A stretch of 64,000 nucleotides of DNA from Candidatus Methylumidiphilus alinenensis (GTDB lineage: Bacteria > Pseudomonadota > Gammaproteobacteria > Methylococcales > Methylococcaceae), in assembly GCA_003242955.1 (NCBI GenBank), contig QJPH01000143.1, forward strand, positions 15,679-79,678, in the 5' to 3' direction. This document shows, piece by piece, positions 1 to 64,000 of the stretch (within the stretch, counting starts at the first letter, position 1; every line of letters starts with the position of its first letter). The notes under the pieces were generated by a model. It worked only from the letters and a program-made list of their open reading frames with translations. It had not been told where the DNA came from and ran no database searches. The translations under genes and the position numbers were made by a program.

Positions 1-1824
1 GATGATGCCGCTGTCCAGTTCCTCTTCTTCCAGAAATTTTTCGGCTAGGGCGATAGACCGACTCGGTTTTGAAAACCGAGTCGGTCTTGCTGGCTCGTCC
101 GGGAACAAGTCGGCAATTTGTTCTGCCGCCCAATGTCGCGTGACTTGAACCTTTCGGCCCCCTTCGACATTTTGCATCGCCAAAGCCAAGGTGCGCAACA
201 CTTCCAAACTTCGCTCGGGTCCGGCGCGTCCGGGGCGCAGTTCGCGGGAACGGGACAGCCACAACAGGATGGACTCGTACAATTCGGCGCGTTGTTCCGG
301 CAAACGCTTTTCGTTCCAATGCACCACCGCCAAGGCGGTCAGCATCACCGTGTTGCGGGCAAGGCGGCGGATGTTGGGGCGGCCATTCAAGGCTTGCAAC
401 AATTCCAGACGATGGGCTTCCGCCACTTTGGTGTCGGTTGGATGCAGGGCACGGCTCCAACGGTCCAGGAAAGTTTCCACCGCATGATCGTTCAAAGCTT
501 CGATAGTGCTAGGCTGGAAATTCGGCAACACCGAGCGGTCTTGATAGCCGGAAGGCCGGGAGGTGACGAGGATGGGGCATTGCTTCCACGTCGCGGCGAC
601 GGCTTCCAGCAATTCGGTGGCGAATTCGCGGGTTTTGCGATCTGAGGCTTCGTCCAGGCCGTCGAACAACAGCAGGCAATCACCCTGATTCAATCTTTCC
701 TTGAACCAGGTTGCATCCAAGCCCCATTCCCGGCTGGCCGATTGGCTGTCAAGAAAATGCACCAGCCATTGCGGGTTTTTGGTGGTGGTGGGTGGTTGCA
801 TTGATTGTTGACCCGCATCACCAACCCCTTTCCAAGAACTACCGCAGACCGACTCGGTTTTGGAAACCGAGTCGGTCTTCATATGGGCGACATGCTCCAA
901 CCATTCCGCAATCGACACAAAAACCGGCAGTAGTGGGCGGGTAAGCCCGAGTAATTTCTCTGCGGCTTTGTCTGTGACACCCAACCGGTCCCCTGCCAAG
1001 GTGTGGGCAATCCAGCGTAGAAAGGTCGTCTTGCCTGCGCCGGGGTCGCCCACGACCACGCGGCGCGGATGGCCTAGGGTGTTTTTCAGCTTGCCACCGC
1101 CCGTGATGTCCAGTTCGATATACAGGTCTGCAATCGGGAAGCGGTGCGCCTTGCCGCTGCCGACATGCAGGCCACGTATGTCGATGTGGGCGCATTCTTC
1201 ATACAATTGGGCTAGATAGCGCTCGGGGTTGGCTTGGGCTTTAGCTTGCGACTTGGCAATGGGTGCAAAGCTCGGGTTATTGACTAGCCAGTCTTTCAAC
1301 GCGGACTCGACTTTGCGTTCCAGTTCCTCGGATGTGGCAAACATGGCACGGATGCGGTTTTGCGTCAACCAAGTTTTAAATTCTTGCAATGCGGCAGTGT
1401 TGCGTTGCACTTCCAGTGCAAGGGCGGGAATTAGGTCATATTTCCCTTGCAAAGCGGCTTCGGTTAAACGGTACGCCTCTTTTTTATCGTCCGGCCATGG
1501 CGCAGTTTCATCAACCACAAACACCAGCAATGCTTTTCGATTGTCCTGCCGAACCGTCCGCTCGCATTCCAGCCGACAAATGCTCTTGTGGTCGGGTTGG
1601 CCTTCCGGCACCCAGCCATAGCGATGGGCGACGATGGCTACGGTCAAATGCGTATCGTCCACCCTCGCCATGCATTCGTCCAATGGCTTGTTATCCTTCG
1701 CTGCCCAATCCTTATTCATGATCGGCAAAAAACCAGACCGTATAGCCGCCGCCTTGGCCTTATCGCGGAACTCTTTCAGGTCCGTAACCGTCGAGGAAAT
1801 AAAGACTTTAGGGGCACCATTCAT
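1..1824 (-). CDS. STAND NTPase: N-terminal DUF4062 (TIR-like) domain fused to a NACHT P-loop module; the 3' end runs off the left edge of the window
   Basis: Absent from the supplied ORF track because its stop lies outside the window. My translation of the minus strand from ATG 1824-1822 stays open to position 1. The N-terminus MNGAPKVFISSTVTDLKEFRDKAK is DUF4062-type. Walker A is VVVGDPGAGKTTFLRWI (GKTT at 1024-1035) and Walker B is CLLLFDGLDE (~655-690). The helical region NTVMLTALAVVHWNEKRLPEQRAELYE is NACHT-like. The + strand ORFs listed between 118 and 1893 are shadow ORFs. Confidence 0.8.
   Translation of the reverse strand, partial: MNGAPKVFISSTVTDLKEFRDKAKAAAIRSGFLPIMNKDWAAKDNKPLDECMARVDDTHLTVAIVAHRYGWVPEGQPDHKSICRLECERTVRQDNRKALLVFVVDETAPWPDDKKEAYRLTEAALQGKYDLIPALALEVQRNTAALQEFKTWLTQNRIRAMFATSEELERKVESALKDWLVNNPSFAPIAKSQAKAQANPERYLAQLYEECAHIDIRGLHVGSGKAHRFPIADLYIELDITGGGKLKNTLGHPRRVVVGDPGAGKTTFLRWIAHTLAGDRLGVTDKAAEKLLGLTRPLLPVFVSIAEWLEHVAHMKTDSVSKTESVCGSSWKGVGDAGQQSMQPPTTTKNPQWLVHFLDSQSASREWGLDATWFKERLNQGDCLLLFDGLDEASDRKTREFATELLEAVAATWKQCPILVTSRPSGYQDRSVLPNFQPSTIEALNDHAVETFLDRWSRALHPTDTKVAEAHRLELLQALNGRPNIRRLARNTVMLTALAVVHWNEKRLPEQRAELYESILLWLSRSRELRPGRAGPERSLEVLRTLALAMQNVEGGRKVQVTRHWAAEQIADLFPDEPARPTRFSKPSRSIALAEKFLEEEELDSGII
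55..87. repeat. 33-nt palindromic element, family P (AGACCGACTCGGTTTT-G-AAAACCGAGTCGGTCT), copy 1, inside the NACHT CDS
   Basis: Perfect 16-bp arms. The same element occurs at 846-878, 53155-53187 and 58662-58695, with a half copy at 54941-54952. 33 nt equals 11 codons, and it is read through on the minus strand as ARPTRFSKPSRS. Confidence 0.9.
846..878. repeat. 33-nt palindromic element, family P, copy 2, inside the NACHT CDS between Walker A and Walker B
   Basis: Sequence is AGACCGACTCGGTTT-TGG-AAACCGAGTCGGTCT. It is read through in a different phase from copy 1, as KTDSVSKTESV, with no stop codon. Confidence 0.9.
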
Positions 1825-1875
1825 AGAGCGGTTCCAACAAAAAATACCGATTCAAAAAAGGAAGCGGTCAACGGG

Positions 1876-2022
1876 TCACTGCCATTAAGTTAAGGAAAAA
1901 ACCGTCGTTCCGGCAGGGAGTGCCGGAACCTATAGGCCATGGAGGGCGGGCTAGATTCACCTCCCTGTGTTCTGGATACCGGCAATCCATGCCGGTATGA
2001 CGGCTTAACTTAATGGCAGTGA
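1876..2022. mobile_element. MITE family A, 147-bp copy
   Basis: 19-bp terminal inverted repeats TCACTGCCATTAAGTTAAG / CTTAACTTAATGGCAGTGA enclose GC-rich hairpin modules (CGTCGTTCCGGCAGGGAGTGCCGGAAC...). It is flanked by a GTCAACGG direct duplication (1867-1874 and 2023-2030). A second full copy lies at 17054-17200. Confidence 0.8.
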
Positions 2023-2078
2023 GTCAACGGATGCGATTAAATTGATGCATACGACAATGCTATACATGAAATTACGTC

Positions 2079-2157
2079 GGGAGTGCAAGGCTTGCCTTGC
2101 TTGCACACCCCATCGCAAGGCAAGCCTTGCACTCCCGCATCACTTTTAATCGCACCC
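2079..2157. repeat. REP-like hairpin element, family F
   Basis: GGGAGTGCAAGGCTTGCCTTGC ... GCAAGGCAAGCCTTGCACTCCC followed by the tail GCATCACTTTTAATCGCACCC. A near-identical copy lies at 53684-53762 and a partial copy at 37498-37520. Confidence 0.8.
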
Positions 2158-2169
2158 TGCTATCCATGG

Positions 2170-3018
2170 CTACTCGACAGTCACCCCATCCCCGCGCCGG
2201 ACAATCCCGGTTGACACCACCCTGGCATAGACACCAACGCTAGGCAGGGATTTTCCGGCAAATGGCACATGCACCCGGTTTTGCGCGATACCCTTGCTGA
2301 AGATACCGTTGTCTTTCGGCAAATCGCCTTGGGCTAAGGTCGGCATCACGCAGCGTGGGCAGGGGTCGGTTATTTGCAAGCGGACGGATTCGCCGATGCG
2401 TAGCATCTTGCCCACCCAATCGTTTTCGACAAAACCTTCCAAGCCTGCCGTGTCAATCACTAAATTCGGGCGGAAGCGCCTGACCTCGAAGCGGCCTTGC
2501 GGATACAAGCCACGCAATTGGTCGATGGTGCTGGTGGTCAAAATATGCAGGGTGGAATAATCGAAAAAAGTGCCGTCTGGCGCGTCGCCGGCTATCGCAG
2601 CCCGAATGACCTCGTTATCTTTTCCCTCATTGTCGGGACAGAACTCTTCAAGAACGGGCGATGCGGGTGCGGAAGAGCGGAAATTGACCGGACGGGACAG
2701 GGCTTGCGACAAGGCTTCATCCACATCGGGCTGGTCACTGCGAACCACTTCGCCGGTAGGCAGGGTGATCCAAATTGCGGGCAGGGTTCCAGAGGCCGGT
2801 GGAGCCACATAGGCAGCGCGGTAGGCAAAAAAATCAGGCCACTTTTTGGGGTTCTTGGCACTGACGACCTGCCCGGTTTCCTTGTCTATCAGCGCATAGG
2901 CGCGGTCGCCCAAAACACCTAGGGTGGTGATTTCGGAGGCGTTGAGTTCCTCTCCCAGCATTGACTTGACCGGGTATCGCCATACGGTGGAAACTGAATG
3001 TGAAGATGAGTTTGACAT
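2170..3018 (-). CDS. MOSC domain-containing protein
   Basis: MSNSSSHSVSTVWRYPVKSMLGEE is a MOSC N-terminal beta-barrel type start, and the C-terminal MOSC region includes ITDPCPRCVMPT. I moved the start to ATG 3018, because the first 70 codons of the tracked ORF (to 3228) read through repeat family H. Confidence 0.75.
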   Translation of the reverse strand: MSNSSSHSVSTVWRYPVKSMLGEELNASEITTLGVLGDRAYALIDKETGQVVSAKNPKKWPDFFAYRAAYVAPPASGTLPAIWITLPTGEVVRSDQPDVDEALSQALSRPVNFRSSAPASPVLEEFCPDNEGKDNEVIRAAIAGDAPDGTFFDYSTLHILTTSTIDQLRGLYPQGRFEVRRFRPNLVIDTAGLEGFVENDWVGKMLRIGESVRLQITDPCPRCVMPTLAQGDLPKDNGIFSKGIAQNRVHVPFAGKSLPSVGVYARVVSTGIVRRGDGVTVE

Positions 3019-3070
3019 GTTGGCTTGCTCTTTATTATGGTTATTAGCGCGAACGTCCTGTTTTCTGCTC

Positions 3071-3177
3071 GTTCCCAAGCTCCAGCTTGGGAATGCGGTT
3101 TTTGAAGCTCCAGCTTCCCGAGAAACGATCAAGCAGAAGCTTGCAAGGCATGGGTTCCCAAGCTGGAGCTTGGGAAC
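3071..3177. repeat. Inverted-repeat element, family H (GTTCCCAAGCTCCAGCTTGGGAA ... TTCCCAAGCTGGAGCTTGGGAAC)
   Basis: Long terminal inverted repeats are visible directly. It shares the CCAAGCTGGRGCTTGG core with the interior of family D MITEs. Confidence 0.7.
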
Positions 3178-3218
3178 CAGCCAAAAATAAGGCTGGTCGT
3201 CAATGGGAAACGCTGTAT

Positions 3219-4181
3219 TCACTCCCAAACCGTATCCGGCTGGGCCAGCTTATCCAGCAATTTGAGATAGCGCAGGTGACGGGCCGGGGCGATTTCGCCA
3301 TTTTCCACCCCCTCGCGCACGGCGCAGCCTTTGTCGTTAATGTGGCGGCAGTCGTTAAAGCGGCAGTGGCCGATATGGGCTTGGAATTCGCGGTAACCCC
3401 AGGCCAAGTCCTGGCCTTTGATTTCGGCCAGGCCAAACACGGCGACACCGGGGCTGTCGATCAAATAGCCACCTTCCGGCAAATTATAAAGCGTTGCGGC
3501 GGTGGTAGTGTGACGGCCTAGGCCACTGCGCTCGGAGATTTCCCCTGTGCGCAGGTTTTTTTCCGGCAACAAAGTATTAGTCAGGGAGGATTTGCCAACG
3601 CCTGATTGGCCTGCAAATATCGAGCAATGCCCATGCAAGGCGTGTTTCAGTTCGACCATGCCGAGTCCCTTGTGTGCACTAACCGGATGGACCGGGTAGC
3701 CGATGCGGACGTAATCATTCAATTCGGCGAGTGCATGATCCCGGTCCTCGGCCAAGTCGATTTTGTTATAGATGATTTCGGCGGGAATCTGGCGAAATTC
3801 ACACACCGCCAGATATTGATCGACCAGCAACCAATCCGGTGCCGGGGAGGGTGAAATGACGATGAACACCCGGTCTAAATTGGCTGCCACCACCTTTAAC
3901 TTACCCGCATAACCAGGGCGGATGAGCATGGAACTGCGCGGCAGGACTTCTTCCACCCGGCCTTGCACCCCATCCTCGCTAGGTGCCCACTTCACCCTAT
4001 CGCCGACCGCCACATCGCCTAAGCGACGGCGGGTTTGGCATAAGATGATGTTGCCGTCCGGCGTTTCCACCGCCAAACCCTGCCCCAAATGTGAGATGAC
4101 CAGACCTTCTAGCCAAGAGCTTGGGGAAGGCGTGCCGGCCTTGGGGTGTTGTGGTGAATTGCGGCGGCCTTTTCCTTTCAT
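3219..4181 (-). CDS. rsgA: Ribosome small-subunit-dependent GTPase A
   Basis: The GTPase motif order is circularly permuted: NKIDL (G4) precedes GQSGVGKSSL (G1). The C-terminal zinc motif is CRFNDCRHINDKGC. The start is set at ATG 4181 (MKGKGRR). The longer tracked ORF overlaps the upstream M48 gene. TAATG gives a 1-nt stop/start overlap. Confidence 0.85.
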   Translation of the reverse strand: MKGKGRRNSPQHPKAGTPSPSSWLEGLVISHLGQGLAVETPDGNIILCQTRRRLGDVAVGDRVKWAPSEDGVQGRVEEVLPRSSMLIRPGYAGKLKVVAANLDRVFIVISPSPAPDWLLVDQYLAVCEFRQIPAEIIYNKIDLAEDRDHALAELNDYVRIGYPVHPVSAHKGLGMVELKHALHGHCSIFAGQSGVGKSSLTNTLLPEKNLRTGEISERSGLGRHTTTAATLYNLPEGGYLIDSPGVAVFGLAEIKGQDLAWGYREFQAHIGHCRFNDCRHINDKGCAVREGVENGEIAPARHLRYLKLLDKLAQPDTVWE

Positions 4182-5422
4182 TAGGACTTCGATTCTAAAT
4201 TGGCGATGCGAATGGCGGCCGGTGGGTGGCTGTAATGGAATGCCGAGTATAATGGGTCGGGCGTCAGTGTGCTGGCGTTGTCGCGGTAGAGCTTGACTAG
4301 GGCGCTGATGAGATCGCGTGGACGTGCGTAAACGGAGGCGAAATCGTCTGCCTCGAATTCGAACTTGCGCTGGAAATAGGCCATCGTCGGTTGCAAAAAC
4401 AGCGTAAACGAAGGCATTGCCAGCATGAACAACAATAAAGCGGTTGAATTGGATTGCTGGCTCACCCCCAGCCCCTCGTAAAACCAGTTTTGCCCCATCA
4501 ACCAACCCAACAGCCCGAGCCCTACCAAGCTGATGACGGCGCTGGTGATCAGCATTTTCAGCACATGCTTGCGTTTGAAGTGTCCCAACTCATGGGCCAG
4601 CACCGCCTCTAATTCCTCATGGCTGAGGGAATTGACCAAGGTATCGAAAAACACAATTCGCTTGTTGTTGCCAATCCCAGTGAAGTAGGCGTTGCCGTGG
4701 CCTGAGCGGCGGGAACCGTCCATGACAAAGATGCCCTTGCTATGAAAGCCGCAACGGCCCAGCAAGGCTTCAATGCGTTCGCGCAAGGTAGCATCCTCCA
4801 ATGGTGAAAACTTATTGAACAGCGGCGCGATCAATGTGGGGAAGGCCCAACTCATTAAAATCGAAAAGCTTTGCAAGATTGCCCAAGCCAAAACCCACCA
4901 CAACGGCCCTACCGTTCCCATCACCCACAAGATCAAGGCCAATAGCGGCCCACCGATGGCTAGCCCTAAAGCCAGTTGCAATAAATGGTCTTTGGCGTAT
5001 TGTAAAGGCGTATTACGATTGAAGCCAAAGCGATCTTCAAGATCGAAGGTCATATAAATGCTGATTGGCAAATCAATTAATTGTATCAGCAGCAAAGTGG
5101 ATAGAATGACGGTCACTCCAGTCAAGATCGTGGGCCATTCAAACCCCATCCAAAATTCTGCCACCCGGTCGATGCCGCCGCCCAGCGTAAACAGCATCAG
5201 TACGGCAAGGCTGACCGCACGGTCAACTTCGCCAAGCTTGGCCTTGGCTAGAGTATAATCGGCCGCCTTTTGGTGTGCCTCCAGCGTAATGCTGTCGCGG
5301 AAAGCAACCGGAACCGAATCGCGATGGGCTAGGACATAGGCGCATTGCCGTCTTGCCAACCAATATTCCACGCCATAGGATATGACGACAGCGAACAGAA
5401 AAATTATTGTAAATGCATTCAT
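4181..5422 (-). CDS. M48 family (Ste24-type) integral-membrane zinc metalloprotease
   Basis: Multiple hydrophobic segments followed by the HELGH zinc motif (LAHELGHFKRKH). Confidence 0.8.
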   Translation of the reverse strand: MNAFTIIFLFAVVISYGVEYWLARRQCAYVLAHRDSVPVAFRDSITLEAHQKAADYTLAKAKLGEVDRAVSLAVLMLFTLGGGIDRVAEFWMGFEWPTILTGVTVILSTLLLIQLIDLPISIYMTFDLEDRFGFNRNTPLQYAKDHLLQLALGLAIGGPLLALILWVMGTVGPLWWVLAWAILQSFSILMSWAFPTLIAPLFNKFSPLEDATLRERIEALLGRCGFHSKGIFVMDGSRRSGHGNAYFTGIGNNKRIVFFDTLVNSLSHEELEAVLAHELGHFKRKHVLKMLITSAVISLVGLGLLGWLMGQNWFYEGLGVSQQSNSTALLLFMLAMPSFTLFLQPTMAYFQRKFEFEADDFASVYARPRDLISALVKLYRDNASTLTPDPLYSAFHYSHPPAAIRIANLESKS

Positions 5423-5514
5423 TGGTAAACCTTGTTGGATTAATTTGGAAATGGAATGCCGCTTTTTTTTGAAGGGATGTTATCCTTAAGGCACTGGATT
5501 AACAAGGCAACAAA

Positions 5515-6060
5515 ATGGCACAAGACCCGCAAAACCTGATCTGGCTCGACTTGGAAATGACCGGGCTCGACCCAAACAACGATGTGATCATCGAAATTGC
5601 CACGGCAATAACGGATAAAAACCTCAATATATTGGCTACAGGACCCGTTTTGGCAGTGCATCAACCCGAGGCATCTTTAGCTTCCATGGATGATTGGAAC
5701 CAAAAACACCACGGAGGTTCCGGCCTCATTCAACGGGTCAGGGATAGTTCGGTGGACGAGGCCGAAGCCGAGCGACTGACATTGGAATTTATTAGTGCTT
5801 GGACACCCCCGAGAACTTCGCCCCTATGCGGCAATAGCATATGCCAGGACCGCCGTTTTCTCTACCGGTGCATGCCAAAACTCGAAGCTTTTTTCCACTA
5901 CCGAAATTTGGATGTCAGTACCGTCAAGGAACTAGCCGCCCGCTGGGCACCGGAAATTAAGAAAAGTGTCAAAAAATCGAACAATCATTTGGCCATGGAT
6001 GACATTCTGGAATCTATCGCCGAGTTGCAATTTTATCGTAATCATTTCTTCAAATTCTGA
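5515..6060 (+). CDS. orn: Oligoribonuclease
   Basis: DEDDh exonuclease start [13 protein letters not shown], 181 aa, with a typical Orn length and C-terminus. Confidence 0.9.
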
Positions 6061-6149
6061 GTTACCGGAAAACTGATGTCTTATTGTTGTCTTATATCAT
6101 CCAATCGCTTAGTATCCCAACTAATATAGTCACCTAACACCGATTTTTC

Positions 6150-6947
6150 ATGTCCGTCCATAGCGCAAATAAAACCATCGAAGATGTCCAAAACAGCGAG
6201 GATACCCGCCGGATCGACATTGACCGGGTTGGTATAAAGTCCATACGCCATCCTGTTCTTTTCCGGCAACGCGACGGCGAATTGCAAGCCACCGTGGCCA
6301 TGTTCGACATGACCGTCAATTTGTCACACGAACAGAAAGGAACCCATATGTCCCGCTTCGTCGAAATTCTCAACGAAGAACTAGGGGAGTTGGACATCCG
6401 TACTTTTCCCCAAGTCATCAGCGATATGGCATCTAGGCTCGAAGCAGACCATGCTTACATCGAAACCCACTTCCCGTTGTTTATTCGGAAGAAGGCGCCA
6501 GTAACCAGTGTGCCCAGTTTGCTGGATTACGAGGTCACCCTAACGGGCGAATGGATAGCAGGTTTGTCTAAACTTTGGCTTAAAGTGGTCGTTCCAGTCA
6601 CCAGTCTTTGCCCCTGTTCCAAGAAGATATCCGACTACGGGGCGCATAACCAGCGCTCCCATGTGACTTTGACGGTGCAACCTAGGGAACTCTTATGGGT
6701 GGAGGATTTGATTGATCTCATCGAAAGGCAGGCATCAAGTCAAATTTATGGCCTGTTAAAGCGTGCCGACGAAAAATATGTCACCGAGCGGGCCTACAAC
6801 AACCCGAAGTTTGTAGAGGACATTGTCCGCGATATCGCCAACGACCTTAATCAAAATAAAGCTATTCTTTATTATAAACTGGAAACCGAAAACTTTGAAT
6901 CCATTCATAACCACTCTGCTTATGCGATTATTGAAAGATTCAAATAA
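6150..6947 (+). CDS. folE2: GTP cyclohydrolase I type 2 (FolE2/MptA family)
   Basis: Motifs [21 protein letters not shown] and SLCPCSK are characteristic of FolE2. Length is 265 aa. Confidence 0.85.
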
Positions 6948-6968
6948 AAAATCACTACGAGGTTATCC

Positions 6969-7964
6969 ATGAAAGCCATACTGATGACTCAGACAGGTGG
7001 GCCAGAACTCCTAACTTTAGCGGATATTCCCGAACCCACGATTACCGAACCGACCCAGATCAAAGTACGCTTGAAAGCCGCCGGGATTAACCCAGTAGAC
7101 ACCAAGCTGCGTAGGCGCGGCGTATTCTATGACAATGCCCTCCCGGCGGTTTTGGGCTGCGATGGTGCGGGTGTGGTGGTGGAGACAGGAAGCGCAGTCG
7201 GCAAATTCAAGGTCGGCGACAACGTATGGTATTGCCATGGAGGCTTGGGCGGCGATCAAGGAAATTATGCCGAGTACAATGTTCTGGACGAGCGCTGGGT
7301 CGCCCATATGCCCAAGACTATCAGCTTTGAAGAAGCGGCAGCGGGGCCTTTGGTATTGATTACCGCCTGGGGCGCACTGTATGACCGGGCTAGGCTACAG
7401 GAATCCAATACCGCGCTGATTCACGCCGGTGCAGGCGGTGTTGGGCATGTCGCCATACAATTGGCCCGGCTCCACGGGGCAAAAGTCATTACAACCGTTG
7501 GAACTGATAACAAAGTCGCACTGACAAGGTCTTGGGGTGCCGACGAGGTAATCAACTACCGGGACCAGGATTTTGTCGAAGCCGTCAACCGATTGACCGA
7601 CGGTAGAGGAGCTGAGGTGGTTCTGGAATCGGTGGGCCCGGAGGTTTTTGAACGCAGCATCAATTGCACCGCCTATTTTGGCACGATAGTCACCTTGCTT
7701 GAAATCGGCAATGCCAGCCTTAAAGAAGCGCGCCTAAGAAATTTGCGCATTGGTTTTGAACTGATGCTGACCCCCCAGCTACGCAAACTGAACGTCGGCC
7801 ATGACCTGCAAGTAGACATGCTGAACCAATGTGGAAAATGGATCGACCAAGGCAAGCTGAAAATCCATGTGGGCAAGACCTTCGCCTTAGCTGAGGCCGC
7901 CCAGGCACACGCGCTGATCGAAGAAGGTCACGTGACCGGAAAGCTGGTGTTGAAAATTGATTGA
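6969..7964 (+). CDS. Medium-chain dehydrogenase/reductase (quinone oxidoreductase-like, NAD(P)-binding)
   Basis: GroES-like N-terminal part, Rossmann motif HAGAGGVGHVAIQLA, 331 aa. Confidence 0.75.
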   Translation: MKAILMTQTGGPELLTLADIPEPTITEPTQIKVRLKAAGINPVDTKLRRRGVFYDNALPAVLGCDGAGVVVETGSAVGKFKVGDNVWYCHGGLGGDQGNYAEYNVLDERWVAHMPKTISFEEAAAGPLVLITAWGALYDRARLQESNTALIHAGAGGVGHVAIQLARLHGAKVITTVGTDNKVALTRSWGADEVINYRDQDFVEAVNRLTDGRGAEVVLESVGPEVFERSINCTAYFGTIVTLLEIGNASLKEARLRNLRIGFELMLTPQLRKLNVGHDLQVDMLNQCGKWIDQGKLKIHVGKTFALAEAAQAHALIEEGHVTGKLVLKID

Positions 7965-7989
7965 TAGATGTTACGGAACTGTATAGGCC

Positions 7990-8073
7990 GTAGCCCGGAT
8001 GAAGTGCAGCGAAATTTGGGGGGTGCCATGTTCTCCCGGATTTTCGCTCGCCAAGCGGCTCCATCCGGGCTAC
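7990..8073. repeat. REP-like element, family G (GTAGCCCGGATGRAG ... CTCCATCCGGGCTAC)
   Basis: 15-bp inverted termini are visible. A second copy lies at 8535-8624. Confidence 0.8.
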
Positions 8074-8103
8074 AACACTGCGATTTAGCATCACTGTTAG
8101 TAA

Positions 8104-8267
8104 GGTGATAACCCATAAAAAACATCCCATCCAAAGGCCAAGCTGGGGCTTGGCGCTACCAAAGGAACGCCAAGCCCGAGCTTGGCAAGGTGATTTGCGG
8201 AGGAATTGTTCGTGATTTTCATGGACAATTCATTTCGGTTTTGGTGGGTTCATTATTGGAAATCACC
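8104..8267. mobile_element. MITE family D, 164-bp copy
   Basis: Terminal inverted repeats are GGTGATAACCCATAA / TTATTGGAAATCACC. It is flanked by a TAA duplication (8101-8103 and 8268-8270). Near-identical copies lie at 10000-10164 and, inverted, at 35843-36007. Confidence 0.85.
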
Positions 8268-8301
8268 TAACATCAGCGATAAACTCGAAGAGGAATTTGC
8301 A

Positions 8302-8475
8302 ATGACCGATAACACTGAAAACCTAGTGCTTGAAATTTTACGGCAACTGCGCGGCGACATGACTAGTCTTCGCAGTGAAGTGCGCGATGGCTTTAACCGG
8401 GTTGAGATTCGGCTCGGATATGTGGAACAATCCTTAGCTGGCAATTTGGCGGTATCGGCTTCTGACCGTGATTAG
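8302..8475 (+). CDS. Small hypothetical protein (57 aa)
   Basis: ATG 8302 starts MTDNTENLVLEILRQLRGDMTSLRSEV. The upstream part of the tracked ORF (from 8206) is MITE D sequence. It weakly resembles an untracked 46-aa ORF at 39260-39400. No function is recognisable. Confidence 0.3.
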   Translation: MTDNTENLVLEILRQLRGDMTSLRSEVRDGFNRVEIRLGYVEQSLAGNLAVSASDRD

Positions 8476-8534
8476 ATTCTCAGCCTGAAACAGCGCATTG
8501 AACGGATCGAAAGACGTTTGTGAATCTCTGCATT

Positions 8535-8624
8535 GTAGCCCGGATGGAGCCGCTTGCGGCGTAATCCGGGAGAACGTGGACACAACCCGGATTTGCGCTC
8601 ACCAAGCTGCTCCATCCGGGCTAC
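8535..8624. repeat. REP-like element, family G, copy 2
   Basis: GTAGCCCGGATGGAGCCGC ... GCTGCTCCATCCGGGCTAC. It accounts for the spurious N-terminal extension of the bioA ORF. Confidence 0.8.
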
Positions 8625-8649
8625 GGCCGTTCGCGTTTGCGTAACATCA

Positions 8650-9999
8650 GTGAATAACCAAAATCTCTCCCAACGCGACCAAGCCGTCATCTGGCATCCC
8701 TGCACCCAGATGAAGGATCATGAAGTCCTGCCTGTCATCCCCATCCGCCGTGGACATGGCGTTTGGCTGGAAGATTTCGACGGCAAACGTTACTTGGATG
8801 CCATCAGTTCATGGTGGGTGAACTTGTTTGGTCATGCCAACCCCTACATTAACGCCGCTGTGCGTGGGCAACTGGAGACCTTGGAACATGTCCTGCTTGC
8901 CGGGTTTACCCATGAACCCGCCGTTTGCCTGGCCGAAAGGCTCCTGTCACTAGCCCCTGTTGGTTTAACCCGCTGCTTCTACGCCGACAACGGCTCCTCT
9001 GCCATTGAAGTGGCGTTGAAAATGAGTTTCCATTATTGGCTTAATGCCGGCCAAGCCCGTAAAACCCGTTTTGTCACGCTAGCAAACAGCTATCACGGGG
9101 AAACCTTGGGTGCGTTGGCGGTGGGCGACGTGGATTTGTACAAGAAAACCTATGCCCCGTTGCTGATGACAGCCATCACTGCGCCATCGCCGGATTGTTA
9201 CAATCTTGAACGAGGTGAGTCGTGGGCGGAGCATTCCACCCGCAAATTTCTGGAAATGGAGTCTATTTTAGCAGAACACGCCGATGAAGTATGCGCCGTC
9301 ATCGTAGAACCCTTGGTGCAGTGCGCCGGTTCCATGCGCATGTACGACCCCGTTTACCTAACCCGGCTGAGGGAAGCTTGCGACCGTTACGGTGTCCATT
9401 TGATTGCCGATGAAATAGCCGTCGGCTTTGGCCGGACGGGGACCCTGTTTGCCTGTGAACAGGCCGGTATCACACCCGATTTTCTTTGCCTGTCGAAAGG
9501 CATCACCGGAGGCTATTTGCCGCTTTCCGCCGTGTTGACAAGGGATAGGATTTATCAGGCGTTTTATGGTGATTACACAGCCCAAAAAGCCTTCCTGCAC
9601 TCCCACAGCTACACCGGCAATGCACTGGCCTGCACGGCGGGTCTGGCGACCTTGGACTTGTTCGAGAAGGATGATGTGTTGAAGCGTAATCGCGTCCTGT
9701 CCGGTGTGATGGCTGAAGCAACCAAATCTTTTTCAGATCACCCCCACGTTGCCGAAGTGCGTCAAACGGGCATGATACTGGCCATAGAAATGGTCAAGGA
9801 CAAACTAACCCGCGAACCCTACGACTGGCGCGAACGCCGTGGCCTGACGGTATACCGCCATGGACTTGAACGGGGCGTGTTGCTGCGGCCCTTGGGCAAT
9901 GTGGTCTACTTCATGCCGCCTTATGTGATCACGCCGGAGGAAATTGGCTTCATGGCGGAGGTGGCGTTTGAAGGTATTCAACGGGCGACGGCGCATTAA
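8650..9999 (+). CDS. bioA: Adenosylmethionine-8-amino-7-oxononanoate aminotransferase
   Basis: Class III PLP aminotransferase with IWHPCTQM near the N-terminus and a PLP-lysine context FLCLSKGITGGYLP. I propose the GTG start at 8650 (MNNQNLSQRDQAVIWHP), because the tracked start at 8554 reads through REP G. Confidence 0.85.
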   Translation: MNNQNLSQRDQAVIWHPCTQMKDHEVLPVIPIRRGHGVWLEDFDGKRYLDAISSWWVNLFGHANPYINAAVRGQLETLEHVLLAGFTHEPAVCLAERLLSLAPVGLTRCFYADNGSSAIEVALKMSFHYWLNAGQARKTRFVTLANSYHGETLGALAVGDVDLYKKTYAPLLMTAITAPSPDCYNLERGESWAEHSTRKFLEMESILAEHADEVCAVIVEPLVQCAGSMRMYDPVYLTRLREACDRYGVHLIADEIAVGFGRTGTLFACEQAGITPDFLCLSKGITGGYLPLSAVLTRDRIYQAFYGDYTAQKAFLHSHSYTGNALACTAGLATLDLFEKDDVLKRNRVLSGVMAEATKSFSDHPHVAEVRQTGMILAIEMVKDKLTREPYDWRERRGLTVYRHGLERGVLLRPLGNVVYFMPPYVITPEEIGFMAEVAFEGIQRATAH

Positions 10000-10164
10000 G
10001 GTGATATCCAATAAAGAACATCCCATCCAAAGGCCAAGCTGGGGCTTGGCGCACCTGGAAGGAACGCCAAGCCCCAGCTTGGCAAGGTGATTTGCGGAGG
10101 AATTGTTCGTGATTTTCGTGGACAATTGATTTCGGTTTTGGTGGATTCATTATTGGAAATCACC
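10000..10164. mobile_element. MITE family D, 165-bp copy, inserted at the bioA stop codon
   Basis: TIRs are GGTGATATCCAATAA / TTATTGGAAATCACC. The TAA duplication sits at 9997-9999 (which is the bioA stop codon) and 10165-10167. Confidence 0.85.
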
Positions 10165-10193
10165 TAACCTAAAAACGGCAGTTGATTGGCCCA

Positions 10194-13100
10194 TTATTCC
10201 CGCGCTGCCCTCAACAAATCCGCGCTTACGTCCTGCTTCAGCATGTCATACAACACCGACATAAAGGTTTCTCGGGTATCGTCATCGCTTAATAGCCTCT
10301 CTGCCATCTGTTTGTGTGTGACCATGGCCTCGACTATCGCCTTGATCGCCGCATCTGGCAGCTTGGCTTTCAACGCCTGCTCTAAAGGATTGTTCTGCAC
10401 CTGTGCCATCACAGCAGGATCATCGCGCAACTTCTCCGAAACATGAATAACAAAGGCCACTTTGTCTTTGTCGCTAATATCCTTGCCAAACAAGCGATTC
10501 AGCCTTTCGATCAACTCGGAAATGTATTTTTTCCCCAGGTCATGCGCTTCACGCAGGCCATTGTCGGTGATAGGTGTCAATTGGTAGGGTTTGTTGCCGC
10601 CGTCTGCCACACCGCCTAGCGTTTTGTCCCTGTTCAGCTTGTAATGGGTCAGTTTCAAGCCTTCCAAATCCACTTGCTCGGGTGCAATGCCTTTTAAGCG
10701 TTTGCGCAATAGCCGGGCGAAGCTGGCAAATTCCTCCAAGGCTGGATCGCCAAAATCCACCAGTTGGGCGACATATTCATAGACGCGCACAAACTTGGCC
10801 AGGCTTTCCTTGAAGATCATCAGTTCATCCAATGCCTTGGCATATTCCGCCCGCTGTGCGTCGGCTTGTTTCATGCCTAATTCATCATCACTGGTTTTAG
10901 CTTCTGCATAGGCTTTTTCCCATTTCCTGATCACTCCGTCCAACTCTTTGAACTTGGCGTTGAAACGGTCCGTGGCAGGCTGGGTTAGCGCATATAGTTT
11001 TTGATGTGTGGGTTTGTCCACAATGGCTGCGCCAAACGCCACCACTTCGGCGGAGGTGTAGAGCAGCATCCCGTCCAAGCGTTGCTTGATGTCGTAAACT
11101 ATAGCCGGGTTTTGCACATCGGAAACTTGGGCATCGCGGTAGAACATTTTGAATGCCGCCAAAATCTCTTCCGGCTTGTTCACGAAGTCGATCACAAACG
11201 GATTGTCCTTGCCCGGATAAATGCGGTTCAAGCGCGAGAGGGTTTGCACTGCTTCCACGCCGGTTATCTTCTTATCCAAGTACATCGCCACCAGCTTGGG
11301 CTGGTCGAAGCCGGTTTGAAACTTATTGGCGACGATCAATAGCTGATATTCCTGCGTGTCGAATACTTTGCGCAGGTCGCGCCCTTTGAGTCCGGGGTTC
11401 ATGTTGGACTCATTGAAAAGATGCGTTTCGGCATACCCGCTTTCGTTCAATTCTTTGTTTGGCACGTCCCCGGAAAATGCCACCAAGGCATGAATGCCAA
11501 CATACTCCTTAACTGCGCAGTACCGTTCCAGTTCTAGCTTGTATTTCACCGCCGCCGCCCGCGAAGGGGCCACAATCATGGCCTTCGCCTTGCCGCCCAA
11601 TAGATGGGCCACTTTTGTGCGGAAGTGCTCCACAGCCAATTCGGTCTTTTTTGCTATGTTGGTGGGATTGAGCGAGAGCCACTTCGCCAAGGCCCGTTTG
11701 CCGCTTTTCTCGTCCACCCGCTTATCCGCATCAGCCGTACCGATTCTTAGGGCCAATTCGTAGTGAATATAATTCTGCAACACATCCAAAATAAACCCCT
11801 CCTCAATGGCCTGTTGCATAGTGTAAAGATGAAACGGCACAGGCGGGTTGATGGCTGATGGTGGCAGGCTAGGATTTTTTGGCCGGCCAAACAGCGACAG
11901 GGTGGAATGCTTAGGGGTCGCTGTAAAGGCAAAGTAACTGGCATTGCCGGGACGCTGGCGGGAGGATTGCCACACAGACAGGCGTTCTTCCTTGGACAGC
12001 TTTTCCCATTCCTCCTCGCTCTGTCCGGTCAGCACATAACGCAAATCATCCGCCGTGCTGCCGCCAGTGCTGCTGTGCGCTTCATCAATCAGGATGGCAA
12101 AGCGACGGTCGCGGAGGTTTTTTTCGCTCAGGATCAGGTTTTGGGCATAGGGGAAGGTTTGCAGCGTCACCACAATAATCGGCGCACCGGACAACATCGC
12201 CTCCGCCAGCCGCTGGCTTTTCGGCTTGCCCGACTTCTGCTTGTCAATCGCACAGACCACGCCGGTTTGATGCTCGATTTGCACAATCGCCTCCTGCAAC
12301 TGCTGGTCCAGCACCGTGCGGTCGGTCACGACGATGACGCTATGGAAGTAAGGCTCGCCATCCGGTCGGCGTAGGCGGATCAGTTCATGCGCCGTCCAAG
12401 AAATCGTGTGGGTCTTGCCGGAACCGGCGCTGTGCTGGATCAAATACGGTTGCCCCACCCCTTCCAGCCGCACCGCTTCAACGATCTTGCCCACGCCTTC
12501 CCACTGGTGGAAGCGTGGAAATAGTTGGGTTTCCTTGGTGTATGGCCTGCCACTGGCATCCTCAGCCGGTTTCTTTTCCAGCACCACGAAACGGTGGAAG
12601 ATGCGCAACCAGTTGTCGCGGACCAATACCCGTTGCCAAAAATAGCTCACCGGATAACCGCCAATATTGCTAAGTGGGTTGCCCGCCGCGCCGTCATTAC
12701 CTTGGTTGAACGGCAGAAACACCGTGGACTCGCCGGCCAGCCGGGTCGTCATGCGAATGTCGCTATCGCTCATCGCGAAATGCACCACCGCCCCATGTTT
12801 GAATGCCAGCAGCGGCTCCACCCTTCCGGTGTTCTCGTTCTTCAACGGGCGGTCTTGCCGATATTGCAGCATCGCGGCATCCACCGACTGGGTGAAGTCG
12901 GTTTTAAGCTCCACGGTGGCAACGGCTATACCGTTGATGAAGAACACCAAATCAATCGAATTGCCGGACTCCAACGAATAGCGCAATTGCGCGACGACCC
13001 GTAAGCGATTGGCGGCGTAGCGTTTTAATACTTGCTCATTGCGCCCGTCTTCCGGCAGGGCTTGGGACATTTGGAGATTGCCCGCACCCACTTGCGAAGC

Positions 13101-13394
13101 CCCGCCCCCCGCCAGCGAGAACCCCCGCCGCAACACCGCCACCGTGCCGCCGTCTTTGCTGTCCAAGGCTTTGCGCAGTGCGTCGAGCAGGGCAGTTTCG
13201 GTATTTGCGCCATGGAGCCTATGCAGCCTGTCCCACACCTCGGGCTGGCTTTCATTTAGCCAAGCCAACACATCTTCCGGGTAGAGGGCGCGGGCCGGGT
13301 CGTAGTGTGCGGAATCCCCGACCAGCCAGCCGGCGGATTCCAATTGGCCGACGATATGTTGTTCCAGTTTGCATTCGTGGTGGGTTTGCTGCAT
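10194..13394 (-). CDS. hsdR: Type I restriction enzyme, R (endonuclease/translocase) subunit
   Basis: 1066 aa. SF2 helicase motif I is QHSAGSGKTHT and motif II is ILIDEAHSS. An N-terminal nuclease-type region is present, and hsdS and hsdM lie upstream. Confidence 0.9.
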   Translation of the reverse strand: MQQTHHECKLEQHIVGQLESAGWLVGDSAHYDPARALYPEDVLAWLNESQPEVWDRLHRLHGANTETALLDALRKALDSKDGGTVAVLRRGFSLAGGGASQVGAGNLQMSQALPEDGRNEQVLKRYAANRLRVVAQLRYSLESGNSIDLVFFINGIAVATVELKTDFTQSVDAAMLQYRQDRPLKNENTGRVEPLLAFKHGAVVHFAMSDSDIRMTTRLAGESTVFLPFNQGNDGAAGNPLSNIGGYPVSYFWQRVLVRDNWLRIFHRFVVLEKKPAEDASGRPYTKETQLFPRFHQWEGVGKIVEAVRLEGVGQPYLIQHSAGSGKTHTISWTAHELIRLRRPDGEPYFHSVIVVTDRTVLDQQLQEAIVQIEHQTGVVCAIDKQKSGKPKSQRLAEAMLSGAPIIVVTLQTFPYAQNLILSEKNLRDRRFAILIDEAHSSTGGSTADDLRYVLTGQSEEEWEKLSKEERLSVWQSSRQRPGNASYFAFTATPKHSTLSLFGRPKNPSLPPSAINPPVPFHLYTMQQAIEEGFILDVLQNYIHYELALRIGTADADKRVDEKSGKRALAKWLSLNPTNIAKKTELAVEHFRTKVAHLLGGKAKAMIVAPSRAAAVKYKLELERYCAVKEYVGIHALVAFSGDVPNKELNESGYAETHLFNESNMNPGLKGRDLRKVFDTQEYQLLIVANKFQTGFDQPKLVAMYLDKKITGVEAVQTLSRLNRIYPGKDNPFVIDFVNKPEEILAAFKMFYRDAQVSDVQNPAIVYDIKQRLDGMLLYTSAEVVAFGAAIVDKPTHQKLYALTQPATDRFNAKFKELDGVIRKWEKAYAEAKTSDDELGMKQADAQRAEYAKALDELMIFKESLAKFVRVYEYVAQLVDFGDPALEEFASFARLLRKRLKGIAPEQVDLEGLKLTHYKLNRDKTLGGVADGGNKPYQLTPITDNGLREAHDLGKKYISELIERLNRLFGKDISDKDKVAFVIHVSEKLRDDPAVMAQVQNNPLEQALKAKLPDAAIKAIVEAMVTHKQMAERLLSDDDTRETFMSVLYDMLKQDVSADLLRAARE

Positions 13395-13453
13395 ACAGAA
13401 TCCTTATCAAGTTTAATTAAGCGATGCGCTTAGTTAAGGGAAAGCCGTTTCCC

Positions 13454-14587
13454 TTAACTAACGAACAATCTAAGGTAACGATCAAAAGCATAAGCCCGCC
13501 CCCTTTGCTGGCCGGTAATCTCGCGCAGAATTCCCAATCGCTCCAAATCGCGGATGAGGGCATTCGCTGTTGGCGAACTCACCGATAGCGCTTGTTCCAC
13601 ATCCATTGCCGAAACAACCGGCTTTCGGTACAACAAATTGAGTGCTTGTCTGGCATTGATGGCACGTTTACCCAAACCCAGTACTGCATGCTCCACTTCA
13701 GTTCGCAATGTTAGAATCTGCCGGAACACTTCACGGCCTTTGGTGGCCGTCCCCCCCACTCCGGTGAGAAAAAAACGGACCCAATGGATCAAGTCGTTGG
13801 AAACGCGCACCCGCATCAAGGCGTCATAGTAGCTGGTTCGGTTGCGCTCGAAAAAGTCAGAAAGATATAGCGAGGGCTTGGCCAGCAAACCGTAATTAAC
13901 CAAATACAAAGGAATCAGCAGCCTTCCAATACGCCCGTTGCCATCCAAAAATGGATGGATGGTCTCAAACTGATAGTGGCTGATCGCCAACCGCACCAAA
14001 TGGGGTACAGTGATGGCCTCGTTATGCCAAAACTTCTCCAAGTCTCCCATCAACTCTGGCACTCCGTCTGGATGTGGGGGAATGAACACTGCATCCATCA
14101 AATTGGAGCCACCGATCCAGTTTTGGCTTACCCGGAATTCCCCCGACTGCTTATGTTCGCCACGCACTCCACGCATAAGAATTTCGTGGGTTTTCTTGAG
14201 TAGTCGATTCGACAATGGCAAAGAGTTCAGTTCGGCAATCGCCGCGTTCACTGCATCAATGTAATTGCGCACCTCACGCCAGTCATCGCGCTTCTCCGGT
14301 TGGATTTGTTCTTCTGACATCAATGCCTCATCAATACCCGTTTGAGTGCCTTCAATCCGGCTGGAAGTCTGTGCTTCCTTGACAACGTGCATTTCGATGA
14401 ATAGGTCAATATCCGGTACGATCAATGAAAAGGCATTGAGTTCTCCTAACGCCCGGTTGGCTGACTCCAAGAGCGCATTGATGGTCGGGTCTTCCCATAA
14501 CCATTCATGGTTTACTGGCACAGGTTCAAAGCTTTTATACTGATAACGCTGCCGCCATACTCCTGCCTGAAAGGTTTCAAATTTCAT
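13454..14587 (-). CDS. Fic family protein with intramolecular inhibitory helix (class II-like) and a C-terminal wHTH-like region
   Basis: The Fic motif is HPFLDGNGRIGR. The N-terminal inhibitory motif (S/T)xxxE(G/N) is present as SSRIEG. ATGA gives a 4-nt overlap with hsdS. Confidence 0.85.
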   Translation of the reverse strand: MKFETFQAGVWRQRYQYKSFEPVPVNHEWLWEDPTINALLESANRALGELNAFSLIVPDIDLFIEMHVVKEAQTSSRIEGTQTGIDEALMSEEQIQPEKRDDWREVRNYIDAVNAAIAELNSLPLSNRLLKKTHEILMRGVRGEHKQSGEFRVSQNWIGGSNLMDAVFIPPHPDGVPELMGDLEKFWHNEAITVPHLVRLAISHYQFETIHPFLDGNGRIGRLLIPLYLVNYGLLAKPSLYLSDFFERNRTSYYDALMRVRVSNDLIHWVRFFLTGVGGTATKGREVFRQILTLRTEVEHAVLGLGKRAINARQALNLLYRKPVVSAMDVEQALSVSSPTANALIRDLERLGILREITGQQRGRAYAFDRYLRLFVS

Positions 14588-15912
14588 GCTGTGTTCCTGA
14601 CATCAATCTGCCCGGTGACGGCGGCGGTAATCAACGCGGCACGGCGTTCTTTCAAGAGGTTTATGCTGTGTTGGGTTTTGGTGATGAGGGAGTCGATGCG
14701 GGTGGTTTCATGGTCGAGATAGGCAACTATGCCCTGCTGTTCTGCAATCGAAGGAAGTGGAATGATCGTATCAGAAAGATAATCCTGTTCGATACTTTCT
14801 ACTGTGGCTCCTTGTTTCCGCCAAGCCTGTAATAAGTCATTATTAAAACCCTGAACCCAACGCAAGAAAAATTTTCCAATGCATAAATTGTGATTAAAGA
14901 ATAACGCCCTCATGTCTTGATTCAAAGCTACTTGAATTAAGTTAATTGCTATTGGAATTGTGTGCTTAAGTATACCAGAACGGACTACAAGCAAAATCTG
15001 ATTGGGTGGCACAAGTCTAGCGGCACTGTTTAATAAGCCAGCTTGAGTAATATTTTCTTCGGTTTCACAAATTGCTTCGACTTTCATGTCTTTGGGCGAA
15101 ACCCATGGTATATCCCCATTCCAGAATAACAAGTTATCCCTGATAGGAGTGCCGCCACCGCAGAAATTAGTAATGTATTTAAGCGTTCTAACTTCCCAAT
15201 GTTCCGGTACTTCCCCCAACCATTCCACGCCGGAATCCTTCATTTTGACAGTTGGGTCTAGTCCTCGGGTGACGGCTTGGGTAATCAAGGCTTGCCGCTT
15301 CTCGCGCAGCAACTCAATGAAGCGGGTTTTCTTGGACACCAGTGCATCAATGCGGACGGTTTCGCGGTCGAGGAGTTGTGTCAGTTTTATTTGTTCTTCA
15401 AGAAGAGGGACGGCGATGTTTATTTTTAACAGATCAGAAGCATTAATTGCTGGATAACTTATCCCATTTGAACGAGCCTCAACTTCAGAAAGAAAGTATT
15501 CTGACAATAAAGCGTAATAGAGAAAACTAGGCGTAATTTCTTTTGATGAACGCACTATTGCGAACCCAGTTGAGAAAATCGCGGCCTCATGTTCTGGAAG
15601 TACTTTGCCGATTGCCCGCAGATACGTCCTTACTGTCGATATTACAACATCGCCACTTTTTGCTTTACGCTGAGCGCGGCTTGGAGCATCCTTTGCCAAC
15701 ATCCGAGTTGGATTTGAAACTCCATACTCCAAAGTTACCGAAGAAATATCGACATATTCAATTTCATCTAGGTCTTTAATATTTCTATCGCGCTCATCAT
15801 TATTGACAGTAGTTACTGTCCAAAGCGGTTTTACTTTCCACCCATCCGGCACTTTCCCCAACCACTCCACCCCGGAATCTTTGTATGCCGGATAAGGCTT
15901 GTAATCACTCAT
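14584..15912 (-). CDS. hsdS: Type I restriction-modification specificity subunit
   Basis: Two target-recognition halves are each followed by a conserved helix (LLDRETVRIDALVSKKTRFIELLREKRQALITQAVTRGLD and YLDHETTRIDSLITKTQHSINLLKERRAALITAAVTGQID). It is lower in GC than hsdR and hsdM by eye. Confidence 0.9.
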   Translation of the reverse strand: MSDYKPYPAYKDSGVEWLGKVPDGWKVKPLWTVTTVNNDERDRNIKDLDEIEYVDISSVTLEYGVSNPTRMLAKDAPSRAQRKAKSGDVVISTVRTYLRAIGKVLPEHEAAIFSTGFAIVRSSKEITPSFLYYALLSEYFLSEVEARSNGISYPAINASDLLKINIAVPLLEEQIKLTQLLDRETVRIDALVSKKTRFIELLREKRQALITQAVTRGLDPTVKMKDSGVEWLGEVPEHWEVRTLKYITNFCGGGTPIRDNLLFWNGDIPWVSPKDMKVEAICETEENITQAGLLNSAARLVPPNQILLVVRSGILKHTIPIAINLIQVALNQDMRALFFNHNLCIGKFFLRWVQGFNNDLLQAWRKQGATVESIEQDYLSDTIIPLPSIAEQQGIVAYLDHETTRIDSLITKTQHSINLLKERRAALITAAVTGQIDVRNTA

Positions 15913-16550
15913 GGATTTCCCTCAGATTTCTTCAATCCTTCAAAAATAATCTGTCGAAGAGGGGTATTATTGGCCTGTTGAACACATTCAATTGAGGCTT
16001 GAATATAACTGCTTGTATTTTTATCAGCAAGGTGTATGGCATGGCTGTAATCAATTGGATCATAGCCATTGAATACCGCAATCAGATCAAAAAATAAGCG
16101 GGTGATACGACCATTCAACTCGTAAAACGGATGCAGTGCAATCAGTTCGCACTGGAAGTAAGCTAACTGGTCGGCGAACTGGCCTTTGCTCCAACCGGCA
16201 GCCGCTTTGAGAAAATTCTCATGCTCCAATCGCTGAAAAATCCGCTTGGATTCTTTGGGCAAAAATTCCGCTTGACAAAACAACGAATCCCCCTTGCCCA
16301 TGTTGACGATTCTATATTCCCCCGCCCATTCGTATAACGCGGAAAAGGTCTGGCGGTGCAGTGCCTTGAAATAGGCTTCATCAAAACGAAGGGTGTCATC
16401 CATATCCGCTAAAAATAGACCAAAAGCAGTTTGCAAAAGTTCTTCTTCAATAACATGCAAAAGCTCAGGGTCGGTGATATCCATACGGTTACGAGGAATG
16501 TTAGTACCCGGCAAGTAGATGTCACTTTCTCTGAACTGATACTTGGACAT
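15909..16550 (-). CDS. Fic/DOC family protein, class I toxin-like (partner antitoxin encoded immediately upstream)
   Basis: The Fic-type motif is HPFYELNGRITR (HPFx[D/E]xNGRxxR, with G replaced by L). No internal SxxxEG motif was seen. It has a 4-nt overlap with the hsdS start. Confidence 0.75.
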   Translation of the reverse strand: MSKYQFRESDIYLPGTNIPRNRMDITDPELLHVIEEELLQTAFGLFLADMDDTLRFDEAYFKALHRQTFSALYEWAGEYRIVNMGKGDSLFCQAEFLPKESKRIFQRLEHENFLKAAAGWSKGQFADQLAYFQCELIALHPFYELNGRITRLFFDLIAVFNGYDPIDYSHAIHLADKNTSSYIQASIECVQQANNTPLRQIIFEGLKKSEGNP

Positions 16551-16680
16551 TGTGTTTTTCCATTAATTCTTTTGCGCGTTTTTTGACTTCTGGGGAGGCT
16601 GTGGTTTGGCAACCCTCAATGCGCATGGAAGTTTGCACGGCTTGGGTAATCTTTTGATTTAAGCGAGGGGTTAACTTCAT
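16522..16680 (-). CDS. VbhA-like Fic antitoxin (52 aa), not in the ORF track
   Basis: My translation is MKLTPRLNQKITQAVQTSMRIEGCQTTASPEVKKRAKELMEKHNVQVSVQRK. It carries the Fic-inhibitory motif (S/T)xxxE(G/N) as SMRIEG. ATGA overlaps the upstream ORF, and its 3' end overlaps the fic start by 29 nt. Confidence 0.7.
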   Translation of the reverse strand: MKLTPRLNQKITQAVQTSMRIEGCQTTASPEVKKRAKELMEKHNVQVSVQRK

Positions 16681-16928
16681 AGTATATTCCTTCCATAATC
16701 CAATGGGCGGTAGAAATCTTCATCATCGCCAACATCCGGCATGGCAGCCAACAAGGCTTTCAATGCCTCTCCCTCTGCACTGTCGGTGGTCTGTTCCGAT
16801 GGTTTAGGGGGGCTATGCATGTTTTCGTCGAGTAGCAACAACACGCGCAGCATCACCCCATCCGGCACGATATCGGGGACATGGATGGTGTGCTGGTGGG
16901 CAATGGCTTCAAATTCGATGGCTTGCAT
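16677..16928 (-). CDS. Hypothetical 83-aa acidic protein, translationally coupled to the VbhA-like gene
   Basis: ORF MQAIEFEAIAHQHTIHVPDIVPDGVMLRVLLL... shares an ATGA overlap with the downstream gene. No motif is recognisable. It could be an antitoxin-like or regulator protein. Confidence 0.4.
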   Translation of the reverse strand: MQAIEFEAIAHQHTIHVPDIVPDGVMLRVLLLLDENMHSPPKPSEQTTDSAEGEALKALLAAMPDVGDDEDFYRPLDYGRNIL

Positions 16929-16952
16929 GGTTTGCCTCCTGAATTAAATTTT

Positions 16953-17219
16953 GATCGTTCCCACGCTCCAGCGTGGGAATGCAGCCTTTACCGCTCCAGC
17001 GGTTCGATACCTCCGACGCTGGAGCGTCGCCGGAGGCATTCCCACGCAGAGCGTCAATGCCATTAAGTTAAGCCGTCATTCCGGCATGGACCGCCGGAAT
17101 CCAGATTGCAGGGATGCCAACAATCTATGCCATCCATGGAGCCTAGGTTCCGGCGAACCCTGCCGGAACGACAAGTTTTTTCTTAACTTAATGGCAGTGA
17201 CGCAGAGCGTGGGAACGAT
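16953..17219. mobile_element. Composite: family B inverted-repeat element (about 111 bp) interrupted by a family A MITE
   Basis: The B termini are GATCGTTCCCACGCTC / GAGCGTGGGAACGAT. The right terminus is split by the insertion at 17054-17200. Related B sequence occurs at 35633-35690, 36085-36115, 37046-37085 and 37355-37440. Confidence 0.75.
17054..17200. mobile_element. MITE family A, 147-bp copy nested in element B with a perfect 9-bp target-site duplication
   Basis: TIRs are TCAATGCCATTAAGTTAAG / CTTAACTTAATGGCAGTGA. The direct repeat CGCAGAGCG lies at 17045-17053 and again at 17201-17209. Confidence 0.9.
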
Positions 17220-17256
17220 ACCATTGTAGCCGGGACGGGGCTTCTTTCGTCAACCC

Positions 17257-19485
17257 TTAAGCCGTCACCTCGCCCAACAGCGCGGCAATTTCCGCTTCCA
17301 CTGCCTTCAATTCGGCATCAATCTCGGCCAGCGGACGCGGAGGCTGGTATTGATAGAAATAACGGTTGAAATTGATTTCATAGCCGACTATTCCAATGCC
17401 TTTGTCTTTTGGGTCGCGTTTGCCCGCGTCTATCCAGGCATCCGGTACATGCGGCAGCACTTTGCCGGTGAAGTAGTCGCGGATGTCTTGCTTTAACGGC
17501 ACGTTCTCGAATTCGCGCAGGTCCGGGTCGGGCTCATAGACGCGGGCTTTGCCATCTTCGTGTGGGAAATAGCCAAACAGGGTATCTTGTCCGGTTTTGG
17601 CCTGGATGGTCTCGGCAATGACCGGGGCGCATTCCGGGTCTTTCTCGGTGAGCCATAGCCGCAAATGCTTGATGTCGGCGGCAGTCAATGTTGTCGCCTT
17701 GTCACTTTTTTGAATAGGGTGGCGGAAAGTTTGCTCGAACTGGTTGTAATCATCCCACTCGCTTTGTTTGGACTCAGCCCAAAAACCGCGGACAGCTTCG
17801 CTCAATAGGATGCGCCGTTGCCAAGCCTTTTGATCCAGCAGTTTTTTCAGAATGGTTAGTGCGTCTTTTTCCAGCTTTTTCCGTTCCTCCTTGGGCGTGT
17901 CGGCAGTTAGGCCAAGCGCGGCATGGACATGATCGGTGATTTGAGCTTTATTTTTTTCGATGCTGTTATGACATTCACGCCCGAATTGCCCTTCCATCCA
18001 TTGCATGTGGCTTTGCAACTCTGGCAGATGGCGTAAGCTGTCAATGCGTTGTCCGTCCAGCCTGACCCGCAGACGCAGCGGACGCTCAACCGTGATGCGC
18101 CGGTAGCCAAAATCAATGGTGTCGAAAATCTTGGCAATCGGGCTTGCCGCGAATTGCCCGTGCAAGTGGGCAATTTCGGCTATTTGGTCGTCGCTCACAT
18201 ATTTACGCTTGCTGCCCAAAGATTTGCCCATGGTGGCGTACAAGCCCGAAGCGTCTATCAATTGCACCTTGCCCCGGCGGCGGTCCTCTTTATGATTGGA
18301 GAGTATCCAGACATAAGTGCCGATGCCGGTGTTGTAGAACAAATCATTCGGCAGGGCGACGATGGTTTCCAGCCAGTCTTGTTCCAAAATCCAACGGCGG
18401 ATTTCCGATTCGCCCGAACCCGCCCCGCCATTGAACAGCGGCGAGCCAGACAGCACAATGCCGATGCGCGTCCCGCCCTCCGCCACAGGTTTGCGCTTGG
18501 ACAAAAGATGCATCAAGAACAGCAGCGAGCCATCCCCAATGCGCGGAAGGCCCGGCCCAAACCGGCCAGTGTAGCCCTCACTATCGTGTTCCTTTTGCAC
18601 TTGCGTTTGCACGTTTTCCCACTTCACGCCAAAAGGTGGATTGGCTAGGCAATAATCAAACCTGTCAAATGGCAGCAAATCGTTGGAGAGGGTGTTGCCT
18701 AACTTGATGTTTTTAGTGTCGTAGCCTTTGATGAGCTTGTCGGCTACGGCGATGGCGTAGGTTTCCGGGTTGAGTTCCTGGGCATAAGGCGTGATGCTGG
18801 CGGCGGGGTTCCATTCTTCCACCAACTCGATGCCGGAAGACAGGAAGCCGCCGGTTCCGGCTGCACAGTCATAAATCGTGCGGATGATGCCCTCTTGCAT
18901 CAGCGCCTGTCGATGCGGGGAAATCACCAAGGTCGTCGTCAGCCGCACCACGTCACGCGGGGTGAAGAATTGCCCTGCGTCATCATTGGAGGATTCGGCG
19001 AATTTCCGAATCAGATGCTCGAAAACCAAGCCCATTTCATGATTGGTGATGACATCCGGGTGGAGGTCGATGGTGGCGAATTTCTGCGTCACCAGATAGA
19101 GTAAATTGGCACTTTCCAGCTTGACCAACCACTCGTCGAAGGCGAAATGTTCGAATATCTGTCGGGCATTCGCTGAGAATTTGGCAATGTAGTCTTCTAA
19201 ATTGGCCTTTGTGCCGGAGGTGCCAACCGTTGCCAGGGTGTGGGCGCTGATGTTGTAGAAACGAACGCCAGCTACATCCGGCAGGATCAGGTCGAGATTA
19301 AGCCCCAAACCCTTGATGGCTTCATAGCGTGACAGCACTTGTTCCCGCGTCGGCTCCAACACGCATTCAAGCCGCCTCAGCACGGTGAAGGGTAAAACGA
19401 TCCGGCCATATTCAGAGGGTCTGAAACGCCCCAAGAGCAAGTCGGCTATGTTCCAAATGAAGGAGGCGAAGTTTTGTTGATCCAT
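17257..19485 (-). CDS. hsdM: Type I restriction-modification N6-adenine DNA methyltransferase subunit (long form, 742 aa)
   Basis: The SAM motif is DCAAGTGGFL and the catalytic motif is LANPPFG. The long C-terminal extension is coiled-coil-like. Confidence 0.9.
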   Translation of the reverse strand: MDQQNFASFIWNIADLLLGRFRPSEYGRIVLPFTVLRRLECVLEPTREQVLSRYEAIKGLGLNLDLILPDVAGVRFYNISAHTLATVGTSGTKANLEDYIAKFSANARQIFEHFAFDEWLVKLESANLLYLVTQKFATIDLHPDVITNHEMGLVFEHLIRKFAESSNDDAGQFFTPRDVVRLTTTLVISPHRQALMQEGIIRTIYDCAAGTGGFLSSGIELVEEWNPAASITPYAQELNPETYAIAVADKLIKGYDTKNIKLGNTLSNDLLPFDRFDYCLANPPFGVKWENVQTQVQKEHDSEGYTGRFGPGLPRIGDGSLLFLMHLLSKRKPVAEGGTRIGIVLSGSPLFNGGAGSGESEIRRWILEQDWLETIVALPNDLFYNTGIGTYVWILSNHKEDRRRGKVQLIDASGLYATMGKSLGSKRKYVSDDQIAEIAHLHGQFAASPIAKIFDTIDFGYRRITVERPLRLRVRLDGQRIDSLRHLPELQSHMQWMEGQFGRECHNSIEKNKAQITDHVHAALGLTADTPKEERKKLEKDALTILKKLLDQKAWQRRILLSEAVRGFWAESKQSEWDDYNQFEQTFRHPIQKSDKATTLTAADIKHLRLWLTEKDPECAPVIAETIQAKTGQDTLFGYFPHEDGKARVYEPDPDLREFENVPLKQDIRDYFTGKVLPHVPDAWIDAGKRDPKDKGIGIVGYEINFNRYFYQYQPPRPLAEIDAELKAVEAEIAALLGEVTA

Positions 19486-19576
19486 GTTTTCAAGGCTGAA
19501 ATGAAGCCAGTTACGCTTCTACACCCATTTCACGCTAAAAATATCTATTTGCTGTAGGTCGGGATAGTCGCACATC

Positions 19577-19695
19577 GGCCTTGGTCATCGTTCAGCCCGA
19601 TGAATGAGTTTGTGGCGACTCGTCGCCGCATGGTTGGAAAAGCGTCGACGAGTCGCCGCACTCCCCATTTGGTAGGCTGAACGATGACCAAGGCC
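19577..19695. mobile_element. MITE family E (TIR GGCCTTGGTCATCGTTCAGCC)
   Basis: Termini are GGCCTTGGTCATCGTTCAGCC ... GGCTGAACGATGACCAAGGCC, with an internal GCGGCGACTCGTCGCCGC hairpin. A second copy lies at 53500-53623. Confidence 0.8.
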
Positions 19696-19758
19696 AAAAG
19701 GATTTACGCAAAAAGTTACGCAGCTAACCTCAGGGGTTGGCGTAACTGTATGATTGTG

Positions 19759-19835
19759 TGGTCGGGGTGAGAGGATTCGAACCTCCGGCCACTGCCTCCC
19801 GAAAGCAGTGCTCTACCAGGCTGAGCTACACCCCG
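19759..19835 (-). tRNA. tRNA-Pro (anticodon CGG)
   Basis: The reverse complement CGGGGTGTAGCTCAGCCTGGTAGAGCACTGCTTTCGGGAGGCAGTGGCCGGAGGTTCGAATCCTCTCACCCCGACCA folds as a cloverleaf. The acceptor stem has 7 bp, the anticodon loop is TTCGGGA, the T-loop is GGTTCGAATCC, and CCA is encoded. Confidence 0.9.
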
Positions 19836-19848
19836 TGATGGTGACAAT

Positions 19849-20871
19849 TCAATAGCTTCTTTCTACCGAGAATTGCGCAAGCTGGATAAGGGCTTCTTTG
19901 TATGCGGACTGCTCAAGGCAGTCTAGTGCTTCAATGGCCTTGTTGGCTTCTTCCTTTGCGCGACTGATAGTATACTCGATTGCCTGGGTAGACTCAATGA
20001 TCTCGTAAACTTCTTTGAACCGGTTTCTATCGCCTTCCTTGATGGTGTGGCGTAGCAACTCTGCCTGCTGTTCACTGCCGTGTTCAATGGCATAAATTAG
20101 AGGCAGGGTAGGCTTACCCTCGGCCAAGTCGTCGCCTAAATTTTTACCCAAATCCTCTGGGTCAGCCTTGTAGTCCAAAGCATCATCAACGAGTTGGAAG
20201 GCGATGCCCAACCTCAGGCCATATTCCTTAAGGCAGTTTTCAATGTCTTCAGGCGCACCGACTAGCACAGAGGCAAGTTGGGCAGCCGCACTGAACAAGA
20301 TGGCAGTTTTGCGGGAAATGACTTGCAGGTATTTTTGTTCGTTCGTTGATGGGTTATTGCAATTGAGCAATTGCAGCACCTCGCCCTCGGCAATGGCCGT
20401 GGTAGTCCGGGAAAGGATTTCCATGATGCGCATCTTGTTTACGCTGACCATCAGCTCAAAAGATCGCGAATAAAGATAATCCCCCACCAAGACACTGGCG
20501 GAGTTCCCCCACAATTCATTGACCGTGTCTTGACCGCGCCTCATCGAAGATTCGTCCACCACATCATCGTGCAACAAGGTTGCAGTGTGGATAAATTCAA
20601 TGACCGCTGCGAGGGTGATATGCTCCTCCTCACTGTAGCCTAAAGCTTTGGCGACGAGTAGCAACAGCACCGGGCGCAGGCGTTTACCCCCGCTGCTGAC
20701 AATGTAGTGGCCAATCTGGTTTATCAATACAACATCGGAACTCAGTTCGCGGATGATGAGTTTATTGACTTCGGTCATTTCCGCTTCGACGAGCCTTTTT
20801 ATGCACGCATAGTCTTGGCTGGGCCGATTGGCCGATGTCGAAGAGGTTTGTTGGGGGCTTGTAATCGTCAC
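19849..20871 (-). CDS. ispB: Octaprenyl-diphosphate synthase (trans-polyprenyl diphosphate synthase)
   Basis: First DDxxD motif is LLHDDVVDES and the second is FQLVDDALDY. Length is 340 aa. Confidence 0.85.
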   Translation of the reverse strand: MTITSPQQTSSTSANRPSQDYACIKRLVEAEMTEVNKLIIRELSSDVVLINQIGHYIVSSGGKRLRPVLLLLVAKALGYSEEEHITLAAVIEFIHTATLLHDDVVDESSMRRGQDTVNELWGNSASVLVGDYLYSRSFELMVSVNKMRIMEILSRTTTAIAEGEVLQLLNCNNPSTNEQKYLQVISRKTAILFSAAAQLASVLVGAPEDIENCLKEYGLRLGIAFQLVDDALDYKADPEDLGKNLGDDLAEGKPTLPLIYAIEHGSEQQAELLRHTIKEGDRNRFKEVYEIIESTQAIEYTISRAKEEANKAIEALDCLEQSAYKEALIQLAQFSVERSY

Positions 20872-20980
20872 TTATTGTCTCCGCTGGCGAGCGGTTATCC
20901 CGTATTTGTTATAATAAACACGCGAATCCTATTGAATCCACATGGTTTGTGTCAAGTTTAATTGGTTGCTCTCGACTATT

Positions 20981-21553
20981 TTAGCGCAATTTGCCCCCGC
21001 TTCTGGCATCAAAAATGACTGTGGGGCGGTCTTGGCCGCCGATTGACCCTGGTAGAAAATTCAATGAAGTGTCGGGGAAGTAGCAACGGACCTTGAGTTG
21101 CGTCTTGGCGGGCCGTACACCGCTAGGATTGGCGCTAGTGGATACGATTGCGCCACCGAAAGCACGGCATAACGACGATGCAATCGGGTGGGCGGTGACC
21201 CTAACAGCCAATGTGTCGCGGTTTCCCCGCAACCATGCAGGGGTTTGGGGGGCGCAAGGGACAACCCAGGTCACCGGGCCAGGCCAACTGGCGAGCAGCT
21301 TACTTTTCATCTGCGGGTTTTTTATGTCCAAAAAAGTCTCGACCTGTTCAAAATCGGCGGCGATTAAAATCAGCCCCTTCGCAGCCGACCGTCCTTTCAA
21401 CGCCAGCAATCCGGCTACGGCCCGCCCGTTCAAGGGGTCGCATCCAAGGCCCCACACGGCCTCTGTGGGATAGGCCAGGAGTTTACCCTCGTGCAATTGC
21501 TTTGCGGCTAGTTTAAGGCGCAGATTCGAAATCCAACCCATGCGTAGTGCCAT
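20981..21553 (-). CDS. tsaC: L-threonylcarbamoyladenylate synthase type 1 (YrdC/TsaC)
   Basis: YPTEAVWGLGCDP and STSANPSG motifs are present. The start is uncertain (ATG 21553 or 21541). The tracked start at 21589 overlaps the topA 3' end. Confidence 0.8.
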   Translation of the reverse strand: MALRMGWISNLRLKLAAKQLHEGKLLAYPTEAVWGLGCDPLNGRAVAGLLALKGRSAAKGLILIAADFEQVETFLDIKNPQMKSKLLASWPGPVTWVVPCAPQTPAWLRGNRDTLAVRVTAHPIASSLCRAFGGAIVSTSANPSGVRPAKTQLKVRCYFPDTSLNFLPGSIGGQDRPTVIFDARSGGKLR

Positions 21554-21560
21554 TCCCGTA

Positions 21561-23864
21561 TCAGGCCATTGCCGCGTCCGTCGGATCACCCTCGTAAGGT
21601 GTGGCGTAGCCGCATTCTTTTTGTGGGCAAACCTTCTCCACGCCCCGCCGCTTGGTGGTCTTTATGGTCAGTATCGGCCATCCGCAATTCGGGCATGGCT
21701 CAGAAATCGGCGGGTTCCAGGCGGCATAGCTGCAAGTAGGGTAGGTGGAACAGGAATAGAATAGCTTTCCGAACCGCGACTTGCGTTTGATAAGGCTGCC
21801 TTTTTTACATTCCGGACATTGGACGCCGGAATCTTCGGGCTTTTCCAATGGTTCAATGTGTTTGCAGGCGGGATAGCCACTGCACCCTACGAATTTGCCG
21901 AATCGACCGGTTTTTAACACCAGCGGGGAGTTGCATTTCGGACAGGTTCTTCCTTCAATCACCTCAGGCTCTGCTTGCTTGGGGTCGCCGTCGAGGTTGC
22001 GGGTGTATTTGCAAGTCGGGTAGCTGTTACAGCCTATGAACCGTCCGTTGCGGCCTAAGCGGATGGACAAAGGGCCGCCACATTCAGGACAAAGTTCTTC
22101 GATAGCCTCATGGGTCACGTCGGCACGCTTGAGGGATTCGTCTTTGTCTTCGATAAGGGCGATAAATGGCCCCCAGAATTCTCTTAGCAAGGGTTTCCAG
22201 GCTTTTTCGTCACGCGAGACGGCATCCAATTCGTCTTCGAGGTTGGCGGTGAAATTGTAATCGACATAGCGGGTGAAATGTTCGGTTAGGAACTTATTGA
22301 CAATACGGCCTACATCAGTCGGTGAAAATCGCTTGCTTTCCAGCATGACATAATGCCGCTGCTGTAGTGTGGAAATGATAGCGGCATAGGTGGATGGCCT
22401 ACCAATGCCATATTCCTCAAGGGTCTTGACTAGGCTGGCCTCAGTGTAACGCGGCGGCGGCTGGGTGAAGTGTTGCCCCGCGATGAGATCTAACAATTCG
22501 ACCTGCTGCCCTTCTTTGAGAGGCGGCAGGTAGCTTTCGTCGTCTTCGCCAGACGCGTCGTCGTCACGGCCTTCCAAGTAGACGGCCATGAAACCAGGGT
22601 CAATCACCGTTGAACCGTTCGCGCGAAACAGGCTTCCATCGCCGCAGGCCAAATCAACCGCCACAGTACCGATGATGGCATTAATCATCTGGCAGGCAAT
22701 CGTGCGTTTCCAGATAAGCGTGTAGAGCTTGAATTGGTCAACGGTCAAATGCGACTTGACAGTTTCCGGTGATCTTTGCGCCGACGTTGGGCGGATCGCT
22801 TCATGCGCCTCTTGGGCATTTTTGCTCTTAGTTTTATAGAACCGGGGTTGGTCGGGCAGGTTTTTCTGGCCGAATCGGCTGGCAATCAATTCACGGATAT
22901 CCTTGAGGGCTTCCTCTGCCAAATTGACCGAATCGGTGCGCATGTAGCTAATCAATCCGACACTTTCCCCACCTAAGTCTATGCCTTCGTACAACTGTTG
23001 AGCCACTGTCATAGTACGGCGGGTGGTGAAGCCCAGCTTGCGTGCGGCTTCTTGTTGCAAGGTTGAGGTGATGAAGGGTGGCGCCGGGTTACGCTTGCGT
23101 TCCTTTTCATCGACCTTGGACACATCCAATTTCCCACCGCTGGCCTTCAACAAGGAATCGCGGATGCTGTGTGCCTGCACTTCATCGGCAATACTGAATT
23201 GCTCCAATTTGACACCGTCGTAATGGATCAAGCGAGCTTTGAAGCTTTGCGCTTCGGTTTGTGCAGCCGCTTCGATAGACCAGTACTCTTGGGTTTTAAA
23301 CGCTTCTATTTCCAGTTCCCTCTCCACGATCATGCGCAGTGCGGGGCTTTGGACACGACCTGCGGAAAGACCGCGACGGATTTTTTTCCACAACAGGGGG
23401 GAGAGTTTGAAGCCGACCAAATAATCCAAGGCGCGGCGTGCTTGCTGGGCATTGATGAGAGGCTCCGAAAGCAAACCTGGGTGCTCAATGGCTTCAGTGA
23501 TGGCCCGCTTGGTGATCTCATGGAACACCACGCGATACACTGGCTTGTTTTCCAACAGGTTTCTTTCTTTTAGAAGTTCATAGAGATGCCAAGAAATGGC
23601 CTCTCCTTCGCGGTCAGGGTCGGTTGCCAAATAGATTGCATCGGCTTTTTGGGCTGCATTGGCTATAGTTTGAACATGTTTGAGGTTTTTCTCGATGATT
23701 TCATATTTCATGAAAAAATCATGATCGGGATCGACAGCGCCTTCCTTGGGCACAAGATCGCGCACATGACCATAGGAGGCGTGGACTTTAAAGTCTTTGC
23801 CCAGATATTTTTCAATAGTCTTGGCCTTGGCCGGTGATTCTACAATGACGAGGTTATGACTCAT
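21561..23864 (-). CDS. topA: DNA topoisomerase I
   Basis: TOPRIM start LVIVESPAKAKTIEKYLG, active-site region ISYMRTDS, and four C-terminal zinc-ribbon CxxC pairs. Length is 767 aa. Confidence 0.95.
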   Translation of the reverse strand: MSHNLVIVESPAKAKTIEKYLGKDFKVHASYGHVRDLVPKEGAVDPDHDFFMKYEIIEKNLKHVQTIANAAQKADAIYLATDPDREGEAISWHLYELLKERNLLENKPVYRVVFHEITKRAITEAIEHPGLLSEPLINAQQARRALDYLVGFKLSPLLWKKIRRGLSAGRVQSPALRMIVERELEIEAFKTQEYWSIEAAAQTEAQSFKARLIHYDGVKLEQFSIADEVQAHSIRDSLLKASGGKLDVSKVDEKERKRNPAPPFITSTLQQEAARKLGFTTRRTMTVAQQLYEGIDLGGESVGLISYMRTDSVNLAEEALKDIRELIASRFGQKNLPDQPRFYKTKSKNAQEAHEAIRPTSAQRSPETVKSHLTVDQFKLYTLIWKRTIACQMINAIIGTVAVDLACGDGSLFRANGSTVIDPGFMAVYLEGRDDDASGEDDESYLPPLKEGQQVELLDLIAGQHFTQPPPRYTEASLVKTLEEYGIGRPSTYAAIISTLQQRHYVMLESKRFSPTDVGRIVNKFLTEHFTRYVDYNFTANLEDELDAVSRDEKAWKPLLREFWGPFIALIEDKDESLKRADVTHEAIEELCPECGGPLSIRLGRNGRFIGCNSYPTCKYTRNLDGDPKQAEPEVIEGRTCPKCNSPLVLKTGRFGKFVGCSGYPACKHIEPLEKPEDSGVQCPECKKGSLIKRKSRFGKLFYSCSTYPTCSYAAWNPPISEPCPNCGWPILTIKTTKRRGVEKVCPQKECGYATPYEGDPTDAAMA

Positions 23865-23918
23865 TTGTCGCTTGTCGGTTCGGTTGATGCGAGAAAAAGC
23901 TTTTTAGGAGAGTACCAC

Positions 23919-24386
23919 TCAATGCACATAACTGGGTAGCGACTCGTAAACCAAATGCTCCATGCGGGCGAAAGCGATTTCCTCATTGGGTTGGCTAAAC
24001 AGGACCATCAGAACGATCCATTTCAGGTTTTCCAACGATATGGTTTCTTCATTCAATGCCATGACGCGATCGACTGCCAACTCCCTGCTGGCAGGGCTGA
24101 GGATGGTGGATTGTTCAAGGAACATCAAAAAGCCTCGGCATTCGGTGTCTAGTTTTACACATTCCTGGGTCGAATAGACACGGAATGCAGGCAAGGATGA
24201 ACTTTGGATGGGTTTTTGCTCGGTCAGCGACTCCAGCCAGTCGAATGCTTTGTTTATCTCTTGGTGCGGAAAACCGGCTTCCAGCAGTTCAGTGCGGATG
24301 GCATCCGGGTCTGGGTTTGCTTCGATCTCATCGTCCATGTAATTTTCGAAGAGATAAATCAACACATCAAATACGTTCTCTTTCAT
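23919..24386 (-). CDS. smg: Smg protein (DUF494)
   Basis: MKENVFDVLIYLFENYMD start, 155 aa, in the conserved position between dprA and topA. Confidence 0.85.
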   Translation of the reverse strand: MKENVFDVLIYLFENYMDDEIEANPDPDAIRTELLEAGFPHQEINKAFDWLESLTEQKPIQSSSLPAFRVYSTQECVKLDTECRGFLMFLEQSTILSPASRELAVDRVMALNEETISLENLKWIVLMVLFSQPNEEIAFARMEHLVYESLPSYVH

Positions 24387-24418
24387 TCTCGATCTCGATT
24401 AAAGGGGGCTAGGGAGTT

Positions 24419-25525
24419 TCACCGTGACCTAATGTAGCCGCCGTCGGCTGGAACAATATAGCCCTGTAGTTCCAACAAGAGCAACCAAGAAGCGATGGCT
24501 TCCGGCGTATTTCCCGTCGCCGCCACTAGAGTATCCACGGAGGTTGGGGCATACGCAATATATTTCAACAGCGAATGGCATTCGCTGTCGAGATCGTCGC
24601 TAGGCGGTTGCCGGATAACCTGGGGTTTGGCAGGAAAACTGGAGAATGCGAATTCGTCCAATATGTCGTCCACCGTTTCCACAAGTTTGGCACCTTGTTT
24701 GATTAAGGCGTTGCAACCCCGAGCCAAAGGGTTATTGATGGACCCCGGCACGGCAAAAACTTCACGCCCTTGTTCCAGTGCCAAGCGGGCCGTAATCAGG
24801 GAGCCGCTGCGCAACGCTGCCTCAACGACTAGGACACCTAGTGAGAGCCCACTGATAATACGGTTTCGGCGGGGAAAGTTTCCGGCTTGGGGAGGCGTTA
24901 GGGTTGGAAACTCAGAGACCAACGCCCCGCCCTGCGCCACGATGGCATTGGCCAGTTCTTGGTGGCTGCGCGGATAGACTTGATCCAGCCCCGTACCCGC
25001 GACGGCCACGGTAATGCCGCCATTCTCCAAAGCGCCCAGATGGGCGGATGCATCTATTCCCAAGGCCAAACCACTGGTTACGGCAAAGCCAGTTTCAGTC
25101 AGTGCGCGGGAAAAATCCTTGGCGATTTTCACTCCGACCGGAGATGGGTTACGGCTTCCGACCACTGCAATTTGCCGACAGGACAACGCTGAAACATCGC
25201 CGCGGACAAAAATCAACGGCGGTGGGTCAGCGATTTCGCCAAGTATTTGGGGATAGGCTAAGGTCTGTGAATCCAAGCAGTGATTCCCTTCGATTTCAAG
25301 CCAACGCAAATCGTTCTCCACCTTTTTCCAGTCAGGCTTCTTAAGCCACTCCAAGGTCTCCATGGCCAAACCCAGTGTTGCAAGGGTGCCGGTGGAAGCG
25401 CCGAATATTTGTCCGGGCGAACCAAAGCGTTCGACCAGCAGCCTGTAGGTCCGCGGCCCCACCCGCGGAGTCCGCAGCAGGCCAAGCTGGAAATTCAGTT
25501 CAGTTGGTTTGCTTGATGTTTTCAA
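24419..25525 (-). CDS. dprA: DNA-processing protein A
   Basis: Rossmann-like DprA core (IAVVGSRNPSPVG, VTSGLALGIDASAH) and a C-terminal wHTH-like tail. Confidence 0.9.
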   Translation of the reverse strand: MKTSSKPTELNFQLGLLRTPRVGPRTYRLLVERFGSPGQIFGASTGTLATLGLAMETLEWLKKPDWKKVENDLRWLEIEGNHCLDSQTLAYPQILGEIADPPPLIFVRGDVSALSCRQIAVVGSRNPSPVGVKIAKDFSRALTETGFAVTSGLALGIDASAHLGALENGGITVAVAGTGLDQVYPRSHQELANAIVAQGGALVSEFPTLTPPQAGNFPRRNRIISGLSLGVLVVEAALRSGSLITARLALEQGREVFAVPGSINNPLARGCNALIKQGAKLVETVDDILDEFAFSSFPAKPQVIRQPPSDDLDSECHSLLKYIAYAPTSVDTLVAATGNTPEAIASWLLLLELQGYIVPADGGYIRSR

Positions 25526-26580
25526 TTCGGATTCTGTACGGCATCGTTGAGTTGGATGGCACGGGTCGCATTTAGGACAGCGCCAAAGCTGACCCGCTCA
25601 TAGGGATGGAAAATTATTAGCAAACCCTCTTTTTCATTAGGAATATTAATCGTTTCATTGGTGTTGGTCGTGTAGATGATAGCCTTGCGGCTTCTGCGAA
25701 TCTCCAACACATGCCCAATTTCTAAGCCATCAGCCGTGCCACGGTCAATAACCACGATACTATATTGGCCGATTTGGGACACGCCGTCCACTACCGAGAT
25801 GATATGTCCATTGACTGGGGTCGAGGGGGCATGGGGTCTGAAGTCCATCTGCAACTTTTCGCGGGCCACGGGCATTATGCGGTCCCCTATTCTGACATCC
25901 CGATTACTTTTTGTAATTAACAGGGTGGAGGGGTCCCCAAAGGATTGAAATTCAACATCGGCGACATATAGAGCCTCGAAGCCGAGAACTTCCTTTGTTT
26001 CTGCATCCTTGTAGGGTGGGCCAGAGCGGAAAACCATGTAGCCTAATTGCGAGTTTTCAGGCATGCCGCGCACATAGATACGGTCTCCCGCACCGCCTGA
26101 AATATGTTCGTCGGCAAAATCGACAACGTAAGGCGCATTGTCCATTTCGCCCATTCCCACAACATTTGTTTGCATCAAAAATTGTTGGATGGCGTTCAGA
26201 GGAATCGTCGGAATGGCTTGCTGAAGCGGTTCCCGCCTAATGGTGGGAACAAGCCTGACCTCATCGGGGCGTGACTTTGAATAACGGGGTGTGTCTTGAA
26301 ACCGCCGGGCCACCTGTAAGCGAGGCCTGCCATCGGCAATGTCCAAAACTAATTCGTCACCCGGGTAGATCCAATGCGGGTTGGCAATATGCGGATTTTC
26401 GTGCCAGATTTCCGGCCATTGCCATGGCTTTGCTAAAAATTTGCCGGCAATGTCCCATAGAGTGTCCCCCTCGGTCACAGTATAATGTTCCGGATGATCT
26501 GGATTTAACTGGACTTCGGTGGCTTCGGAGAAGCCCGAAATGCATAACAAACAAAAACAGATTAAATTCCTCAATCTCAT
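25522..26580 (-). CDS. LysM domain-containing peptidoglycan-binding protein (secreted)
   Basis: The signal peptide is MRLRNLICFCLLCISGFSEA, so the start is set at ATG 26580. The LysM motif is YTVTEGDTLWDIAGKFL. Position upstream of dprA and divergent from def is conserved. Confidence 0.8.
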   Translation of the reverse strand: MRLRNLICFCLLCISGFSEATEVQLNPDHPEHYTVTEGDTLWDIAGKFLAKPWQWPEIWHENPHIANPHWIYPGDELVLDIADGRPRLQVARRFQDTPRYSKSRPDEVRLVPTIRREPLQQAIPTIPLNAIQQFLMQTNVVGMGEMDNAPYVVDFADEHISGGAGDRIYVRGMPENSQLGYMVFRSGPPYKDAETKEVLGFEALYVADVEFQSFGDPSTLLITKSNRDVRIGDRIMPVAREKLQMDFRPHAPSTPVNGHIISVVDGVSQIGQYSIVVIDRGTADGLEIGHVLEIRRSRKAIIYTTNTNETINIPNEKEGLLIIFHPYERVSFGAVLNATRAIQLNDAVQNPN

Positions 26581-26783
26581 AGATGCCACTATATTTGCCT
26601 TTTTCGGTGCGGGTGCGCTGTAATATGATTCATCAACCGGCGCAGTTCCCAAAGGGTGTTAACCACTTTAAAAAAATAATGCATAGCCGGACATTCCAAC
26701 GCTATATTTATTTCAAACATTCAAAGTCTAGACGAATTCGGCTAGAATTCAAAATTCCTAAACCTTGCTCTTGCTTCTAAACC

Positions 26784-27317
26784 ATGGCCATTCTCCCAAT
26801 TCTCGAATATCCAGACCCCCGACTGCGGAAAAAAGCACTACCAGTAGAAGGGGTTGATGATTCAATCCGTACCCTAATGGATGATATGCTAGAGACCATG
26901 TACGCTGCACCGGGGATTGGATTGGCGGCGGTCCAGGTGAATCGGCTAAAGCGTGTGATTGTCATTGATATATCAGAGGAAAAGAATGCCCCACTAAGGC
27001 TAGTCAACCCCGAGATCGTCTGGACGAGCGGCAACGAGGAAATGGACGAGGGTTGCCTTTCCGTGCCGGGGGTCTTTGAAAAGGTCGCACGGGCGGAAAA
27101 AGTCAAGGTAAAAGCCTTGGGATATGATGGTGACTATTTTGAATTGGAGACCGATGGCTTGCTCGCCGTCTGTATCCAACATGAAATCGACCATCTCGAA
27201 GGCAAGCTCTTTGTTGATCATCTTTCACCGTTAAAGCGACACCGCGCAAGGAAAAAGCTAGAAAAAGACCGCCGCCAGAAAGCGCCCAAAACCGAATTGA
27301 AAAACTCCGTATTATGA
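26784..27317 (+). CDS. def: Peptide deformylase
   Basis: Motifs [17 protein letters not shown] and HEIDHLEG are present. Confidence 0.95.
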
Positions 27318-28246
27318 AAATCCTTTTCGCTGGAACCCCGGAATTTTCCATACCCAGCCTGGAAATGCTGCTTGCCTCGGAGCATCAGATTGTGGGTGTT
27401 TATACCCAGCCGGATCGGCCGGCGGGCAGGGGTCGCAAGGACAGGCCCAGCCCGGTCAAGGCATTGGCACTTTCCTGCGGGATACCGGTTTGCCAGCCCA
27501 TCAGCTTGAAATCAGCGGATGAACACAAAAAACTGTCCGCATTTGGGGCCGATTTAATGGTGGTGGTCGCTTACGGGTTGATGTTGCCCAAAGACATCTT
27601 GGAAACTCCACGGTTTGGCTGTGTCAACGTCCATGGGTCATTGCTGCCCCGCTGGCGCGGAGCGGCACCCATACAACGCGCGATCATGGCCGGTGATGCG
27701 GAAACAGGGGTCACCATCATGTTCCTTGAACCTAAAATGGATGCCGGGCCTATGTTGCTCAAGGTGGCGACCCCGCTACAGCCGTTGGAAACCTCTGCGG
27801 AATTGTATGACCGGCTGGCGGTTTTAGGTGCCGACGCGTTGGAACAGTGTCTGCCAGGAATTGAAACTGGTATGCTAAAAGCAGAAAATCAAGACGAATC
27901 ACTTGCCACCTATGCGAGTAAACTTGAAAAGGGCGAGGCAACCATTGATTGGACGCTTCCTGCTGCCTGCTTGGAAAGAAAGGTCAGGGCGTTTAATCCT
28001 TGGCCTGTGGCGGAAACTGTTTACCAAGGAGAAACACTGCGTATCTGGCGCGCAGAGGCGCTTGACAACGAGTCTTACGGAAAGCCCGGCGAGGTTTTGT
28101 CTGATCGCAAAACCTTAGACGTGGCCACGGGAGAAGGTTTGCTTCGCTTGCTAGAACTGCAACTTCCCGGTGGCAGACGGCTTGCTGCTGCCGATTTTCT
28201 CAACTCCCACCCGGTGAAAAATATGCATTTTGGCGTAGGCACTTGA
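27314..28246 (+). CDS. fmt: Methionyl-tRNA formyltransferase
   Basis: [12 protein letters not shown] start and [18 protein letters not shown] motif. It overlaps def by 4 nt. Confidence 0.95.
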
Positions 28247-29532
28247 ATACCCGCACATTGGCAGCGAATGTATTGGCGCAGGTGATTGTCGAGGGCAAGT
28301 CCCTTACCGACGCGCTGGAAGAAATCTTGCCGAAAATATCACTCGATAATGACCGGGCATTCGTACAAGCGCTGTGTTTTGGCGTGACACGCTGGTATTT
28401 CAGGCTTGACTTCATCCTTAGGCAACTAGCGCCCAAACCCATCCGAAACCAGGAGGTCAGGCTGCTCGCACTGCTTGGCTTATACCAACTGGAGTATACG
28501 AGGGTCAAACCGCATGCGGCAGTATCCGAAACGGTCTCCGCTTTAGGGGACAAACTTTGGGCAAAGCCATTGGTAAACGCTGTCTTGCGCCGCTTCCAAA
28601 GGGAAAGGGGGCATCTTTTAGCACTCGCCGACAGGGATGAATCCGCCACTTTCTCCCATCCCGGCTGGCTGATCGGAAAGATCCGCAAGAATTGGCCCAA
28701 GCAGTGGGAAACTATCTTGGAACAGGCCAATTGGCAACCGCCAATGACTTTGCGCGTCAATTTGAAGCAGGGAAGCCGCACGGGCTATTTAGGCAGCTTG
28801 GCTGAGTCTGGCATAGTGGCACACCCGTGCCGATTCGCTGCTTCTGGTATAACTCTGGAAGCCCCTGTTTCGGTGCAAAGCTTGCCAGGATTTGCAAAAG
28901 GCGCGGTTTCCGTCCAGGATGAGGCGGCACAATTGGCTGTCGGGCTACTTAGGCTTGAACCAACGCATAGGGTTTTGGACGTTTGCGCCGCGCCTGGAGG
29001 CAAGACCTTGCACATATTGGAAAGCCACTCTGACCTAGGGGAGGTCGTTGCACTGGACATTGCCGCGGAAAGACTTGCTAAAATGAAGGAAAACCTTGTC
29101 CGCGCCAGTCTTGATGCCACCGTTGTTTGTGCGGATGCCGCCAAAATCGAGGCATGGTGGGACGGCAAGCCGTTTGACCGCATTTTGCTGGATGCGCCTT
29201 GTTCCGCCACTGGCGTGATTCGCCGTCACCCTGACATCAAATTGTTGCGCCAGCCCGTAGACATAGCCAAACTGGTGGATTTGCAACGCCGCATCCTTGC
29301 TAGTGTTTGGACAATGCTGAAAAAGGACGGGCTTCTTGTTTATGCAACTTGCTCCATACTGAAAGAGGAAAATGAAACACAAATCGAGACATTTCTACAG
29401 AACCATCCCGATGCGAGGGAAGTACCCATTGAATCTGCATGGGGCAGCCCCCGTCTGCATGGATGCCAGATTCTTAGTGGAGATGACGGAATGGATGGGT
29501 TTTATTACGCATGCCTAACGAAATGTCATTAG
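28243..29532 (+). CDS. rsmB: 16S rRNA (cytosine967-C5)-methyltransferase
   Basis: NusB-like N-terminal part, SAM motif [10 protein letters not shown], and catalytic regions [15 protein letters not shown] and YATCS. Confidence 0.9.
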
Positions 29533-30116
29533 AGCACAACCTAATTTTGAAGCTGCGAAGCTTAATGGTTCTAAGCGCTTTGCTAATGCCGCTTGTTTCT
29601 ACATGGGTTAATGCGGATGGTTATGGTTTCAATATCCAGCGCGCCGAATTGCTACTGGACGAGTCGGGACAAATGTATACGTTGGATGCCGATATCGACT
29701 ATCGCTTCAGCGAACCCGCTATTGACGCGCTTCGGAATGGAGTTCCCCTGGATCTAGTATTGCACTTAATTATCAAGCAGGAATCCGGCTGGTGGTGGCG
29801 GAAGACTTTGCTGGACGAAAAATTTTCTTATCGCATCGACTACCATTCCTTATCCAAGTTTTACCAAATCATCTATGACAACAGTACCCCCCCGCGAAAT
29901 TTTGTCAGCTTCAATGCCCTGCTCGAAACGATGGGATCAATCCGGGGAATGCCGGTTATGCAATCGGCGCTCCTGAAACAAGGAGAGCGCTATGGAGCCA
30001 TCCTCACGGTGGGGTTGGATATCGAATCACTGCCCTTGCCATTACGTCCAGTGGCTTACATAAGCCCTGCTTGGCATCTATCCAGTCCGCAATACAAATG
30101 GACCTTCGTAAACTGA
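29511..30116 (+). CDS. DUF4390 domain-containing protein (periplasmic/secreted)
   Basis: Hydrophobic N-terminus, 201 aa, in the conserved position between rsmB and the ntrY-like kinase. The exact start is uncertain. Confidence 0.6.
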   Translation: MPNEMSLEHNLILKLRSLMVLSALLMPLVSTWVNADGYGFNIQRAELLLDESGQMYTLDADIDYRFSEPAIDALRNGVPLDLVLHLIIKQESGWWWRKTLLDEKFSYRIDYHSLSKFYQIIYDNSTPPRNFVSFNALLETMGSIRGMPVMQSALLKQGERYGAILTVGLDIESLPLPLRPVAYISPAWHLSSPQYKWTFVN

Positions 30117-32275
30117 GGCCGCCTTTGGGCCTTTACATCTTGGTGCTGTTCGCGGCCATCGTCGCGTCGTTGCACTTGATGAGTTCCGCCACCCAAGACT
30201 CGTCACGGCTTGGGGAGATGTATTCATGGCTGCTATTGATCAACGCACTCGGTTCGGTGTTGTTGTTAGGGCTTGTCGGTGCCAATGTTTACTGGTTGTT
30301 GCTGCAACTCAAAAGAAAGGCGGCAGGTTCGCTACTGACTGCACGGATGGTGTTTTTGTTCATCCTACTGGCCTTGGCCCCTGCGGCTATTGTTTTTTAT
30401 TTCTCCATGCAATTTCTACAGCAAAACATCGACAGTTGGTTCGATGTCCGCATTGACCAGGCCATGGATGATGCCCTTGAATTGAGCCGTTCTGCTCTGG
30501 ACGAACGGGAGAGGGGGCTTTTGAAACAGACCGAACAGGTAGCCAGCCACTTGGAAAACATGCCTGCCTCCATGGTAGGGATTACACTCAGTGAAGTTTA
30601 CGAAAATCCCATCGAAGGCGAGTTGACAGTATTCAACAAAAAAGGCCGGGTCATCGTATCCAGCGGTTCAAGTTCCGACAATATCGTTCCCGATTTGCCC
30701 GGCGAGGGCATACTTATACAACTGCGGCAAGACAAATCCTACGTCGGATTGGAACCCACCGCTGGCGAAGGCATGAAAATCCGTGCAGTGGTCTTGGTTA
30801 ATGGCCGCGATGAAAATTATTATCTCCAGGCGATATTTCCAGTACCCAAACGACTGGCGGAATTGGGCGACACTGTCGAATCGGCACATGCCCACTACAA
30901 AAAATTAATTTTCCTGCGCAGTCACCTTAAGGGCACCTTCGCATTGACGCTGTCGCTGGTGTTGCTGCTTAGCCTGTTGGCGGCAATCTGGGGGGCCTTT
31001 GTCAGCATCCGCCGGATAGTCGCCCCGGTCCGCCGTCTAGCGGAGGGCACCCGTGCGGTGGCAGAGGGTAATTATGAAAAGCGCCTGCCGGTAAAGAGTA
31101 AAGACGAACTGGGTTTTCTAGTGGAGTCTTTTAACGCCATGACCGCCAAGATTGCCAGGGCCAGGGATGAGGCGCATATTTCCAAGGTCGAAGTGGAGCG
31201 CCAGCGCGCTTACCTGGAAACGGTGCTGGCCAACTTGTCTTCTGGAGTGATGAGCTTCGACGGCCATTTGCGTTTACAGACGGCAAATCTTGCCGCAGAC
31301 ACTATCCTTCATATTGATGTAGTCGGTTTAATCAATACGCCGTTGCCGGGGTTGGCCGAGGCGTATCCCCACCTTGGTGAATTGATGGGATTTATCGGAG
31401 AGCGTTTGATCCGTGAAAAACCATGGCGTGAAGAGGTCCATTTCAACGGACCCTATGGGCGGCAGGACCTATTTTGCCGTGGCACACCCCTGTTTGACGT
31501 CGGCAGGGCGTGGCAGGGTGCAGTCGTGGTGTTTGACGACGTGTCCGCGCTGCTCCAAGCCCAGCGTCGGGCGGCTTGGGGCGAGGTGGCCCAAAGGCTG
31601 GCACATGAGATTAAAAATCCGTTGACACCGATACAGCTTTCCGCCGAACGGCTCAAACATAAGCTTTCAAAAAGCCTGGGCGAAGCTGATGCCGAGGTGC
31701 TTGACCGTTCCACTCGAACCATCGTCCAACAGGTGGAGGCAATGAAAAGCATGGTGAACGCCTTTGCCGAATATGCCAAACCCTCTGTCATCAATCCACA
31801 ACCGGTCGATCTTCGCCTACTCATTGAGGAGGTGGTCGCATTGTATCCTTCCCAATCGGGCATGGAGTTTACGATGGTCTTGGAAAAGAATTTGCCTAAG
31901 GTTTTCGCCGACCCTGTGCGAATGCGCCAAGTTTTGCACAATATGATCAAAAATGCCCAGGAGGCAATTACCCCAGGAGTGCCAGGAACTATGTTTATCA
32001 ACACGCATTTGACTCAAGTAAGCGGCAATGCCTTTGTCGAAATACTGCTAAGGGATGATGGACCCGGCATCGCCCCCGGTCAGGCTGAGCGCATTTTCGA
32101 CCCCTACGTCACCACCAAGACCAAGGGGACGGGGCTGGGCCTTGCCATCGTCAAGAAGATTATCGAAGAGCACGGGGGTTCCATCCATCTGGACCAAACC
32201 CTTCAGGGTGGCGCCGGGTTCGTCATTCGTCTGCCTCTTGCGGATATGGCACGGGAAGGAGTCGTCCATGGCTAA
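30098..32275 (+). CDS. ntrY: NtrY-like membrane sensor histidine kinase (HAMP-PAS-HisKA-HATPase)
   Basis: N-terminal TM segments, H-box LAHEIKNPLTPI, and N/G boxes HNMIKNAQEA, DDGPGI, GTGLGLAIV. The start is set at ATG 30098 (MDLRKLRPP). Confidence 0.8.
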   Translation: MDLRKLRPPLGLYILVLFAAIVASLHLMSSATQDSSRLGEMYSWLLLINALGSVLLLGLVGANVYWLLLQLKRKAAGSLLTARMVFLFILLALAPAAIVFYFSMQFLQQNIDSWFDVRIDQAMDDALELSRSALDERERGLLKQTEQVASHLENMPASMVGITLSEVYENPIEGELTVFNKKGRVIVSSGSSSDNIVPDLPGEGILIQLRQDKSYVGLEPTAGEGMKIRAVVLVNGRDENYYLQAIFPVPKRLAELGDTVESAHAHYKKLIFLRSHLKGTFALTLSLVLLLSLLAAIWGAFVSIRRIVAPVRRLAEGTRAVAEGNYEKRLPVKSKDELGFLVESFNAMTAKIARARDEAHISKVEVERQRAYLETVLANLSSGVMSFDGHLRLQTANLAADTILHIDVVGLINTPLPGLAEAYPHLGELMGFIGERLIREKPWREEVHFNGPYGRQDLFCRGTPLFDVGRAWQGAVVVFDDVSALLQAQRRAAWGEVAQRLAHEIKNPLTPIQLSAERLKHKLSKSLGEADAEVLDRSTRTIVQQVEAMKSMVNAFAEYAKPSVINPQPVDLRLLIEEVVALYPSQSGMEFTMVLEKNLPKVFADPVRMRQVLHNMIKNAQEAITPGVPGTMFINTHLTQVSGNAFVEILLRDDGPGIAPGQAERIFDPYVTTKTKGTGLGLAIVKKIIEEHGGSIHLDQTLQGGAGFVIRLPLADMAREGVVHG

Positions 32276-33641
32276 AGCCTATATCATGGTTGTGGATGAC
32301 GAGCCTGACATTCGCCAATTGTTGCAGGAAATTCTCGAAGACGAAGATTATGAAGTGGCTGTTGCCCATAATGGCGCAAGCGCCCGTGCGCTAAGGGCAA
32401 CGCGCCGCCCCGACCTGATCCTGCTGGACATTTGGATGCCTGATGAAGACGGCATCACCCTGCTAAAATTTTGGCTGAATGAGGATCAGAGCGCATCCCC
32501 TGTGATCATGATGTCTGGACACGCAACGGTGGAGACGGCGGTGGAAGCAACCCGGCTTGGCGCCTACGATTTTCTTGAGAAGCCATTGTCGTTGGCTAAA
32601 CTACTGGTCACGGTGGAACGGGCGTTGGAAAACGTGCGGCTGAAGCGGGAAAACATCGGACTCAAACGACGTGTGGAGGCGTTGGTCGAACCCATTGGCA
32701 AAAGCGCTGTCATGGAGAGGCTCCGTGAGCAAGCCCGTCGGTTGGGACAGCACGATGCCCGCGTTTTACTCATCGGCGAGCCGGGCTGCGGCAAGGAAAA
32801 TCTGGCCCGCTATCTGCATTCCCACAGCCCAAGGCGCGATGGACCATTCATTGATGTCGGTGTTGGTGCGATTGCCCCAAAGTTTTCGGCGATAGAGTTT
32901 TTTGGGCGGGAGGAAGATGCCAAAATTCATGAGGGACTGCTGGAACAGGCGCACGGCGGAACCCTGTTTTTGGATGAGGTGGCGGATATGGAGGAGGAAA
33001 CACAGGTTCGCCTATTGAGCGTTTTGGAGTCGCATAATTTTTCCCGCGTGGGTGGCGGCGAGCCGATTACTGTGGATGTTAGGATTATCGCTTCCACGCG
33101 CAAATCGCTGGACGAAGAAGTCCGTGAAGGCCGCTTCCGCCGGGAGCTTTATTATTTGCTCAATGTGGTCACCTTAAAAATTCCGCCATTGCGGGAACAT
33201 AACGATGACATTCCCGAATTGCTAAGATTTTATGTCGATTACTACGTCAGTAGAGAGAAACTCGGGTTCCGCCGTTTTCCCGTGGCGGTGCAGAACTTCC
33301 TCCGCCACTATGCATGGTATGGCAATATTCGGGAATTGAAAAATTTAGTGCAACGGCTTTTGATACTAGGTTCGGGTGAAGAGGTCACGCTGGAGGAGGT
33401 TAAAGCCTCGTTGGGCGATTCATTGGGTGAACTTCCCACTGGCGGCACCCAGCAAGCCCCCGATTATTACGAACTACCGTTGAAGGAGGCTCGCGAGCGT
33501 TTCGAGAAGGATTACTTAGAATATCACTTAGACAAATACGGCGGCAGCGTCGCCCGTCTATCCCATGCGATTGGATTGGAACGCACCCATCTTTATCGCA
33601 AGTTGAATTCCTTGGGAATTAAGTTCCGGGAGAAGAAATAG
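32268..33641 (+). CDS. ntrX: NtrX-like response regulator (REC - AAA+ - Fis-type HTH)
   Basis: The start is set at MAKAYIMVVDDEPDIR, ATG 32268, with an 8-nt overlap with the kinase gene. The phospho-acceptor context is LILLDIWMPD and Walker A is GEPGCGKE. The GAFTGA sigma-54 contact loop is absent (EFFGREEDAKIHEG), as in NtrX proteins. Confidence 0.8.
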   Translation: MAKAYIMVVDDEPDIRQLLQEILEDEDYEVAVAHNGASARALRATRRPDLILLDIWMPDEDGITLLKFWLNEDQSASPVIMMSGHATVETAVEATRLGAYDFLEKPLSLAKLLVTVERALENVRLKRENIGLKRRVEALVEPIGKSAVMERLREQARRLGQHDARVLLIGEPGCGKENLARYLHSHSPRRDGPFIDVGVGAIAPKFSAIEFFGREEDAKIHEGLLEQAHGGTLFLDEVADMEEETQVRLLSVLESHNFSRVGGGEPITVDVRIIASTRKSLDEEVREGRFRRELYYLLNVVTLKIPPLREHNDDIPELLRFYVDYYVSREKLGFRRFPVAVQNFLRHYAWYGNIRELKNLVQRLLILGSGEEVTLEEVKASLGDSLGELPTGGTQQAPDYYELPLKEARERFEKDYLEYHLDKYGGSVARLSHAIGLERTHLYRKLNSLGIKFREKK

Positions 33642-33642
33642 T

Positions 33643-35025
33643 ATGAAAATTATCATCCTCGGTGCTGGGCAAGTCGGCTCCAGCGTTTTGGGCAGTTTGG
33701 TGAGCGAAGCCAACGATATTGTCGTGATCGACACCCAATCGGATGTTTTGCGTGATCTGCAAGACCGTTACGATATTTCCACCGTGCAAGGCAACGCCGC
33801 CCACCCCACCGTTTTAGCGAAGGCGGGTGCGGCGGACGCGGAAATGTTGATTGCCGTCACGAGTGACGACGAAACCAATATGCTGGCCTGCCAAATTGCC
33901 GGCACCTTGTTCAAAGTACCGAAAAAAATAGCCCGCGTTCGTGCCATCGAGTATCTGAGTTACCCGGAAATTTTTGGCCCGAATGCCATTTTAATCGATG
34001 TGGTCATCAGCCCCGAACAGATTGTCACCCGCTTCATCGAGCGACTCCTCGAATACCCTGGAGCCTCGCAAGTCTTGGATTTCGCCGACGGCAAGGTGCG
34101 TTTGGTTTCGGTGCGCGCCCACCGTGGCGGGCCGCTGGTCGGTCGTGAAATCAAGGAACTCCACCAGCACATGCCGAATGTCCATGCCCGTATCACCGCC
34201 ATTTTCCGCAAGGGCCAGCCAATCATACCGAACGGCAAGGTCATCATCGAGGCGGACGACGAGGTGTTCTTCGTAGCCTCTAGCGAGGAAACCAAAGACG
34301 TGATGAGCGAACTGTGCGAGATTGACAAGCCTTACAAACGGCTCATGTTCGCCGGCGGTGGCCACATCGGCAAGCGTGTCGCCCAGGCTTTGGAAAATCG
34401 TTATCAAGTGAAGGTCATCGAAAAAAATGCCCGCCGTGCGAAGAAAATAGCCGCTGAACTGAGCAATACTGTCGTTCTCTTGGGTGATGCGTCGGATAAG
34501 GAATTGCTGATAAGTGAAAATATTGAGAGCACCGACGTATTTTGCGCCATCACCAACGAAGATGAAGCTAACATCCTTTCTGCCATGCTTGCCAAACGCC
34601 TAGGCGCAAGGCGGGTGATCAGCCTGGTCAACAAGAGTGCCTATGCCGATATTGTCGATGCGAGCCTAGTTGATTTAGTCATATCGCCGCAACAATCCAC
34701 CATCGGCTGCCTGTTGCGCCATGTGCGCAAGGGCGATGTGGTGCAGGTCCACTCCTTGCGCCACGGCGAAGCGGAGGCAATAGAAGCAATCGCCCACGGC
34801 ACAAAGGGCCAGTCCGAAATTGTCGGCCAGCGCATAGACCAAGTCAAAATCCCCGCTGGCGTAGTGATGGGCGCACTGGTTCGCGGAGACGAGGTGATAC
34901 AGGTGCACCATGACACCATCATTGAAGAAGGCGACCATGTCATCATGTTCCTACACGACAAGAAACTCATCCGGGTCGTCGAAAAGCTCTTCCAGTCCAC
35001 CGCGCCCTCCCCGTCCACGATCTAG
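33643..35025 (+). CDS. trkA: Trk system potassium uptake protein TrkA
   Basis: Two NAD-binding Rossmann starts (MKIIILGAGQVG and LMFAGGGHIGKRV), each followed by a TrkA-C domain. Length is 460 aa. Confidence 0.9.
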   Translation: MKIIILGAGQVGSSVLGSLVSEANDIVVIDTQSDVLRDLQDRYDISTVQGNAAHPTVLAKAGAADAEMLIAVTSDDETNMLACQIAGTLFKVPKKIARVRAIEYLSYPEIFGPNAILIDVVISPEQIVTRFIERLLEYPGASQVLDFADGKVRLVSVRAHRGGPLVGREIKELHQHMPNVHARITAIFRKGQPIIPNGKVIIEADDEVFFVASSEETKDVMSELCEIDKPYKRLMFAGGGHIGKRVAQALENRYQVKVIEKNARRAKKIAAELSNTVVLLGDASDKELLISENIESTDVFCAITNEDEANILSAMLAKRLGARRVISLVNKSAYADIVDASLVDLVISPQQSTIGCLLRHVRKGDVVQVHSLRHGEAEAIEAIAHGTKGQSEIVGQRIDQVKIPAGVVMGALVRGDEVIQVHHDTIIEEGDHVIMFLHDKKLIRVVEKLFQSTAPSPSTI

Positions 35026-35027
35026 TC

Positions 35028-35609
35028 ATGTCGGCAGAGGCAACTCGGGAAAAATGGGACCGCGCCTACTCGGACGCGTCGGAGCGTGAGCCAGAACCTG
35101 CCGAAGTCTTGGCCGATAATGCCCATTTGCTGCCGCCCACAGGTCAAGCTTTGGACTTGGCTTGCGGCTTGGGCGGCAATGCGCTGTTTCTGGCTCGTCG
35201 GGGATTCAAGCTTAGCGCTTGGGATATTTCGCCTGTGGCCATCGCACGGCTTGCGGATTTGGCTGGGCGTTTGGGGCTTGAGATCGAGGCGCAAGTGAGG
35301 GATGTAGGGACCATGCCTTTTCCCCGCGAGGCTTTCGATGTAGTGACCGTCAGTCGCTTCCTCGCCAGACCGCTGGCGGGGCCAATTTATGACAGCCTGA
35401 GGCCGGGTGGGCTATTGTTTTACCAAACCTTCGTGCGCGAAAAACCGGCTCCCTGCGGTCCCTGCAACCCCGACTATTTGTTGGCGGAAAATGAATTGCT
35501 GCAATTGTTTGACGGCCTGCGCGTGTTGTTCTACCGCGAGGAGGGATTGGTTGGCGATCTCACTGCTGGAAATAGGAATGAGGCGTATTTTGTCGGGCAG
35601 AAGCGTTGA
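35028..35609 (+). CDS. Class I SAM-dependent methyltransferase (TehB/TPMT-like)
   Basis: The SAM motif is ALDLACGLGGNALFLA. Length is 193 aa. Confidence 0.7.
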   Translation: MSAEATREKWDRAYSDASEREPEPAEVLADNAHLLPPTGQALDLACGLGGNALFLARRGFKLSAWDISPVAIARLADLAGRLGLEIEAQVRDVGTMPFPREAFDVVTVSRFLARPLAGPIYDSLRPGGLLFYQTFVREKPAPCGPCNPDYLLAENELLQLFDGLRVLFYREEGLVGDLTAGNRNEAYFVGQKR

Positions 35610-35842
35610 TATTTAACTGGCTGCTAAATTTTGATCGTTCCCACGCTCCGGCGGGTTTGAAGGCACTGGAGCGCTCATCGTTATACACAAGTGTTGGAGG
35701 CCCGTCATTTCGGCAGGGATGCCGAAATCCAGCGTCCAAGGATGGCAAACTCGGGGCCACGACAGATATTCCCGCAACCGCTTATATCTAACTACGGGAT
35801 GGCATGTTACCTGAATCAGGCATTTGCACAACCGACTTGTTA

Positions 35843-36007
35843 GGTGATTTCCAATAATGAATCCACCAAAACCGAAATGAATTGTCCACGAGAATCACAA
35901 ACACCTTCTTCGCAAATCACCTTGCCAAGCTGGAGCTTGGCGTTCCTTCTGGGAGCGCCAAGCACCAGCTTGGCCTTTGGATGGGATGTTCTTTATTGGA
36001 TATTACC
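35843..36007. mobile_element. MITE family D, 165-bp copy in inverted orientation
   Basis: TIRs are GGTGATTTCCAATAA / TTATTGGATATTACC. The TTA duplication lies at 35840-35842 and 36008-36010, which is the reverse complement of the TAA seen at the other two copies. Confidence 0.85.
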
Positions 36008-36122
36008 TTACCGTCCATGGCCTGGATTTCGGCATCCATGCCGAAATGACGGATTTTCCGGTTTGGCTGGACTTGTGTATAACGACGAACGCTGGAGCGT
36101 GGTAACGATAAAAACTAAAGAG

Positions 36123-37031
36123 ATGAACATGACAGCCAGACACAGAAAACTTATCAGTTTTGATTGGGCGATCAAGAAAATTCTTCGCAGCAAAGCTAAC
36201 TTTTGCGTGTTAGAAGGTTTTTTAAGCGAATTGCTGTTTGATGATATAACAATTAAAGAAATCCTTGAAACTGAGAGCAATAAAAATTCTAGGGAAGATA
36301 AATTCAATCGCCTGGATATTAAAGTAAAGAATTCAAAAGATGAAATAATAATCATTGAAATTCAATACGGTCGTGAACTGGATTATATGCAAAGAATGCT
36401 GTATGGCTCGGCAAAAGCAATTACTGAATATATTAAAGAATCTGACCCTTATTCAAAAATAGTCAAAATTATTTTAATAAACATATTATATTTTGATTTA
36501 GGCGAGGGCGATGATTATATTTATAAAGGCATAACTTCATTCATAGGTTTGCATAATCAAGGTCAATTAAAGCTGGATAGCAATCAAGCGAAGCTGTATA
36601 AAACGGATAAAATAGAGGCAATTTATCCTGAATATTATTTAATTAAGGTCAATAATTTTAACGATATTGCGAAAGACAGCTTGGATCAATGGATTTATTT
36701 TTTAAAAAATGAAGAGGTTAAGGATGATTTTAAAGCGAGGGGATTGGATAAAGCGAAAGAGATTTTGGATTATTTGAAATGCTCTGATGAAGAAAAAAGA
36801 GACTATGAATACTATAAAGAATCTTTGCATTATCAAGCCAGTATGTATGAATCGACCTATGTGGTTGGGAAAATAGATGGAAAAACAGAGGCTTTTATTT
36901 TATTATTAAAAAGTCGCTTTGGACAATTAACCACTGAGCAAATTGAAAAAATTAAATCGCTGGGTGATGAAAAACTTAACCAAGTTTTACAGAAACTTTG
37001 GACTGCGCAAAGTTTTCAGGAATTATTCTAA
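36123..37031 (+). CDS. Rpn-family recombination-promoting nuclease / putative transposase (PD-(D/E)XK)
   Basis: Very AT-rich. The start is set at ATG 36123 (MNMTARHRKLISFDWAIKKIL). The nuclease core is RLDIKVKNSKDEIIIIEIQYGRE. The first 93 codons of the tracked ORF (from 35844) are MITE read-through. Confidence 0.7.
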   Translation: MNMTARHRKLISFDWAIKKILRSKANFCVLEGFLSELLFDDITIKEILETESNKNSREDKFNRLDIKVKNSKDEIIIIEIQYGRELDYMQRMLYGSAKAITEYIKESDPYSKIVKIILINILYFDLGEGDDYIYKGITSFIGLHNQGQLKLDSNQAKLYKTDKIEAIYPEYYLIKVNNFNDIAKDSLDQWIYFLKNEEVKDDFKARGLDKAKEILDYLKCSDEEKRDYEYYKESLHYQASMYESTYVVGKIDGKTEAFILLLKSRFGQLTTEQIEKIKSLGDEKLNQVLQKLWTAQSFQELF

Positions 37032-37215
37032 ATAATCCTAAATATGATCGTTCCCACTCTCCGGCGCTCGACGTTATACACAAGTCCAAGCAAGCCGGAA
37101 AAGTCGTCATACCGGCCGGGAAGCCGGTATCCAGTCACAGGGATGTGAAACTTCAAACTTATGATAGGGTTTGCCGTAACGAATAGTTTGCCATCCTTGG
37201 GCGTCTGGATTCCGG

Positions 37216-37318
37216 GTAAGCGTTCACCCCCCCCTGGGAGCGTGGGCGTCTCGCCCGCTGAAATGGAGGCCAAGATGGCCGCGCTGCCGGGAAAAAGCGG
37301 GGGGGGGTGAACGCTTAC
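37216..37318. mobile_element. MITE family I (103 bp) nested in a hairpin-module repeat, with a perfect 8-bp target-site duplication
   Basis: 19-bp perfect TIRs are GTAAGCGTTCACCCCCCCC / GGGGGGGGTGAACGCTTAC. GATTCCGG lies at 37208-37215 and again at 37319-37326. The interrupted host sequence CTGGATTCCGG|CATCCCAGCCGGAATGACG is a family C-type arm. Confidence 0.9.
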
Positions 37319-37684
37319 GATTCCGGCATCCCAGCCGGAATGACGTGCCTTCAACACTTGTGTATAACGGCGAGCGCTCCGGCGTGGAAACCGAAACTGC
37401 CCCGCACGGCGGGTTGAAGGCACTGGAGTGCCTAGGGCCACATTCCCATACTAGAGCGTCATTGCCATTAAGTTAAGGGTTTCAATATGCCAACGCCGGG
37501 AGTGCAAGGCTTGCCTTGCCTGGATTTACAGAAAACGATCACCCCCTATAGTCAATTTCGACTAATTGGTACAATGGTCGCAACATTCTGAACTTTCTTA
37601 TAATTTGTGGCTTGATGCCAAAGATAGGTGTAATCTGTTGGAAAAAAGGTCAATGAATTGGGCGGAAAAAGCGACTAACCCAAT

Positions 37685-39007
37685 ATGAACTATAAATTTC
37701 CAGTGACAGTCATGATTACAGTTGATTGGGTTAAAGTCTGGTCAACTAGCCTGTTTCGCAATGCTTACACGGTTTTCCGCCAAATCAAAGAAGGCGGATT
37801 GGACTACCGGGCCATGAGCTTGGTTTATACCAGCCTGTTGGCTTTGATCCCGCTGTTGGCGGTAAGCTTTTCAATGCTCAAGGCGTTCGGGGCAGATGCT
37901 TACCTGGAACCCATCATCATGGAAATCCTCGACCCCTTAGGCGAAAAAAGGGAGCCGGTTGCCAAGTTCATACTCGATTCGGTGAGAGGATTGGATGTCG
38001 GCGTGTTGGGTTCGGTCGGATTATTGTCCCTGCTTTACACTAGCATTTCCCTGCTGGAAAAAATCGAAGATTCATTTAACTACATTTGGCGCAAGAAGCC
38101 TAAGCTTTCGCGCGGCTTGTTGCGGCGCTTCAGCGATTATCTGAGTTTTATCTTGGTTGGCCCCTTGCTGGTCTTTTCAGCCTTTGGGGGGATGAACGAG
38201 TTGTTCAACCGCATGCCCGACGCGCCCGAGGTCAAAGGTGCGGTAAGCCCACTGCTTGTGTTCGTTCAACCAATGTTGCCCAATGTGTTCATCATTGCCG
38301 CTTTCACCTTCATCTACAAATTGATACCTGACGCACGGGTCAATATCAGTTCGGCGTTGCTCGGTGGTGTATTAGCGGGATTGTCATGGAAACTGGCCGG
38401 TTGGGTTTTTGCCACGTTCATGGCCGGTTCGGCCCAGTATCATGCAGTCTATTCCACCTTTGCGATCCTGATTCTGTTTATGATTTGGGTCTATCTAAGT
38501 TGGCTGATCGTCTTATTAGGCGTACAGGTGTCTTTTTACCACCAACATCCCCGCTATTTGTCCCTGCGCCATGGTGAGGCACGCTTAAGCTCCAGGCTGT
38601 TCGAGCGCTTGGGGCTGCTCGTCATGGTATTGATCGGGCAGCGATTTTTTAGTGGCACCCCGCCTTGGACCATCGGCGAACTCTCCACCCGGTTGGAATT
38701 GCCCGAACTGTGCGTGGACGATATGCTACAAGTTTTGACGGAACGGGGCTTTATCATGGCCATCGGCGACTTGACAGAAACCATCATCCCGGCCCGCGAT
38801 TTTTCCACGATCCCCGTCTTGGACGTGTTGGACGCGCTGCGCACCGCAAGGGAAGATGATTTCCCGGCGGGTGCCGGCGGCTTGGGGGAACCCGTAGTGG
38901 ACGGCCTTTGCAACCAGTTTGACGAGGCAACCCGAGAAATCGGCGGTGACACCACGGTTCGTGATTTGGTTTTGGCATCTCAAACTTCAGTGACTGCAAA
39001 ACCATAG
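37685..39007 (+). CDS. YihY/BrkB family inner-membrane protein with a C-terminal wHTH-like extension
   Basis: Six or so hydrophobic helices follow YRAMSLVYTSLLALIPLLAV. A soluble tail of about 150 aa follows. The start is uncertain within the first 10 codons. Confidence 0.7.
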   Translation: MNYKFPVTVMITVDWVKVWSTSLFRNAYTVFRQIKEGGLDYRAMSLVYTSLLALIPLLAVSFSMLKAFGADAYLEPIIMEILDPLGEKREPVAKFILDSVRGLDVGVLGSVGLLSLLYTSISLLEKIEDSFNYIWRKKPKLSRGLLRRFSDYLSFILVGPLLVFSAFGGMNELFNRMPDAPEVKGAVSPLLVFVQPMLPNVFIIAAFTFIYKLIPDARVNISSALLGGVLAGLSWKLAGWVFATFMAGSAQYHAVYSTFAILILFMIWVYLSWLIVLLGVQVSFYHQHPRYLSLRHGEARLSSRLFERLGLLVMVLIGQRFFSGTPPWTIGELSTRLELPELCVDDMLQVLTERGFIMAIGDLTETIIPARDFSTIPVLDVLDALRTAREDDFPAGAGGLGEPVVDGLCNQFDEATREIGGDTTVRDLVLASQTSVTAKP

Positions 39008-39060
39008 GTTTTCCTGATTAACAAGATTATTTAGCCAATTTGTAACATCCAGCCGTATTC

Positions 39061-39173
39061 GTCATTCCGGCAGGGATTGCCGGAATCCAGTCGCCATGGA
39101 GGGCAATCTAGGTTCACCTCCCTGTGTTCTGGATACCGGCGAACCCTCGCTTCGCTCTCCCTGCCGGTATGAC
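39061..39173. repeat. Hairpin-module repeat (family A interior without the outer TIRs)
   Basis: GTCATTCCGGCAGGGATTGCCGGAATCCAG...CCATGGAGGGC...CACCTCCCTGTGTTCTGGATACCGGC...CCCTGCCGGTATGAC closely matches 1901-2003. It lies about 200 bp beyond the 3' end of the AT-rich operon. Confidence 0.75.
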
Positions 39174-39386
39174 GCACATATTGGTTTAGCTGAGCAGTCT
39201 ACCTAATCAGGGAGTGCCTTGTGATACGCTAATATTTTACCACCCGAAAGGCTTCCGCCATGATCGACGACAACATAGACCACATCATCATAGAACACCT
39301 GCGGGCTATCCGCTCTTCGTTGGCGCGTCATGACCAGACGCAATACGGTTTACACCGATTGCGCCGCGATGACGAAACTAAAGAGG

Positions 39387-41213
39387 CTACGGTTTTATAA
39401 GTAGGCGAATATCGGGATTGGCGTACATCGTATAGAGAAGTCCTAGTGGATTTCGGTGACGCTTCAACAATTCCCACTTAGCATAATATATGGCTTCACC
39501 TAGCGGGTCTCCACGCAATAGGGATTGGTAAAATATTTTAGAGAATTCGCTGGCAAATCGGTCTGGAATTCTTTCTTCCGTGCCGATGTATCCTCGGTTG
39601 TTATTTGTATTCAAAAAGAACTTAGGAAATGGGTTAGGTGCAAATGAGTCATTATCAGTGCTACCACAAGCATTGAGAAAGATGATGGGTTTGGAAGATT
39701 TGGATTTATATTCTACTCGGTTATATACAAAATGCTTTTGAAGGTCGCCGATACTTGCTTGCAATGTTGATGAAAAACACAGTTTCGATTCGTTTGAGTC
39801 AGCCGGTTCACAAACTTGGCAATGACAGACGAAGTGTTGAATTTGATCGGGACGGCTTTGCATTTCCCCGTTGAAGCGCAGGAACGGATTTTGAAGATGT
39901 TTGGCTAGATTGCCGCGAAAAACACTAGCATCCAGATATTCGCCTGGCCAAGGCCCTTCCAGTTCGAGAAATTGATCATGATCCTTAAAAAACTCCCAAT
40001 TAGATTTAGCTACATGGAGTTCCTGATGGTGGAAATACTTTAGCGGCAGAACGGGGTCATTATCCAAAATCAAATCCTCACTAACATTAGCATCGGATAG
40101 TTCACGATATACCACGCTTGAAAAGCCAGGAAAGCGGCATAAAGCTAGTCGTAATTCGTCATAATTGGCAACGGGCAACCATTCAGTATTATTAAATAAT
40201 GGTAAAAACTCGATAGGTAAAATATCATTAGATTCACCTGACATAACAATCAATGAAGGGGAATTACTGTCATGATTCCATTTTGGACAGCATCTACGAA
40301 AAGTTTTGACTACCTCAGAATCTTGACCATTAAAAAGTATCGATAGGAGTTCGTTTCCAGCGCAATTCAATTCAGACAAGGCTTTGTTTAGTTGATTAAA
40401 TTCGACCTGTAGACCTTCATTTTTCCCTATTTTGATGAGCTTGCGCAAAGCTTTTCGCAAGTTTATTAATTTTGATTTTGTTTCTGAATCATCCAATCTA
40501 TAGGGTAGACAAATTTTTTGTTTGTGAGGTCCGGTAATTAATATTTCATGTAAACTACGCTCATCAACAATATTCGAAATTCTGAGTGTACTTACCATAC
40601 TAGCCCTTTCCGGCTTTTGATCGATGTTTTGATCAAGTTCCCGGTCATTTATGGATTGTGAGGTAAGGCAGGGTAAGTTGTTGACGGTTTTAATAATCTG
40701 CTGAAAGAGTTCTAGGGCGAACTTATCGCGTGTACTTTTTGTTCTGGCATCTTGAAATGTTTTCAGATTTTTATCGGTTTTTAAATGAAAGATTTGCTGC
40801 TTTTCTAGCCCTTTCAGGTCCATGATGCCATCGAACAGAATTGGTGTTAAGGCGACAGGTATTACCCGCTTCCCTGTGTTCGGCACTGCAATGTTAATGG
40901 GGACAAAGGCTGGTAATTCGTGGTTTTCAATATACTCGCTGCCTAAAAAATTCGGACTGACCAGTAACAGACCGAAATGGCAACCAGCGACAGCCGCCTG
41001 AATCTTTTCATGCCAATCTTCTCCAGCTATAATATCCTCATCATCCCAAGCTTCAAAATTGTACTCTTTAGAAATTTTAAGACATTGCTTTAGAGGTTTA
41101 AGTAATTTTTCTTTGAGTTCTTTATCTTCATGTGAATAGGATATGAAATAACGGATTACAGTTTTATTATTACCAGGCTCTTTTAATATAAAAGTTTTCG
41201 ATGATTCATTCAT
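39387..41213 (-). CDS. TIR domain - CHAT (caspase-like protease) domain fusion protein, 608 aa
   Basis: The TIR region runs from about aa 18 to 135 (VIRYFISYSHEDKELKEKL ... LLLVSPNFLGSEYIENHELPAF, candidate catalytic Glu at E96/E99). The CHAT-like C-terminal region (about aa 320-608) has ILPIEFLPLF, a His-box QIQHFVCHC (H460/H464) and a Cys-box PIIFLNACGS (C516). Assignments are by motif only. Confidence 0.7.
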   Translation of the reverse strand: MNESSKTFILKEPGNNKTVIRYFISYSHEDKELKEKLLKPLKQCLKISKEYNFEAWDDEDIIAGEDWHEKIQAAVAGCHFGLLLVSPNFLGSEYIENHELPAFVPINIAVPNTGKRVIPVALTPILFDGIMDLKGLEKQQIFHLKTDKNLKTFQDARTKSTRDKFALELFQQIIKTVNNLPCLTSQSINDRELDQNIDQKPERASMVSTLRISNIVDERSLHEILITGPHKQKICLPYRLDDSETKSKLINLRKALRKLIKIGKNEGLQVEFNQLNKALSELNCAGNELLSILFNGQDSEVVKTFRRCCPKWNHDSNSPSLIVMSGESNDILPIEFLPLFNNTEWLPVANYDELRLALCRFPGFSSVVYRELSDANVSEDLILDNDPVLPLKYFHHQELHVAKSNWEFFKDHDQFLELEGPWPGEYLDASVFRGNLAKHLQNPFLRFNGEMQSRPDQIQHFVCHCQVCEPADSNESKLCFSSTLQASIGDLQKHFVYNRVEYKSKSSKPIIFLNACGSTDNDSFAPNPFPKFFLNTNNNRGYIGTEERIPDRFASEFSKIFYQSLLRGDPLGEAIYYAKWELLKRHRNPLGLLYTMYANPDIRLLIKP

Positions 41214-41261
41214 ATAGGCTTACTGTTATTATTCTTTAAACAAACAGGCGGTCGATGACCA

Positions 41262-42812
41262 TTACAAGGCTAAGTTGACAGTCAGAGTTTGAATGAGTCG
41301 TGTACCCTGTAAAACTTGGACATAAATACGATGATTGGTAATAGAATCATCAATTGATTTCAAGGTGAAATTCAGTTCGGGGATTAAGTCATGGGCCTCT
41401 CTTTCCAGCTTTATTATCTGCCTACTAGTTGTGGCTTGTAATGTTTCAGAATACAAGAAAACAGTAAACTCAACCTCGGGAGTGTCTTGCCCGTCGCGAA
41501 CAACAATTTTCTCATAACAGGCTGAACTAGAATCAGATATATCAATGGGCTGCTCTTGAGTAAATTGAACCCGCATTGTCCATGTTTTCTCAGCACTATC
41601 AGCCTCCGAACCATTGTCAACAAAAATTTCTGCCGCAACATAGCCAGAGTAATTGCTTAGTTGAGGGCCTTGAAAATAGTCAGACAGTTGCTTTATTGAC
41701 TCTGCTTGTTGTTGAAGAATTTCGGTTAAGCGACTTTCAGAAATCATGCCTGTAGGTGTTTGACTGCCTGTATCCATGATGGCCTGTAGTTGCTTGGCAA
41801 GTTTAAATTGCTTTTCAAAGACATGCTGATAAATAGGATTTCTGATGGCACACACGCCTTGGTTATCCCGAATGCACCCTTGCAGGTAGAGGTCTCTGAT
41901 AATCTTGCTGCTTAATGAAAATGGCAGGTTAGCTCCATTGAGGATGGCTTCCAATACTTTGGTAAGGTTTGAATTCAGTTTATCAGTTCCGAAAAGATTA
42001 GATACCATGGTTTGAATATGGGTGGTACTGTCTAGGCCAACATTTTCTAAAAATTCAGAAAGTTTGTCTAACTGATCGTCTATTTCCTTGCTGTCGAGCT
42101 TGTAAAGATGATGGCAAACATATTGAACTAGATACGGATGACCTAAAGTGGTCTCATATATCTTGCTAATTTGAATTTCGGAGAATTTATCATCCGATAG
42201 ACGTGTAATGAGTCCTTGGGTTTCTGATGGAGTGAAATCTGGAAGATAGATTTTTTCTGCTATATTGAATGGAGAGATTAGGTAATTTTCTTCCATGGTC
42301 AAATCTCCTAAATCGGTTGAACCAGCAATTACAAATACATGTTTGTGCTTACTTTTGTCAACGAAACTTTCCATATAATACGCTCGTATGTGTCGCAATA
42401 ATTCAGCTGCAACTTCTCTGTTGGGGCATATTTCATCGATAAGGAATATTATTGGTTTGTTATTATGTAATAACCTAAAATAATCAATTATCCTATCTGG
42501 TGTAGTGCTGTCATAGTGATATATAAGGTGTTTGGTTTTACTCCAGAACTCATGTGTGACTTCTTTAATATCATAAAAACCACATGCTTCTAAATTGATA
42601 TGAATATATATATATTTATCAGTAAACTCACTATCTAGCGCATTAAGTAAAGTGGTTTTCCCTGTTTGCCTAGAAGCCATTATGGATATGCATGTCTTAG
42701 AATTAATATCATCATAAATCTCTTTAACTATTTTTTCTCTAGTTACCGATTTATCTTTTAATATTGGGCTTGTATACACAAATGGATTGGTGGTATTTTC
42801 TAAAGTATTCAT
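41262..42812 (-). CDS. AAA-like (ORC/Cdc6-type, Pfam AAA_35-like) P-loop ATPase with an uncharacterised C-terminal domain, 516 aa
   Basis: Walker A is IMASRQTGKTTLLNAL, Walker B is PIIFLIDEI, and the motif TTLGHPYLVQYVCHHL follows. The last ~170 aa (from about SNYSGYVAAEIFVDNG) look beta-rich with no recognisable motif. There is an 8-nt gap to the upstream gene. Confidence 0.65.
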   Translation of the reverse strand: MNTLENTTNPFVYTSPILKDKSVTREKIVKEIYDDINSKTCISIMASRQTGKTTLLNALDSEFTDKYIYIHINLEACGFYDIKEVTHEFWSKTKHLIYHYDSTTPDRIIDYFRLLHNNKPIIFLIDEICPNREVAAELLRHIRAYYMESFVDKSKHKHVFVIAGSTDLGDLTMEENYLISPFNIAEKIYLPDFTPSETQGLITRLSDDKFSEIQISKIYETTLGHPYLVQYVCHHLYKLDSKEIDDQLDKLSEFLENVGLDSTTHIQTMVSNLFGTDKLNSNLTKVLEAILNGANLPFSLSSKIIRDLYLQGCIRDNQGVCAIRNPIYQHVFEKQFKLAKQLQAIMDTGSQTPTGMISESRLTEILQQQAESIKQLSDYFQGPQLSNYSGYVAAEIFVDNGSEADSAEKTWTMRVQFTQEQPIDISDSSSACYEKIVVRDGQDTPEVEFTVFLYSETLQATTSRQIIKLEREAHDLIPELNFTLKSIDDSITNHRIYVQVLQGTRLIQTLTVNLAL

Positions 42813-42820
42813 AACGACAC

Positions 42821-45800
42821 CTATTTAGGGTATATTTCACTGATTCGTTCGAGTAAACTGACAGCCGTCAACTCAACTTCGATGTGTTTTCCAAGAATGA
42901 AAGGCAGGTCAGGCAGGACAAAACTATACAGAATGCTTTCCGGTTCGTGCTTGAGGATAGTTGCTAAAACTAATTTCTTCATCAGATTAGCGATTTCTTT
43001 ATCACTCAAATTAACATCATATATTTCTAGCAAACGTTGTAATTCAAAAGGTGTAAACTTATTGCCAAGTTCATATTTTTCCCTTTCATTAGCATATTTA
43101 CGAGTTATTTTACTGTAAGCTATGCGGTCAATAATAATTTTACCTAGTTTCTTATCAAAACAAGCCATCATTAAATAAAGTAATAGCTTGGATTGATCAT
43201 CCAAATTATACAAATAAACTTCAATCATATGTTCGCAAAATGTTGTAGAATTAATCACTTTGTCAATGTCATCGCGACTAATTTCCCTCACTTTGCGTAT
43301 CTTGTCAATACGAATTATTTTCGCGCAGCAAAACTGAATGAAGTTGGGATAACAAGCTGTTTTCTCGGTGATATATCTTATGTTATTTTTGTCAATAGTG
43401 AGAATGTTCTTAAAAGGTTCATCAATCAGTGCCATGGCATCTTTTTCAGCCAAAGATCCGAGTTCTAGTTTTTCCAAAAAATTAAACAACGGCGATTGGA
43501 TGTCATGCATCCGGAAGTAGAGTTCGCGGTAGCCGGCTACAACAATCTTGACTGAGGCTTCATTAATCAGTGCCCTTAAGGTTCTTGAAAATGTCTCACC
43601 CGTTGGCAGCAGATCATCCAATTCGTCGAGGAAAAGTACCAGCTTGCATTTATGGCTTTTACAGTAATCATCTACCTGGGTGATAAAATCGGCTATGGCA
43701 TTAAATGCAGTGGTTATTTCCAATTTTCGAAACAACCCCTTCCCCCATTCCAAAATATCGGAACCGTACGGGCTACAATCTAGATAGACAGTTTTGAAAT
43801 GTTTGCGTTTGTCGATCTCATCTTTGATACGCATCAATAAAGAAGTCTTGCCTATGCGTCTAGGGCCAATGATGGCATAACATTTTTTGTTGGGTTGCAG
43901 GATAGAATTTATAATAATTTGGGTTTCATTTTCTCGACCATAGAACATTTCCCTGACCGGGCCGGCAATTTGGAAAGGGGACAAGGCAACGAGATTGACC
44001 TGTCCAACCAGCAAAGACAGGAGTTCCTCATGGGGATTGTTGGCAAGAAGAATATTCTTTAAATCCTGGTAATCTAGCACGGCAGTCGAAAAGCTTAGTG
44101 ATTCATTTTTCAGCGTCGTTGTTATAAATTCTATCCTCTCTGGTGCAATAACTAGGACAATCCTCCAATTAGTCGTGGATTTAATCCAATGATTTACCGT
44201 GCTGTAGTCAGTGCCTTTCAACACAGTAACAAGTATGCAATCAAAACCATGAAATTTGATAGATGGAATTTTAATTTCAAAAACTTCCAAATGTGGTTGT
44301 AAGTTTAGAGGAACGGGTACGCGTTCTTGGAATAATACCTTGACGGTGGCGCAGAGTATTTCCAGATGGTTTTGCCTGAGCAATTCTTTTTGTTTCTGAT
44401 TGGCTTCATATTTTGAATTAAGTGCAATCGAAAGGTGGACAAGATTCGCCCACTGTTCTGGGTTTATCAAAAGAAAATCAGTTACCCAAGGTAGTTGTTT
44501 TTCTTTATTCAAGGCTACATCAATTTTACATACATCAATAAGCTTGATTGCTGCAATCAGCTCTTGCCGATGTTCAAGTGCTGTTTTGAAGACATCTTGG
44601 TGAGTTGAAATCCAGTGGGCATAACCGCTATCTTGCAACAAGTAATGGCTTTCTTTTTGTTCAACGTGGCTAACGATTAGTTTTAGAGCCTCCAAAGATT
44701 GGACACCCAGCAAGACATTGTCTTTTGGAAAAAAATGCTTGATTCTATGCAGCTTATCGTGAATGCCGGTAAGTTCAGCCCCGCCGAGGGACAGGGCTAT
44801 CAAGACCATTTTCTCCGCCAACGTATGTTTAGCCCATAATAGAGCATATCCCTTTTCCTGATTGCAAATAGTTTCCAACTCTTTAAGGTAATTTGGACTG
44901 ACCACTCGGTAGCGGTTGACAAGCCCCTGAGCGAGTGCAACGATAATTTCTTGACCCGTTCCATTATTGGCTAAACTATGCACTGCCGTAGGCATATCGG
45001 CTAAAAATAGTTCTTTGGTTTTTTCGCCTTCTAGGGATAGGAATATCAAACTACGTTGCCGTGTGCCTATGATAATTTCTTGGCTACCCTTATAAGTCTT
45101 GCCTAAAGCTATCGAAATTAGCTGCCTGTCTATGTTGTTAATGATGCAAAATCTCGACTTCTCGCCATCAGCATGGACACTGTAAATCGAATCAGGGGTT
45201 AATACATAAAAATGCGGATTGCCTTGCTCGTTTTCAATGCAGACCCAATCCAGCACATTGACGGAATCGCCTAGCTCCAACCATGGCTGCTTGAATGGGT
45301 CAGCCTGTGTTTCAGGTTGATTTAGAAAATCGTTGATATTTTGCATACGATAGATGCAACCTGTCACCGTGATGACATAAAAAGTTATTTTATCCTTAGC
45401 AACTTTTAATTCCATCTTGATAGGAATGGCTGGCAACGTAAACTCCCTACGCTGTACATTGCCAGCCTGGATAACGATGTCATTATTCACTAGCCCGCAT
45501 GCCAAATAATCTTGGCCTTGGTGGTGGAGTGCCGTTAAACAGCAAATTGCCTTGCTATAACTGGCAAAGGGTTTATCCATGTCAAGATAATCAAAAGAGT
45601 CAAGCTTAAAAACGTCTGAACCGTTTCCTATGAAATATTGTTTTTTGCTACCATGGATAAGGACGATGTGTATTTCTGTATCATTAAAATGTTTTTTATC
45701 AATTCTGCCCTTGTCTATCCTATAAAGATCACCTTCTGAACTTGCTAGTATAATCCTGTTGCCACCATCAATGGATGAGATGAACTCGATATTCTCTAGT

Positions 45801-47479
45801 CTGAGGTGTGATTCCAACAAATCCATCCCAATCAATTTTAAATTGTCTAATTGTTTGTAGGCATCGGGAAATAAACCTTCCGAAGATAATCGTTTTATGT
45901 CCTCACTACGCCGGATCGGTAAATCCTTCCAACGAATTTTCTCTTCTGTGAATTCTTTGAATTGACCTAGAAAATCATTACCACTGCCAATAACATTATT
46001 GATTTTTTCTAATTCAAAGCATATTTGCTCACAAGTAGGTAAGTTTTGATATTTTTTATATAATCTTTCAATAAATTCAAATGTGTAACGTATAAGAATT
46101 TTTTCATTTTGATATTTTTTTAATAAATAACCCAATTTTTGTAAAATTTGTAAATTAACGTCATAAACCTGCTGTTCTTCAATAGATTGTAAAAACTCCA
46201 CAACTTGATGGCAATCCATTTCCCGCTCAAGGACATCCATTCCATATCGGGCTACTGCGGGATATTTTGACTCACTGAACCAATTTAGAATCTCTTTGTT
46301 TCCATGACTTTTTTTCAAATCATTAAATGCTTGTGCAATTTTTTTATTGATGGTGGAACCTATATATATCTTGAAAACTTGCAATTTGCCATTGGCCAAC
46401 CCTGCAATAACCCGCTTCTTATCCAACTGCCTAATATTACCAGCCCACAACGCGGTTACCCGATGTTCGGTGGGATATTCCCATTTGATACGCAACTCAC
46501 GTCTGTCAGGATCAACGGCAAATACATAGATGCGGTTGCTGGCACCTCCAACTAATATTTCTAGTATGCCATCGTTGTCAATATCGTCACAATATAAGGA
46601 ATGAAACTTATCGGCACATTTGATCGAGTATTTTAATTGCGTCGTGTGTAGATCATAGATGTCCAGTTTGCCATTGGAAGCACAAGCAATAATGCTTTCG
46701 CTACCTTCATTATCGGGATCGGCTACTTGGACGCAAATATATAAGCTCGAATGGGCAAAACTTCGAGGTGTCATATTTATATACCCATGCGGATTGATGT
46801 CGTATACGATAATCCCTCCCCCATGCATAATACCTACCAGATGGGAGTCTTGTATAGTGTTTGCATCAGTAGGTGAAGGCAAGTCGTCAATTTGAAAGTG
46901 TTGGATATTTTTTAGAGTGTCTAGTTCTTGATCCGGTTTGTTAGGTGAAAAAGGGCTAAAGCGATAAATTTTATTATTCGATGCCGCCAAATATAGGTGT
47001 GAATCCTTGTAAATTATACAATAGATTTCCAAATCATCTTCTTGTTGTCTTGGTATACCAATGATTGAGCGTAAGTCAGCTGAAAGTTTATTACCTTGTC
47101 TCGAAAAATGATAAATGGCAGGCGGTGCATTCTTTTTATAAGCAACGAGCATGGCGGAATGTGTACTTGCCCCCCTGCCATATTTAAAAAAACGTAATTC
47201 TTGGAAGCCACTAGGATTGTCAAGTTGTACAATTTTTTGCAGGTTCTCACCACAGGAGTATATCTTGCATCTACCATATGTAGTGATAATGTTCACCTCT
47301 TTGGTGGTGTTGTTATCGATATCGACGGCTTCAATGGCAATAACACCCCCATGACAGTGAATTTCATCAATCAGATCAAGTTTGTGTTCTTTAACAAGTA
47401 AAAACTTCTGGATCGCTTTAAAATACTCCTGATGAGATAAATCTTCTTTCCCTGCACCAACTAAATTATGCTGTATCAT
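42821..47479 (-). CDS. Giant (~1552 aa) protein: N-terminal FG-GAP-like beta-propeller, helical linker, second propeller-like region, C-terminal P-loop ATPase plus helical/wHTH-like tail
   Basis: An FG-GAP-like blade CDDIDNDGILEILVGGASNRIYVF lies at ~46560-46600. Repeated strand patterns occur (ACASNGKLDIYDL, AGLANGKLQVFKI, LASSEGDLYRID). The ATPase lead-in is SPFQIAGPVREMFYGRENE, Walker A is YAIIGPRRIGKTSLL (Lys codon 43847-43849), and Walker B is LVLFLDELDD. I prefer ATG 47479, preceded by GGAGG, over the tracked TTG at 47494. Confidence 0.65.
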   Translation of the reverse strand: MIQHNLVGAGKEDLSHQEYFKAIQKFLLVKEHKLDLIDEIHCHGGVIAIEAVDIDNNTTKEVNIITTYGRCKIYSCGENLQKIVQLDNPSGFQELRFFKYGRGASTHSAMLVAYKKNAPPAIYHFSRQGNKLSADLRSIIGIPRQQEDDLEIYCIIYKDSHLYLAASNNKIYRFSPFSPNKPDQELDTLKNIQHFQIDDLPSPTDANTIQDSHLVGIMHGGGIIVYDINPHGYINMTPRSFAHSSLYICVQVADPDNEGSESIIACASNGKLDIYDLHTTQLKYSIKCADKFHSLYCDDIDNDGILEILVGGASNRIYVFAVDPDRRELRIKWEYPTEHRVTALWAGNIRQLDKKRVIAGLANGKLQVFKIYIGSTINKKIAQAFNDLKKSHGNKEILNWFSESKYPAVARYGMDVLEREMDCHQVVEFLQSIEEQQVYDVNLQILQKLGYLLKKYQNEKILIRYTFEFIERLYKKYQNLPTCEQICFELEKINNVIGSGNDFLGQFKEFTEEKIRWKDLPIRRSEDIKRLSSEGLFPDAYKQLDNLKLIGMDLLESHLRLENIEFISSIDGGNRIILASSEGDLYRIDKGRIDKKHFNDTEIHIVLIHGSKKQYFIGNGSDVFKLDSFDYLDMDKPFASYSKAICCLTALHHQGQDYLACGLVNNDIVIQAGNVQRREFTLPAIPIKMELKVAKDKITFYVITVTGCIYRMQNINDFLNQPETQADPFKQPWLELGDSVNVLDWVCIENEQGNPHFYVLTPDSIYSVHADGEKSRFCIINNIDRQLISIALGKTYKGSQEIIIGTRQRSLIFLSLEGEKTKELFLADMPTAVHSLANNGTGQEIIVALAQGLVNRYRVVSPNYLKELETICNQEKGYALLWAKHTLAEKMVLIALSLGGAELTGIHDKLHRIKHFFPKDNVLLGVQSLEALKLIVSHVEQKESHYLLQDSGYAHWISTHQDVFKTALEHRQELIAAIKLIDVCKIDVALNKEKQLPWVTDFLLINPEQWANLVHLSIALNSKYEANQKQKELLRQNHLEILCATVKVLFQERVPVPLNLQPHLEVFEIKIPSIKFHGFDCILVTVLKGTDYSTVNHWIKSTTNWRIVLVIAPERIEFITTTLKNESLSFSTAVLDYQDLKNILLANNPHEELLSLLVGQVNLVALSPFQIAGPVREMFYGRENETQIIINSILQPNKKCYAIIGPRRIGKTSLLMRIKDEIDKRKHFKTVYLDCSPYGSDILEWGKGLFRKLEITTAFNAIADFITQVDDYCKSHKCKLVLFLDELDDLLPTGETFSRTLRALINEASVKIVVAGYRELYFRMHDIQSPLFNFLEKLELGSLAEKDAMALIDEPFKNILTIDKNNIRYITEKTACYPNFIQFCCAKIIRIDKIRKVREISRDDIDKVINSTTFCEHMIEVYLYNLDDQSKLLLYLMMACFDKKLGKIIIDRIAYSKITRKYANEREKYELGNKFTPFELQRLLEIYDVNLSDKEIANLMKKLVLATILKHEPESILYSFVLPDLPFILGKHIEVELTAVSLLERISEIYPK

Positions 47480-47487
47480 GCGTGATG

Positions 47488-47492
47488 CCTCC
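47488..47492 (-). promoter_or_regulatory. Shine-Dalgarno (GGAGG) for the giant ATPase gene
   Basis: GGAGG on the minus strand lies 8 nt upstream of ATG 47479, inside the 21-nt gap after the GH57-like gene stop. Confidence 0.55.
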
Positions 47493-47500
47493 AAGGTTTA

Positions 47501-48859
47501 TTAGGTGTTGTTGATATTCCGAAGCTCATGGTAATCAATCGCTTGTTTGATGGAGTTTAACCAAGGCAATATTCTTTTCTTAAAATCGGAGTCTGTATTC
47601 AATTTTGCCAGGGATTTATCCAGTTCAGAATTGAGTTCTTCTTGTGTGCGCTGGTGTATCGCCCACATCAGTTGCGTGTAAATCTCTTGACCTGCTTTCA
47701 GTAGCTCATAATTATCCATTAGGGAAGCAGTCAAATACAGTGTCCGCATTTGTAAATCAATGCCCTCATAGATTCGCTCTGGATTCCAAAACCAGATCGA
47801 AGCCCAAAAGTATTGGGTTGAATAAAATGCCCGGTCCAACAAATCGCGTAGTTTATTTAATCCAGAGTGTTGTTCATCACCCTCGATATTGAAATTAATG
47901 TTTGAATTAGCATCCCATATCAGATCGGTCAGCTTCCAAAGGTTTTCATGGATAGGATTGTCTTTGGATTTCCACAAGGGGTAGTAATCTCCCCTTTTAT
48001 AGTTATCCGGCTGAGTTGCCCAAGAGCAGGGTGGAAAATACTCAAAGATTTGTCCAACTTCTTTGGGTTTTTCAATCTTGCTTAGACCTTTGATGTTGAG
48101 CAGATCGGACACCAAGCATAATTCTACAGAATCTGATTTCGATAATTTACACAGCATGTCCCTCAGAAAAGTCTCCTGATAATATTTAACATGATGACCA
48201 AAGGTTTCCCCGGATATGGCAATGATAGTGTAGCAGTCTTGCTGTTGCAGTTGAATTTCAGCCTCCATTTGTCGAACAAACTCCCGACCCGTCAGATGAT
48301 GCCCATTTTTAATACGATTGCTCCATAGTTCACTCCTCATGAACACTGCAATGTCGTTGACATGGTAAATTTCGTGTTGAGGAATCCTTATCCCATTTAT
48401 TTCCATCACGCAATCATCAATAATCGTCCATTGAAAGCCCATCTCTTGATATAAAGGTAAAAGTTTGTCGTGATAGCACATTTCAGGAGAAAAAATACCC
48501 GATGTTGTAGTAACTCCGAAATGTTCGGACTTTAAATCCTTATCTAATGCAATTTGTCGTTTGACTTCTTGGTCTGGTAACAATGGAAAGATGGGATGGT
48601 AAGCCCCGGTATGGATCATTTCTATTTTGCCGAACTTAACCGCCTGTTTAAGCCCTTCTATGACTTTGTCTTTACGGAATTCGATTAATAAGCTGGCTAA
48701 AGAATTGGCAAGGGAAACGGTGAATTTGGCATTGGGTTTGGAATTGAATAGTTCCACTAGGGGTTGGTAACACTCACGGGTCACCTCGTCGATGACTTTG
48801 TCGTTTTGTGATGAAGGTTGAAATAAATCCAGTAAAAACGCCACATACATTTTAGCCAT
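47501..48859 (-). CDS. GH57-like protein, paralogue 2 (probably non-catalytic), 452 aa
   Basis: GH57-type regions are present: GKIEMIHTGAYHPIFPLL, GIFSPEMCY and YSTQYFWASIW. However, region I is DLFQP (His replaced by Asp) and region IV is IIAISGETFGHH (the acid/base Asp replaced by Ser, codon checked in the DNA). TAATG gives a 1-nt overlap with paralogue 1. Confidence 0.65.
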   Translation of the reverse strand: MAKMYVAFLLDLFQPSSQNDKVIDEVTRECYQPLVELFNSKPNAKFTVSLANSLASLLIEFRKDKVIEGLKQAVKFGKIEMIHTGAYHPIFPLLPDQEVKRQIALDKDLKSEHFGVTTTSGIFSPEMCYHDKLLPLYQEMGFQWTIIDDCVMEINGIRIPQHEIYHVNDIAVFMRSELWSNRIKNGHHLTGREFVRQMEAEIQLQQQDCYTIIAISGETFGHHVKYYQETFLRDMLCKLSKSDSVELCLVSDLLNIKGLSKIEKPKEVGQIFEYFPPCSWATQPDNYKRGDYYPLWKSKDNPIHENLWKLTDLIWDANSNINFNIEGDEQHSGLNKLRDLLDRAFYSTQYFWASIWFWNPERIYEGIDLQMRTLYLTASLMDNYELLKAGQEIYTQLMWAIHQRTQEELNSELDKSLAKLNTDSDFKKRILPWLNSIKQAIDYHELRNINNT

Positions 48860-50049
48860 TAGCGGTTCTCCAAAAGATGTCTTTTATTCTCAATTGCGGT
48901 CACCAATTCCCTAAATAATTTCTCGCCTTTGCCAATATCATCATCATTACCGGTCATCACCCAAGCCTTTTGCAGAATGCGCATCAAATTGAATGCCCCC
49001 TTGTAAATTTCCTGTGAATTCTCAGGTTTGTCGAATTTCCAATAGTTGGCCCACCAGAACTGACAAGAGTAAAGGGCTTTGTCCATATCCCCATTCAAGT
49101 TTTTATCGTTCAAGCGTCGCACATTGTCCAGTACAAGGTCACAAAATTGCCATTGCAAGGTATGGATGGGATTTTTATGGCTTTTCCACCAAGAAAAATA
49201 ATCCCGGTTGTCAATGTCGGCACGATCTGTAGACCAGGAGCCGGGCGGGATAAACTGGGTTACCTGCTTGAAATGATGAAAGATTTCTGCCAAGTGGGCG
49301 GTTCGTATCTCATCCTTATGCTGGTCAAAAGCAGCAAACATTTCACTAAGAAACACTTCGCTATATTTATGTTGATGATGACCAAAAGTTTCCCCATCCA
49401 GCGCGATGATCAGATAGCCGTCTTGGTCCCCCATCCATTGTTTCATGGAAGCCAGCAACTCTTCGACAAATTCCTGCCCATGGACCCAGTTGTTATCGTT
49501 ATTGGCAAAGCGGTTGGACCAATGGTTGCTACGCAACAACACCCCTAATTCATCTTGGCAGTAAACGGTGTCAAACGGAACTTCGATGCCATAATAGTCC
49601 AGATTGCCATCGTCGGCGATAGTCCACTGATAACCGAGGGATTTTAGCTGGGAAGCCAGATTGCCGGTGAAGGCCAATTCAGGAGAAAAGACTCCTTGTG
49701 GATTGAATTCAGCTGTCAATAAACGCTGATTGCCTTCATGGTTTAGCCGTATCTGCCGTTCCACTTCTTCATAAGGTATCAATGGGAAGATAGGGTGGTA
49801 AGCCCCGGTTTCGGTCAACTCCAAAATTCCTTCGTCATGCGCGGCGCGGATATTCTCAAGTATCTGCGGAAATGGATCGTGGAGTAATTCGACAAGACTG
49901 TAGTTGATGTTCAAGGTGAATTTCAAGCCGCTGGCTTCCCTGATTTTACGCGTCAGCGGTTCGTAGCTCTCCCGTACAATTTTAGCCAGCATATCAAATT
50001 CTTGTACAGGTGGCTGGTAGATGTGAAACAGAAAGTTGACAAATTTCAT
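48859..50049 (-). CDS. GH57-like glycoside hydrolase, paralogue 1 (catalytic motifs intact), 396 aa
   Basis: The start is set at ATG 50049 (MKFVNFLFHIYQPP). Regions are HIYQP, GILELTETGAYHPIFPLI, GVFSPELAF (nucleophile Glu), IIALDGETFGHH (acid/base Asp) and YSCQFWWANYW. The 55 upstream codons of the tracked ORF are MITE read-through. Confidence 0.7.
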   Translation of the reverse strand: MKFVNFLFHIYQPPVQEFDMLAKIVRESYEPLTRKIREASGLKFTLNINYSLVELLHDPFPQILENIRAAHDEGILELTETGAYHPIFPLIPYEEVERQIRLNHEGNQRLLTAEFNPQGVFSPELAFTGNLASQLKSLGYQWTIADDGNLDYYGIEVPFDTVYCQDELGVLLRSNHWSNRFANNDNNWVHGQEFVEELLASMKQWMGDQDGYLIIALDGETFGHHQHKYSEVFLSEMFAAFDQHKDEIRTAHLAEIFHHFKQVTQFIPPGSWSTDRADIDNRDYFSWWKSHKNPIHTLQWQFCDLVLDNVRRLNDKNLNGDMDKALYSCQFWWANYWKFDKPENSQEIYKGAFNLMRILQKAWVMTGNDDDIGKGEKLFRELVTAIENKRHLLENR

Positions 50050-50056
50050 CAATAAT

Positions 50057-50061
50057 CTCCT
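50057..50061 (-). promoter_or_regulatory. Shine-Dalgarno (AGGAG) for the first gene of the AT-rich operon
   Basis: The minus strand reads AAAGGAGATTATTGATG, with AGGAG 7 nt upstream of ATG 50049. Confidence 0.55.
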
Positions 50062-50117
50062 TTGACTGCAATAGCTAGGTTGCCTTGGGAACAGGCTTGA
50101 TCCAGTGATTTTTACGC

Positions 50118-50196
50118 CGTCATTACAAAAGGCTTGTCGTCGCTTGAGGTTTGCCATCCCTGGACGCTGGATTCCTGCATCCATGCCGGAATGACG
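50118..50196. repeat. Degenerate family C hairpin-module element just upstream of the operon
   Basis: CGTCATTAC...CTGGATTCCTGCATCCATGCCGGAATGACG. It is related to the elements at 50363-50503 and 58498-58636. Confidence 0.6.
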
Positions 50197-50362
50197 GGCC
50201 CGGCGTAATTTCAAGCATTGCCGAGTTTGTGTGCATCACGTTTAATCGTACCCACCTTTCGCAAAAAATCCACCGGACGTACAATAGGAATATTACCATA
50301 ACTGCCAAGTGTCAACAGATCATGGTCGCCGGACACAGCAATTCTCATTTTGGCTAGAACGC

Positions 50363-50503
50363 CGTCATTCCGGCAGGGATTGCCGGAATCCAGATGCCAT
50401 GGACGGCAACTCGACGCTCGCAAGTGTTTGATTCAGGGTGTGTGCCAGCCCGCAGTTTCACATCCCTGTGGACTGGATTCCGGCAATCCCTGCCGGAATG
50501 ACG
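50363..50503. mobile_element. MITE family C (141 bp) with ~30-bp terminal inverted repeats
   Basis: CGTCATTCCGGCAGGGATTGCCGGAATCCAG ... CTGGATTCCGGCAATCCCTGCCGGAATGACG. A homologous copy lies at 58498-58636. Confidence 0.8.
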
Positions 50504-50725
50504 GACCATAGTTTAACTCTAATTTTTTATTTGGTTCAACGTTAAGGTGGTTTCCAATAAAGTTTACCCTCCTTTGGGGAAATCCCCCCTAACCCCCCTT
50601 TTGCAAAGGGGGGAGTGGTATGCTCATTTCTGGAATACACCTAATCGTGATTTTGCCTGAATGACCAACCGCACTAATTCAGGGTAAAATAAGCATTTAA
50701 GTTTACTTGACGCTACTGGAAACTC

Positions 50726-53106
50726 TTGAACAATCAAAATTATTTTGCCACGGCCCCATTGGGTTTCGAACTTTTGCTCGCCGACGAATTGCGTGGTTTG
50801 GGTGCCGATGAGGTTAAAGACGTCCGGGCGGGGGTTTCTTTCTCCGCCGACATCGAAACCGCCTACCGGGTTGTTTGTGGTCGCGGTTAGCCAATCGCGT
50901 GTTGTTAAAGCTGGCAAGCTTTCCCGCCGCCACTCCCGAGGAACTATACACCGAAGTCAGTGAAATCGACTGGGCGGTTTTGATGCTGCCTGAAGCAACG
51001 TTGGCCGTGGATTTCACCAGTTCCCGATCCCGCATCACCCACACTCAATTTGGCGCGCAAAAGGTCAAGGATGCCATCGTCGATCAGTTCCGCGAACTGT
51101 GCGGTATCCGCCCTTCGGTGCGTTTGGACCGTCCAGACATTCGGGTGAATGTTTATTTGGACAAGGACATTGCCAGCGTTGCCCTGGATATTTCCGGCGA
51201 GAGCCTGCACAAGCGCGGTTATCGGTTGGATGGCGGAATTGCCCCGCTGAAGGAAAACCTAGCCGCCGCCGTTCTGCTGCGAGCGGGTTGGCCTGATATT
51301 GCTAAAACGGGAGGCGAATTGGTCGATCCCATGTGTGGTTCTGGAACCCTGCTGATCGAAGCCGCTTGGATGTCTGCTGATATTGCGCCAGGGCTGATGC
51401 GGGATTATTTTGGCTTTCAGGGCTGGAAGCATCATCGCGCCGACTTGTGGGAATCTCTGTTAGAGGAAGCCAAAACCCGCCGCGAAGCCGGTTTGCGGAA
51501 GCTGCCGACGATCACCGGCTATGATTTTGACCGCCATGCCGTCCATGCCGCATTGGACAATATCGAGCGGGCCGGATTGCACGGATTGATCCATGTCGAA
51601 AAGCAAGAGGTCATAAACGCACGGCCTCGCAAATACGGCTATACTTCTGAATTAAGCCGTCATTCCGGCATGGATCGCCGGAATCCAGATTGCAGGGATG
51701 CCACCAATCCATGCCGGAACGACGATGGAACCCTTAATTCAACAGCAGAGACCTTAGACTCCTTCCCTTTTATAAAGGAAAAAAAGGGGGATTTTCAACC
51801 TACCGGACTGGTCGTGGTCAACCCCCCCTATGGCGAAAGGCTAGGCGAGGCGGATGAACTGGCCGGTTTGTATAGCGAACTGGGTGGTGTCCTAAGAACC
51901 CATTTCCAAGCTTGGAAAGCCAGCGTATTGACCGGCAACCCGGAACTGGCGTTCAAACTGGGGATTCGTGCGAGGAAATTCTACAAACTCTACAACGGGG
52001 CGATAGAATGCAAATTGTTCAATTTCGATATCGAACCAGAGCGATTTTTTACGCCCCACGAGGATGAAACCGGGCTTTCTGAGGAAGCCCGCAAATCCAA
52101 GCAACTGATGCGCCAAGCCCAAAGTCTGGCAAACAAGGGGGAAACCGGTTCAGGGGCGGAAATGTTTGCCAATCGTTTGCGTAAAAATGCAAAAAACTTG
52201 GGGCGGTGGGCTAGGCAAAACAACGTGTCTTGTTACCGGCTCTATGATGCCGACCTTCCCGAATATGCGGTGGCGGTGGATTTGTACCAAGGCGAGAAAA
52301 CTTGGCTGCATGTGCAGGAATACCAGGCACCGGCCATCATTGACCCCGCCAAGGCCGAGCACCGTTTGGTGGAAGCCTTGTCAGTCATGCCACAGGTGTT
52401 GGAGATTCCACAAGGACAACTATTCCTGAAAATCCGCCAGCGCCAGAGGGGCTCCGACCAATATGAGAAGCAGGCCGACGTAGGCCGATTCCATCAGGTG
52501 GACGAAGGCGTTTGCCGTTTTTGGGTCAACTTTGAAGACTATCTGGACACCGGCCTGTTTCTGGACCACCGCCCGACCCGGCTGATGATCCAGCGATTGG
52601 CCAAGGACAAGCATTTCCTCAACCTCTTTGCCTATACCGGAACGGCCACCGTCCATGCGGCTTTGGGCGGTGCCCGTTCGACGACCAGTGTGGACATGTC
52701 GCATACCTATATGGAATGGGCGCGGCGGAACTTGGAACTGAACGGCATCAAAGGTTATCATCACGAACTGATCCAGGCCGATTGCCTGGCTTGGCTGGAT
52801 GCCCAGGTAGATAAGGGTGGCAACCGGTTTGATTTGATATTCCTAGACCCGCCCACCTTCTCCAATTCCAAGCGCATGGCAGGTGCTTTTGACGCACAGC
52901 GGGATCATGTGGAAATCTTACGCAAAACCGCCAGATTGCTATCGCCCGGCGGCCTGTTAATCTTTTCCACCAATTTCCGTAAATTCAAACTCGATTATGA
53001 TGCTTTGCAAGATTTTGTGGTCGAGGACATCAGCGGCAAGACCATCCCCAAGGATTTTGAACGCAACCCGAGAATCCATTATTGTTGGACGATCAGAAAT
53101 AAATAG
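50726..53106 (+). CDS. rlmL: Bifunctional 23S rRNA (G2445-N2)/(G2069-N7) methyltransferase RlmKL, with an apparent 1-nt frameshift near 50873-50877 and an in-frame MITE-derived insert
   Basis: The tracked ORF 50875-53106 begins LWSRLANRVLL and carries NPPYGERL, YRLYDADLPEY and DPPTFSNSKR. The expected N-terminus (TTG 50726: MNNQNYFATAPLGFELLLADELRGLGADEVKDVRAGVSFSADIETAYRVV) lies in another frame and stops at TAG 50888-50890. Confidence 0.85.
51649..51740. mobile_element. Internally deleted family A MITE derivative (92 nt) inside the rlmKL reading frame
   Basis: GAATTAAGCCGTCATTCCGGCATGGATCGCCGGAATCCAGATTGCAGGGATGCCACCAATCCATGCCGGAACGAC...CTTAATTC. Its first ~65 nt are near-identical to 17066-17130. 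It is translated as ELSRHSGMDRRNPDCRDATNPCRNDDGTLNS. Confidence 0.85.
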
Positions 53107-53154
53107 CGTTGAGTATGGCATCGGTAGCATATAAGATAGTTTGCCATTTAATAA

Positions 53155-53187
53155 AGACCGACTCGGTTTTAAAATCCGAGTCGGTCT
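53155..53187. repeat. Family P palindrome, intergenic copy 3 (33 nt)
   Basis: AGACCGACTCGG-TTTTAAAAT-CCGAGTCGGTCT, 49 nt after the rlmKL stop. It may act as a transcript-end hairpin, but no T-tract follows. Confidence 0.85.
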
Positions 53188-53214
53188 TGCCAAGCATCAA
53201 TGATTAGGTAAGCC

Positions 53215-53496
53215 GTGCAAAGACGAGTGCATATTGTTGTTTCTGGTAGGGTGCAAGGCGTTGGTTACCGCGCATCGGCCTTCGACAAAGCAAAGTCATT
53301 AGGCATAACTGGCTGGGTGCGGAATTTACCGGAAGGCAATGTCGAAATCCTTGCCGAGGGTGATAAGCCTAGTATGGAGGCTTTCATTGACTGGTGCGCA
53401 AGTGGGCCGCGCTGGGCTAGGGTGGATGATGTGCAAGTGAGTGATGAGATGCCTAAAGGGGATTCTAGTAGTTACAGCGTTTTTATTATCAAATAA
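53215..53496 (+). CDS. acyP: Acylphosphatase
   Basis: GTG start. The signature is VSGRVQGVGYR plus GWVRNLPEGNVEI. Length is 93 aa. Confidence 0.85.
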   Translation: MQRRVHIVVSGRVQGVGYRASAFDKAKSLGITGWVRNLPEGNVEILAEGDKPSMEAFIDWCASGPRWARVDDVQVSDEMPKGDSSSYSVFIIK

Positions 53497-53499
53497 TTC

Positions 53500-53623
53500 G
53501 GCCTTGGTCATCGTTCAGCCCACCCAATGTGGAGTGCGGCGACTCGTCGCCGCTTTCCGAACCATGCGGCGACGAGTCGCCGCACTCCACAAACTCACCC
53601 ATCGGGCTGAACGATGACCATGG
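53500..53623. mobile_element. MITE family E, copy 2
   Basis: GGCCTTGGTCATCGTTCAGCC ... GGCTGAACGATGACCATGG. The interior is the inverted version of the 19577-19695 copy. Confidence 0.8.
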
Positions 53624-53683
53624 ACGAAAAGCACTCTTCTTTGCGCCTTTGCGAGCTTTGCGTGAGACTTCTTTTTCCAGCTT

Positions 53684-53762
53684 GGAGTGCAAGCCTTGCC
53701 TTGCCTGCACACGCCATCGCAAGGCAAGCCTTGCACTCCCGCATCACTTTTAATCGCACCCC
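53684..53762. repeat. REP-like hairpin element, family F, copy 2
   Basis: GGAGTGCAAGCCTTGCCTTGC ... GCAAGGCAAGCCTTGCACTCCCGCATCACTTTTAATCGCACCCC. Compare with 2079-2157. Confidence 0.8.
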
Positions 53763-54667
53763 TAGGGGGTTGCGGCTTTTTGGCTGGTGCGCCTAGGCTG
53801 GCGGGCCAGTTCCCGCAAATGCCAAGCGTCAGGATCGACTGCGCCCTCCAAGCGAGCTTCCTCGGCATCGTCGAGTTCATGGAAAAAATCAAATCCCGTG
53901 CGCTGCTCAATTGCATCTACGCTGGTCACATAATGGTCTAGGGGTTCGTCACCGCGCACCGTTTGCGGCATCACCAACGCCAGCATCTTTTTTGCCTCCG
54001 GGGCAACGATGATTGTGTAGAATGCATCGGGAACTTCAACCCGCCAAGAGGTGTGCAAGCGCTCGACCGGCGGGTCAAAAATCGGGCCGGCCATCACCCA
54101 GATTTTTCCGAATTGCTTAGCAAAGGGGTCCAATTCCACCTCTTCCAACCGTTCCCAAAGTTTGTTGCTTAGACCGGCCTTTTGCGGCACGGCGTTGGTC
54201 ATGCGCAAGGCATCCTTTTGCCCTTGCTTGCCGTAAATCAAGCCCATGGCATGAAAGGGTGCCAAATGACCAATTTCGTAACCGCTGCCGTTATAATGCT
54301 GCGGGGCTACACGGTTGATACCCCGCCAGTCAGACTTGAATTCTTCGGGCGACATCAGACTGGTTGCACCTTGTGGAGAGGGCATGAGCGCATAAGTGAC
54401 CCAAAGCGGATTTCCTCTCAGGTCAGAATATCCCAAGATAAACCCTTGGTTGCGCAAAGTACGGGCCCAAGTAAAGGGGTTCATCCTGTCCATGGGTTTG
54501 GGTTCCCCCATCCAGAACATAGGTGGGCGGGCGACATGGACCTCGAAAGCGTACCAAGCCCCAATCAGCAGACTGAGCGCCAACCAGGCACTAAAAGGCA
54601 TTAAGCCGCCTAAACGAAGAGCAAAAACAAGCATTGTCCAAATAGACAGGCGCCGTGATTTTTGCAC
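53762..54667 (-). CDS. DNA/RNA non-specific endonuclease family protein (membrane-anchored)
   Basis: N-terminal TM segment. The beta-beta-alpha-Me region is SGYEIGHLAPFHAM (a variant of DRGHLxP) followed by NAVPQ. Its 3' end abuts repeat F, so the exact C-terminus is uncertain. Confidence 0.6.
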   Translation of the reverse strand: MQKSRRLSIWTMLVFALRLGGLMPFSAWLALSLLIGAWYAFEVHVARPPMFWMGEPKPMDRMNPFTWARTLRNQGFILGYSDLRGNPLWVTYALMPSPQGATSLMSPEEFKSDWRGINRVAPQHYNGSGYEIGHLAPFHAMGLIYGKQGQKDALRMTNAVPQKAGLSNKLWERLEEVELDPFAKQFGKIWVMAGPIFDPPVERLHTSWRVEVPDAFYTIIVAPEAKKMLALVMPQTVRGDEPLDHYVTSVDAIEQRTGFDFFHELDDAEEARLEGAVDPDAWHLRELARQPRRTSQKAATP

Positions 54668-54953
54668 AGGGACGCTAGTTCGAGCCGTGCGTGTCAGGGA
54701 GGTTTTTTTGGGTTGTTGTATGAAGATGATGCTCCGTCCAATGCTGTTTGATGTTAAGCAGCGGTAGGCCGGAATAAGTCCGCGCCAGTGGGCGTTTCCG
54801 GCGAGCTGACGGGCCGAATGCCGGAAACGGTCGTTTGCACGACCTTATTCCGGCCTACGTCCAATCCTGTGTCAACAGCATGGGGCGACCGGCCGGTCGC
54901 CCCCACCACCGTACATTTAGTGCGCCGTCGCTTAAGTTAAAGACCGACTCGAT

Positions 54954-55592
54954 TTATTGTTTCTCAGGTTCGCTTTCAGTCCCTGGTTTTCTCATGGCAT
55001 CCATGTTGTGGCCACCATGGCCGCCCGCACCCGCACCACCGCCGCTGTTGCCGGGGCCACCGCCACTGCCACCGGCACCGGCACTGACACCTTCTTTTTG
55101 ACGCATGTTGATGGCGACGCCAGAAGCCTTGGTGATGTTTTGCTCGGTTAGCCCACCCAAAGCAATTGCGCCATCCACGACATCGGTGGTCACTGCACTC
55201 ACATCCATGACATCCGCTATGGGACTGGTCACCACGGCCTTAACCGGGTCGCTCAGCAACGCCTCAGCGGGTGGATGGGCCGAGATGACAATCGGGTATG
55301 TCGTACCCGCCGGCACGGTGATGGTGTAATGAGCATTGGTGAAATGAGTCGTGTGGACGACGTTGCCGGATTTGTCCCGCACATCAAGCGAGCCTTGTTC
55401 GATGGGTCCGTTCTTATTGCTGATCTTCCCGCTGATTCTCGCTTCCATTTTGGACGCTGAACTGCTGGAATAGCTACCGTCTTCGCCGCAACCGGCCATC
55501 AGCCCAAAGCCCAATACTGAAACCGCCACTAGTGCGCATTTCAGGATATCAAATCTTGTTTTTGTAATAAGAAGTGTTTTCGCCATTTTCAA
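54954..55592 (-). CDS. Putative lipoprotein with a Gly/His-rich C-terminal tail
   Basis: Signal peptide with a lipobox (GLMAGC). The C-terminus is GAGGSGGGPGNSGGGAGAGGHGGHNMD. No enzymatic motif was seen. Confidence 0.5.
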   Translation of the reverse strand: MKMAKTLLITKTRFDILKCALVAVSVLGFGLMAGCGEDGSYSSSSASKMEARISGKISNKNGPIEQGSLDVRDKSGNVVHTTHFTNAHYTITVPAGTTYPIVISAHPPAEALLSDPVKAVVTSPIADVMDVSAVTTDVVDGAIALGGLTEQNITKASGVAINMRQKEGVSAGAGGSGGGPGNSGGGAGAGGHGGHNMDAMRKPGTESEPEKQ

Positions 55593-55812
55593 ACCCGTTA
55601 TGGTGGAAGTGAATGATTAAATTCGACGACTGTAAAACCGCTGCAACATTTAGACATCATTATTATACTGTCACGTCGATTCAATCAGGTTTATAGCACA
55701 GAATTTCGCTGCCTGTATAGACAGCCAAGCTATAGTTTTGATGCATTATGCCGGCCTCAGCGGAACTGGTGGCGTTCCAGATGAAGCCGGCGCAGATGGA
55801 AAGTGAACCTCT

Positions 55813-56181
55813 TCAGGGTGTCTCGGTTACGGCAGGCGCCTGATGTTTTTTCACTTCGCCGCGTTGAATGCGGACATACTCTTCAAGTTGACGCTTAGCC
55901 ACATCGAAAGCGTCGCGCAGTGCCACGTACAAATCCTCATGCGATTGCTTGTCGTGTCGCTCGCGGCTGATCACGATATGCTTGTTGGGTACGCTGAGGT
56001 CGATGCGGACGTGGAAGAGATTACCTTGTTGCTGGTGTTGGTGATCGAGTTCAACAGCGACCCTGCAACTGATGATGTTGTCACAGAACTGCTCCAGTTT
56101 AGCCGCTTTTTCGCGGATTTTTGATTCTGCGGCATCGGAATGGCCTATGCCGTGAAATGTAATCTCTAGTGGTACTTGCAT
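55813..56181 (-). CDS. hpf: Ribosome hibernation-promoting factor / RaiA family protein
   Basis: The start is set at ATG 56181 (MQVPLEITFHGIGHSDAAESKIREKAAKLEQF). The pattern is typical of a sigma-54 modulation protein fold. Length is 122 aa. Confidence 0.75.
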   Translation of the reverse strand: MQVPLEITFHGIGHSDAAESKIREKAAKLEQFCDNIISCRVAVELDHQHQQQGNLFHVRIDLSVPNKHIVISRERHDKQSHEDLYVALRDAFDVAKRQLEEYVRIQRGEVKKHQAPAVTETP

Positions 56182-56421
56182 GTTGTAACCCGTTATTTCC
56201 AATGGTTTGAAAACCAGGGAAGATTTGCCGGACGCATGGGCGGTCAATGCACGACCATTGTCCAAAACGTCCAGTTGACACTGGATTGAATCCAGCTTTT
56301 AGGACTTCCCCGTTGTTTATACTCGCCGATGGGTACCGGCGGGGCTAATGTCCAAGCCGAAACAGATTATAGTAATAATTTGGCTTGACCGGGTAGAATA
56401 TAATTATTTAAAAATCTGTAG

Positions 56422-57054
56422 ATGATGGAACCAAAAAACATATGGGCAGTTAAGCTCGGCGGTAGCTTGGCGGATTCCTATTGTTTAATCCCTTGGTTGG
56501 AAGCCTTAAGCCAAACTAGTGCCATCATCGTACCCGGCGGGGGGCTGTTTGCCGATGCGGTACGGCAGGCCCAAATGCACTGGCATTTCGACGAACAGAC
56601 AGCGCATCACATGGCAATATTGGCGATGCGGCAATATGGGCGGATGCTAGCCGGGCTTTGCCCCAAACTCGTCATGGCAACGACCTTGGAAAACTTGGTC
56701 AACCACATCGGACATGCAGTAGTCTGGCTTCCTGACCCCGAAACACTGGATGAAGCGGGCATACCGGCCACTTGGGATATCTCTTCCGACAGCCTAGCTG
56801 CCTGGCTGTCCAATAAGCTTTGTGTTGAAAATTTATTACTAGTGAAGTCCATTGCGGAACTAGACAAACCCGACGACAAAGCCCGTGAACTGACTGCCAT
56901 ACAGGCGGCAGAGGCTGGCTGGGTCGATCCAGCCTTTAACCAGTATGCTATGAACCAGCCATTTAAAAGCTGGCTTTGCGGACCTGAAGCCTACGCCAAC
57001 CTGCCAAAAGGGTTCATCGAACCCGCCCGTTCTTTCATCCTGCTGCGCCCGTAA
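56422..57054 (+). CDS. Amino-acid kinase (aspartate/glutamate/uridylate kinase) fold protein
   Basis: VKLGGSL start motif and IVPGGGLFADAVR. Length is 210 aa. A link to methanopterin-type cofactor synthesis is only a guess. Confidence 0.55.
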   Translation: MMEPKNIWAVKLGGSLADSYCLIPWLEALSQTSAIIVPGGGLFADAVRQAQMHWHFDEQTAHHMAILAMRQYGRMLAGLCPKLVMATTLENLVNHIGHAVVWLPDPETLDEAGIPATWDISSDSLAAWLSNKLCVENLLLVKSIAELDKPDDKARELTAIQAAEAGWVDPAFNQYAMNQPFKSWLCGPEAYANLPKGFIEPARSFILLRP

Positions 57055-57258
57055 ATTGAGGTGGGCTAGGCGCACACTGGAAATGCCAATTTTTCATTGA
57101 GGTTGATGTGCACCCGTAGCCCACCAAAGCCAGACACTTGTTTAGAGCAAAGTCGAATTTTTGTGTGAAACTTGGAAATTACCGGGCAAAGTTTTCGGCT
57201 TTTCCCAATCGGCTGTTAAAATGCATAATCTGCTACACACACCCCAGAGAGTAATGCC

Positions 57259-58476
57259 ATGAATCGTAGAAACACCGTCGGAGTCAAGGTCGGTCGCGTC
57301 CAGATCGGCGGCGGCGCGCCTGTCGTCGTCCAGTCCATGACCAATACCGACACGGCCGACATTGAAGGGACCGTACAGCAAGTTTATGAACTGGCCCGTG
57401 CCGGCTCGGAACTGGTCCGCATCACGGTGGACAGGGACGAGTCTGCCGCCGCCGTCGCGCATATTCGTGAAAAACTGGATGCAAGGGGCTGCGACGTGCC
57501 GCTGATCGGAGACTTCCACTTCAACGGTCATAAATTGCTGGAGTCCTACCCTGACTGTGCCGAGGCACTGGGCAAGTACCGCATCAACCCCGGCAACGTA
57601 GGCCGAGGTTCCAAGCGCGACCCGCAATTTGCACAAATGGTCGAATTCGCCTGCCGCTACAACAAGCCAGTGCGCATTGGCGTCAACTGGGGCAGCCTTG
57701 ATCAAAGCGTGTTGGCCCGGTTGCTGGATGAAAACGCGCAGTTGGACGAACCCCAACCGTTGCCTGAAGTAATGCGCGAGGCGGTCATCACTTCCGCTTT
57801 GGAAAGCGCCGACAAGGCAGTGGAACTGGGCCTGCCCAAAGACCGTATCGTCTTGTCGTGCAAGATGAGCGGGGTGCAAGAGTTGATTGCTGTTTACGAA
57901 TCCATGGCTGCCCGCACAGATTATGCGTTGCACCTAGGTTTGACCGAAGCCGGCATGGGCTCTAAGGGTATCGTTGCCTCAACTGCGGCCCTATCTGTGT
58001 TGATGCAACAAGGCATAGGCGACACCATCCGAATTTCCCTGACCCCTGAACCGGGGGGGGATCGTAGCTTGGAAGTCATCGTCGCCCAAGAAATCCTGCA
58101 AACGCTGGGAATCCGTTCGTTTACCCCAATGGTCATCTCCTGCCCCGGTTGCGGACGCACCACCAGCGACTATTTCCAGAAATTAGCCCAGCAGATTCAA
58201 AGCCATATGCGCCACCAAATGCCGATCTGGAAAAAACAATACAAAGGCGTTGAAGAAATGCATGTTGCAGTGATGGGGTGCGTGGTCAACGGACCCGGCG
58301 AAAGCAAGAACGCGAATATCGGCATTTCCTTGCCCGGCACCGGCGAACAACCCGTCGCCCCGGTTTTCGAAGACGGAGTTAAAACCGTCACACTCAAGGG
58401 CGACAACATCGCCGGCGATTTCCAAGAAATTGTCGAACGTTATGTGCAAAGCCATTATGGGCAGACAGCAGCTTGA
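57259..58476 (+). CDS. ispG: 4-hydroxy-3-methylbut-2-en-1-yl diphosphate synthase (flavodoxin)
   Basis: [11 protein letters not shown], the RISLT region, and Fe-S ligand contexts SCPGCGRT and GCVVNGPGE. Length is 405 aa. Confidence 0.95.
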
Positions 58477-58497
58477 GCCAAGACGATGATTGTGGCC

Positions 58498-58636
58498 CGT
58501 CATTCCGGCTGGGATGCCGGAATCCAGTCACAAGGACGTGAAACTACGGGTTGCCAAGTCACTTGAATTAAACACTTGTGCAATCGGAAAGTTACCGTCC
58601 ATGGCTCTGGATTCCGGCATCCCGGCCGGAATGACG
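58498..58636. mobile_element. MITE family C, copy 2 (139 bp)
   Basis: CGTCATTCCGGCTGGGATGCCGGAATCCAG ... CTGGATTCCGGCATCCCGGCCGGAATGACG, immediately after the ispG stop. Confidence 0.8.
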
Positions 58637-58661
58637 GCATTATAGCCAAAATGAGAATGCA

Positions 58662-58695
58662 AGACCGACTCGGTTTTTAAAAACCGAGCCGGTCT
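58662..58695. repeat. Family P palindrome, intergenic copy 4 (34 nt); possible bidirectional terminator between convergent ispG and sapC-like genes
   Basis: AGACCGACTCGGTTTTT/AAAAACCGAGCCGGTCT with one arm mismatch, followed by TTGTCTT. Confidence 0.8.
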
Positions 58696-58700
58696 TTGTC

Positions 58701-59468
58701 TTAATGCAAAGCCACTGCTGCTGGTACTTTAGCTGCTTTGCGTTCAGCCAAACGGCGGAAATTAGCCAAGGACGCAAGGTGGAAATAAATCCAAGCCAAC
58801 TCGCCAGATTTGAAAAGTTCCTGAACTTTGTCCGCATCCAATTGGAGAAGTGCGGCTTCGTCGACGGCCCAAAGCCCACTCAGGGTGAACGACTTGCCAT
58901 CTGCTGTGGCTTGGGCTTGTTGTTCCTTCAATAAACCCAAATCCACTAGTTTGCTGCAAAAATCGACGGTTCGTTGCGATTGTAAATTGTAGTCGGTCAA
59001 AAACGACAGCGTTTGGTTCAAGAAAACCGAAGGCTTGTCACCGACGAACAAGGGTTCACCTTGGTCTTCCCCCAGCCAAGGGCAGGACTCATCCACACAA
59101 ACCCATGGCTGGGTTGGGTTTTGTGGGTTGTCACCCAGCACGAAAGGATAGCGGCGCACGAAAGCAGGCACATAATTAGCTTTCCAAGCAAGCCCTTCAT
59201 CCAAAAAAAGGTTTTCTGAGTTTTCCAAGCCCAAGACCGCGACGGGGTTGAAAGTGCCATTTTCGCCTTGGGCGAATACCACTGGGTATTCCCTACAACA
59301 TTCGACAAATTCCACTCCCACTAGGGGTACGGAATTAGTGTGAGCTGCAAAGCTTTGGTCGGGCGGGGTTCCAATCTTGAGTCCACCGTGCCGCTGCGGG
59401 TTGAGTACGGTAATTTCCCGATAAAACAACAAAGTGACATTGCTCGCGTCTTGCTGATTTTCTGACAT
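58701..59468 (-). CDS. SapC family protein
   Basis: The start is set at ATG 59468 (MSENQQDASNVTLLFYREITVLNPQRHGGLKI). It carries YPVVFAQ and YVPAFVRRYPFVL motifs typical of SapC. Confidence 0.65.
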   Translation of the reverse strand: MSENQQDASNVTLLFYREITVLNPQRHGGLKIGTPPDQSFAAHTNSVPLVGVEFVECCREYPVVFAQGENGTFNPVAVLGLENSENLFLDEGLAWKANYVPAFVRRYPFVLGDNPQNPTQPWVCVDESCPWLGEDQGEPLFVGDKPSVFLNQTLSFLTDYNLQSQRTVDFCSKLVDLGLLKEQQAQATADGKSFTLSGLWAVDEAALLQLDADKVQELFKSGELAWIYFHLASLANFRRLAERKAAKVPAAVALH

Positions 59469-59716
59469 GATTTTTTCCTTATGTGGAGTTGTTTGGTGTA
59501 CAGCATTATTATATTTGTCGGACTCATGCTGCAAAATGTTACCAGAAATGCCTAATGGCTGAAACAGGCTAACATTACGTGTTTGACTTTCATCGCCGGG
59601 GATGCCAACAAATTTACACCTGAATGAATGTACGGTTTGATAAATCACTCGCAGACTACCCCTTGGATGTGCCAGAATTTACACTTAAATCGGCAGCTTG
59701 AGGAAACATTTCGGCC

Positions 59717-60745
59717 ATGAGCGATGACCCCTCCGTGAAACCCAATGCGACCAGCCCGGTCGACCCTCCCGACACCGGCACGGCGGCTCCAGACCCCTGT
59801 CGGCGCGGGGACGAGGCAACCAAAGCCATCTTGCAACGCTTGCTGAATGAATTATCGGCCAATGAGTCCGGTGTTTTGCAAAACCTAGACACCGAGTGCC
59901 TGCACGATTATCGCATTGCAGTGCGCCGCACCCGCTCCGCCCTTGACCAAATCGAGGGGATATTTCCTCGGCGGACAGTGGAGCGCTTCAGTCCCCGCTT
60001 TGCCTGGCTGGGCAAAATCACCAGCCCCCCCCGCGACTTTGATGTCTACCTGCTCGGCTTTGACGACCTAAAGGCCGGATTGCCCGAGCCTTTTCAAGAC
60101 AGCATTGAACCGCTGCGCCTTTTCCTGAAGCGCCATTGCGACCTCGCACATCGTGAATTGGAGCGGCAAATCCGTTCCTCACGCTATCGCACGCTGTTGA
60201 CCAGTTGGGAAAAGTTTCTCATGCTGCCCTGCCCAAAAAGACCGCAAGCCCCCAATGCATTGACACCCATCAAGCAAATTGCCGATTTGCGCATCTGGAA
60301 GCTATTCCGTCGAGTACTGAAACAAGGCCGTGGCATACTCCCCGGCACGCCTGCGGAAAACATCCACGAATTGCGCAAAACCTGCAAGAAATTGCGTTAT
60401 ATGCTTGAGTTTTTCCGCGACCTCCACGCGCCCGAAGAAATCGACAAGCCCATCAAACAACTGAAGAAACTCCAGAATTACCTAGGCGATTTTCAGGATG
60501 TCCACGCCCGTATCGACATGCTGCGCGGCATCAGCCATGAAATGCGCAATGATGCGACAGTCTCCACCGAAACTTTGCTGGCCCTAGGCGGCTTGTTAGC
60601 CTCGCTGGATAACCGACAAACTGCTTTGCGAGTGGAGTTTCCCGAGCATTTCGACCCATTTTCCAATTCCCGCAACCGGGAGCGGTTTAAGGAGTTGTTT
60701 AAGCCTGCGCCTTCGATTAAGACTTTGGAGCCTGAGGAGGAATAG
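59717..60745 (+). CDS. CHAD domain-containing protein
   Basis: LHDYRIAVRRTRSAL and IHELRKTCKKLRYMLEFF helices are typical of CHAD. Length is 342 aa. Confidence 0.75.
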   Translation: MSDDPSVKPNATSPVDPPDTGTAAPDPCRRGDEATKAILQRLLNELSANESGVLQNLDTECLHDYRIAVRRTRSALDQIEGIFPRRTVERFSPRFAWLGKITSPPRDFDVYLLGFDDLKAGLPEPFQDSIEPLRLFLKRHCDLAHRELERQIRSSRYRTLLTSWEKFLMLPCPKRPQAPNALTPIKQIADLRIWKLFRRVLKQGRGILPGTPAENIHELRKTCKKLRYMLEFFRDLHAPEEIDKPIKQLKKLQNYLGDFQDVHARIDMLRGISHEMRNDATVSTETLLALGGLLASLDNRQTALRVEFPEHFDPFSNSRNRERFKELFKPAPSIKTLEPEEE

Positions 60746-60802
60746 GGAAACCAAAAGAAAGTCTCACGCAAAGGCGCAACGACGCAACGTAAAGAATAAA
60801 TT

Positions 60803-60904
60803 ATGGCTTACCGAACCACCCTATTTCTCTCCCATGCCACCACCAACGACGCATTCGTCCATGACTTGCAACAAGCCTTGCAAGATTCATCAAGTAACTA
60901 TTAG
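60803..60904 (+). pseudogene. 33-codon remnant resembling the N-terminus of a TIR-like domain protein
   Basis: My translation is MAYRTTLFLSHATTNDAFVHDLQQALQDSSSNY*. The LFLSHA..D.F...L pattern matches the first strand and helix of TIR-type domains. It is truncated 19 nt before the cupin gene. Confidence 0.3.
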
Positions 60905-60923
60905 ATGTTGAAAACGCTGTAAC

Positions 60924-61433
60924 ATGCATCCCCGCGCCGCAGAATTGATCCACTTGCTTGACTTGGAACCGCACCCTGAAGGCGGTTATTATCGCCGCAT
61001 CCATCGTTCTGAAAGCCGGGTGCTGCGCGAGGCGGACGGCATCGGACGAAGAGCGTTGACTTCGATTTATTATCTGTTGACGGAAGGCTCCCTTAGCCGC
61101 TGGCACCGGGTTTGCGCCGATGAGGCATGGCACCATTATGAAGGAGCGCCGCTGGAGTTGTTGGTTTTCGAGGCGGATGGCTCGCTCACTTTATCGCACA
61201 GGCTGGGACCGTTACTGGAGGGAGACACGCCTGCTTATGTCGTCCCCGCTGGTTGGTGGCAAGCTGCTCGGCCCCTTGGAGCCTATTCGCTAGTCGGCTG
61301 CACAGTAGGGCCCGGTTTCGAGTTTGCAGACTTCACCCTCCTAGCCGACTTGCCCGAGGAGGAAAGACCGGCATCCCCAAGCTTTGCCGATTTTGAGTTA
61401 TTTCTACCGTGTCCAAACTGTAGTTTATATTAA
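60924..61433 (+). CDS. Cupin (DUF985) domain protein
   Basis: LEPHPEGGYYRRIHRS and WHRV...AWHHYEG motifs. Length is 169 aa. Confidence 0.75.
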   Translation: MHPRAAELIHLLDLEPHPEGGYYRRIHRSESRVLREADGIGRRALTSIYYLLTEGSLSRWHRVCADEAWHHYEGAPLELLVFEADGSLTLSHRLGPLLEGDTPAYVVPAGWWQAARPLGAYSLVGCTVGPGFEFADFTLLADLPEEERPASPSFADFELFLPCPNCSLY

Positions 61434-62083
61434 TAGGCCTTCGCCCTAAAATTCGCCGGAACGTCTAACTCGAATACTTCGTCGTGAATGCGGGCGACAT
61501 AAAAACCGGCTTTTAAAATGCGCTCCCTCAATTCGTCAGAACAATCAACTGCCGCTAAAATGCCATAAACCGCTTTGTCTTTGTGTTCGGGGAAAAATCG
61601 GCGAAACCTTTCCAGAATAGTCCGTAATTGGTCTATGGATTCTTCCTTTACATGGCTTTTCACTTCGACCACATAGGCTTCGTTGACCTCACTATTGGCA
61701 TAGGCCAATACGTCGATCTCCATACTTTCTCCTTGCTTTTTGACGCGGACGCTAGGACTAATCACTTCCATCCCAAATCGCGCAGACAAAATCTTGGTCA
61801 TTGACGGCAAGGCCAAGCCTTCGGTGAAACTACCGAACTTTTTCCCCAATCCGCCAATTTGTTTGCCCAGTTCTTTTATTTCACTGGCCGTCTCCTTCAT
61901 TTGACGATCAGTCTCCTTCATTTGACGATCAGTCTCCTTCATTTGACGATCAGTTTCCTTCATTTGACGATCAGTTTCCTGCATTTGCTTGGCTGTTTCT
62001 TGTTGTGCGACAGCCAAACTTGCAACCAAAGTTTTCAGTTCTTCATCGGTCATGGATTTACTCTTGTTTAAAAAATTAGTCAC
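61430..62083 (-). CDS. Coiled-coil heptad-repeat protein with a C-terminal PD-(D/E)XK-like nuclease fold
   Basis: The N-terminal region is QETAKQMQETDRQMKETDRQMKETDRQMKETDRQMKETASEIKE. The C-terminal region MEIDVLAYAN...AYVVEVKSHV fits a D...ExK motif. Confidence 0.5.
   Translation of the reverse strand: MTNFLNKSKSMTDEELKTLVASLAVAQQETAKQMQETDRQMKETDRQMKETDRQMKETDRQMKETASEIKELGKQIGGLGKKFGSFTEGLALPSMTKILSARFGMEVISPSVRVKKQGESMEIDVLAYANSEVNEAYVVEVKSHVKEESIDQLRTILERFRRFFPEHKDKAVYGILAAVDCSDELRERILKAGFYVARIHDEVFELDVPANFRAKAY
61890..61973. repeat. Four tandem 21-bp repeats (GTYTCCTTCATTTGACGATCA), plus a degenerate fifth unit to 61994, inside the CDS
   Basis: Three units are identical and one has a single substitution, all read directly. 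They encode the heptad KETDRQM on the minus strand. Confidence 0.9.
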
Positions 62084-62129
62084 TACGACTCCAACCTTCG
62101 GCGTCTAATCCCGTTTCACCCGAATAGGT

Positions 62130-63350
62130 TTAGTCGAAGCGGTATTCCTTGGGTACCACAATCACCCCTTTGGCTGATACGGCAAACCGCTCCCTGTCCT
62201 TAGCTTCATCAAAACCAATTTGTTCGCCTGGTGGAATATTCACCTCTTTATCGACAATAGCGTTGCGGACCTTCGCGCCCTTGCCAACGATGACATTGTC
62301 AAACAGCAAGGATTCCTCGACGACAGCGCCTTCCTCCACGCGGACCCGCGACGACAGGATCGAATGGCGCACATAACCCCCCTGAATTACCGTGCCGCTG
62401 CCGAGAATGGAGTTGATCAATAATCCATCCATGCCGTTTTCGCTGGGAACCATCCGCGCCGGCGGGCTTTGGCTATGATAGGTGCGAATGGCCCAGTCTG
62501 CTTGGTAAAGGTCAAGCGGGGGTACGGGCTTTAGCAAATCCATGTTAGCTTCGTAATAGGAGTCGATAGTTCCCACATCACGCCAGTAGCGGTCAGGCGT
62601 GACGCGTCCCCGTGAACCGCCAAAACGGTAGGCAAAAACCTTGTGTGTTTTGATCATGCGTGGAATCAAATCCTTGCCGAAATCATGGCTGGAATCTGCA
62701 CAAACATTGTCGGCTTTTAATTCTCTCGCCAGCGAGTCCATGGAGAAGACATATATACCCATCGACACGAGGGCTTTATCTGGATCATCCGGTATGGGGA
62801 AAGGTTCGCTTGGCTTTTCTTGAAACGCTACAATCCGTTTGTCTTCGTCAATCGACATGACACCGAATGCATGAGCCTCTCCAATGGGGACTCTCATGCA
62901 AGCCACTGTCAAATCAGCTTGCTTTTCTTCATGGGCTTTGATTAGAGCGGCATAGTCCATCCGATAAATATGGTCGGCGGCCAGGATCAATATTTTTTTG
63001 GCCCCACTGCGCTGAAGGAGAAACAAGTTTTGATAAATGGCATCGGCAGTGCCACTGTACCATAACGCGCCGGCCCGCATCTGCGGGGGGACCATGGTGA
63101 TGTATTCGCCGCGCTCTGGGTTGAATATGGACCAACCATCGCGCAGATGCTTTTGTAGCGAATGGTATTTGTACTGCGTCAATACCAGTATGCGGGTGAC
63201 ACCAGAATGCAGACAGTTGGACAGTGTGAAGTCAATGATCCGATATTTACCCCCGAATGGCACTGCCGGCTTGGCCCGTTCTGCGGTCAATGGTTGCAAC
63301 CTCTGCCCACTGCCTCCGGCGAGGAGCATCGTTAAGGTGTTTTCCGGCAT
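62130..63350 (-). CDS. glgC: Glucose-1-phosphate adenylyltransferase
   Basis: LLAGGSGQRLQPLTAERAKPAVPFGGKYRIIDFTLSNC start and a C-terminal left-handed beta-helix region. Length is 406 aa. Confidence 0.9.
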   Translation of the reverse strand: MPENTLTMLLAGGSGQRLQPLTAERAKPAVPFGGKYRIIDFTLSNCLHSGVTRILVLTQYKYHSLQKHLRDGWSIFNPERGEYITMVPPQMRAGALWYSGTADAIYQNLFLLQRSGAKKILILAADHIYRMDYAALIKAHEEKQADLTVACMRVPIGEAHAFGVMSIDEDKRIVAFQEKPSEPFPIPDDPDKALVSMGIYVFSMDSLARELKADNVCADSSHDFGKDLIPRMIKTHKVFAYRFGGSRGRVTPDRYWRDVGTIDSYYEANMDLLKPVPPLDLYQADWAIRTYHSQSPPARMVPSENGMDGLLINSILGSGTVIQGGYVRHSILSSRVRVEEGAVVEESLLFDNVIVGKGAKVRNAIVDKEVNIPPGEQIGFDEAKDRERFAVSAKGVIVVPKEYRFD

Positions 63351-63424
63351 GGCGACTCCTGATTTTCGTTAAGCTAATTGTGCAAGGTTTCAGTCCCTAT
63401 TGGTCATATTAGTTTCATAATATA

Positions 63425-64000
63425 TCAAAACCCAAACAACTCCCGCAGTTTTTTCCCAGGCTCATCGGCTTTCATAAATGCCTCGCCTACCAGAAAGGCG
63501 TGAACTCCATGTTCACGCATCAACGCCACATCAGTCGGCGAAAGTATGCCGCTTTCGGTCACGACAATGCGGTCATCGGGGATGGACCACAGCAGTTCCA
63601 AGGTAGTATGCAGCGAAACGCCAAACGTGCGCAAGTTGCGGTTGTTAATGCCGACTAGTTTTAAATTCAGATTTAATGCACGGTGAAGCTCGTCTGCGTC
63701 ATGCACCTCCACCAGCACATCCATTCCTAGTTCACCGGCCAGTTGTGCCAGTTCGGCCAATTTATGGTCATCCAATGCGGCTGCGATCAGCAGTATGCAA
63801 TCCGCCCCGATGGCCCTCGCTTCGACCACTTGGTAAGCGTCAATCAAAAAGTCCTTGCGGATAACCGGCAGGGTGCAAGCACTGCGGGCCTGTCGTAGAT
63901 ACGCCTCGCTGCCATGGAAAAAGTCCTGGTCGGTCAACACCGACAGGCAGGCCGCACCGCCCGTGGCGTAACTTTGCGCTATTTCGGCGGGGCGGAAGTC
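63425..64000 (-). CDS. trpC: Indole-3-glycerol phosphate synthase (5' end beyond the right edge of the window)
   Basis: [19 protein letters not shown] and ESGI motifs are present. The reading frame remains open upstream of the tracked Met to position 64000. Confidence 0.85.

Follow-up and report, generated by a model that had tools for sequence, protein, structure and literature searches.

The large gene on which this analysis centers encodes a predicted protein with two beta-propellers followed by an NTPase, and it lies within a window (the whole stretch of DNA analyzed) of 64,000 nucleotides from Candidatus Methylumidiphilus alinenensis. We infer that this protein serves as the large sensor/scaffold NTPase in a conflict cassette of five genes that is horizontally mobile and most probably constitutes an anti-phage system of the abortive-infection type (probability of roughly 0.6). 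The family and its five-gene cassette are rare and previously undescribed.

Gene integrity and homologs

The open reading frame was listed on the minus strand at 42821..47494, with 1557 aa when counted from an upstream TTG; the orientation had gone unmentioned in the preliminary description of this DNA. From the ATG at 47479 the gene encodes 1552 aa with no interruption, and this product was an exact match to a hypothetical protein of Candidatus Methylumidiphilus alinenensis in the protein collection. Seven full-length homologs (34-88% identity) aligned collinearly with it, as did approximately ten more clusters with members of 1511-1563 aa. In total, end-to-end homologs were found in at least 15 sequence clusters, a cluster being defined as proteins ~50% identical or more. 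The gene family was not present in any of 185,579 GTDB species-representative genomes. All motifs quoted in the preliminary description were located, i.e. DIDNDGILEILVGG (aa 299), FHGFDCILV (aa 1076), GPRRIGKTS (aa 1205), and LFLDELDD (aa 1282).

Collinearity over the full length excluded the possibility, raised earlier, of separate genes split by frameshifts, and the observation of a single gene with propellers first and ATPase last was confirmed. Separate pieces of the gene, of 1031 aa and 520 aa, do occur on many metagenome contigs and might suggest that at least two genes were wrongly joined during assembly or annotation. However, these pieces are the flanks of an IS630-family insertion with TA target duplication, and the same collinear ~1550-aa protein is encoded in more than 15 independent lineages. 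An artefact, already refuted by the collinear homologs, thus has a vanishingly small probability. Junction mapping placed the insertion in the split alleles at the TA at 44419/44420, inside the helical-bundle region. The window has the intact, empty site; natural populations commonly carry the IS630-disrupted (knock-out) allele.

Composition of the five-gene cassette

The large gene is the third of five co-directional genes, in the order GH57-A, GH57-B, propeller-propeller-NTPase, small AAA_35/nSTAND2-like NTPase, and TIR-CHAT (Table 1). Intergenic gaps are -1, 21 (GH57-B end to large-gene start), 8 (large-gene stop to small NTPase start), and 48 nt. This operon, with its GH57 pair, paralogous NTPase, and TIR-CHAT gene, was missed in the preliminary description and carries most of the functional information. 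No transmembrane segments were found in any of the five proteins, indicating a cytoplasmic system.

Table 1. Features of the large gene, its cassette, and the island edges (positions in the window).
Feature	Position	Strand	Evidence or remark
Propeller-propeller-NTPase, whole gene, 1552 aa	42821..47479	-	PZN84815.1; stop codon 42821-42823
Beta-propeller 1, aa 39-371	46367..47365	-	AF2: strands only, 27 strands, ~7 blades
Alpha-solenoid linker, aa 376-559	45803..46354	-	AF2: 11 helices
Beta-propeller 2, aa 564-858	44906..45790	-	AF2: strands only, 25 strands
Winged helix, aa 862-948	44636..44896	-	AF2: helix-helix-helix-strand-strand, pLDDT 81-91
Helical bundle, aa 951-1046	44342..44629	-	AF2 model; includes IS630 site
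Alpha/beta domain, aa 1049-1160	44000..44335	-	AF2; IPxVKFxGFD ... IVLV ... DLK
P-loop NTPase core and helical lid, aa 1165-1400	43280..43987	-	Pfam, PDB profile, Foldseek
Walker A, GPRRIGKTS	43841-43867	-	Invariant in family
Walker B, LFLDELDD	43613-43636	-	Invariant in family
GxP-like motif, KTACYPNF	43340-43363	-	Invariant in family
C-terminal winged-helix/helical module, aa 1401-1552	42824..43279	-	AF2 model
GH57-like paralog A, 396 aa	48859..50049	-	From ATG 50049; Pfam Glyco_hydro_57 2.6e-28
GH57-like paralog B, 452 aa	47501..48859	-	Pfam 3.7e-32
Paralogous small NTPase, 516 aa	41262..42812	-	Pfam AAA_35 2.9e-19
TIR-CHAT effector, 608 aa	39387..41213	-	Pfam TIR_2 1.7e-13 and CHAT; PADLOC ThsB-like TIR
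REP-like palindromic repeat pair	39060..39174	.	Downstream edge of low-GC island
REP-like palindromic repeat copies	50179..50503	.	Upstream edge of island

According to alignment with the T. litoralis 4-alpha-glucanotransferase (1k1w), GH57-A retains both catalytic residues, the Glu in GVFSPELAF and the Asp in ALDGETFGHH. The Asp was kept in 6/6 loci, and from its sequence GH57-A looks active and catalytically competent. GH57-B shares 32% identity with GH57-A; its catalytic Asp is replaced (AISGETFGHH) and was lost in all seven sequences, suggesting a probable pseudo-enzyme. In one relative, P0063, the large protein begins with a fused B-type GH57 paralog (a Rosetta-stone fusion).

The small NTPase contains Walker A (SRQTGKTT), Walker B (FLIDEI), and GHP motifs, all three of which were found in each of six aligned partner NTPases. 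It is 26% identical to the NTPase of the large protein and, by hhalign, matched the nSTAND2-type partners of a sister family with 99.1% probability. The last protein of the cassette comprises a TIR domain (aa 23-124) and a caspase-like CHAT domain (aa 197-604) with its His (QHFVCH) and Cys (FLNACGS); the latter segment is orthologous to CHAT proteins that stand alone at related loci (E 1e-58).

Genomic island and recurrence across loci

The cassette forms a low-GC island (~38% GC; flanks ~50%) between RlmL and BrkB-like genes, and its immediate neighbours in this window included no further known defence genes. A REP-like repeat marks both edges. In another strain the same cassette lies elsewhere, beside DUF4007 genes and a D12-class methyltransferase, and relatives adjoin integrase, ParA-like, and HTH genes together with IS or Y1-transposase genes. 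PADLOC and NCBIfam system models gave no match to the cassette, only weak ATPase and TIR matches.

The cassette was present in every related locus, with the GH57 pair upstream of the large gene in 7/7 loci and the AAA_35 partner downstream in 6/6. The fifth position held TIR-CHAT in the window. In L001/L002 it was occupied by CHAT and Pepco, in L008 and L013 by CHAT, and in L012 by a membrane protein. With this variability the position behaves like the effector slots of defence systems. Pepco has been established by experiment as a protease-activated pore toxin of anti-phage modules (PMC12642450).

The propellers-first order recurs identically in the much larger sister family (~1,650 aa, mostly Ktedonobacteria), which is invariably paired with a divergently transcribed nSTAND2-type NTPase. 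This pairing echoes the two-gene nSTAND2 counter-invader system of Kaur et al. 2021, predicted to form a hetero-multimer (PMC8195603).

Domain architecture of the large protein

Domain boundaries proposed in the preliminary description were close to those of the AlphaFold2 (AF2) models, with the exception of the ATPase and its tail, which span aa 1165-1552 (~390 aa, not ~430). The N-terminal model was of moderate quality only (mean pLDDT 63.9, pTM 0.38), with pLDDT of 70-89 for aa 150-345 and aa 600-780, where blades were modeled; that of the C-terminal part was good (pLDDT 79.4).

The suggested N-terminal propeller with FG-GAP-type blades was borne out by Pfam, a PDB match, and invariant loops. 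Its final blades (aa 247-371) belong to the FG-GAP/BBS7/BBS2_Mid/ITFG2 type, and two DxDxDG-type calcium-loops, DPDNEG (aa 254) and DIDNDG (aa 299), are invariant in the family alignment. When aa 1-391 were scanned as an isolated segment, Beta-prop_BBS7 (33.1 bits), BBS2_Mid (32.6), and Itfg2 (27.9) passed the Pfam gathering thresholds over aa 248-370. Furthermore, the family profile recovered ITFG2 chains from the PDB at 1e-4. The helical linker and second propeller that had been proposed were likewise both predicted by AF2. The solenoid motif LPTCEQIC (aa 480) is invariant in the family alignment, and the corresponding region of the sister family has a HEAT_2 match. Propeller 2 has no Pfam match and is the most variable domain across the family (mean pairwise identity 31.5%). 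Per-domain identities ranked it as the fastest-evolving domain and the NTPase as the slowest, as expected of a sensor and a switch, respectively.

For the tandem-propeller region, Foldseek matches included Utp, IFT-A, and DDB1 (E 1e-16 to 1e-13, with TM-scores of only 0.17-0.23). The IFT-A subunits, the propeller-solenoid-propeller layout, and the BBS7, BBS2_Mid, and Itfg2 matches could point to an ATPase-driven bacterial membrane-coat or BBSome-like scaffold ('protocoatomer' architecture) for membrane or compartment organization, the more so as methanotrophs have intracytoplasmic membranes. However, the BBS/ITFG2 similarity is limited to about two FG-GAP-type blades, the Foldseek matches at such TM-scores are generic tandem propellers, and no membrane-binding or transmembrane elements were found. 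The partners, moreover, are a protease, a TIR, and NTPases in an accessory cassette that is often knocked out, and such a scaffold appears very improbable.

The region of unknown fold described between propeller 2 and the ATPase proved to be so only in part: its beginning is now modeled as a winged helix and a helical bundle, while the alpha/beta domain had no significant PDB or Pfam match and, in a 14-sequence alignment, no catalytic-looking set of invariant residues.

The NTPase is closest to archaeal ORC/Cdc6 and the PF01637 "archaeal ATPases", and also to AAA_35 and nSTAND1. The top Foldseek matches were A. pernix ORC2 (1w5t), Cdc6/Orc1 (2qby), PABY2304 (2qen; target-normalised TM-score 0.61), and SSO1545 (2fna; 0.57), with NLR and Apaf-1 structures ranked below the ORC/Cdc6-type ones. 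PDB profile searches recovered Cdc6 (3.6e-7) and 2fna (1e-5), and Pfam ATPase_2, AAA_35, and AAA_22 matched 7/7 family members (nSTAND1, 6/7). These results agree with the earlier assignment to ORC/archaeal-type ATPases, not NACHT or NB-ARC. The inverted domain order is conserved as well, and every element of the interpretation in the preliminary description was supported. The C-terminal module falls within the ORC/Cdc6-type Foldseek alignments and is kept in all members of the narrow family.

Weaker NTPase matches to TniB (Pfam 1.7e-4, up to 1.9e-10 in relatives) and TnsC (PADLOC 4e-6), in a mobile island with REP-like repeats on both edges, would also suit a TniB/TnsC-type AAA+ transposition regulator belonging to a mobile element's own machinery. 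Yet at none of the loci does the conserved cassette include a transposase or TnsA/B gene, the AAA_22/TniB matches reflect general P-loop relationship with family-level scores below those of ATPase_2 and AAA_35, and the REP-like repeat is genome-wide (15 copies within the window). This makes a transposition role extremely improbable.

The two predicted winged-helix modules and the GH57 pair in the same operon recall MalT, a regulator of alpha-glucan genes that is itself a STAND NTPase. By this precedent the large protein could be a sugar-sensing transcription factor whose winged helices bind DNA and which controls both GH57 enzymes. Such a regulon is quite improbable given that one of the GH57 paralogs is conserved as a pseudo-enzyme, another NTPase is always encoded in the operon and a CHAT protease, TIR, or Pepco usually is, the winged helix that follows the NTPase belongs to a generic ORC/STAND module, and the cassette, rare and mobile, is often IS-disrupted.

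Proposed function

As a conflict cassette, the system may work as follows. The N-terminal super-module (two propellers, solenoid, and winged helix), which GH57-B probably links to the GH57-A/B pair, would recognize an invader-derived ligand, either a protein or a glycosylated molecule. Ligand binding would release the C-terminal STAND/ORC-type NTPase, which, with ATP, may co-oligomerize with the small paralog. This oligomer would concentrate and activate the CHAT protease and, through it, a killing module: the TIR NADase in the window, or a proteolytically activated Pepco pore toxin or membrane protein in relatives. The part given to the GH57 pair is purely inferential, and no published link between GH57 and defence was found in the literature searched.

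The same components in the same order could compose a regulated-proteolysis or programmed-cell-death module aimed not at phages but at endogenous stress, kin conflict, or development, in which the large NTPase would sense an internal cue, e.g. storage alpha-glucan via the GH57 pair, and then fire CHAT/TIR. The conserved catalytic residues of GH57-A suggest a real glucan substrate, and Kaur et al. associated NTPase-caspase systems of this sort with bacteria of multicellular or social habit (PMC7159879). The sister family is concentrated in Ktedonobacteria. Nevertheless, the cassette is low-GC, mobile, patchy, and frequently IS-inactivated, and its swappable effector slot can take Pepco, validated in an anti-phage context. 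These features suit accessory immunity more than housekeeping or development, and we regard the cell-death alternative as unlikely.

The anti-phage reading places the cassette beside the apoptosome, with which it shares two propellers, a STAND-like NTPase, and a caspase-like protease. Unlike in the apoptosome, the putative sensor precedes the NTPase and the protease would act in trans. The cassette has the appearance of a new type of immune system based on cell suicide.

Integrity and domain architecture of the propeller-NTPase protein

The gene for the propeller-propeller-NTPase protein is a single uninterrupted open reading frame. Counted from the ATG at position 47479 it has 1552 codons, and from a TTG further upstream 1557. 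Its 1552-aa translation is an exact match in the public protein collection to 'hypothetical protein DM484_02320' from a metagenome-assembled genome (MAG) of Candidatus Methylumidiphilus alinenensis, a lake methanotroph. All motifs quoted in the preliminary description were recovered in this translation, including DIDNDGILEILVGG (aa 299) and FHGFDCILV (aa 1076) as well as the Walker motifs of the ATPase. Seven homologs are collinear with the protein from Met1 to the C-terminus (six with 34-39% identity, one with 88%), and an exhaustive HMMER profile search of 1.84 billion representative proteins yielded approximately ten further full-length clusters of 1511-1563 aa. The collinear homologs and additional clusters exclude the joining of separate genes by sequencing error, and the probability of an assembly or annotation artefact is considered negligible.

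The preliminary description proposed an inverted domain order, propellers first and P-loop ATPase last. This order was confirmed, with repeat domains at aa 39-858 preceding the NTPase, only a winged-helix/helical tail downstream of it, and no effector domain within the protein. The canonical STAND order of effector, NTPase, and sensor repeats (PMC13581612) is therefore not that of this protein. Segment-wise structure prediction combined with Foldseek searches, based on AF2 models of aa 1-1165 and aa 860-1552, supports the propellers-first layout. The underlying alignments were shallow (6-7 sequences), as the additional clusters found by HMMER were left out of structure prediction. The model of aa 1-1165, from a 6-sequence alignment, had a mean pLDDT of 63.9 and a pTM of 0.38, and the model of aa 860-1552 was better (pLDDT 79.4, pTM 0.59). 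Transmembrane segments were absent from all five proteins of the cassette.

Positions of features in the window (nt) and in the 1552-aa protein (aa)
Feature	Position	Strand	Length	Description
Accessory ORF	35844-37031	+		PD-(D/E)XK_2 'nuclease family transposase' with DUF4351 (Rpn-like)
Second low-GC patch	36000-36999			GC 0.33
Low-GC island	39387-50214			~38% GC; flanks ~50% GC
TIR-CHAT protease gene		-	608 aa	Last in cassette; CHAT part aa 197-604
AAA_35 partner NTPase gene		-	516 aa	GK[ST], DE, and canonical GHP motifs
Propeller-NTPase gene	42821-47479	-	1552 aa	PZN84815.1
GH57-B gene	47501-48859	-	452 aa	Probable pseudo-enzyme
GH57-A gene	48859-50049	-	396 aa	Start ATG 50049 (MKFVNF...)
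GH57-A, mechanical ORF	start 50214	-	451 aa	Start TTG
IS630 insertion site	44419/44420			TA at codon ~1020; empty and intact in the window
REP-like copies, one island edge	39060-39174			Core CGTCATTCCGGCAGGGAT
REP-like copies, other island edge	50179-50503			First codons of the mechanical GH57-A ORF overlap the copy at 50179-50196
Other REP-like sites (12)	e.g. 1903, 17074, 35703, 37328, 51658, 58498			
Propeller 1	aa 39-371			27 strands
Helical linker	aa 376-559			Eleven helices
Propeller 2	aa 564-858			25 strands
Winged helix	aa 862-948			
Helical bundle	aa 951-1046			
Alpha/beta domain	aa 1049-1160			
NTPase	aa 1165-1400			
Walker A	aa 1205			GPRRIGKTS
Walker B	aa 1282			LFLDELDD

The first ~390 aa had been described as a propeller with FG-GAP-type blades, in agreement with both Pfam matches and the AF2 model, in which the strands of propeller 1 form about seven four-stranded blades. 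Scanned alone, aa 1-391 matched Pfam Beta-prop_BBS7 (33.1 bits), BBS2_Mid (32.6), and Itfg2 (27.9), each with a cut-off of 27; these matches span aa 248-370, or about two blades, the other blades being predicted only by AF2. In the PDB, the family profile matched ITFG2, a subunit of KICSTOR (E 1e-4). The family alignment contains two invariant loops of the DxDxDG type, DPDNEG and DIDNDG, with D254/D256/N257/G259 and D299/D301/G304/E307 as the invariant residues. With its FG-GAP-type blades, DxDxDG loops, and matches to curated models, the protein falls within the FG-GAP/BBS2-BBS7-ITFG2 propeller family. The helical linker and second propeller-like region of the preliminary description were likewise recovered in the AF2 model, where pLDDT was 70-89 in the blade regions aa 150-345 and 600-780. 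No Pfam match to propeller 2 was obtained; it is the fastest-evolving domain, with a mean pairwise identity of 31.5%.

A Foldseek search of the PDB with the N-terminal model returned the tandem-propeller proteins Utp12/13/21, IFT-A subunits, and DDB1 (E 1e-16 to 1e-13) with TM-scores of only 0.17-0.23, low values that are expected since the relative orientation of the domains was not predicted. A coat-like scaffold is considered very improbable for this protein.

The stretch between the second propeller and the ATPase, previously reported as one region of unknown fold, was divided by AF2 into three parts. Two of these, a winged helix and a helical bundle, could be assigned, and the earlier label stands for the third, an alpha/beta domain for which neither Pfam on the segment nor a 14-sequence profile against the PDB gave anything significant. 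The 14-sequence alignment of this domain has no invariant catalytic-looking residues. A PD-(D/E)xK nuclease was considered for its beta-beta-beta-alpha-beta pattern and dropped, as there is no invariant acidic or Lys constellation and E1068 varies.

Comparison with the 88% identical homolog showed the NTPase (81% identity) and C-terminal domain (77%) to be the most diverged parts, with the winged helix and solenoid 94-97% identical. Among distant homologs the pattern is the reverse, the NTPase being the domain with the highest conservation, and the identities suggest recombination or a mosaic 3' portion of the gene.

The C-terminal NTPase

The ATPase had been likened to the ORC/archaeal type and not to NACHT or NB-ARC, and structural and profile searches support this comparison. 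Foldseek neighbours of the aa 860-1552 model included Aeropyrum ORC2 (1w5t, 6e-8), Sulfolobus Cdc6/Orc1 (2qby, 2.8e-7), and 7jgr, with target-normalised TM-scores (TMt) of 0.61 for Pyrococcus PABY2304 (2qen) and 0.57 for Sulfolobus SSO1545 (2fna). All of the best structural neighbours combine an AAA+ core with a lid and a winged helix; lower ranks were taken by plant NLR resistosomes and Apaf-1. A PDB profile search with the NTPase returned Cdc6 (3.6e-7) and 2fna (1e-5), and a Foldseek search of viral structures with the C-terminal model returned generic AAA+/RFC proteins only.

Pfam AAA_22, ATPase_2, AAA_35, and AAA_16 matched all seven family members. nSTAND1 matched six of the seven (best E 7.6e-10), with the protein of the window scoring 25.4 bits (E 1.4e-5), below the cut-off of 27.1, and no NACHT or NB-ARC match was found in the family members scanned. 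The P-loop of the STAND superfamily is present as Walker A and Walker B motifs, in which K1211, D1285, and E1286 are invariant across seven sequences. The lid motif T-[AG]-x-Y-P-N-F-I-Q is conserved, reading 'ACYP' in this protein and 'G.YP' in many relatives, and is GxP-like but not identical to the textbook GxP. No invariant Box VII-type Arg was seen in the seven-sequence family alignment, read by eye. The predicted lid and winged helix align with both ORC/Cdc6 and NLR structures; the NTPase lies at the border of the nSTAND1 model, and its lid and winged-helix module is common to ORC/Cdc6 and STAND proteins.

In its AAA+ core, lid, and C-terminal winged helix the NTPase is structurally closest to ORC/Cdc6. 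The C-terminal 390 aa are matched best, both in structure and by profile, by archaeal ORC/Cdc6 and PF01637 'archaeal ATPase' proteins (1w5t, 2fna, 2qen). Those proteins stand alone and measure 350-400 aa, whereas here the NTPase is the tail of a 1,552-aa protein in an effector-bearing operon that holds protease, TIR, and GH57 genes. This setting does not correspond to a role in replication, and no replication genes were found near the cassette.

A conserved five-gene cassette

The propeller-NTPase gene has four co-directional neighbours, with spacings of -1, 21, 8, and 48 nt. Promoter and terminator counts in the island did not differ from those of shuffled sequence, and the operon structure is thus read solely from gene spacing. 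This operon was missed in the preliminary description and makes the finding weightier than was thought at the time.

Two GH57-like paralogs with 32% mutual identity lie upstream. GH57-A retains the nucleophile Glu and acid/base Asp (ALDGETFGHH) in six of six loci and is predicted by sequence to be active. GH57-B, directly 5' of the propeller-NTPase gene, retains the Glu, and its Asp position is occupied by Ser, Thr, Ala, or Pro in all seven sequences. The pair of catalytic residues expected of GH57 (Glu in region 3, Asp in region 4) is therefore complete in GH57-A and incomplete in GH57-B; the acid/base Asp is assigned from the established conserved regions of GH57, the alignment to 1k1w reaching the Glu region only. 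In a 1956-aa protein from the representative-protein search, a B-type GH57 pseudo-enzyme domain (aa 19-259) precedes a full-length family member in the same polypeptide, and this Rosetta-stone fusion argues for a physical association of GH57-B with the propeller-NTPase protein. A MalT-like sugar regulon is considered quite improbable for this operon, which also encodes a second NTPase and a caspase-like protease. The GH57-A start differs among annotations: most public gene calls give 395-396 aa, fitting the ATG, while the deposited annotation of this MAG has the long form.

Downstream is an AAA_35 NTPase that is 26% identical to the NTPase of the large protein. The last gene encodes a TIR-CHAT fusion, in which the His and Cys motifs of the CHAT (caspase-like) protease are present and the CHAT part is orthologous to stand-alone CHAT proteins of related loci (E 1e-58). 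No homotypic adaptor domain common to the NTPases and the CHAT protein was found by pairwise BLAST.

The order GH57-A, GH57-B, propeller-NTPase, AAA_35 is retained in all related loci with enough sequence (L001/L002, L007, L008, L012, L013, and L016). The fifth position varies, with CHAT plus a Pepco gene in L001/L002, CHAT in L008 and L013, and a small membrane protein in L012. In L001/L002 the protease gene is followed by the latent effector Pepco (PF24393, 8.4e-17); no Pepco ORF was found in the window, where the TIR-CHAT fusion is present instead. The fifth gene of L012 (9525-10163) encodes a 212-aa protein with hydrophobic N-terminal helices and a weak Rhomboid-like match, and the contig ends just after it. 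This locus points to effector swapping at the fifth position.

Island mobility and disruption by IS630

The GC content of the island is well below that of its flanks (see table), and related cassettes are neighboured by integrase, ParA-like, and HTH genes and by IS or Y1-transposase genes. In another Methylumidiphilus strain the same cassette follows different upstream genes, namely DUF4007 genes and a D12-class methyltransferase. The low-GC island together with the integrase beside relatives places the cassette on mobile DNA.

In most Methylumidiphilus metagenome contigs the propeller-NTPase gene is split, a 1031-aa piece occurring in 26 contigs and a 520-aa piece in 47, while the intact 1552-aa form occurs in only two contigs of the sequence cluster. 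The pieces flank an IS630-family element of ~1.24 kb with a DDE_3 transposase and terminal CTCCC... inverted ends (L003-L006 and L014-L015, from lake metagenomes), inserted with duplication of the TA. Such frequent natural inactivation is as expected of a costly, potentially self-toxic accessory system. An endogenous programmed-death or stress module is a rival reading that is judged unlikely.

A REP-like palindromic repeat occurs in 15 copies in the window against 0 expected by chance, mostly as intergenic inverted pairs. Copies lie at both island edges, including a 47-nt direct pair with 94% identity, and could serve as recombination substrates for island gain or loss. The flanking repeats were rejected as island-specific att sites, as the same element is found 15 times across the window. 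The accessory ORF at the second low-GC patch marks a further small accessory insertion, located a few kb away from the island, and a DUF4351 gene lies just 5' of the same cassette in another strain (L006).

Distribution and a sister family with the same order

The distribution of the full-length architecture was surveyed with mixed outcome. Members were found on metagenome contigs, to which a scan of JGI metagenomes added one truncated locus (L016); none was found on IMG/VR viral contigs or, by peptide-pattern scan, among 185,579 GTDB species genomes, where the only match was a weak one to FG-GAP, 72 residues long, in a Rikenellaceae MAG. A second, word-indexed homolog search with the N-terminal profile gave no new members. 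The GH57 cassette is carried by ~15 clusters, and the family is very rare.

The N-terminal profile, built from 1165 residues of the protein, contains no ATPase, and 49 of the 70 long proteins among its top matches carry a homologous NTPase near the C-terminus. These matches revealed a sister family of at least about 90 clusters (90% identity) of 1600-1730 aa, many from Ktedonobacteria, one source being the complete genome of Ktedonosporobacter rubrisoli. Their annotations go no further than 'FG-GAP-like', 'PQQ-binding-like', or 'BamB'. The members of this family have two FG-GAP/BBS-type propellers, HEAT repeats, and then an ATPase_2/nSTAND1 NTPase, and match eukaryote-derived models strongly (BBS2_Mid 1e-25 to 2e-30, BBS7 ~1e-24, PHTB1_N 2e-11). 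Since the inverted order recurs in this family, it represents a conserved design and not a one-off.

The large sister-family gene is divergently paired with a gene for a ~465-aa nSTAND2/nSTAND1/AAA_35 protein in four of four distinct neighbourhoods (five loci, L009/L010, L017, L018, and L019, of which L009/L010 share their context), all from Ktedonobacteria and soil metagenomes. This partner is homologous to the AAA_35 partner of the window (hhalign 99.1%), and pairing with a small paralogous NTPase is the most constant feature of the propellers-first design. L009/L010 and L017 also carry a His_Phos_1 phosphatase gene beyond the partner, separated from it in L009/L010 by a zeta-toxin/AAA_33 gene, and a TerC gene follows the large gene in L017 and L019. 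These sister-family arrangements are not known to have been reported before.

Comparison with known systems

PADLOC-DB v2 gave no system match, only weak and partial matches to TnsC (4e-6), PDC-S27 (1.5e-5), and, for the effector, a ThsB-like TIR (3.7e-10). A TniB/TnsC-type transposition regulator, the reading suggested by the first of these, is given hardly any credence. NCBIfam had no match for the propeller-NTPase protein, AAA_35 partner, or GH57-A. The literature searched contained nothing relevant on GH57 in defence, bacterial ITFG2/BBS2 homologs, or AAA_35, and neither a defence cassette with GH57 genes nor NTPases of this propeller-first kind were described in it.

A close parallel is the mobile nSTAND2 counter-invader system, whose two genes are predicted to encode a hetero-multimer of toroidal shape (Kaur, Iyer, Burroughs, Aravind 2021, eLife; PMC8195603); the related nSTAND1 clade comes from the same publication. 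Both have two adjacent paralogous STAND-type NTPases, mobile DNA, and variable effector modules. In the nSTAND2 system, however, one NTPase is eroded and fused to a variable effector (GT4 or HEPN), whereas both NTPases of the cassette keep GK[ST] and DE, and its effector (CHAT with or without TIR or Pepco) has a gene of its own. Furthermore, the large protein of the cassette has ~1,160 aa of propellers, solenoid, winged helix, and alpha/beta domain before its NTPase, and the GH57 enzyme/pseudo-enzyme pair and separate CHAT gene are constant. No propeller-first architecture is described in the text of PMC8195603.

Apaf-1 and the apoptosome, and likewise those bacterial Apaf-1-like STANDs whose sensors are WD40 propellers and whose effectors are caspase-like (PMC13581612), share with the cassette a STAND-type NTPase, two propellers as sensor, and a caspase-family protease as output. 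The cassette differs in that its propellers are N-terminal and of FG-GAP/BBS type, not WD40, its NTPase is last and closer to ORC/Cdc6 and PF01637 than to NB-ARC, its protease is a separate gene, and a second NTPase and GH57 proteins are added. Pepco has been shown experimentally to be a pore-forming toxin switched on by a linked protease in anti-phage modules (Evans et al. 2025, PMC12642450). The logic of Avs/bNACHT and such protease-effector modules (Pepco, EACC1; PMC12642450), in which a sensor drives NTPase oligomerisation, a protease, and a latent death effector, would be shared by the cassette. Canonical Avs are single polypeptides with an N-terminal effector, central NTPase, and C-terminal sensor, whereas the cassette is inverted and has five genes.

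BBS2/BBS7/BBS9 of the BBSome and ITFG2 of KICSTOR also have blades with DxDxDG-type loops and, like the bacterial proteins, are cytosolic. In contrast, only about two blades of the window's protein match, GAE and platform domains are absent, and the bacterial proteins carry an NTPase in the same polypeptide. A corollary of the most specific functional proposal below, and equally doubtful, is that the eukaryotic BBS2/7/9 and ITFG2 propellers may have originated in prokaryotes, from the cytosolic FG-GAP propellers of the present family and its large sister family in Ktedonobacteria.

The cassette is classed here with NTPase-centred, caspase-terminated prokaryotic conflict systems. Three features set it apart: the sensor-first order, the constant presence of a GH57 enzyme and its pseudo-enzyme paralog, and a putatively heteromeric pair of NTPases that both seem active.

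Proposed function

The inverted architecture is confirmed and its earlier interpretation supported; function is deduced here from architecture and genomic context. Considering the architecture, the NTP-binding motifs in both NTPases, the cassette and its variable last gene, the GH57 enzyme/pseudo-enzyme split, the GH57-B fusion, and island mobility, the general reading of the five genes as an NTPase-centred conflict system is given a probability of roughly 0.6. Confidence in any particular ligand is considerably lower.

In the proposed mechanism, the N-terminal propellers and GH57 pair would bind an invader-derived ligand, and binding would license ATP-dependent co-assembly of the large NTPase with its small paralog. 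To judge from the fusion protein, GH57-B would dock on propeller 1. The co-assembled NTPases would activate the CHAT protease by induced proximity, and the protease would then unleash TIR (NAD+ depletion), Pepco (pore), or another killer. Lectin-like and glycosyl-transferase modules in STAND systems have been proposed to read or modify glycosylated invader molecules (PMC8195603), and by analogy a glycan-related trigger is conceivable for the cassette. In its most specific form, put forward tentatively and regarded as doubtful, the proposal is that an immune receptor complex inside a bacterial cell here uses, as a first example, a GH57-A/B pair docked on FG-GAP-type propellers for pattern recognition. 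The complex would sense or unmask a glycosylated invader molecule (e.g. glucosylated phage DNA or a phage glycan) and signal via an 'inside-out apoptosome' that begins with the sensor and ends with the STAND/ORC-like NTPase, joined by a heteromeric partner NTPase and by a caspase-like protease acting in trans.

Implications

This conserved lineage places a very large sensor before the NTPase and has the effector, co-NTPase, and accessory enzymes as separate genes. Current pipelines for mining immune receptors anchor on C-terminal sensors, and the cassette, if functional as proposed, would call for broader architectural rules. It would also bring glycoside-hydrolase-like proteins into the known repertoire of bacterial immunity and provide a compact model for two paralogous NTPases cooperating to fire a caspase-like protease. 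The strong matches of cytosolic bacterial proteins to BBS2/BBS7/BBS9/ITFG2 models may bear on the origin of the eukaryotic propellers. Furthermore, Candidatus Methylumidiphilus is a dominant methane oxidiser of boreal lakes, and the system is frequently inactivated by IS insertion in its populations; the IS-inactivated system may therefore matter ecologically for virus-host dynamics in boreal lakes.

Follow-up and report, generated by a model that had tools for sequence, protein, structure and literature searches.

Two adjacent GH57 genes, GH57-A and GH57-B, head a five-gene cassette in the 64,000-nucleotide stretch of Candidatus Methylumidiphilus alinenensis DNA analyzed here (the window), and comparison across loci places the pair in the conserved core of this rare, horizontally transferred unit. 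GH57-B is a GH57 homolog, and the absence of the proton-donor Asp from its aligned sequence indicates that it is no canonical GH57 enzyme. We favor, tentatively and with slightly less than even confidence, the reading that the two proteins form a glycan-handling module coupled to an ATPase, in which GH57-B is a non-catalytic binder.

Organization of the locus

The window cassette spans 10.7 kb in the order GH57-A, GH57-B, giant NTPase, AAA_35 NTPase and TIR-CHAT (Table 1), and constitutes a low-GC island (36-43% versus ~52%) between rlmKL and brkB; rlmKL, upstream of GH57-A, was identified from Pfam. The junction of the two GH57 genes reads TAATG, giving a 1-nt overlap. This overlap and the 21-nt distance to the giant gene were correctly given in the preliminary description of this DNA, for which a terminator between GH57-B and the giant gene would have been contrary evidence; a sequence scan of the spacer found no terminator-like hairpin. 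AAAGGAG precedes the GH57-A start codon. A longer GH57-A reading frame from TTG-50214 would add 55 aa and was rejected, as the extension occurs in no ortholog. The intergenic region towards rlmKL includes a perfect 32-nt inverted repeat (50362-50393/50473-50504), with related copies at 50149-50200.

Table 1. Positions of the cassette genes and adjoining features in the window
Feature	Positions	Strand	Description
Intergenic region upstream of GH57-A, to rlmKL	50050..50874	.	Presumed promoter region; MITE/REP-like palindromes
GH57-A	48859..50049	(-)	396 aa; start ATG 50049, stop TAA 48859-48861
GH57-B	47501..48859	(-)	452 aa; start ATG 48859, stop TAA 47501-47503
Spacer, GH57-B to giant gene	47480..47500	(-)	21 nt; Shine-Dalgarno GGAGG inside, as read from the sequence
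Giant propeller/P-loop NTPase	42821..47479	(-)	1552 aa; start ATG 47479
Second NTPase	41262..42812	(-)	516 aa; AAA_35 domain
TIR-CHAT protein	39387..41213	(-)	TIR aa 23-124; CHAT caspase-like protease aa ~456-587

The giant protein comprises beta-propeller 1 (~aa 40-371), a helical linker (~375-548) and beta-propeller 2 (~564-860), after which come a helical/winged-helix region and a P-loop NTPase (aa ~1179-1351); this secondary structure is taken from a low-confidence AF2 model (pLDDT 65), for which Foldseek returned generic tandem propellers only. Walker A (GPRRIGKTS, Lys1211) and Walker B (LFLDELDD) motifs are both present, as in STAND/ORC-Cdc6-like P-loop NTPases. Pfam matches are to AAA_22, AAA_35, ATPase_2, AAA_16 and Beta-prop_BBS7, with nSTAND1 also matched in orthologs, and the PDB search gave a weak Cdc6 match. 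The second NTPase matches AAA_35 (PF14516, 69.5 bits, aa 23-333), carries the Walker A motif SRQTGKTT and ends in ~180 uncharacterized residues.

The fifth protein scores 51.5 bits against TIR_2 and 20.4 bits, below the gathering score, against CHAT. Its TIR is ThsB-like by PADLOC (3.7e-10) and also has matches in the PDB. The CHAT part has the motifs HFVCH and LNAC, the latter with Cys516, and N514-A515-C516 is invariant in six orthologs. The TIR is an N-terminal addition confined to the window lineage, being absent from the other five aligned orthologs. Of the TIR/CHAT/ATPase operon originally described, the ATPase and CHAT elements stand, but TIR is no general feature. The effector end differs by locus and may be TIR-CHAT, CHAT, CHAT plus Peptidase_C11, or HD-CE-AAA_35. 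None of the five cassette proteins matches the MoxR, vWA or GTPase families in Pfam.

An intact GH57 protein and its altered paralog

Both proteins score well above the PF03065 gathering cut-off of 21.2 bits (GH57-A 99.2 bits, GH57-B 112.2 bits), share 32% identity with each other (E 1e-72) and have the T. litoralis 4-alpha-glucanotransferase 1K1W as closest solved structure, with further profile matches to 7E1Y, 2B5D, 3N8T, 5WU7 and 1UFA. Among the NCBIfam equivalog models, GH57-A has no match and GH57-B reaches 15 bits against branchenz_Thermus, for which the cut-off is 920; neither matches a curated metabolic equivalog.

The motifs of GH57-A are FHIYQP, SPELAF with Glu124 (codon 49680-49678) and ALDGETFG with Asp218 (GAT, 49398-49396). 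Glu124, the nucleophile of conserved region 3, aligns with Glu123 of 1K1W, and Asp218, the acid/base of conserved region 4, with Asp214; each is present in 44 of 45 orthologs, and H9, Y11, Q12, P13 and E220 in all 45. GH57-A is presumably an active retaining alpha-glycosidase or transglycosylase, and its identity to GH57-B together with the profile alignments suggests a (beta/alpha)7 barrel with a helical bundle.

Region 1 is less straightforward. The preliminary description had GH57-A keeping this region and GH57-B losing its His; the loss in GH57-B holds, but the statement on GH57-A was imprecise. His9 of GH57-A pairs with His11 of 1K1W (H11-N-H13-Q-P) in the profile alignments to 1K1W and 3N8T, and the canonical region-1 His (His13 of 1K1W) is replaced by Tyr in GH57-A and Phe in GH57-B. 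H-x-Y-Q-P is invariant in GH57-A orthologs and also the rule in single-copy relatives with a full catalytic pair, and is therefore a trait of the whole ~390-aa GH57 subfamily. The first position of region 1 is known to vary within GH57, with Glu or Gln in alpha-amylases and His in most others (PMC6037648).

GH57-B has the motifs LDLFQP, SPEMCY with Glu126 (codon 48484-48482) and AISGETFG with Ser216 (TCC, 48214-48212). Glu126 aligns with Glu123 of 1K1W and is kept in 37 of 38 orthologs, and orthologs also retain E218 (38/38) and an HH pair (36/38). At the acid/base position, these 38 sequences have Ser (19), Ala (10), Thr, Pro, Gly and Cys (2 each) or Asn (1), and never Asp. Going from an Asp codon (GAY) to TCC takes at least two base changes, so Ser216 is no single-base error. 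His9 of GH57-A is also missing, its equivalent being Asp11 here and drifting between Asp, Asn and Glu across the orthologs. The core of the preliminary description, namely tandem GH57 paralogs of which one has a complete catalytic dyad and the other lacks the acid/base residue, with a Ser codon in its place, is therefore borne out by the profile alignments to 1K1W. The ortholog comparison further indicates that the acid/base loss is ancient and family-wide.

The altered protein is not decaying. Its AF2 model has a pLDDT of 90.2 and a pTM of 0.86, the best 25 PDB matches of the model are all GH57 enzymes (TM ~0.6) with GH38 next, and GH57-B keeps 37 of the 61 positions that the subfamily conserves. 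Residues of its own are conserved as well (S49 and D106 invariant, F142 in 37/38), and with a dN/dS of 0.14 against the nearest allele, GH57-B is under purifying selection. A read-through extension specific to the lineage makes up its last ~44 aa, with GAA where a relative has a TAA stop. Relative to the nearest relative, identity is 94% for GH57-A and 88-90% for the giant protein versus 79-80% for GH57-B, and dS is 0.86 for GH57-B versus 0.12 for the giant N-terminus. The pattern, taken from a single pairwise comparison in which a short metagenomic contig (L031) takes part, may reflect allele replacement of GH57-B and is one often found for specificity determinants.

Could GH57-B nevertheless be active, with an unconventional acid/base or a substrate that has a good leaving group (a sugar phosphate or sugar nucleotide), so that the two paralogs differ in specificity? 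Retaining glycosidases without an acid/base can still turn over activated substrates, and the retained nucleophile, second Glu and HH motif would suit such chemistry, as would the protein's own conserved residues. However, no single substitute is conserved at the acid/base position, and drift of the kind seen there and at the His9 equivalent typically marks positions that are relaxed and non-catalytic. A GH57 ‘like’ protein substituted in this way is deemed very probably unable to act as a typical GH57 enzyme (PMC6037648). We consider activity of GH57-B quite unlikely.

Linkage to the giant NTPase across loci

Homologous pairs co-occur with the same downstream genes elsewhere. In 12 of 15 distinct loci with at least 1 kb of DNA beyond GH57-B, an ortholog of the giant gene lies directly after the A-B pair, which supports the original proposal in that the pair is integral to an ATPase/CHAT(/TIR) cassette. 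Of the remaining loci, L022 has a weak giant match, L032 an 88-aa N-terminal giant remnant, and L006 neither a giant gene nor a protease near the pair. The hosts are Planctomycetota and Gammaproteobacteria, with GC contents of 34-67%. The AAA_35 ATPase and CHAT protease usually come after the giant gene, the former as an ortholog in L001, L008, L010, L011, L012, L013 and L021. With the giant protein as query, all six full-length homologs were on contigs equal in size to pair-bearing contigs.

The genes are also tightly packed. The 1-nt overlap of GH57-A and GH57-B recurs in L032, and the GH57-B stop overlaps the giant start by 4 nt in L001, L003 and L008. In L011, a Candidatus Anammoxibacter MAG, GH57-B and the giant protein are fused in a single 1956-aa ORF that was recovered independently as P0179 in an exhaustive HMM search; this is a single observation in one MAG, in which a stop codon may have been lost by sequencing error. 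Identity to the window proteins is 46-60% for GH57-A, 41-58% for GH57-B, 24-39% for the giant, 29-36% for AAA_35 and 27-34% for CHAT, making the GH57 pair the best-conserved part of the cassette and GH57-A its most conserved gene. The distribution is patchy across phyla, with 3 loci among 185,579 species-representative genomes.

Neighbor-joining places GH57-A and GH57-B in sister clades (bootstrap 100/100 for each, 85/100 for A+B), with single-copy relatives from Riflebacteria, Ozemobacter, Aegiribacteria and related groups outside. These relatives occur in housekeeping contexts, with sugar-salvage-like neighborhoods, and in Aegiribacteria/Fermentibacteria next to a partner-switching nSTAND3-SpoIIE regulator. 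The separation bears on whether ordinary glycogen-metabolism genes were simply transferred by chance along with ATPase, TIR and CHAT genes, an option the preliminary description had listed; clustering among ordinary GH57 genes, which would have counted against the proposal made there, is not seen. The mostly metabolic nature of GH57 and the faint branching-enzyme similarity of GH57-B would agree with cargo of this kind. However, gene order is kept in 12-14 of the 15 loci despite the spread of phyla and GC contents, reading frames overlap, one fusion exists, and the pair stands apart from the housekeeping-context single-copy genes and from every curated metabolic equivalog. The comparative data thus rule out merely co-acquired metabolic cargo, and chance hitch-hiking is in our estimation highly improbable.

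So, is the cassette a defense system? Its neighbors at other loci include integrases, transposases, conjugation genes, Kiwa and other STAND genes. No PADLOC model matched the cassette, which gave generic weak P-loop matches (TnsC, PDC-S27, mad8; E 4e-6 or weaker), and the combination of a GH57 pair, giant ATPase, second ATPase and TIR/caspase-like protease was not found in the defense databases or literature searched; nor did the literature search return a paper on phage protection by it. We infer from its composition that the cassette is a variant of NTPase/caspase-type conflict systems, and propose a defense role from context.

The cassette might instead be a carbon-status or developmental cell-death/signaling device, in which the GH57 pair links the glycogen/alpha-glucan pool to NTPase-controlled proteolysis. 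The CHAT protease takes its name from HetF, a cyanobacterial development protein, and this developmental link would fit, as would the lack of a known phage phenotype and the neighborhoods of the single-copy relatives. GH57 members are, moreover, classically glycogen and starch enzymes (PMC6037648). However, the patchy cross-phylum distribution, the low-GC island and mobile or defense-related neighbors, and the swapping of effector ends, TIR and HD-CE among them, argue against such a role, and a core physiological regulator should be commoner than the few loci found. We regard a non-defense function as rather unlikely.

Possible roles and parallels with known systems

In the glycan-handling reading that we favor, GH57-B is unable to perform classical general acid/base catalysis and, with its nucleophile Glu, second active-site Glu and HH motif retained, would serve as a lectin-like, non-catalytic subunit. 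It probably partners GH57-A and docks at the N-terminal side of the giant NTPase. The module would report, make or remove an alpha-glycoside ligand (an alpha-glucan, an oligosaccharide or a glycosylated invader molecule) that gates NTPase assembly, and the NTPases would then turn on the CHAT protease, here with the TIR NADase, leading to cell arrest or death. The A-B and B-NTPase contacts, ligand binding, direction of signaling and defense function are all inferred parts of this scheme. A more specific version, which we think unlikely, makes GH57-B an intracellular glycan receptor that licenses the STAND-like NTPase upon meeting an alpha-glycosylated invader, such as glucosylated phage DNA, or an oligosaccharide made or destroyed by GH57-A.

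Some observations sit awkwardly with sensing. The strict conservation of the GH57-A catalytic residues, and its rank as most conserved cassette gene, fit an effector or housekeeping-like enzyme on an invariant host substrate at least as well as they fit a sensor. The two beta-propellers of the giant protein could by themselves be the sensor, and the L006 pair, without a giant gene, may act autonomously.

This raises a minority possibility that we take seriously: GH57-A could be an extra metabolic effector, restrained by GH57-B as an inactive regulatory partner until the NTPases or protease fire. Such an effector might degrade or remodel glycogen or maltodextrin, or strip alpha-glucose from modified phage DNA. 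Besides the conserved dyad and the high conservation of both genes, as expected for enzymes on an invariant substrate, this idea draws on the extreme N-terminus being the effector position in classical STAND proteins, precisely where GH57-B is fused in L011, and on the survival of the pair in L006 and L032, neither of which has an intact giant gene. There is also a precedent in PMC12799240, the abstract of which describes recurrently acquired nuclease-protease pairs whose one partner activates the other. However, a canonical effector is present in each cassette anyway (CHAT with or without TIR or C11, or HD-CE), and the variation lies at that end whereas A-B never varies. Nor is alpha-glucan hydrolysis an obvious route to phage arrest or cell killing, and the pair in L006 has no protease nearby.

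To our knowledge, the triggers sensed by bacterial immune cassettes are proteins, nucleic acids or nucleotides, and we know of no cassette that has a glycoside hydrolase and a pseudo-enzyme paralog as a fixed core. Should the pair sense or process a sugar ligand, NLR-like NTPases would gain a trigger or signal of a new class, and there would be a natural case of a glycosidase turned receptor, paralleling eukaryotic lectin-based cytosolic sensing. The receptor version would give prokaryotic immunity its first carbohydrate-based trigger or second messenger, and a pseudo-glycosidase would be its pattern-recognition subunit. If the pair is an effector, alpha-glucan metabolism would become a target of abortive infection.

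Incomplete GH57 catalytic machinery is itself not new, and the novelty claimed in the preliminary description is limited to the genomic context. The alpha-amylase-like, 4-alpha-glucanotransferase-like and branching-enzyme-like groups (Janecek & Blesak 2011; Martinovicova & Janecek 2018, PMC6037648) resemble GH57-B in keeping the fold and most conserved regions while losing one catalytic residue. These groups were defined by sequence in CAZy, and PMC6037648 does not mention a link to NTPase/protease cassettes; unlike them, GH57-B is the obligate tandem partner of an intact paralog. The A/B fingerprint matches no described GH57 specificity: position 1 is Tyr/Phe and position 12 aromatic, position 23 is Thr as in GH57 alpha-amylases, and positions 35-36 are, on a tentative reading of the profile alignments, WW in GH57-A and FW in GH57-B rather than YY.

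The closest parallels in overall design are the STAND/NLR-like NTPases (Avs, bNACHT, nSTAND; PMC13581612, PMC7159879), which likewise join repeat or propeller domains to a large P-loop NTPase, lie in islands, use caspase-like and TIR effectors, and share the presumed logic of a sensor that drives NTPase oligomerization and effector activation. Unlike Avs and bNACHT, the giant has N-terminal propellers followed by a C-terminal NTPase, and a gene of its own encodes the effector; the giant does not show the Avs-type single-polypeptide architecture of N-terminal effector, NTPase and C-terminal sensor repeats. The second AAA_35 NTPase is a further difference, and the obligatory GH57 pair was found in no STAND/NLR-like paper among the literature searched.

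Type IV Thoeris also unites a TIR and a caspase-family protease in one immune module, with a signal from the TIR protein activating the protease (bioRxiv 10.1101/2024.10.24.620036). In the cassette, by contrast, the TIR is fused to CHAT and limited to the window lineage, there is no ThsA or separate ThsB-type sensor, and the partners that are conserved comprise two NTPases plus the two GH57 proteins.

The conflict systems of multicellular bacteria (Kaur, Burroughs, Iyer & Aravind 2020/2021; PMC7159879, PMC8195603) are also NTPase-regulated, with caspase-type proteases, and likewise use catalytically dead copies of cellular enzymes. Lectin-like domains (NPCBM, FGS) are proposed to sense glycosylated invader molecules in these systems. 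Neither paper names GH57 in its main text, and the glycan component there is a carbohydrate-binding module, whereas in the cassette it is an enzyme and pseudo-enzyme pair. The cassette also has no vWA-MoxR or GAP1-type GTPase core, unlike the ternary conflict systems (Kaur et al. 2020).

Finally, recurrently acquired two-gene effector pairs (nuclease-protease pairs, PMC12799240; trypsin-MBL module, bioRxiv 10.1101/2025.09.03.673762) are also compact modules within larger immune cassettes, one partner controlling the other. These pairs hop among unrelated systems and act on nucleic acids, whereas the GH57 pair, whose chemistry concerns glycosides, is nearly always tied to one NTPase family; even the apparent exception, L032, retains a remnant of the giant gene.

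Domain make-up and layout of the cassette

The two adjacent GH57 paralogues, GH57-A and GH57-B (here A and B), score 99 and 112 bits against Pfam PF03065 (cut-off 21.2), which bears out their proposed family identity. They head five closely packed minus-strand genes that continue with a giant beta-propeller/P-loop NTPase gene, a second NTPase (AAA_35) and a TIR-CHAT fusion. The overlap of 1 nt reported for A and B is a single base common to the stop codon of A and the start codon of B (TAATG), and the reported 21 nt between B and the giant gene form a spacer before the giant ATG, with GGAGG within it. The other intergenic gaps are 8 and 48 nt. A terminator scan found no minus-strand terminator-like hairpins at the first three junctions, including that between B and the giant gene, where the preliminary description had proposed looking for one; the AAA_35/TIR-CHAT junction has one weak match.

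Features of the window and of other loci compared (handles beginning with L)
Feature	Sequence	Position	Strand	Remark
Cassette	window	50049-39387	minus	five genes
GH57-A	window	50049-48859	minus	396 aa; full catalytic dyad
GH57-B	window	48859-47501	minus	452 aa; Ser in place of acid/base
B codon for Ser216	window	48214-48212	minus	TCC
B C-terminal extension	window	47501-47635	minus	~44 aa
Giant protein	window	47479-42821	minus	1552 aa; two predicted beta-propellers and P-loop NTPase
AAA_35 NTPase	window	42812-41262	minus	516 aa; second NTPase
TIR-CHAT	window	41213-39387	minus	608 aa; TIR-caspase-like protease fusion
rlmKL	window	50875-53106		housekeeping gene; one flank of cassette
brkB/yihY	window	37685-39007		other flank of cassette
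MITE/REP-like palindromes	window	50149-50507		5' of A
Perfect 32-nt inverted repeat	window	50362-50393 / 50473-50504		kindred copies at 50149-50200
hsdR	window	10194-13394		type I restriction-modification
fic	window	13454-14587		Fic/DOC gene
hsdS	window	14584-15912		type I restriction-modification
hsdM	window	17257-19485		type I restriction-modification
tRNA-Pro	window	19759-19835		adjoins restriction-modification system
PD-(D/E)XK transposase-like gene	window	35844-37031		PDDEXK_2 and DUF4351; low-GC DNA
Non-specific DNA/RNA endonuclease gene	window	53762-54667		beyond rlmKL
A-B pair near Kiwa	L006	5317-14893		no giant gene
B-giant fusion	L011	5485-11355		Ca. Anammoxibacter MAG JAIQZQ010000108.1
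ISL3 transposase	L012	16169-17470		between giant and AAA_35 genes
C11 peptidase gene	L013	18849-20204		clostripain-type; after CHAT
C11 peptidase gene	L021	15203-16678		clostripain-type; after CHAT
Single-copy GH57 block	L027	2745-11239		Aegiribacteria/Fermentibacteria-type contig
Single-copy GH57 block	L028	2857-11190		Aegiribacteria/Fermentibacteria-type contig
Metallophos and STAND genes, then A-B	L032	3780-12862		also L033, L034

The cassette has a G+C content of 36-43%, against ~52% for the chromosome, and occupies the same site in a related metagenomic contig. Walker motifs are intact in both NTPases. The TIR domain has a ThsB-like match, and the CHAT domain carries His/Cys motifs and an invariant N-A-C. 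A low-confidence model of the giant N-terminus (residues 1-1150; pLDDT 65, pTM 0.37) retrieved with Foldseek generic tandem WD-type propellers alone (such as Utp21, DDB1 and IFT-A), which supports two predicted propellers and nothing more specific.

The window holds several further features. A longer ORF call for A, from TTG-50214, crosses one of the MITE/REP-like palindromes. The type I restriction-modification system (10194-19835) has its Fic/DOC gene between hsdR and hsdS, and the transposase-like gene lies beyond brkB from the cassette.

Catalytic residues and ancestry of the paralogues

A and B are 32% identical (E 1e-72), and the closest solved relative of each is the T. litoralis 4-alpha-glucanotransferase (1K1W). 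The 1K1W nucleophile Glu123 and acid/base Asp214 correspond to Glu124 and Asp218 in A, and to Glu126 and Ser216 in B. The acid/base Asp is indeed lost from B, as had been read from the DNA, and its replacement by TCC requires at least two base changes. The parallel claim that A keeps region I holds only in part: in 1K1W profile alignments H9 faces His11, while the canonical His13, with which conserved region 1 opens, is Tyr in A. H-x-Y-Q-P is found in 45 of 45 A orthologues and is also the rule among single-copy relatives (GH57 proteins of the same ~390-aa subfamily outside A-B pairs) with complete dyads, and is therefore a subfamily trait. We considered the motif as a partial loss of function and rejected this, given that it is common to all full-dyad single-copy relatives. 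The first position of GH57 conserved region 1 is known to be variable (PMC6037648).

Among the A orthologues, H9, Y11, Q12, P13 and E220 are invariant; 44 of 45 carry Glu124, and 44 of 45 carry Asp218. None of the 38 B orthologues has Asp at the acid/base position (Ser 19, Ala 10, Thr 2, Pro 2, Gly 2, Cys 2, Asn 1), and 36 carry Asp, Asn or Glu where A has H9. B orthologues do keep the nucleophile Glu (37/38), the second active-site Glu and the F-G that follows it (38/38 each) and the HH pair (36/38), as well as 37 of the 61 positions conserved in A and single-copy relatives. They also have residues of their own, S49 and D106 being invariant and F142 nearly so (37/38). The dN/dS of B relative to its nearest allele is 0.14, and AlphaFold models B with confidence (pLDDT 90.2, pTM 0.86), with GH57 enzymes as all 25 of the best PDB matches. 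The acid/base residue was lost long ago, and B itself is not in decay. Residue retention, private invariant residues, low dN/dS and the confident GH57 fold together indicate that B is, on sequence evidence, a conserved pseudo-enzyme of the GH57 ‘like’ kind (PMC6037648). The pairing of enzyme and pseudo-enzyme seen in the window is thus a real one. That B, with its nucleophile kept and its acid/base lost, might instead be active by unconventional means seems improbable.

Neither A nor B fits a curated metabolic model of NCBIfam. Matches of B to TIGR00375 and to branching enzymes, and of A to PADLOC PDC-M21C (E 0.0012), were dismissed as far under any threshold. The pair belongs to a ~390-aa GH57 subfamily with a fingerprint that matches no described specificity.

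In a neighbour-joining tree that combines 45 A and 38 B sequences with 64 single-copy relatives and 5 sequences from further afield, the stem leading to B has over twice the length of the A stem. Within a 59-taxon subset, A and B are each monophyletic in 100/100 bootstrap replicates and form a joint clade in 85/100. The single-copy relatives (Riflebacteria, Ozemobacter, Wallbacteria, Aegiribacteria, Fermentibacteria) have ~40% identity to A and occupy housekeeping neighbourhoods without such a cassette. The pair does not cluster with these ordinary GH57 genes, so the earlier suggestion that it is co-acquired metabolic cargo was set aside; given its own clade and the lack of fit to curated metabolic models, we regard that reading as very improbable. 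In two contigs (L027, L028), a full-dyad single-copy GH57 gene sits in a conserved block: STAS, anti-sigma-type kinase, nSTAND3-HEAT-SpoIIE and SAM hydroxide adenosyltransferase genes come before it, in this order, and NTP-transferase and APH-type kinase genes after it. This block may reflect an older link of the subfamily to STAND-type regulators.

Linkage, distribution and mobile context

Loci were obtained by exact protein look-up and from scans of genome and metagenome collections that used an alignment of B, and the five window proteins were mapped onto them by tblastn. A-type and B-type proteins share contigs. The co-occurrence with an ATPase gene anticipated in the preliminary description was found: a giant orthologue lies directly 3' of B in 12 of the 15 distinct loci in which the DNA 3' of B runs to 1 kb or more (the window, a near relative, L001, L003, L008, L010, L011, L012, L013, L014, L016 and L021). 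Of the other three, L022 has a weak giant match, perhaps degraded, L032 keeps a short remnant of the giant gene (see below), and tblastn with the window proteins found no giant gene after B in L006. Conversely, all six full-length homologues retrieved with the giant protein are on contigs that equal pair-bearing contigs in length; the sole other match, P0178, aligns over 9% of the query and lacks a pair in its vicinity.

The order B, giant, AAA_35 and CHAT recurs in L001, L008, L011, L012, L013 and L021, with an extra C11 peptidase gene in two high-GC loci (L013, L021). L003 has a convergent HD-CE-AAA_35 protein instead of AAA_35 and CHAT, and L010 has AAA_35 and a 231-aa protein without known function. 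In L012 a transposase is inserted in the cassette and B is apparently frameshifted. Identity to the window falls from A (46-60%) and B (41-58%) to giant (24-39%), AAA_35 (29-36%) and CHAT (27-34%), so that conservation is highest in the GH57 genes and the cassette varies at its 3' effector end. Comparative genomics thus backs the pair as an integral operon part, and these sequences support its membership of the cassette. As for the TIR/CHAT/ATPase operon first described, ATPase and CHAT genes are usual partners, while TIR occurs in the window lineage only. Because of this restriction of TIR we ruled out processing of ribose-ribose glycosidic TIR products (gcADPR-type) by the pair.

The cassette is rare. 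Full-length B forms two 50%-identity clusters only among 1.84 billion representatives, and a scan with the B alignment found three loci in 185,579 species-representative genomes; a genome-collection scan with a single B protein gave no match. Hosts include Ca. Anammoxibacter (Planctomycetota), uncultured Gammaproteobacteria and Ca. Kentrum, and G+C contents of the loci span 34 to 67%. A viral-contig scan gave no match, and thus no sign of a phage-borne pair.

TIR and CHAT are components typical of conflict and defence systems. A defence role is further suggested by the island character and patchy distribution of the cassette, by integrases, transposases and conjugation genes near its loci, and by an effector end swapped from locus to locus. 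Against this background, a non-defence device for carbon status or cell death is doubtful, marginally less so than an unconventionally active B. Neighbours of the pair in two loci also favour a defence role. In L006, a bona fide Kiwa system (KwaA/KwaB) is followed 2 kb downstream by an intact pair, which is convergent with a 1207-aa Metallophos-NACHT-FGE-sulfatase protein. The closest non-self matches to the window pair (A 67%, B 62-64%) are in L032, where a Metallophos gene and an nSTAND1-WD40 STAND gene precede A-B; with L033 and L034 it shares a conjugative-element context of TraK/TraE/TraL/TraG-like genes. These two genes were rejected as an independent second STAND partner because tblastn placed a remnant (88 aa) of the giant N-terminus right after B. 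L032 represents a canonical cassette in truncated form, located on a mobile element beside another STAND system.

Coupling to the NTPase, possible roles and known systems

In L001, L003 and L008, gene coordinates give a 4-nt overlap of the B stop and giant start. In L011, B and giant form an uninterrupted 1956-aa ORF, with Pro at the acid/base position, and an exhaustive HMM search independently recovered the identical fused protein (P0179); the fusion comes from one genome and may be an assembly error.

B also diverges as a mosaic. Between the window (47447-48790) and its nearest relative (L031 and the 17.4-kb contig of P0002/P0170/P0322), A is 94%, giant 88-90% and B 79-80% identical in protein. 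DNA identity is 100% over the A/B junction, 71-89% within B and 90-100% in the giant gene, and dS is 0.86 for B versus 0.12 for the giant N-terminus. This pattern indicates that the B allele was exchanged through recombination. Recombinational replacement is common for specificity determinants. A third B allele exists (P0011, 88% identity). The C-terminal extension of the window B, helical by low-confidence prediction, has GAA where the relative has a TAA stop, and the homologous DNA there is non-coding. In the gene table of the 17.4-kb contig, A is called as 365 aa from the equivalent of residue 32 and would thus lack HIYQP, through either a 5' truncation or a mis-called start.

We tentatively propose, at somewhat below even confidence for all four elements together, that A and B would make up a module that handles glycans and docks with the giant NTPase at its N-terminal side, with B as non-catalytic binder and A as catalytic partner; the state of an alpha-glycoside ligand would gate NTPase assembly, which would switch on the CHAT protease and, in the window lineage, the TIR domain. 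A regulatory or sensing role is preferred to an effector role because the pair never varies and effectors do, because it is coupled to the NTPase and once fused, because B retains binding-type residues with catalytic ones lost, and because of the mosaic divergence. The main rival, which makes A an additional effector of a metabolic kind with B as its keeper, accounts equally well for the strictly conserved dyad of A and for how highly both proteins are conserved; we consider it unlikely, yet the most serious of the alternatives.

The cassette is a member of neither Thoeris nor the vWA-MoxR ternary system, and no PADLOC model recognises it, a point against the defence reading. It would work in the manner of STAND/NLR-type NTPase systems with caspase-like and TIR effectors. 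It departs from the architecture that defines those systems in its inverted domain order, separate effector and two NTPases, and their models leave it unrecognised. Searches of the published literature found no paper linking GH57 to NTPase, CHAT or TIR systems, which likewise counts against a defence role. In silico work has put forward NPCBM and FGS domains as intracellular lectin-like sensors of invaders (PMC8195603), but that sensor role was not suggested for a glycosidase-derived pseudo-enzyme. Specialists would not expect a fixed glycosidase enzyme/pseudo-enzyme module in an NLR-like cassette, and its presence is directly testable in function. GH57 ‘like’ proteins are a known phenomenon, within which B forms a new group.

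What the first reader, a model, noticed from the sequence alone, without database searches (positions are those of the whole stretch)
51649..51740. MITE-derived insert translated inside the RlmL methyltransferase domain
A shortened family A MITE sits in frame in rlmKL. Its first ~65 nt are nearly identical to the copy at 17066-17130. It contributes ELSRHSGMDRRNPDCRDATNPCRNDDGTLNS. Between the conserved strand ...IHVEKQEV and the catalytic NPPYGERL motif, this protein has about 45 more residues than I recall for E. coli RlmL at the corresponding position. An essential-pathway rRNA methyltransferase tolerating a mobile-element-encoded loop next to its active-site motif parallels the in-frame palindromes in the NACHT gene. 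It suggests these repeat families are selected to be stop-free in some frames.
Basis: partly seen in the sequence, partly recalled or inferred. Interest (0 to 1): 0.65.

Follow-up and report, generated by a model that had tools for sequence, protein, structure and literature searches.

The report
Mobile repeat translated inside rRNA methyltransferase
A small mobile DNA repeat has landed in frame inside a ribosomal-RNA methyltransferase gene of a lake methane-oxidising bacterium and adds a floppy surface loop; this kind of event is already known from Rickettsia and a few other bacteria.

Summary
Window 51639-51750 is a 112-nt copy of a 145-nt MITE, in frame in rlmKL between the IHVEKQEV strand and NPPYGERL. 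Its core is two inverted CGTC-tagged REP hairpins, and intergenic copies have 18-nt TIRs and 11-bp target duplications. The whole extra block is 165 nt (55 codons, 51631-51795) and is compound: the MITE plus a remnant of an older GC palindrome ("PLQKGGRGDF" element). About 75 other species have no insert. Sister alleles carry only the palindrome, a 145-nt form of the same MITE, or different MITE-like elements with related TIRs in the same loop. The window copy is a 33-nt in-frame deletion of the long form. The intact 793-aa ORF is indexed in 58 blocks of the assembly collection (19 contigs read), dN/dS is about 0.1, and AlphaFold predicts a disordered loop. The frameshift at 50871-50873 is one missing T, absent from six near-identical assemblies. 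The same MITE frame lies inside at least eight unrelated multidomain proteins, as with Rickettsia RPEs. "Selected to be stop-free" is not supported: one of six frames is open, no more than shuffles give. "Essential" is overstated.

The parts
50726..53106 (+). rlmKL coding region (TTG start; 793 codons once the missing T is restored). As sequenced it is split into a 53-codon 5' ORF and the 743-codon ORF 50875-53106.
   Evidence: (E. coli RlmL E=1.6e-186). The 743 aa are identical to the C-terminal 742 aa of P0121.
50871..50873 (+). Frameshift site. The run is TT where six near-identical assemblies have TTT (GGGTTTGTTTGTGG, coding V C L W).
   Evidence: It is the only indel against L087 in 18.7 kb at 99.98% identity.
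51631..51795 (+). The whole lineage-specific extra block, 165 nt = 55 codons (KYGYTS...KKGDF), between Arg codon CGC (ARPR) and CAACCT (QPTGLVVVNPPYGERL).
51639..51750 (+). MITE copy, 112 nt TIR to TIR. It is the 145-nt family member minus 33 nt.
   Evidence: long form L085 is 134/145 identical to intergenic copy L093. RNA hairpin -42 kcal/mol, z -4.8.
51639..51656 (+). Left terminal inverted repeat CTATACTTCTGAATTAAG. Its 3' part encodes the E-L-S at the start of the insert peptide.
   Evidence: Compare CAATACTGTTGAATTAGT in L093.
51658..51688 (+). Complete CGTC-tagged REP unit: CGTC + 9-bp stem ATTCCGGCA + 5-nt loop + stem + CCAG tail.
   Evidence: Class definition from PMC3733652.
51706..51713 (+). 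Junction of the 33-nt in-frame deletion (the single remaining TCCATGCC of two direct repeats).
   Evidence: alignment of L085 with the window.
51709..51724 (-). Outer half of the second, inverted REP unit (CGTCGTTCCGGCATGG on the minus strand). The inner half was lost in the deletion.
51733..51750 (+). Right terminal inverted repeat CTTAATTCAACAGCAGAG (encodes L-N-S-T).
51758..51795 (+). Degenerate remnant of 'element B', a GC-rich palindrome (CCTTTGCAAAAGGGGGG..GGGGGGATTT, PLQKGGRGDF in relatives). Here it reads ACTCCTTCCCTTTTATAAAGGAAAAAAAGGGGGATTTT (DSFPFIKEKKGDF).
   Evidence: (L002 has only this element).
51820..51843 (+). Catalytic motif NPPYGERL of the RlmL domain, intact.
17044..17210 (+). 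Intergenic full-length MITE (17055-17199, 145 nt) with an 11-bp target duplication ACGCAGAGCGT on both sides. It sits in the centre of another palindrome.
   Evidence: RNA fold -71 kcal/mol, z -9.8.
1866..2032 (+). Second intergenic 145-nt copy (1877-2021), flanked by GGTCAACGGGT / AGTCAACGGAT (9 of 11 identical).
50566..50613 (-). Intergenic copy of element B, about 110 nt upstream of the rlmKL start.

Best explanation
A non-autonomous transposable element inserted into the rlmKL gene of a freshwater-lake Methylococcaceae lineage. The family's canonical form is 145 nt, with 18-nt terminal inverted repeats, an 11-bp target duplication, and a core of two inverted CGTC-tagged REP hairpins. The insertion lies in the short connection between the IHVEKQEV strand and the strand that carries the catalytic NPPY motif of the RlmL (m2G2445) domain. 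This loop already held a small GC-palindrome insert. Only one of the element's six reading frames is open, because the TIRs carry TGA/TAA in the other forward frames, and that frame is the one in phase with rlmKL. The canonical 145 nt plus an 11-bp duplication would add 156 nt, exactly 52 codons. The gene therefore stayed open, and the element is read through as a roughly 40-55-residue unstructured surface loop that the enzyme tolerates. A later 33-nt deletion between two 8-nt direct repeats shortened it, again in frame, and gave the window allele. Shown: repeat identity, boundaries, absence from other taxa, allele series, ORF integrity across assemblies, purifying selection on the host gene, and the predicted disorder. 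Inferred: that the loop is translated, that the enzyme stays active, and that the insert is a neutral passenger kept by survivorship rather than for a function. The single-T deletion at 50871-50873 is a separate lesion or base-calling error specific to this window.
For: Repeat identity: 95% to 17068-17131. The long allele L085 is collinear over all 145 nt with intergenic copies: 117/145 to window 17055, and 134/145 (core 98/100) to L093, which has a perfect 11-bp TSD. Five of five full-length copies are exactly 145 nt. REP anatomy matches the CGTC class. Lineage specificity: the RAGL-to-NPPYGER distance is 36-38 aa in about 75 species but 50-106 aa in this clade only. Allele series in this loop: L002 +14 aa (palindrome only), L005 +22, window +55, L085 +66, L004 +59 (a different MITE-like element with 11-bp TSD CGCCAWCAACC), L001 +70 (a third element on the other side of the palindrome). 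Function retained: the intact 793-aa ORF P0121 is indexed in 58 blocks of the collection; 19 contigs were read and six were compared at the DNA level. dN/dS is 0.06-0.11 between insert-bearing alleles. All catalytic motifs are intact, and the length change between alleles is 33 nt. Structure: AlphaFold2 gives pLDDT below 50 and no secondary structure for residues 304-357, between strands 290-293 and 361-365; the rest is confident and matches 3v97. Generality: the same frame occurs inside STAND-TIR, nSTAND, three histidine kinases, a CIS tape-measure protein, an Eco57I-type enzyme and a NACHT-FGE-sulfatase protein. Known precedent: RPEs and intragenic REPs (PMC3733652, PMC10969869).
Against: There is no transcript, peptide or rRNA-modification evidence. 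The rlmKL copy has no recognisable 11-bp duplication (left CGCAAATACGG, right ACCTTAGACTC), so arrival by simple transposition is not demonstrated for this copy. Gene conversion of an older element is an alternative. In this window the gene as sequenced is frameshifted. AlphaFold disorder is a prediction, and I could not measure the loop's distance from the SAM or RNA site. RlmKL is dispensable in E. coli (PMC9074899), so tolerance could partly reflect weak selection, although dN/dS of about 0.1 argues against that.
Confidence: 0.85

Rival explanations
1. The gene is a decaying pseudogene in this organism. The MITE insert and the frameshift are both symptoms, and function is supplied elsewhere or is dispensable.
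For: There is a one-base deletion at 50871-50873. RlmKL is non-essential in E. coli (PMC9074899).
Against: The frameshift is the only indel against six assemblies that are 99.95-99.98% identical over 9-18.7 kb, and all six are intact. The intact 793-aa protein is indexed in 58 blocks of the collection. dN/dS is about 0.1 across insert-bearing alleles. There are no other stops, and the 743 aa are identical to P0121. Indels in the insert are multiples of three.
Confidence: 0.07
2. The insert has been co-opted: the loop has a function (for example an extra RNA or partner contact, or a Cys-containing site), or the mRNA hairpin regulates rlmKL expression.
For: The insert is retained in many assemblies. 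The 33-nt deletion kept the frame. The element forms a strong mRNA hairpin (-42 kcal/mol, z -4.8). The loop is occupied by some element in every member of the clade.
Against: Sister alleles carry unrelated sequences in the same loop. Both substitutions between the long and short alleles within the insert are non-synonymous. The loop is predicted disordered. There is no terminator, promoter or Rfam match. The same peptide sits in unrelated proteins, mostly in linkers.
Confidence: 0.06
3. The present element did not transpose into rlmKL. An older MITE at this site was refreshed or replaced by gene conversion or recombination with other copies, which would explain the turnover of cores between alleles.
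For: The copy has no TSD, although its core is 98/100 identical to L093. Its left TIR is the most diverged part, 12/18. MITE-free relatives L005 and L001 have CTATAC|GCA and CAATTC|GCA at the homologous spot, resembling joined MITE termini. rlmKL is a recombination mosaic with a break at the insert: 98.6% versus 94.6% identity to L004.
Against: L004's element has a clean 11-bp TSD, so at least that one transposed in. L001's element lies on the other side of the palindrome. The 'footprint' is only about 9 nt and could be chance.
Confidence: 0.3
4. Assembly artefact: a repeat was wrongly joined into the gene.
For: Assemblies do break at this repeat; P0135 starts inside it at a contig end.
Against: Identical junctions appear in the window and in nine loci read as DNA from different samples and assemblers (L003 and L087-L092 short form, L085 long form). 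The reading frame is continuous.
Confidence: 0.01

Closest known systems
Rickettsia palindromic elements (RPE-1 to RPE-10; Ogata et al. 2000, 2002, as summarised in PMC10969869 and PMC3733652)
   Same: Both are palindromic repeats of about 100-150 bp inserted in frame in many unrelated, apparently functional genes, each contributing a conserved peptide in one frame. RPE-4 and RPE-6 are CGTC-tagged REPs, the class to which this element's core belongs. Insertions are thought to sit at protein surfaces.
   Different: The host here is a free-living methanotroph lineage, not an obligate intracellular bacterium. This element has clear 18-nt TIRs and an 11-bp target duplication around a REP dimer. 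Sequence relatedness to RPEs was not tested. Here several allelic states of one loop coexist among close relatives.
Intragenic CGTC/GTAG REPs (Di Nocera et al. 2013, PMC3733652)
   Same: The unit anatomy is the same: CGTC tag, 9-bp stem starting AT, 5-nt loop, CCA tail, inverted dimers. That paper reports that dimers inside ORFs encode 20-30 aa and that recB genes of two Xanthomonas species carry different REPs at about the same site.
   Different: Here the REP dimer is packaged inside a TIR-bounded 145-nt MITE. Methylococcaceae was not seen in the passages of that paper I read. CGTC REPs there have no known transposase.
Coxiella burnetii QMITE2 (PMC5896051)
   Same: It is similar in size (150-190 bp), has long variable direct repeats (7-11 nt), and shows occasional in-frame insertion in ORFs (enhC and hypothetical proteins).
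   Different: It is mostly found in 3' UTRs. It is an unrelated organism and sequence relatedness was not tested. No case inside a catalytic domain of a housekeeping enzyme is described in the passages read.
E. coli RlmKL / YcbY (3v97, 3v8v; PMC3367195)
   Same: The host protein is an orthologue (E=1.6e-186). Both methyltransferase domains and the THUMP domain are present, and the model matches the crystal structure outside the insert.
   Different: E. coli has 9 residues where this protein has 61.

Membership tests
MITE | Terminal inverted repeats | tested here: met
   18-nt TIRs: CAATGCCATTAAGTTAAG / CTTAACTTAATGGCAGTG in the copy at 17055; CTATACTTCTGAATTAAG / CTTAATTCAACAGCAGAG in rlmKL. 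The whole element folds as one hairpin.
MITE | Target-site duplication flanking the element | tested here: inconclusive
   An 11-bp TSD is present at window 17055 (11/11), window 1877 (9/11), L093 (11/11) and L004's rlmKL element (10/11). No TSD is recognisable at the window/L085 rlmKL copy or at the histidine-kinase copy in L096.
MITE | Small, no transposase gene, multicopy | tested here: met
   The element is 145 nt. There are three TIR-bounded copies plus about seven REP-only sites in 64 kb. A search of a protein library with the open frame gave 351 representative ORFs.
MITE | Autonomous partner IS with the same TIRs | not tested
   No transposase was looked for systematically. None is annotated in the 19 kb around rlmKL.
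CGTC-tagged REP (PMC3733652) | CGTC tetranucleotide at one end, 8-9-bp stem beginning with AT, 4-5-nt loop, CCA-type tail | tested here: met
   CGTC-ATTCCGGCA-GGGAT-TGCCGGAAT-CCAG at 39060, 50363 and elsewhere; the rlmKL unit is at 51658-51688. Criteria are quoted.
CGTC-tagged REP (PMC3733652) | Mostly arranged as inverted dimers | tested here: met
   Inverted pairs lie at 39057-39170, 50360-50506 and within each MITE. Singletons also occur at 35703, 36022, 37316, 50167 and 58607.
RPE-like protein-coding palindromic repeat | In-frame insertion in several unrelated genes that remain open | tested here: met
   rlmKL plus at least eight multidomain proteins with the peptide internal. The DNA was verified for one histidine kinase (L096).
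RPE-like protein-coding palindromic repeat | Sequence homology to Rickettsia RPE families | not tested
   Only the shared CGTC-REP architecture is known from the literature. No RPE sequence was compared.
RlmKL (bifunctional 23S rRNA m2G2445/m7G2069 methyltransferase) | THUMP plus RlmL methyltransferase with an NPPY motif, fused to the RlmK methyltransferase domain; orthology to E. coli YcbY | tested here: met
   phmmer E=1.6e-186 to 3v8v/3v97 over three segments. Pfam PF22020, PF02926, PF01170 and PF10672 on P0001. Foldseek top hit 3v97, E=1.4e-76.
RlmKL (bifunctional 23S rRNA m2G2445/m7G2069 methyltransferase) | Methylation of G2445 and G2069 | not testable with these tools
   This needs an rRNA modification assay.

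The most novel reading that the evidence does not exclude
This 145-nt MITE family may be a free-living-bacterium counterpart of the Rickettsia RPEs that is adapted to survive inside genes. The evidence that does not exclude this: its length is fixed at 145 nt (five of five copies, even between diverged subfamilies), so that 145 + 11-bp duplication = 52 codons exactly. One frame, dictated by the TIRs, is kept open. It recurs in loops and linkers of many proteins. On this reading the RlmL loop before the NPPY strand is a recurrent landing pad, seeded by an earlier palindrome, whose content turns over between close strains by new insertions, in-frame deletions and gene conversion.
Probability: 0.25. 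Interest if true: 0.6.

Novelty: new member of a known kind. Interest (0 to 1): 0.42.

Why it matters
In-frame 'selfish DNA' in proteins was first thought peculiar to Rickettsia. This case gives a documented example in an uncultured freshwater methanotroph lineage, with an unusually complete allele series for one loop: palindrome only, long MITE, short MITE, and two other MITE-like elements. It also shows the same element inside histidine kinases, STAND/NACHT NTPases and other proteins. That makes it a natural experiment on how much foreign, disordered sequence a Rossmann-fold methyltransferase tolerates next to its catalytic strand. It also bears on how mobile repeats create protein length variation. 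In practice, such repeats break assemblies and produce truncated gene calls (P0135), and the window's frameshift should not be read as pseudogenisation without read support.

Tried and rejected
(1) More stop-free frames than chance: rejected. One open frame of six in each full copy, against shuffle means of 0.6-1.3.
(2) Internal terminator, promoter or known RNA family in the insert: none. There were 0 terminator-like sites, and only sub-threshold miRNA-type hairpin hits in Rfam.
(3) Metagenome scan with a degenerate pattern across the frameshift site, meant to collect more alleles and test whether the TT allele recurs: only one locus was returned (L086, an L001-type allele), so it was uninformative.
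(4) Word-indexed protein search with the MITE peptide: it returned only 36 short ORFs and missed the known rlmKL positives, so it could not be used to count intragenic copies. The exhaustive HMM search replaced it.
(5) Other copies of the L004 and L001 elements: none in the roughly 0.7 Mb held, so their repeat status rests on TIR similarity and L004's TSD only.
(6) The apparent 3.1-kb rlmKL match in Nitrosomonas oligotropha L070 is a spurious second HSP, not an insertion.
(7) Finding an 11-bp TSD for the rlmKL copy: none found, including by eye at small shifts of the boundaries.
(8) The structure paper for E. coli YcbY has no description of the 293-301 loop in the passages searched. The loop's distance from the active site and RNA path therefore could not be stated.
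Full report
**1. The observation**

In the frame of the 743-codon ORF 50875-53106 it translates to ELSRHSGMDRRNPDCRDATNPCRNDDGTLNS. The ORF is rlmKL. It matches E. coli RlmL/YcbY (3v8v, 3v97) at E=1.6e-186 in three collinear segments, and close homologues carry the RlmL_1st, THUMP, UPF0020 and Methyltrans_SAM Pfam domains.

The alignment to E. coli jumps from query 247/chain 292 to query 309/chain 302. So 61 residues stand where E. coli has 9.

The repeat is real. 51652-51715 is 95% identical to 17068-17131. The 20-nt seed AGCCGTCATTCCGGCATGGA has 10 matches (up to 3 mismatches) in the window, against 0.01 expected.

**2. What the element is**

The repeated unit is CGTC-ATTCCGGCA-(5-nt loop)-TGCCGGAAT-CCAG. 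This matches point by point the CGTC-tagged REPs defined by Di Nocera et al.: a CGTC tag, an 8-9-bp stem starting with AT, a 4-5-nt loop and a CCA tail, mostly as inverted dimers (PMC3733652). According to that paper the class includes Rickettsia RPE-4 and RPE-6.

In the window these units occur as singletons and as inverted dimers. In two intergenic places, 1877-2021 and 17055-17199, a dimer is packaged inside an element of exactly 145 nt. That element has 18-nt terminal inverted repeats (CAMTGCCATTAAGTTAAG) and 11-bp direct repeats of the target: ACGCAGAGCGT at 11/11, and GGTCAACGGGT/AGTCAACGGAT at 9/11. The whole element folds as one long hairpin, -71 kcal/mol with z=-9.8. This is a MITE with a REP-dimer core.

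The rlmKL copy, measured TIR to TIR, is 51639-51750, or 112 nt.

Allele L085 (protein P0126, 804 aa) carries a 145-nt version at the same place. It aligns without gaps to the intergenic copies. The window copy lacks 33 nt between two TCCATGCC direct repeats. 'Shortened' is therefore right, and the shortening kept the frame.

An intergenic copy on another contig (L093) is 134/145 identical to the L085 copy, with the core at 98/100. It has TIRs of the same subtype (CAATACTGTTGAATTAGT) and a perfect 11-bp duplication GGGGTTGCCGA. The rlmKL element therefore belongs to a subfamily that has transposed elsewhere.

**3. The insert is compound, and the loop is a hot spot**

The organism is an uncultured freshwater-lake Methylococcaceae lineage (record titles; L091 is GCA_903912685.1).

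From RAGL to NPPYGER there are 36-38 residues in about 75 species of Methylococcaceae, Methylomonas, Nitrosomonas and others. Only the window's narrow clade is longer:

- L002: 50 residues.
- L005: 58 residues.
- Window and L003: 91 residues.
- L004: 95 residues.
- L085: 102 residues.
- L001: 106 residues.

The DNA shows that all clade members share a GC-rich palindrome, 'element B': CCTTTGCAAAAGGGGGG-TA-GGGGGGATTT, encoding PLQKGGRGDF. An intergenic copy of it lies 110 nt upstream of rlmKL at 50566-50613 on the minus strand. In the window it is degenerate (51758-51795, DSFPFIKEKKGDF).

On top of element B:

- The window, L003 and L085 have the REP-core MITE upstream of it.
- L004 is closely related (5' half of the gene 98.6% identical). 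It has a 124-nt element with the same kind of TIR (CAATACTGTTGAATTAAG / CTTAATTCAAAAGCATTG), an unrelated core, and a clean 11-bp duplication CGCCA(T/A)CAACC.
- L001 has a 151-nt element with the same TIR type on the other side of element B.

I found no further copies of the L004 and L001 elements in the sequence I hold. Their status as repeats rests on the TIRs and on L004's duplication.

**4. Is the gene alive?**

As sequenced, the window has a frameshift. The run at 50871-50873 is TT where relatives have TTT or TCT.

Six independent assemblies (L087-L092) are 99.95-99.98% identical to the window over 9-18.7 kb. All have TTT, and for L087 this is the only indel in 18.7 kb.

The window's 743 residues are identical to the C-terminal 742 of P0121. 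P0121 is the intact 793-aa protein, indexed in 58 blocks of the assembly collection; 19 contigs carrying it were read.

Nei-Gojobori dN/dS between insert-bearing alleles, insert excluded, is 0.06-0.11. All catalytic motifs are intact. The MITE-bearing gene is therefore under purifying selection. The frameshift is a private lesion or a base-calling error in a T run, and I cannot tell which without reads.

RlmKL is individually dispensable in E. coli (PMC9074899), so 'essential' is too strong.

**5. Where the insert sits in the protein**

An AlphaFold2 model of P0001, built on 73 sequences, has mean pLDDT 82.8. Residues 304-357 fall below 50 with no secondary structure, between strand 290-293 (IHVE) and strand 361-365 (LVVVN, leading into NPPY). 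The remainder matches 3v97.

From general knowledge of class I methyltransferases, this is the connection between the strand before motif IV and the motif IV strand. I could not measure its distance from the SAM or RNA sites.

No terminator, promoter excess or Rfam family lies in the insert. The mRNA could form a -42 kcal/mol hairpin there.

**6. Frames**

Each full copy has exactly one open frame of six. It is the same one each time (…LSRHSGMD…PCRND…LN…), and it is the one in phase in rlmKL. Base-shuffled controls give 0.6-1.3 open frames on average, so there is no excess.

The TIRs themselves put TGA and TAA in the other two forward frames. This is why the peptide always starts (NTV)ELS and ends LNS(T).

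All five full-length copies seen are exactly 145 nt, and 145 + 11 = 156 = 52 codons. The other two elements also give multiples of three if an 11-bp duplication is assumed: 124 + 11 and 151 + 11. For in-gene copies that is expected from survivorship. For the family's canonical length it is a one-in-three coincidence, or a hint of adaptation that I cannot resolve.

**7. The family in other proteins**

I built a profile of the open frame from window copies plus small ORFs (alignment A4). It was searched against 1.84 billion representative proteins and gave 351 hits at E<=0.001.

Most hits are short spurious ORFs on intergenic copies. At least eight are real multidomain proteins with the peptide internal:

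- STAND NTPase-[insert]-TIR (P0181).
- An nSTAND protein (P0232).
- A hybrid histidine kinase with the insert splitting HATPase_c (P0234).
- Two kinases with REC-[insert]-Hpt (P0307, P0311).
- A contractile-injection tape-measure protein (P0258).
- An Eco57I-type enzyme (P0270).
- A NACHT-FGE-sulfatase protein (P0293).

Most carry the TIR-encoded ends NTVE(L/I)S…NLNST. For P0234 I read the DNA: a 145-nt element with both TIRs, in frame, between the N and G1 boxes of the kinase.

The rlmKL case is therefore one instance of an RPE-like habit of this family. In-frame MITE and REP insertions are documented for Rickettsia RPEs, for intragenic REPs in several species (including different REPs at about the same site in recB of two Xanthomonas), and for Coxiella QMITE2 (PMC10969869, PMC3733652, PMC5896051).

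**8. What remains unexplained**

The rlmKL copy has no recognisable 11-bp duplication (left CGCAAATACGG, right ACCTTAGACTC). Yet its core is 98% identical to L093's copy. Its left TIR is its most diverged part, 12/18.

L005 and L001 lack a MITE at this spot. They carry CTATAC|GCA and CAATTC|GCA there, which look like the element's two outermost hexamers joined.

rlmKL is also a recombination mosaic with a break at the insert.

An older element whose interior was deleted in some lineages and refreshed by gene conversion in others would fit these facts. So would chance resemblance. The alleles in hand do not decide between them.

**9. Verdict**

It is wrong on essentiality and unsupported on selection for stop-free frames. 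The insert is a compound of two repeats rather than one.

It is a new member of a known kind. Interest is moderate, because of the allele series at one loop and the breadth of host proteins in a free-living lineage.

Noticed in passing
window 50871-50873: A single T is missing from a TTT run in rlmKL. This splits the gene into a 53-codon and a 743-codon ORF. It is the only indel against a 99.98%-identical 18.7-kb contig from another sample.
   Followed up: yes
window 61851-61987: A 21-nt tandem repeat (5 copies) lies inside ORF 61430-62083 (minus strand, weak DUF3782 hit). Two otherwise near-identical assemblies (L088, L089) are 21 nt shorter here, so this is an in-frame copy-number polymorphism.
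   Followed up: partly
window 17028-17226: The 145-nt MITE at 17055-17199 sits exactly in the centre of another palindromic repeat (TTCCCACGC-AGA-GCGTGGGAA), and the centre was duplicated as the 11-bp TSD. This suggests that elements of this family nest in other palindromes.
   Followed up: partly
window 2074-2157, 37493-37522, 53678-53761: A third repeat family (GGAGTGCAAGGCTTGCCTTGC...GCAAGGCAAGCCTTGCACTCC, itself palindromic) occurs next to MITE copies and just downstream of the acylphosphatase gene that follows rlmKL.
   Followed up: no
window 55-90, 846-881, 53155-53190, 58662-58697: A fourth small palindrome family (AGACCGACTCGGTTTTNAAAACCGAGTCGGTCT) is present, with one copy right after the rlmKL stop. 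It looks like a terminator-type hairpin.
   Followed up: no
alignment A1 columns 581-609 (P0038, P0041, P0042): More distant rlmKL orthologues carry a second in-frame insert after the VD(L/I/V)Y motif, in the RlmL-RlmK linker region. An example is ...SAPHPNPLPEGEGAKNGA..., which looks like yet another GC-rich repeat family.
   Followed up: no
P0135 (contig of 1506 nt): A 478-aa 'RlmKL' in NCBI/UniRef starts at the Met inside the MITE because its contig ends there. Assemblies break at this repeat and produce truncated gene calls.
   Followed up: yes
L093 2554-2698; L093 3525-5228: An intergenic 145-nt copy with a perfect 11-bp TSD lies between a hydrolase gene and a NACHT/FGE-sulfatase gene. 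A different NACHT-FGE-sulfatase protein (P0293) has the MITE peptide in frame at residues 772-803.
   Followed up: partly
window 49127-53553 versus L089; window 50114: One assembly (L089) is only 97.3% identical across the GH57-rlmKL interval, where the others are above 99.9%. It also has a 12-nt indel at 50114. This indicates local recombination or hypervariability around the repeat-rich intergenic region.
   Followed up: no
window 47501-50214: Two adjacent paralogous GH57 genes show 72-78% identical stretches at a spacing of about 1.2 kb (D8, D12, D14), so this is a tandem gene duplication. The 451-aa ORF call for the second gene runs upstream through a REP unit at 50167-50199, which is probably not translated.
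   Followed up: no
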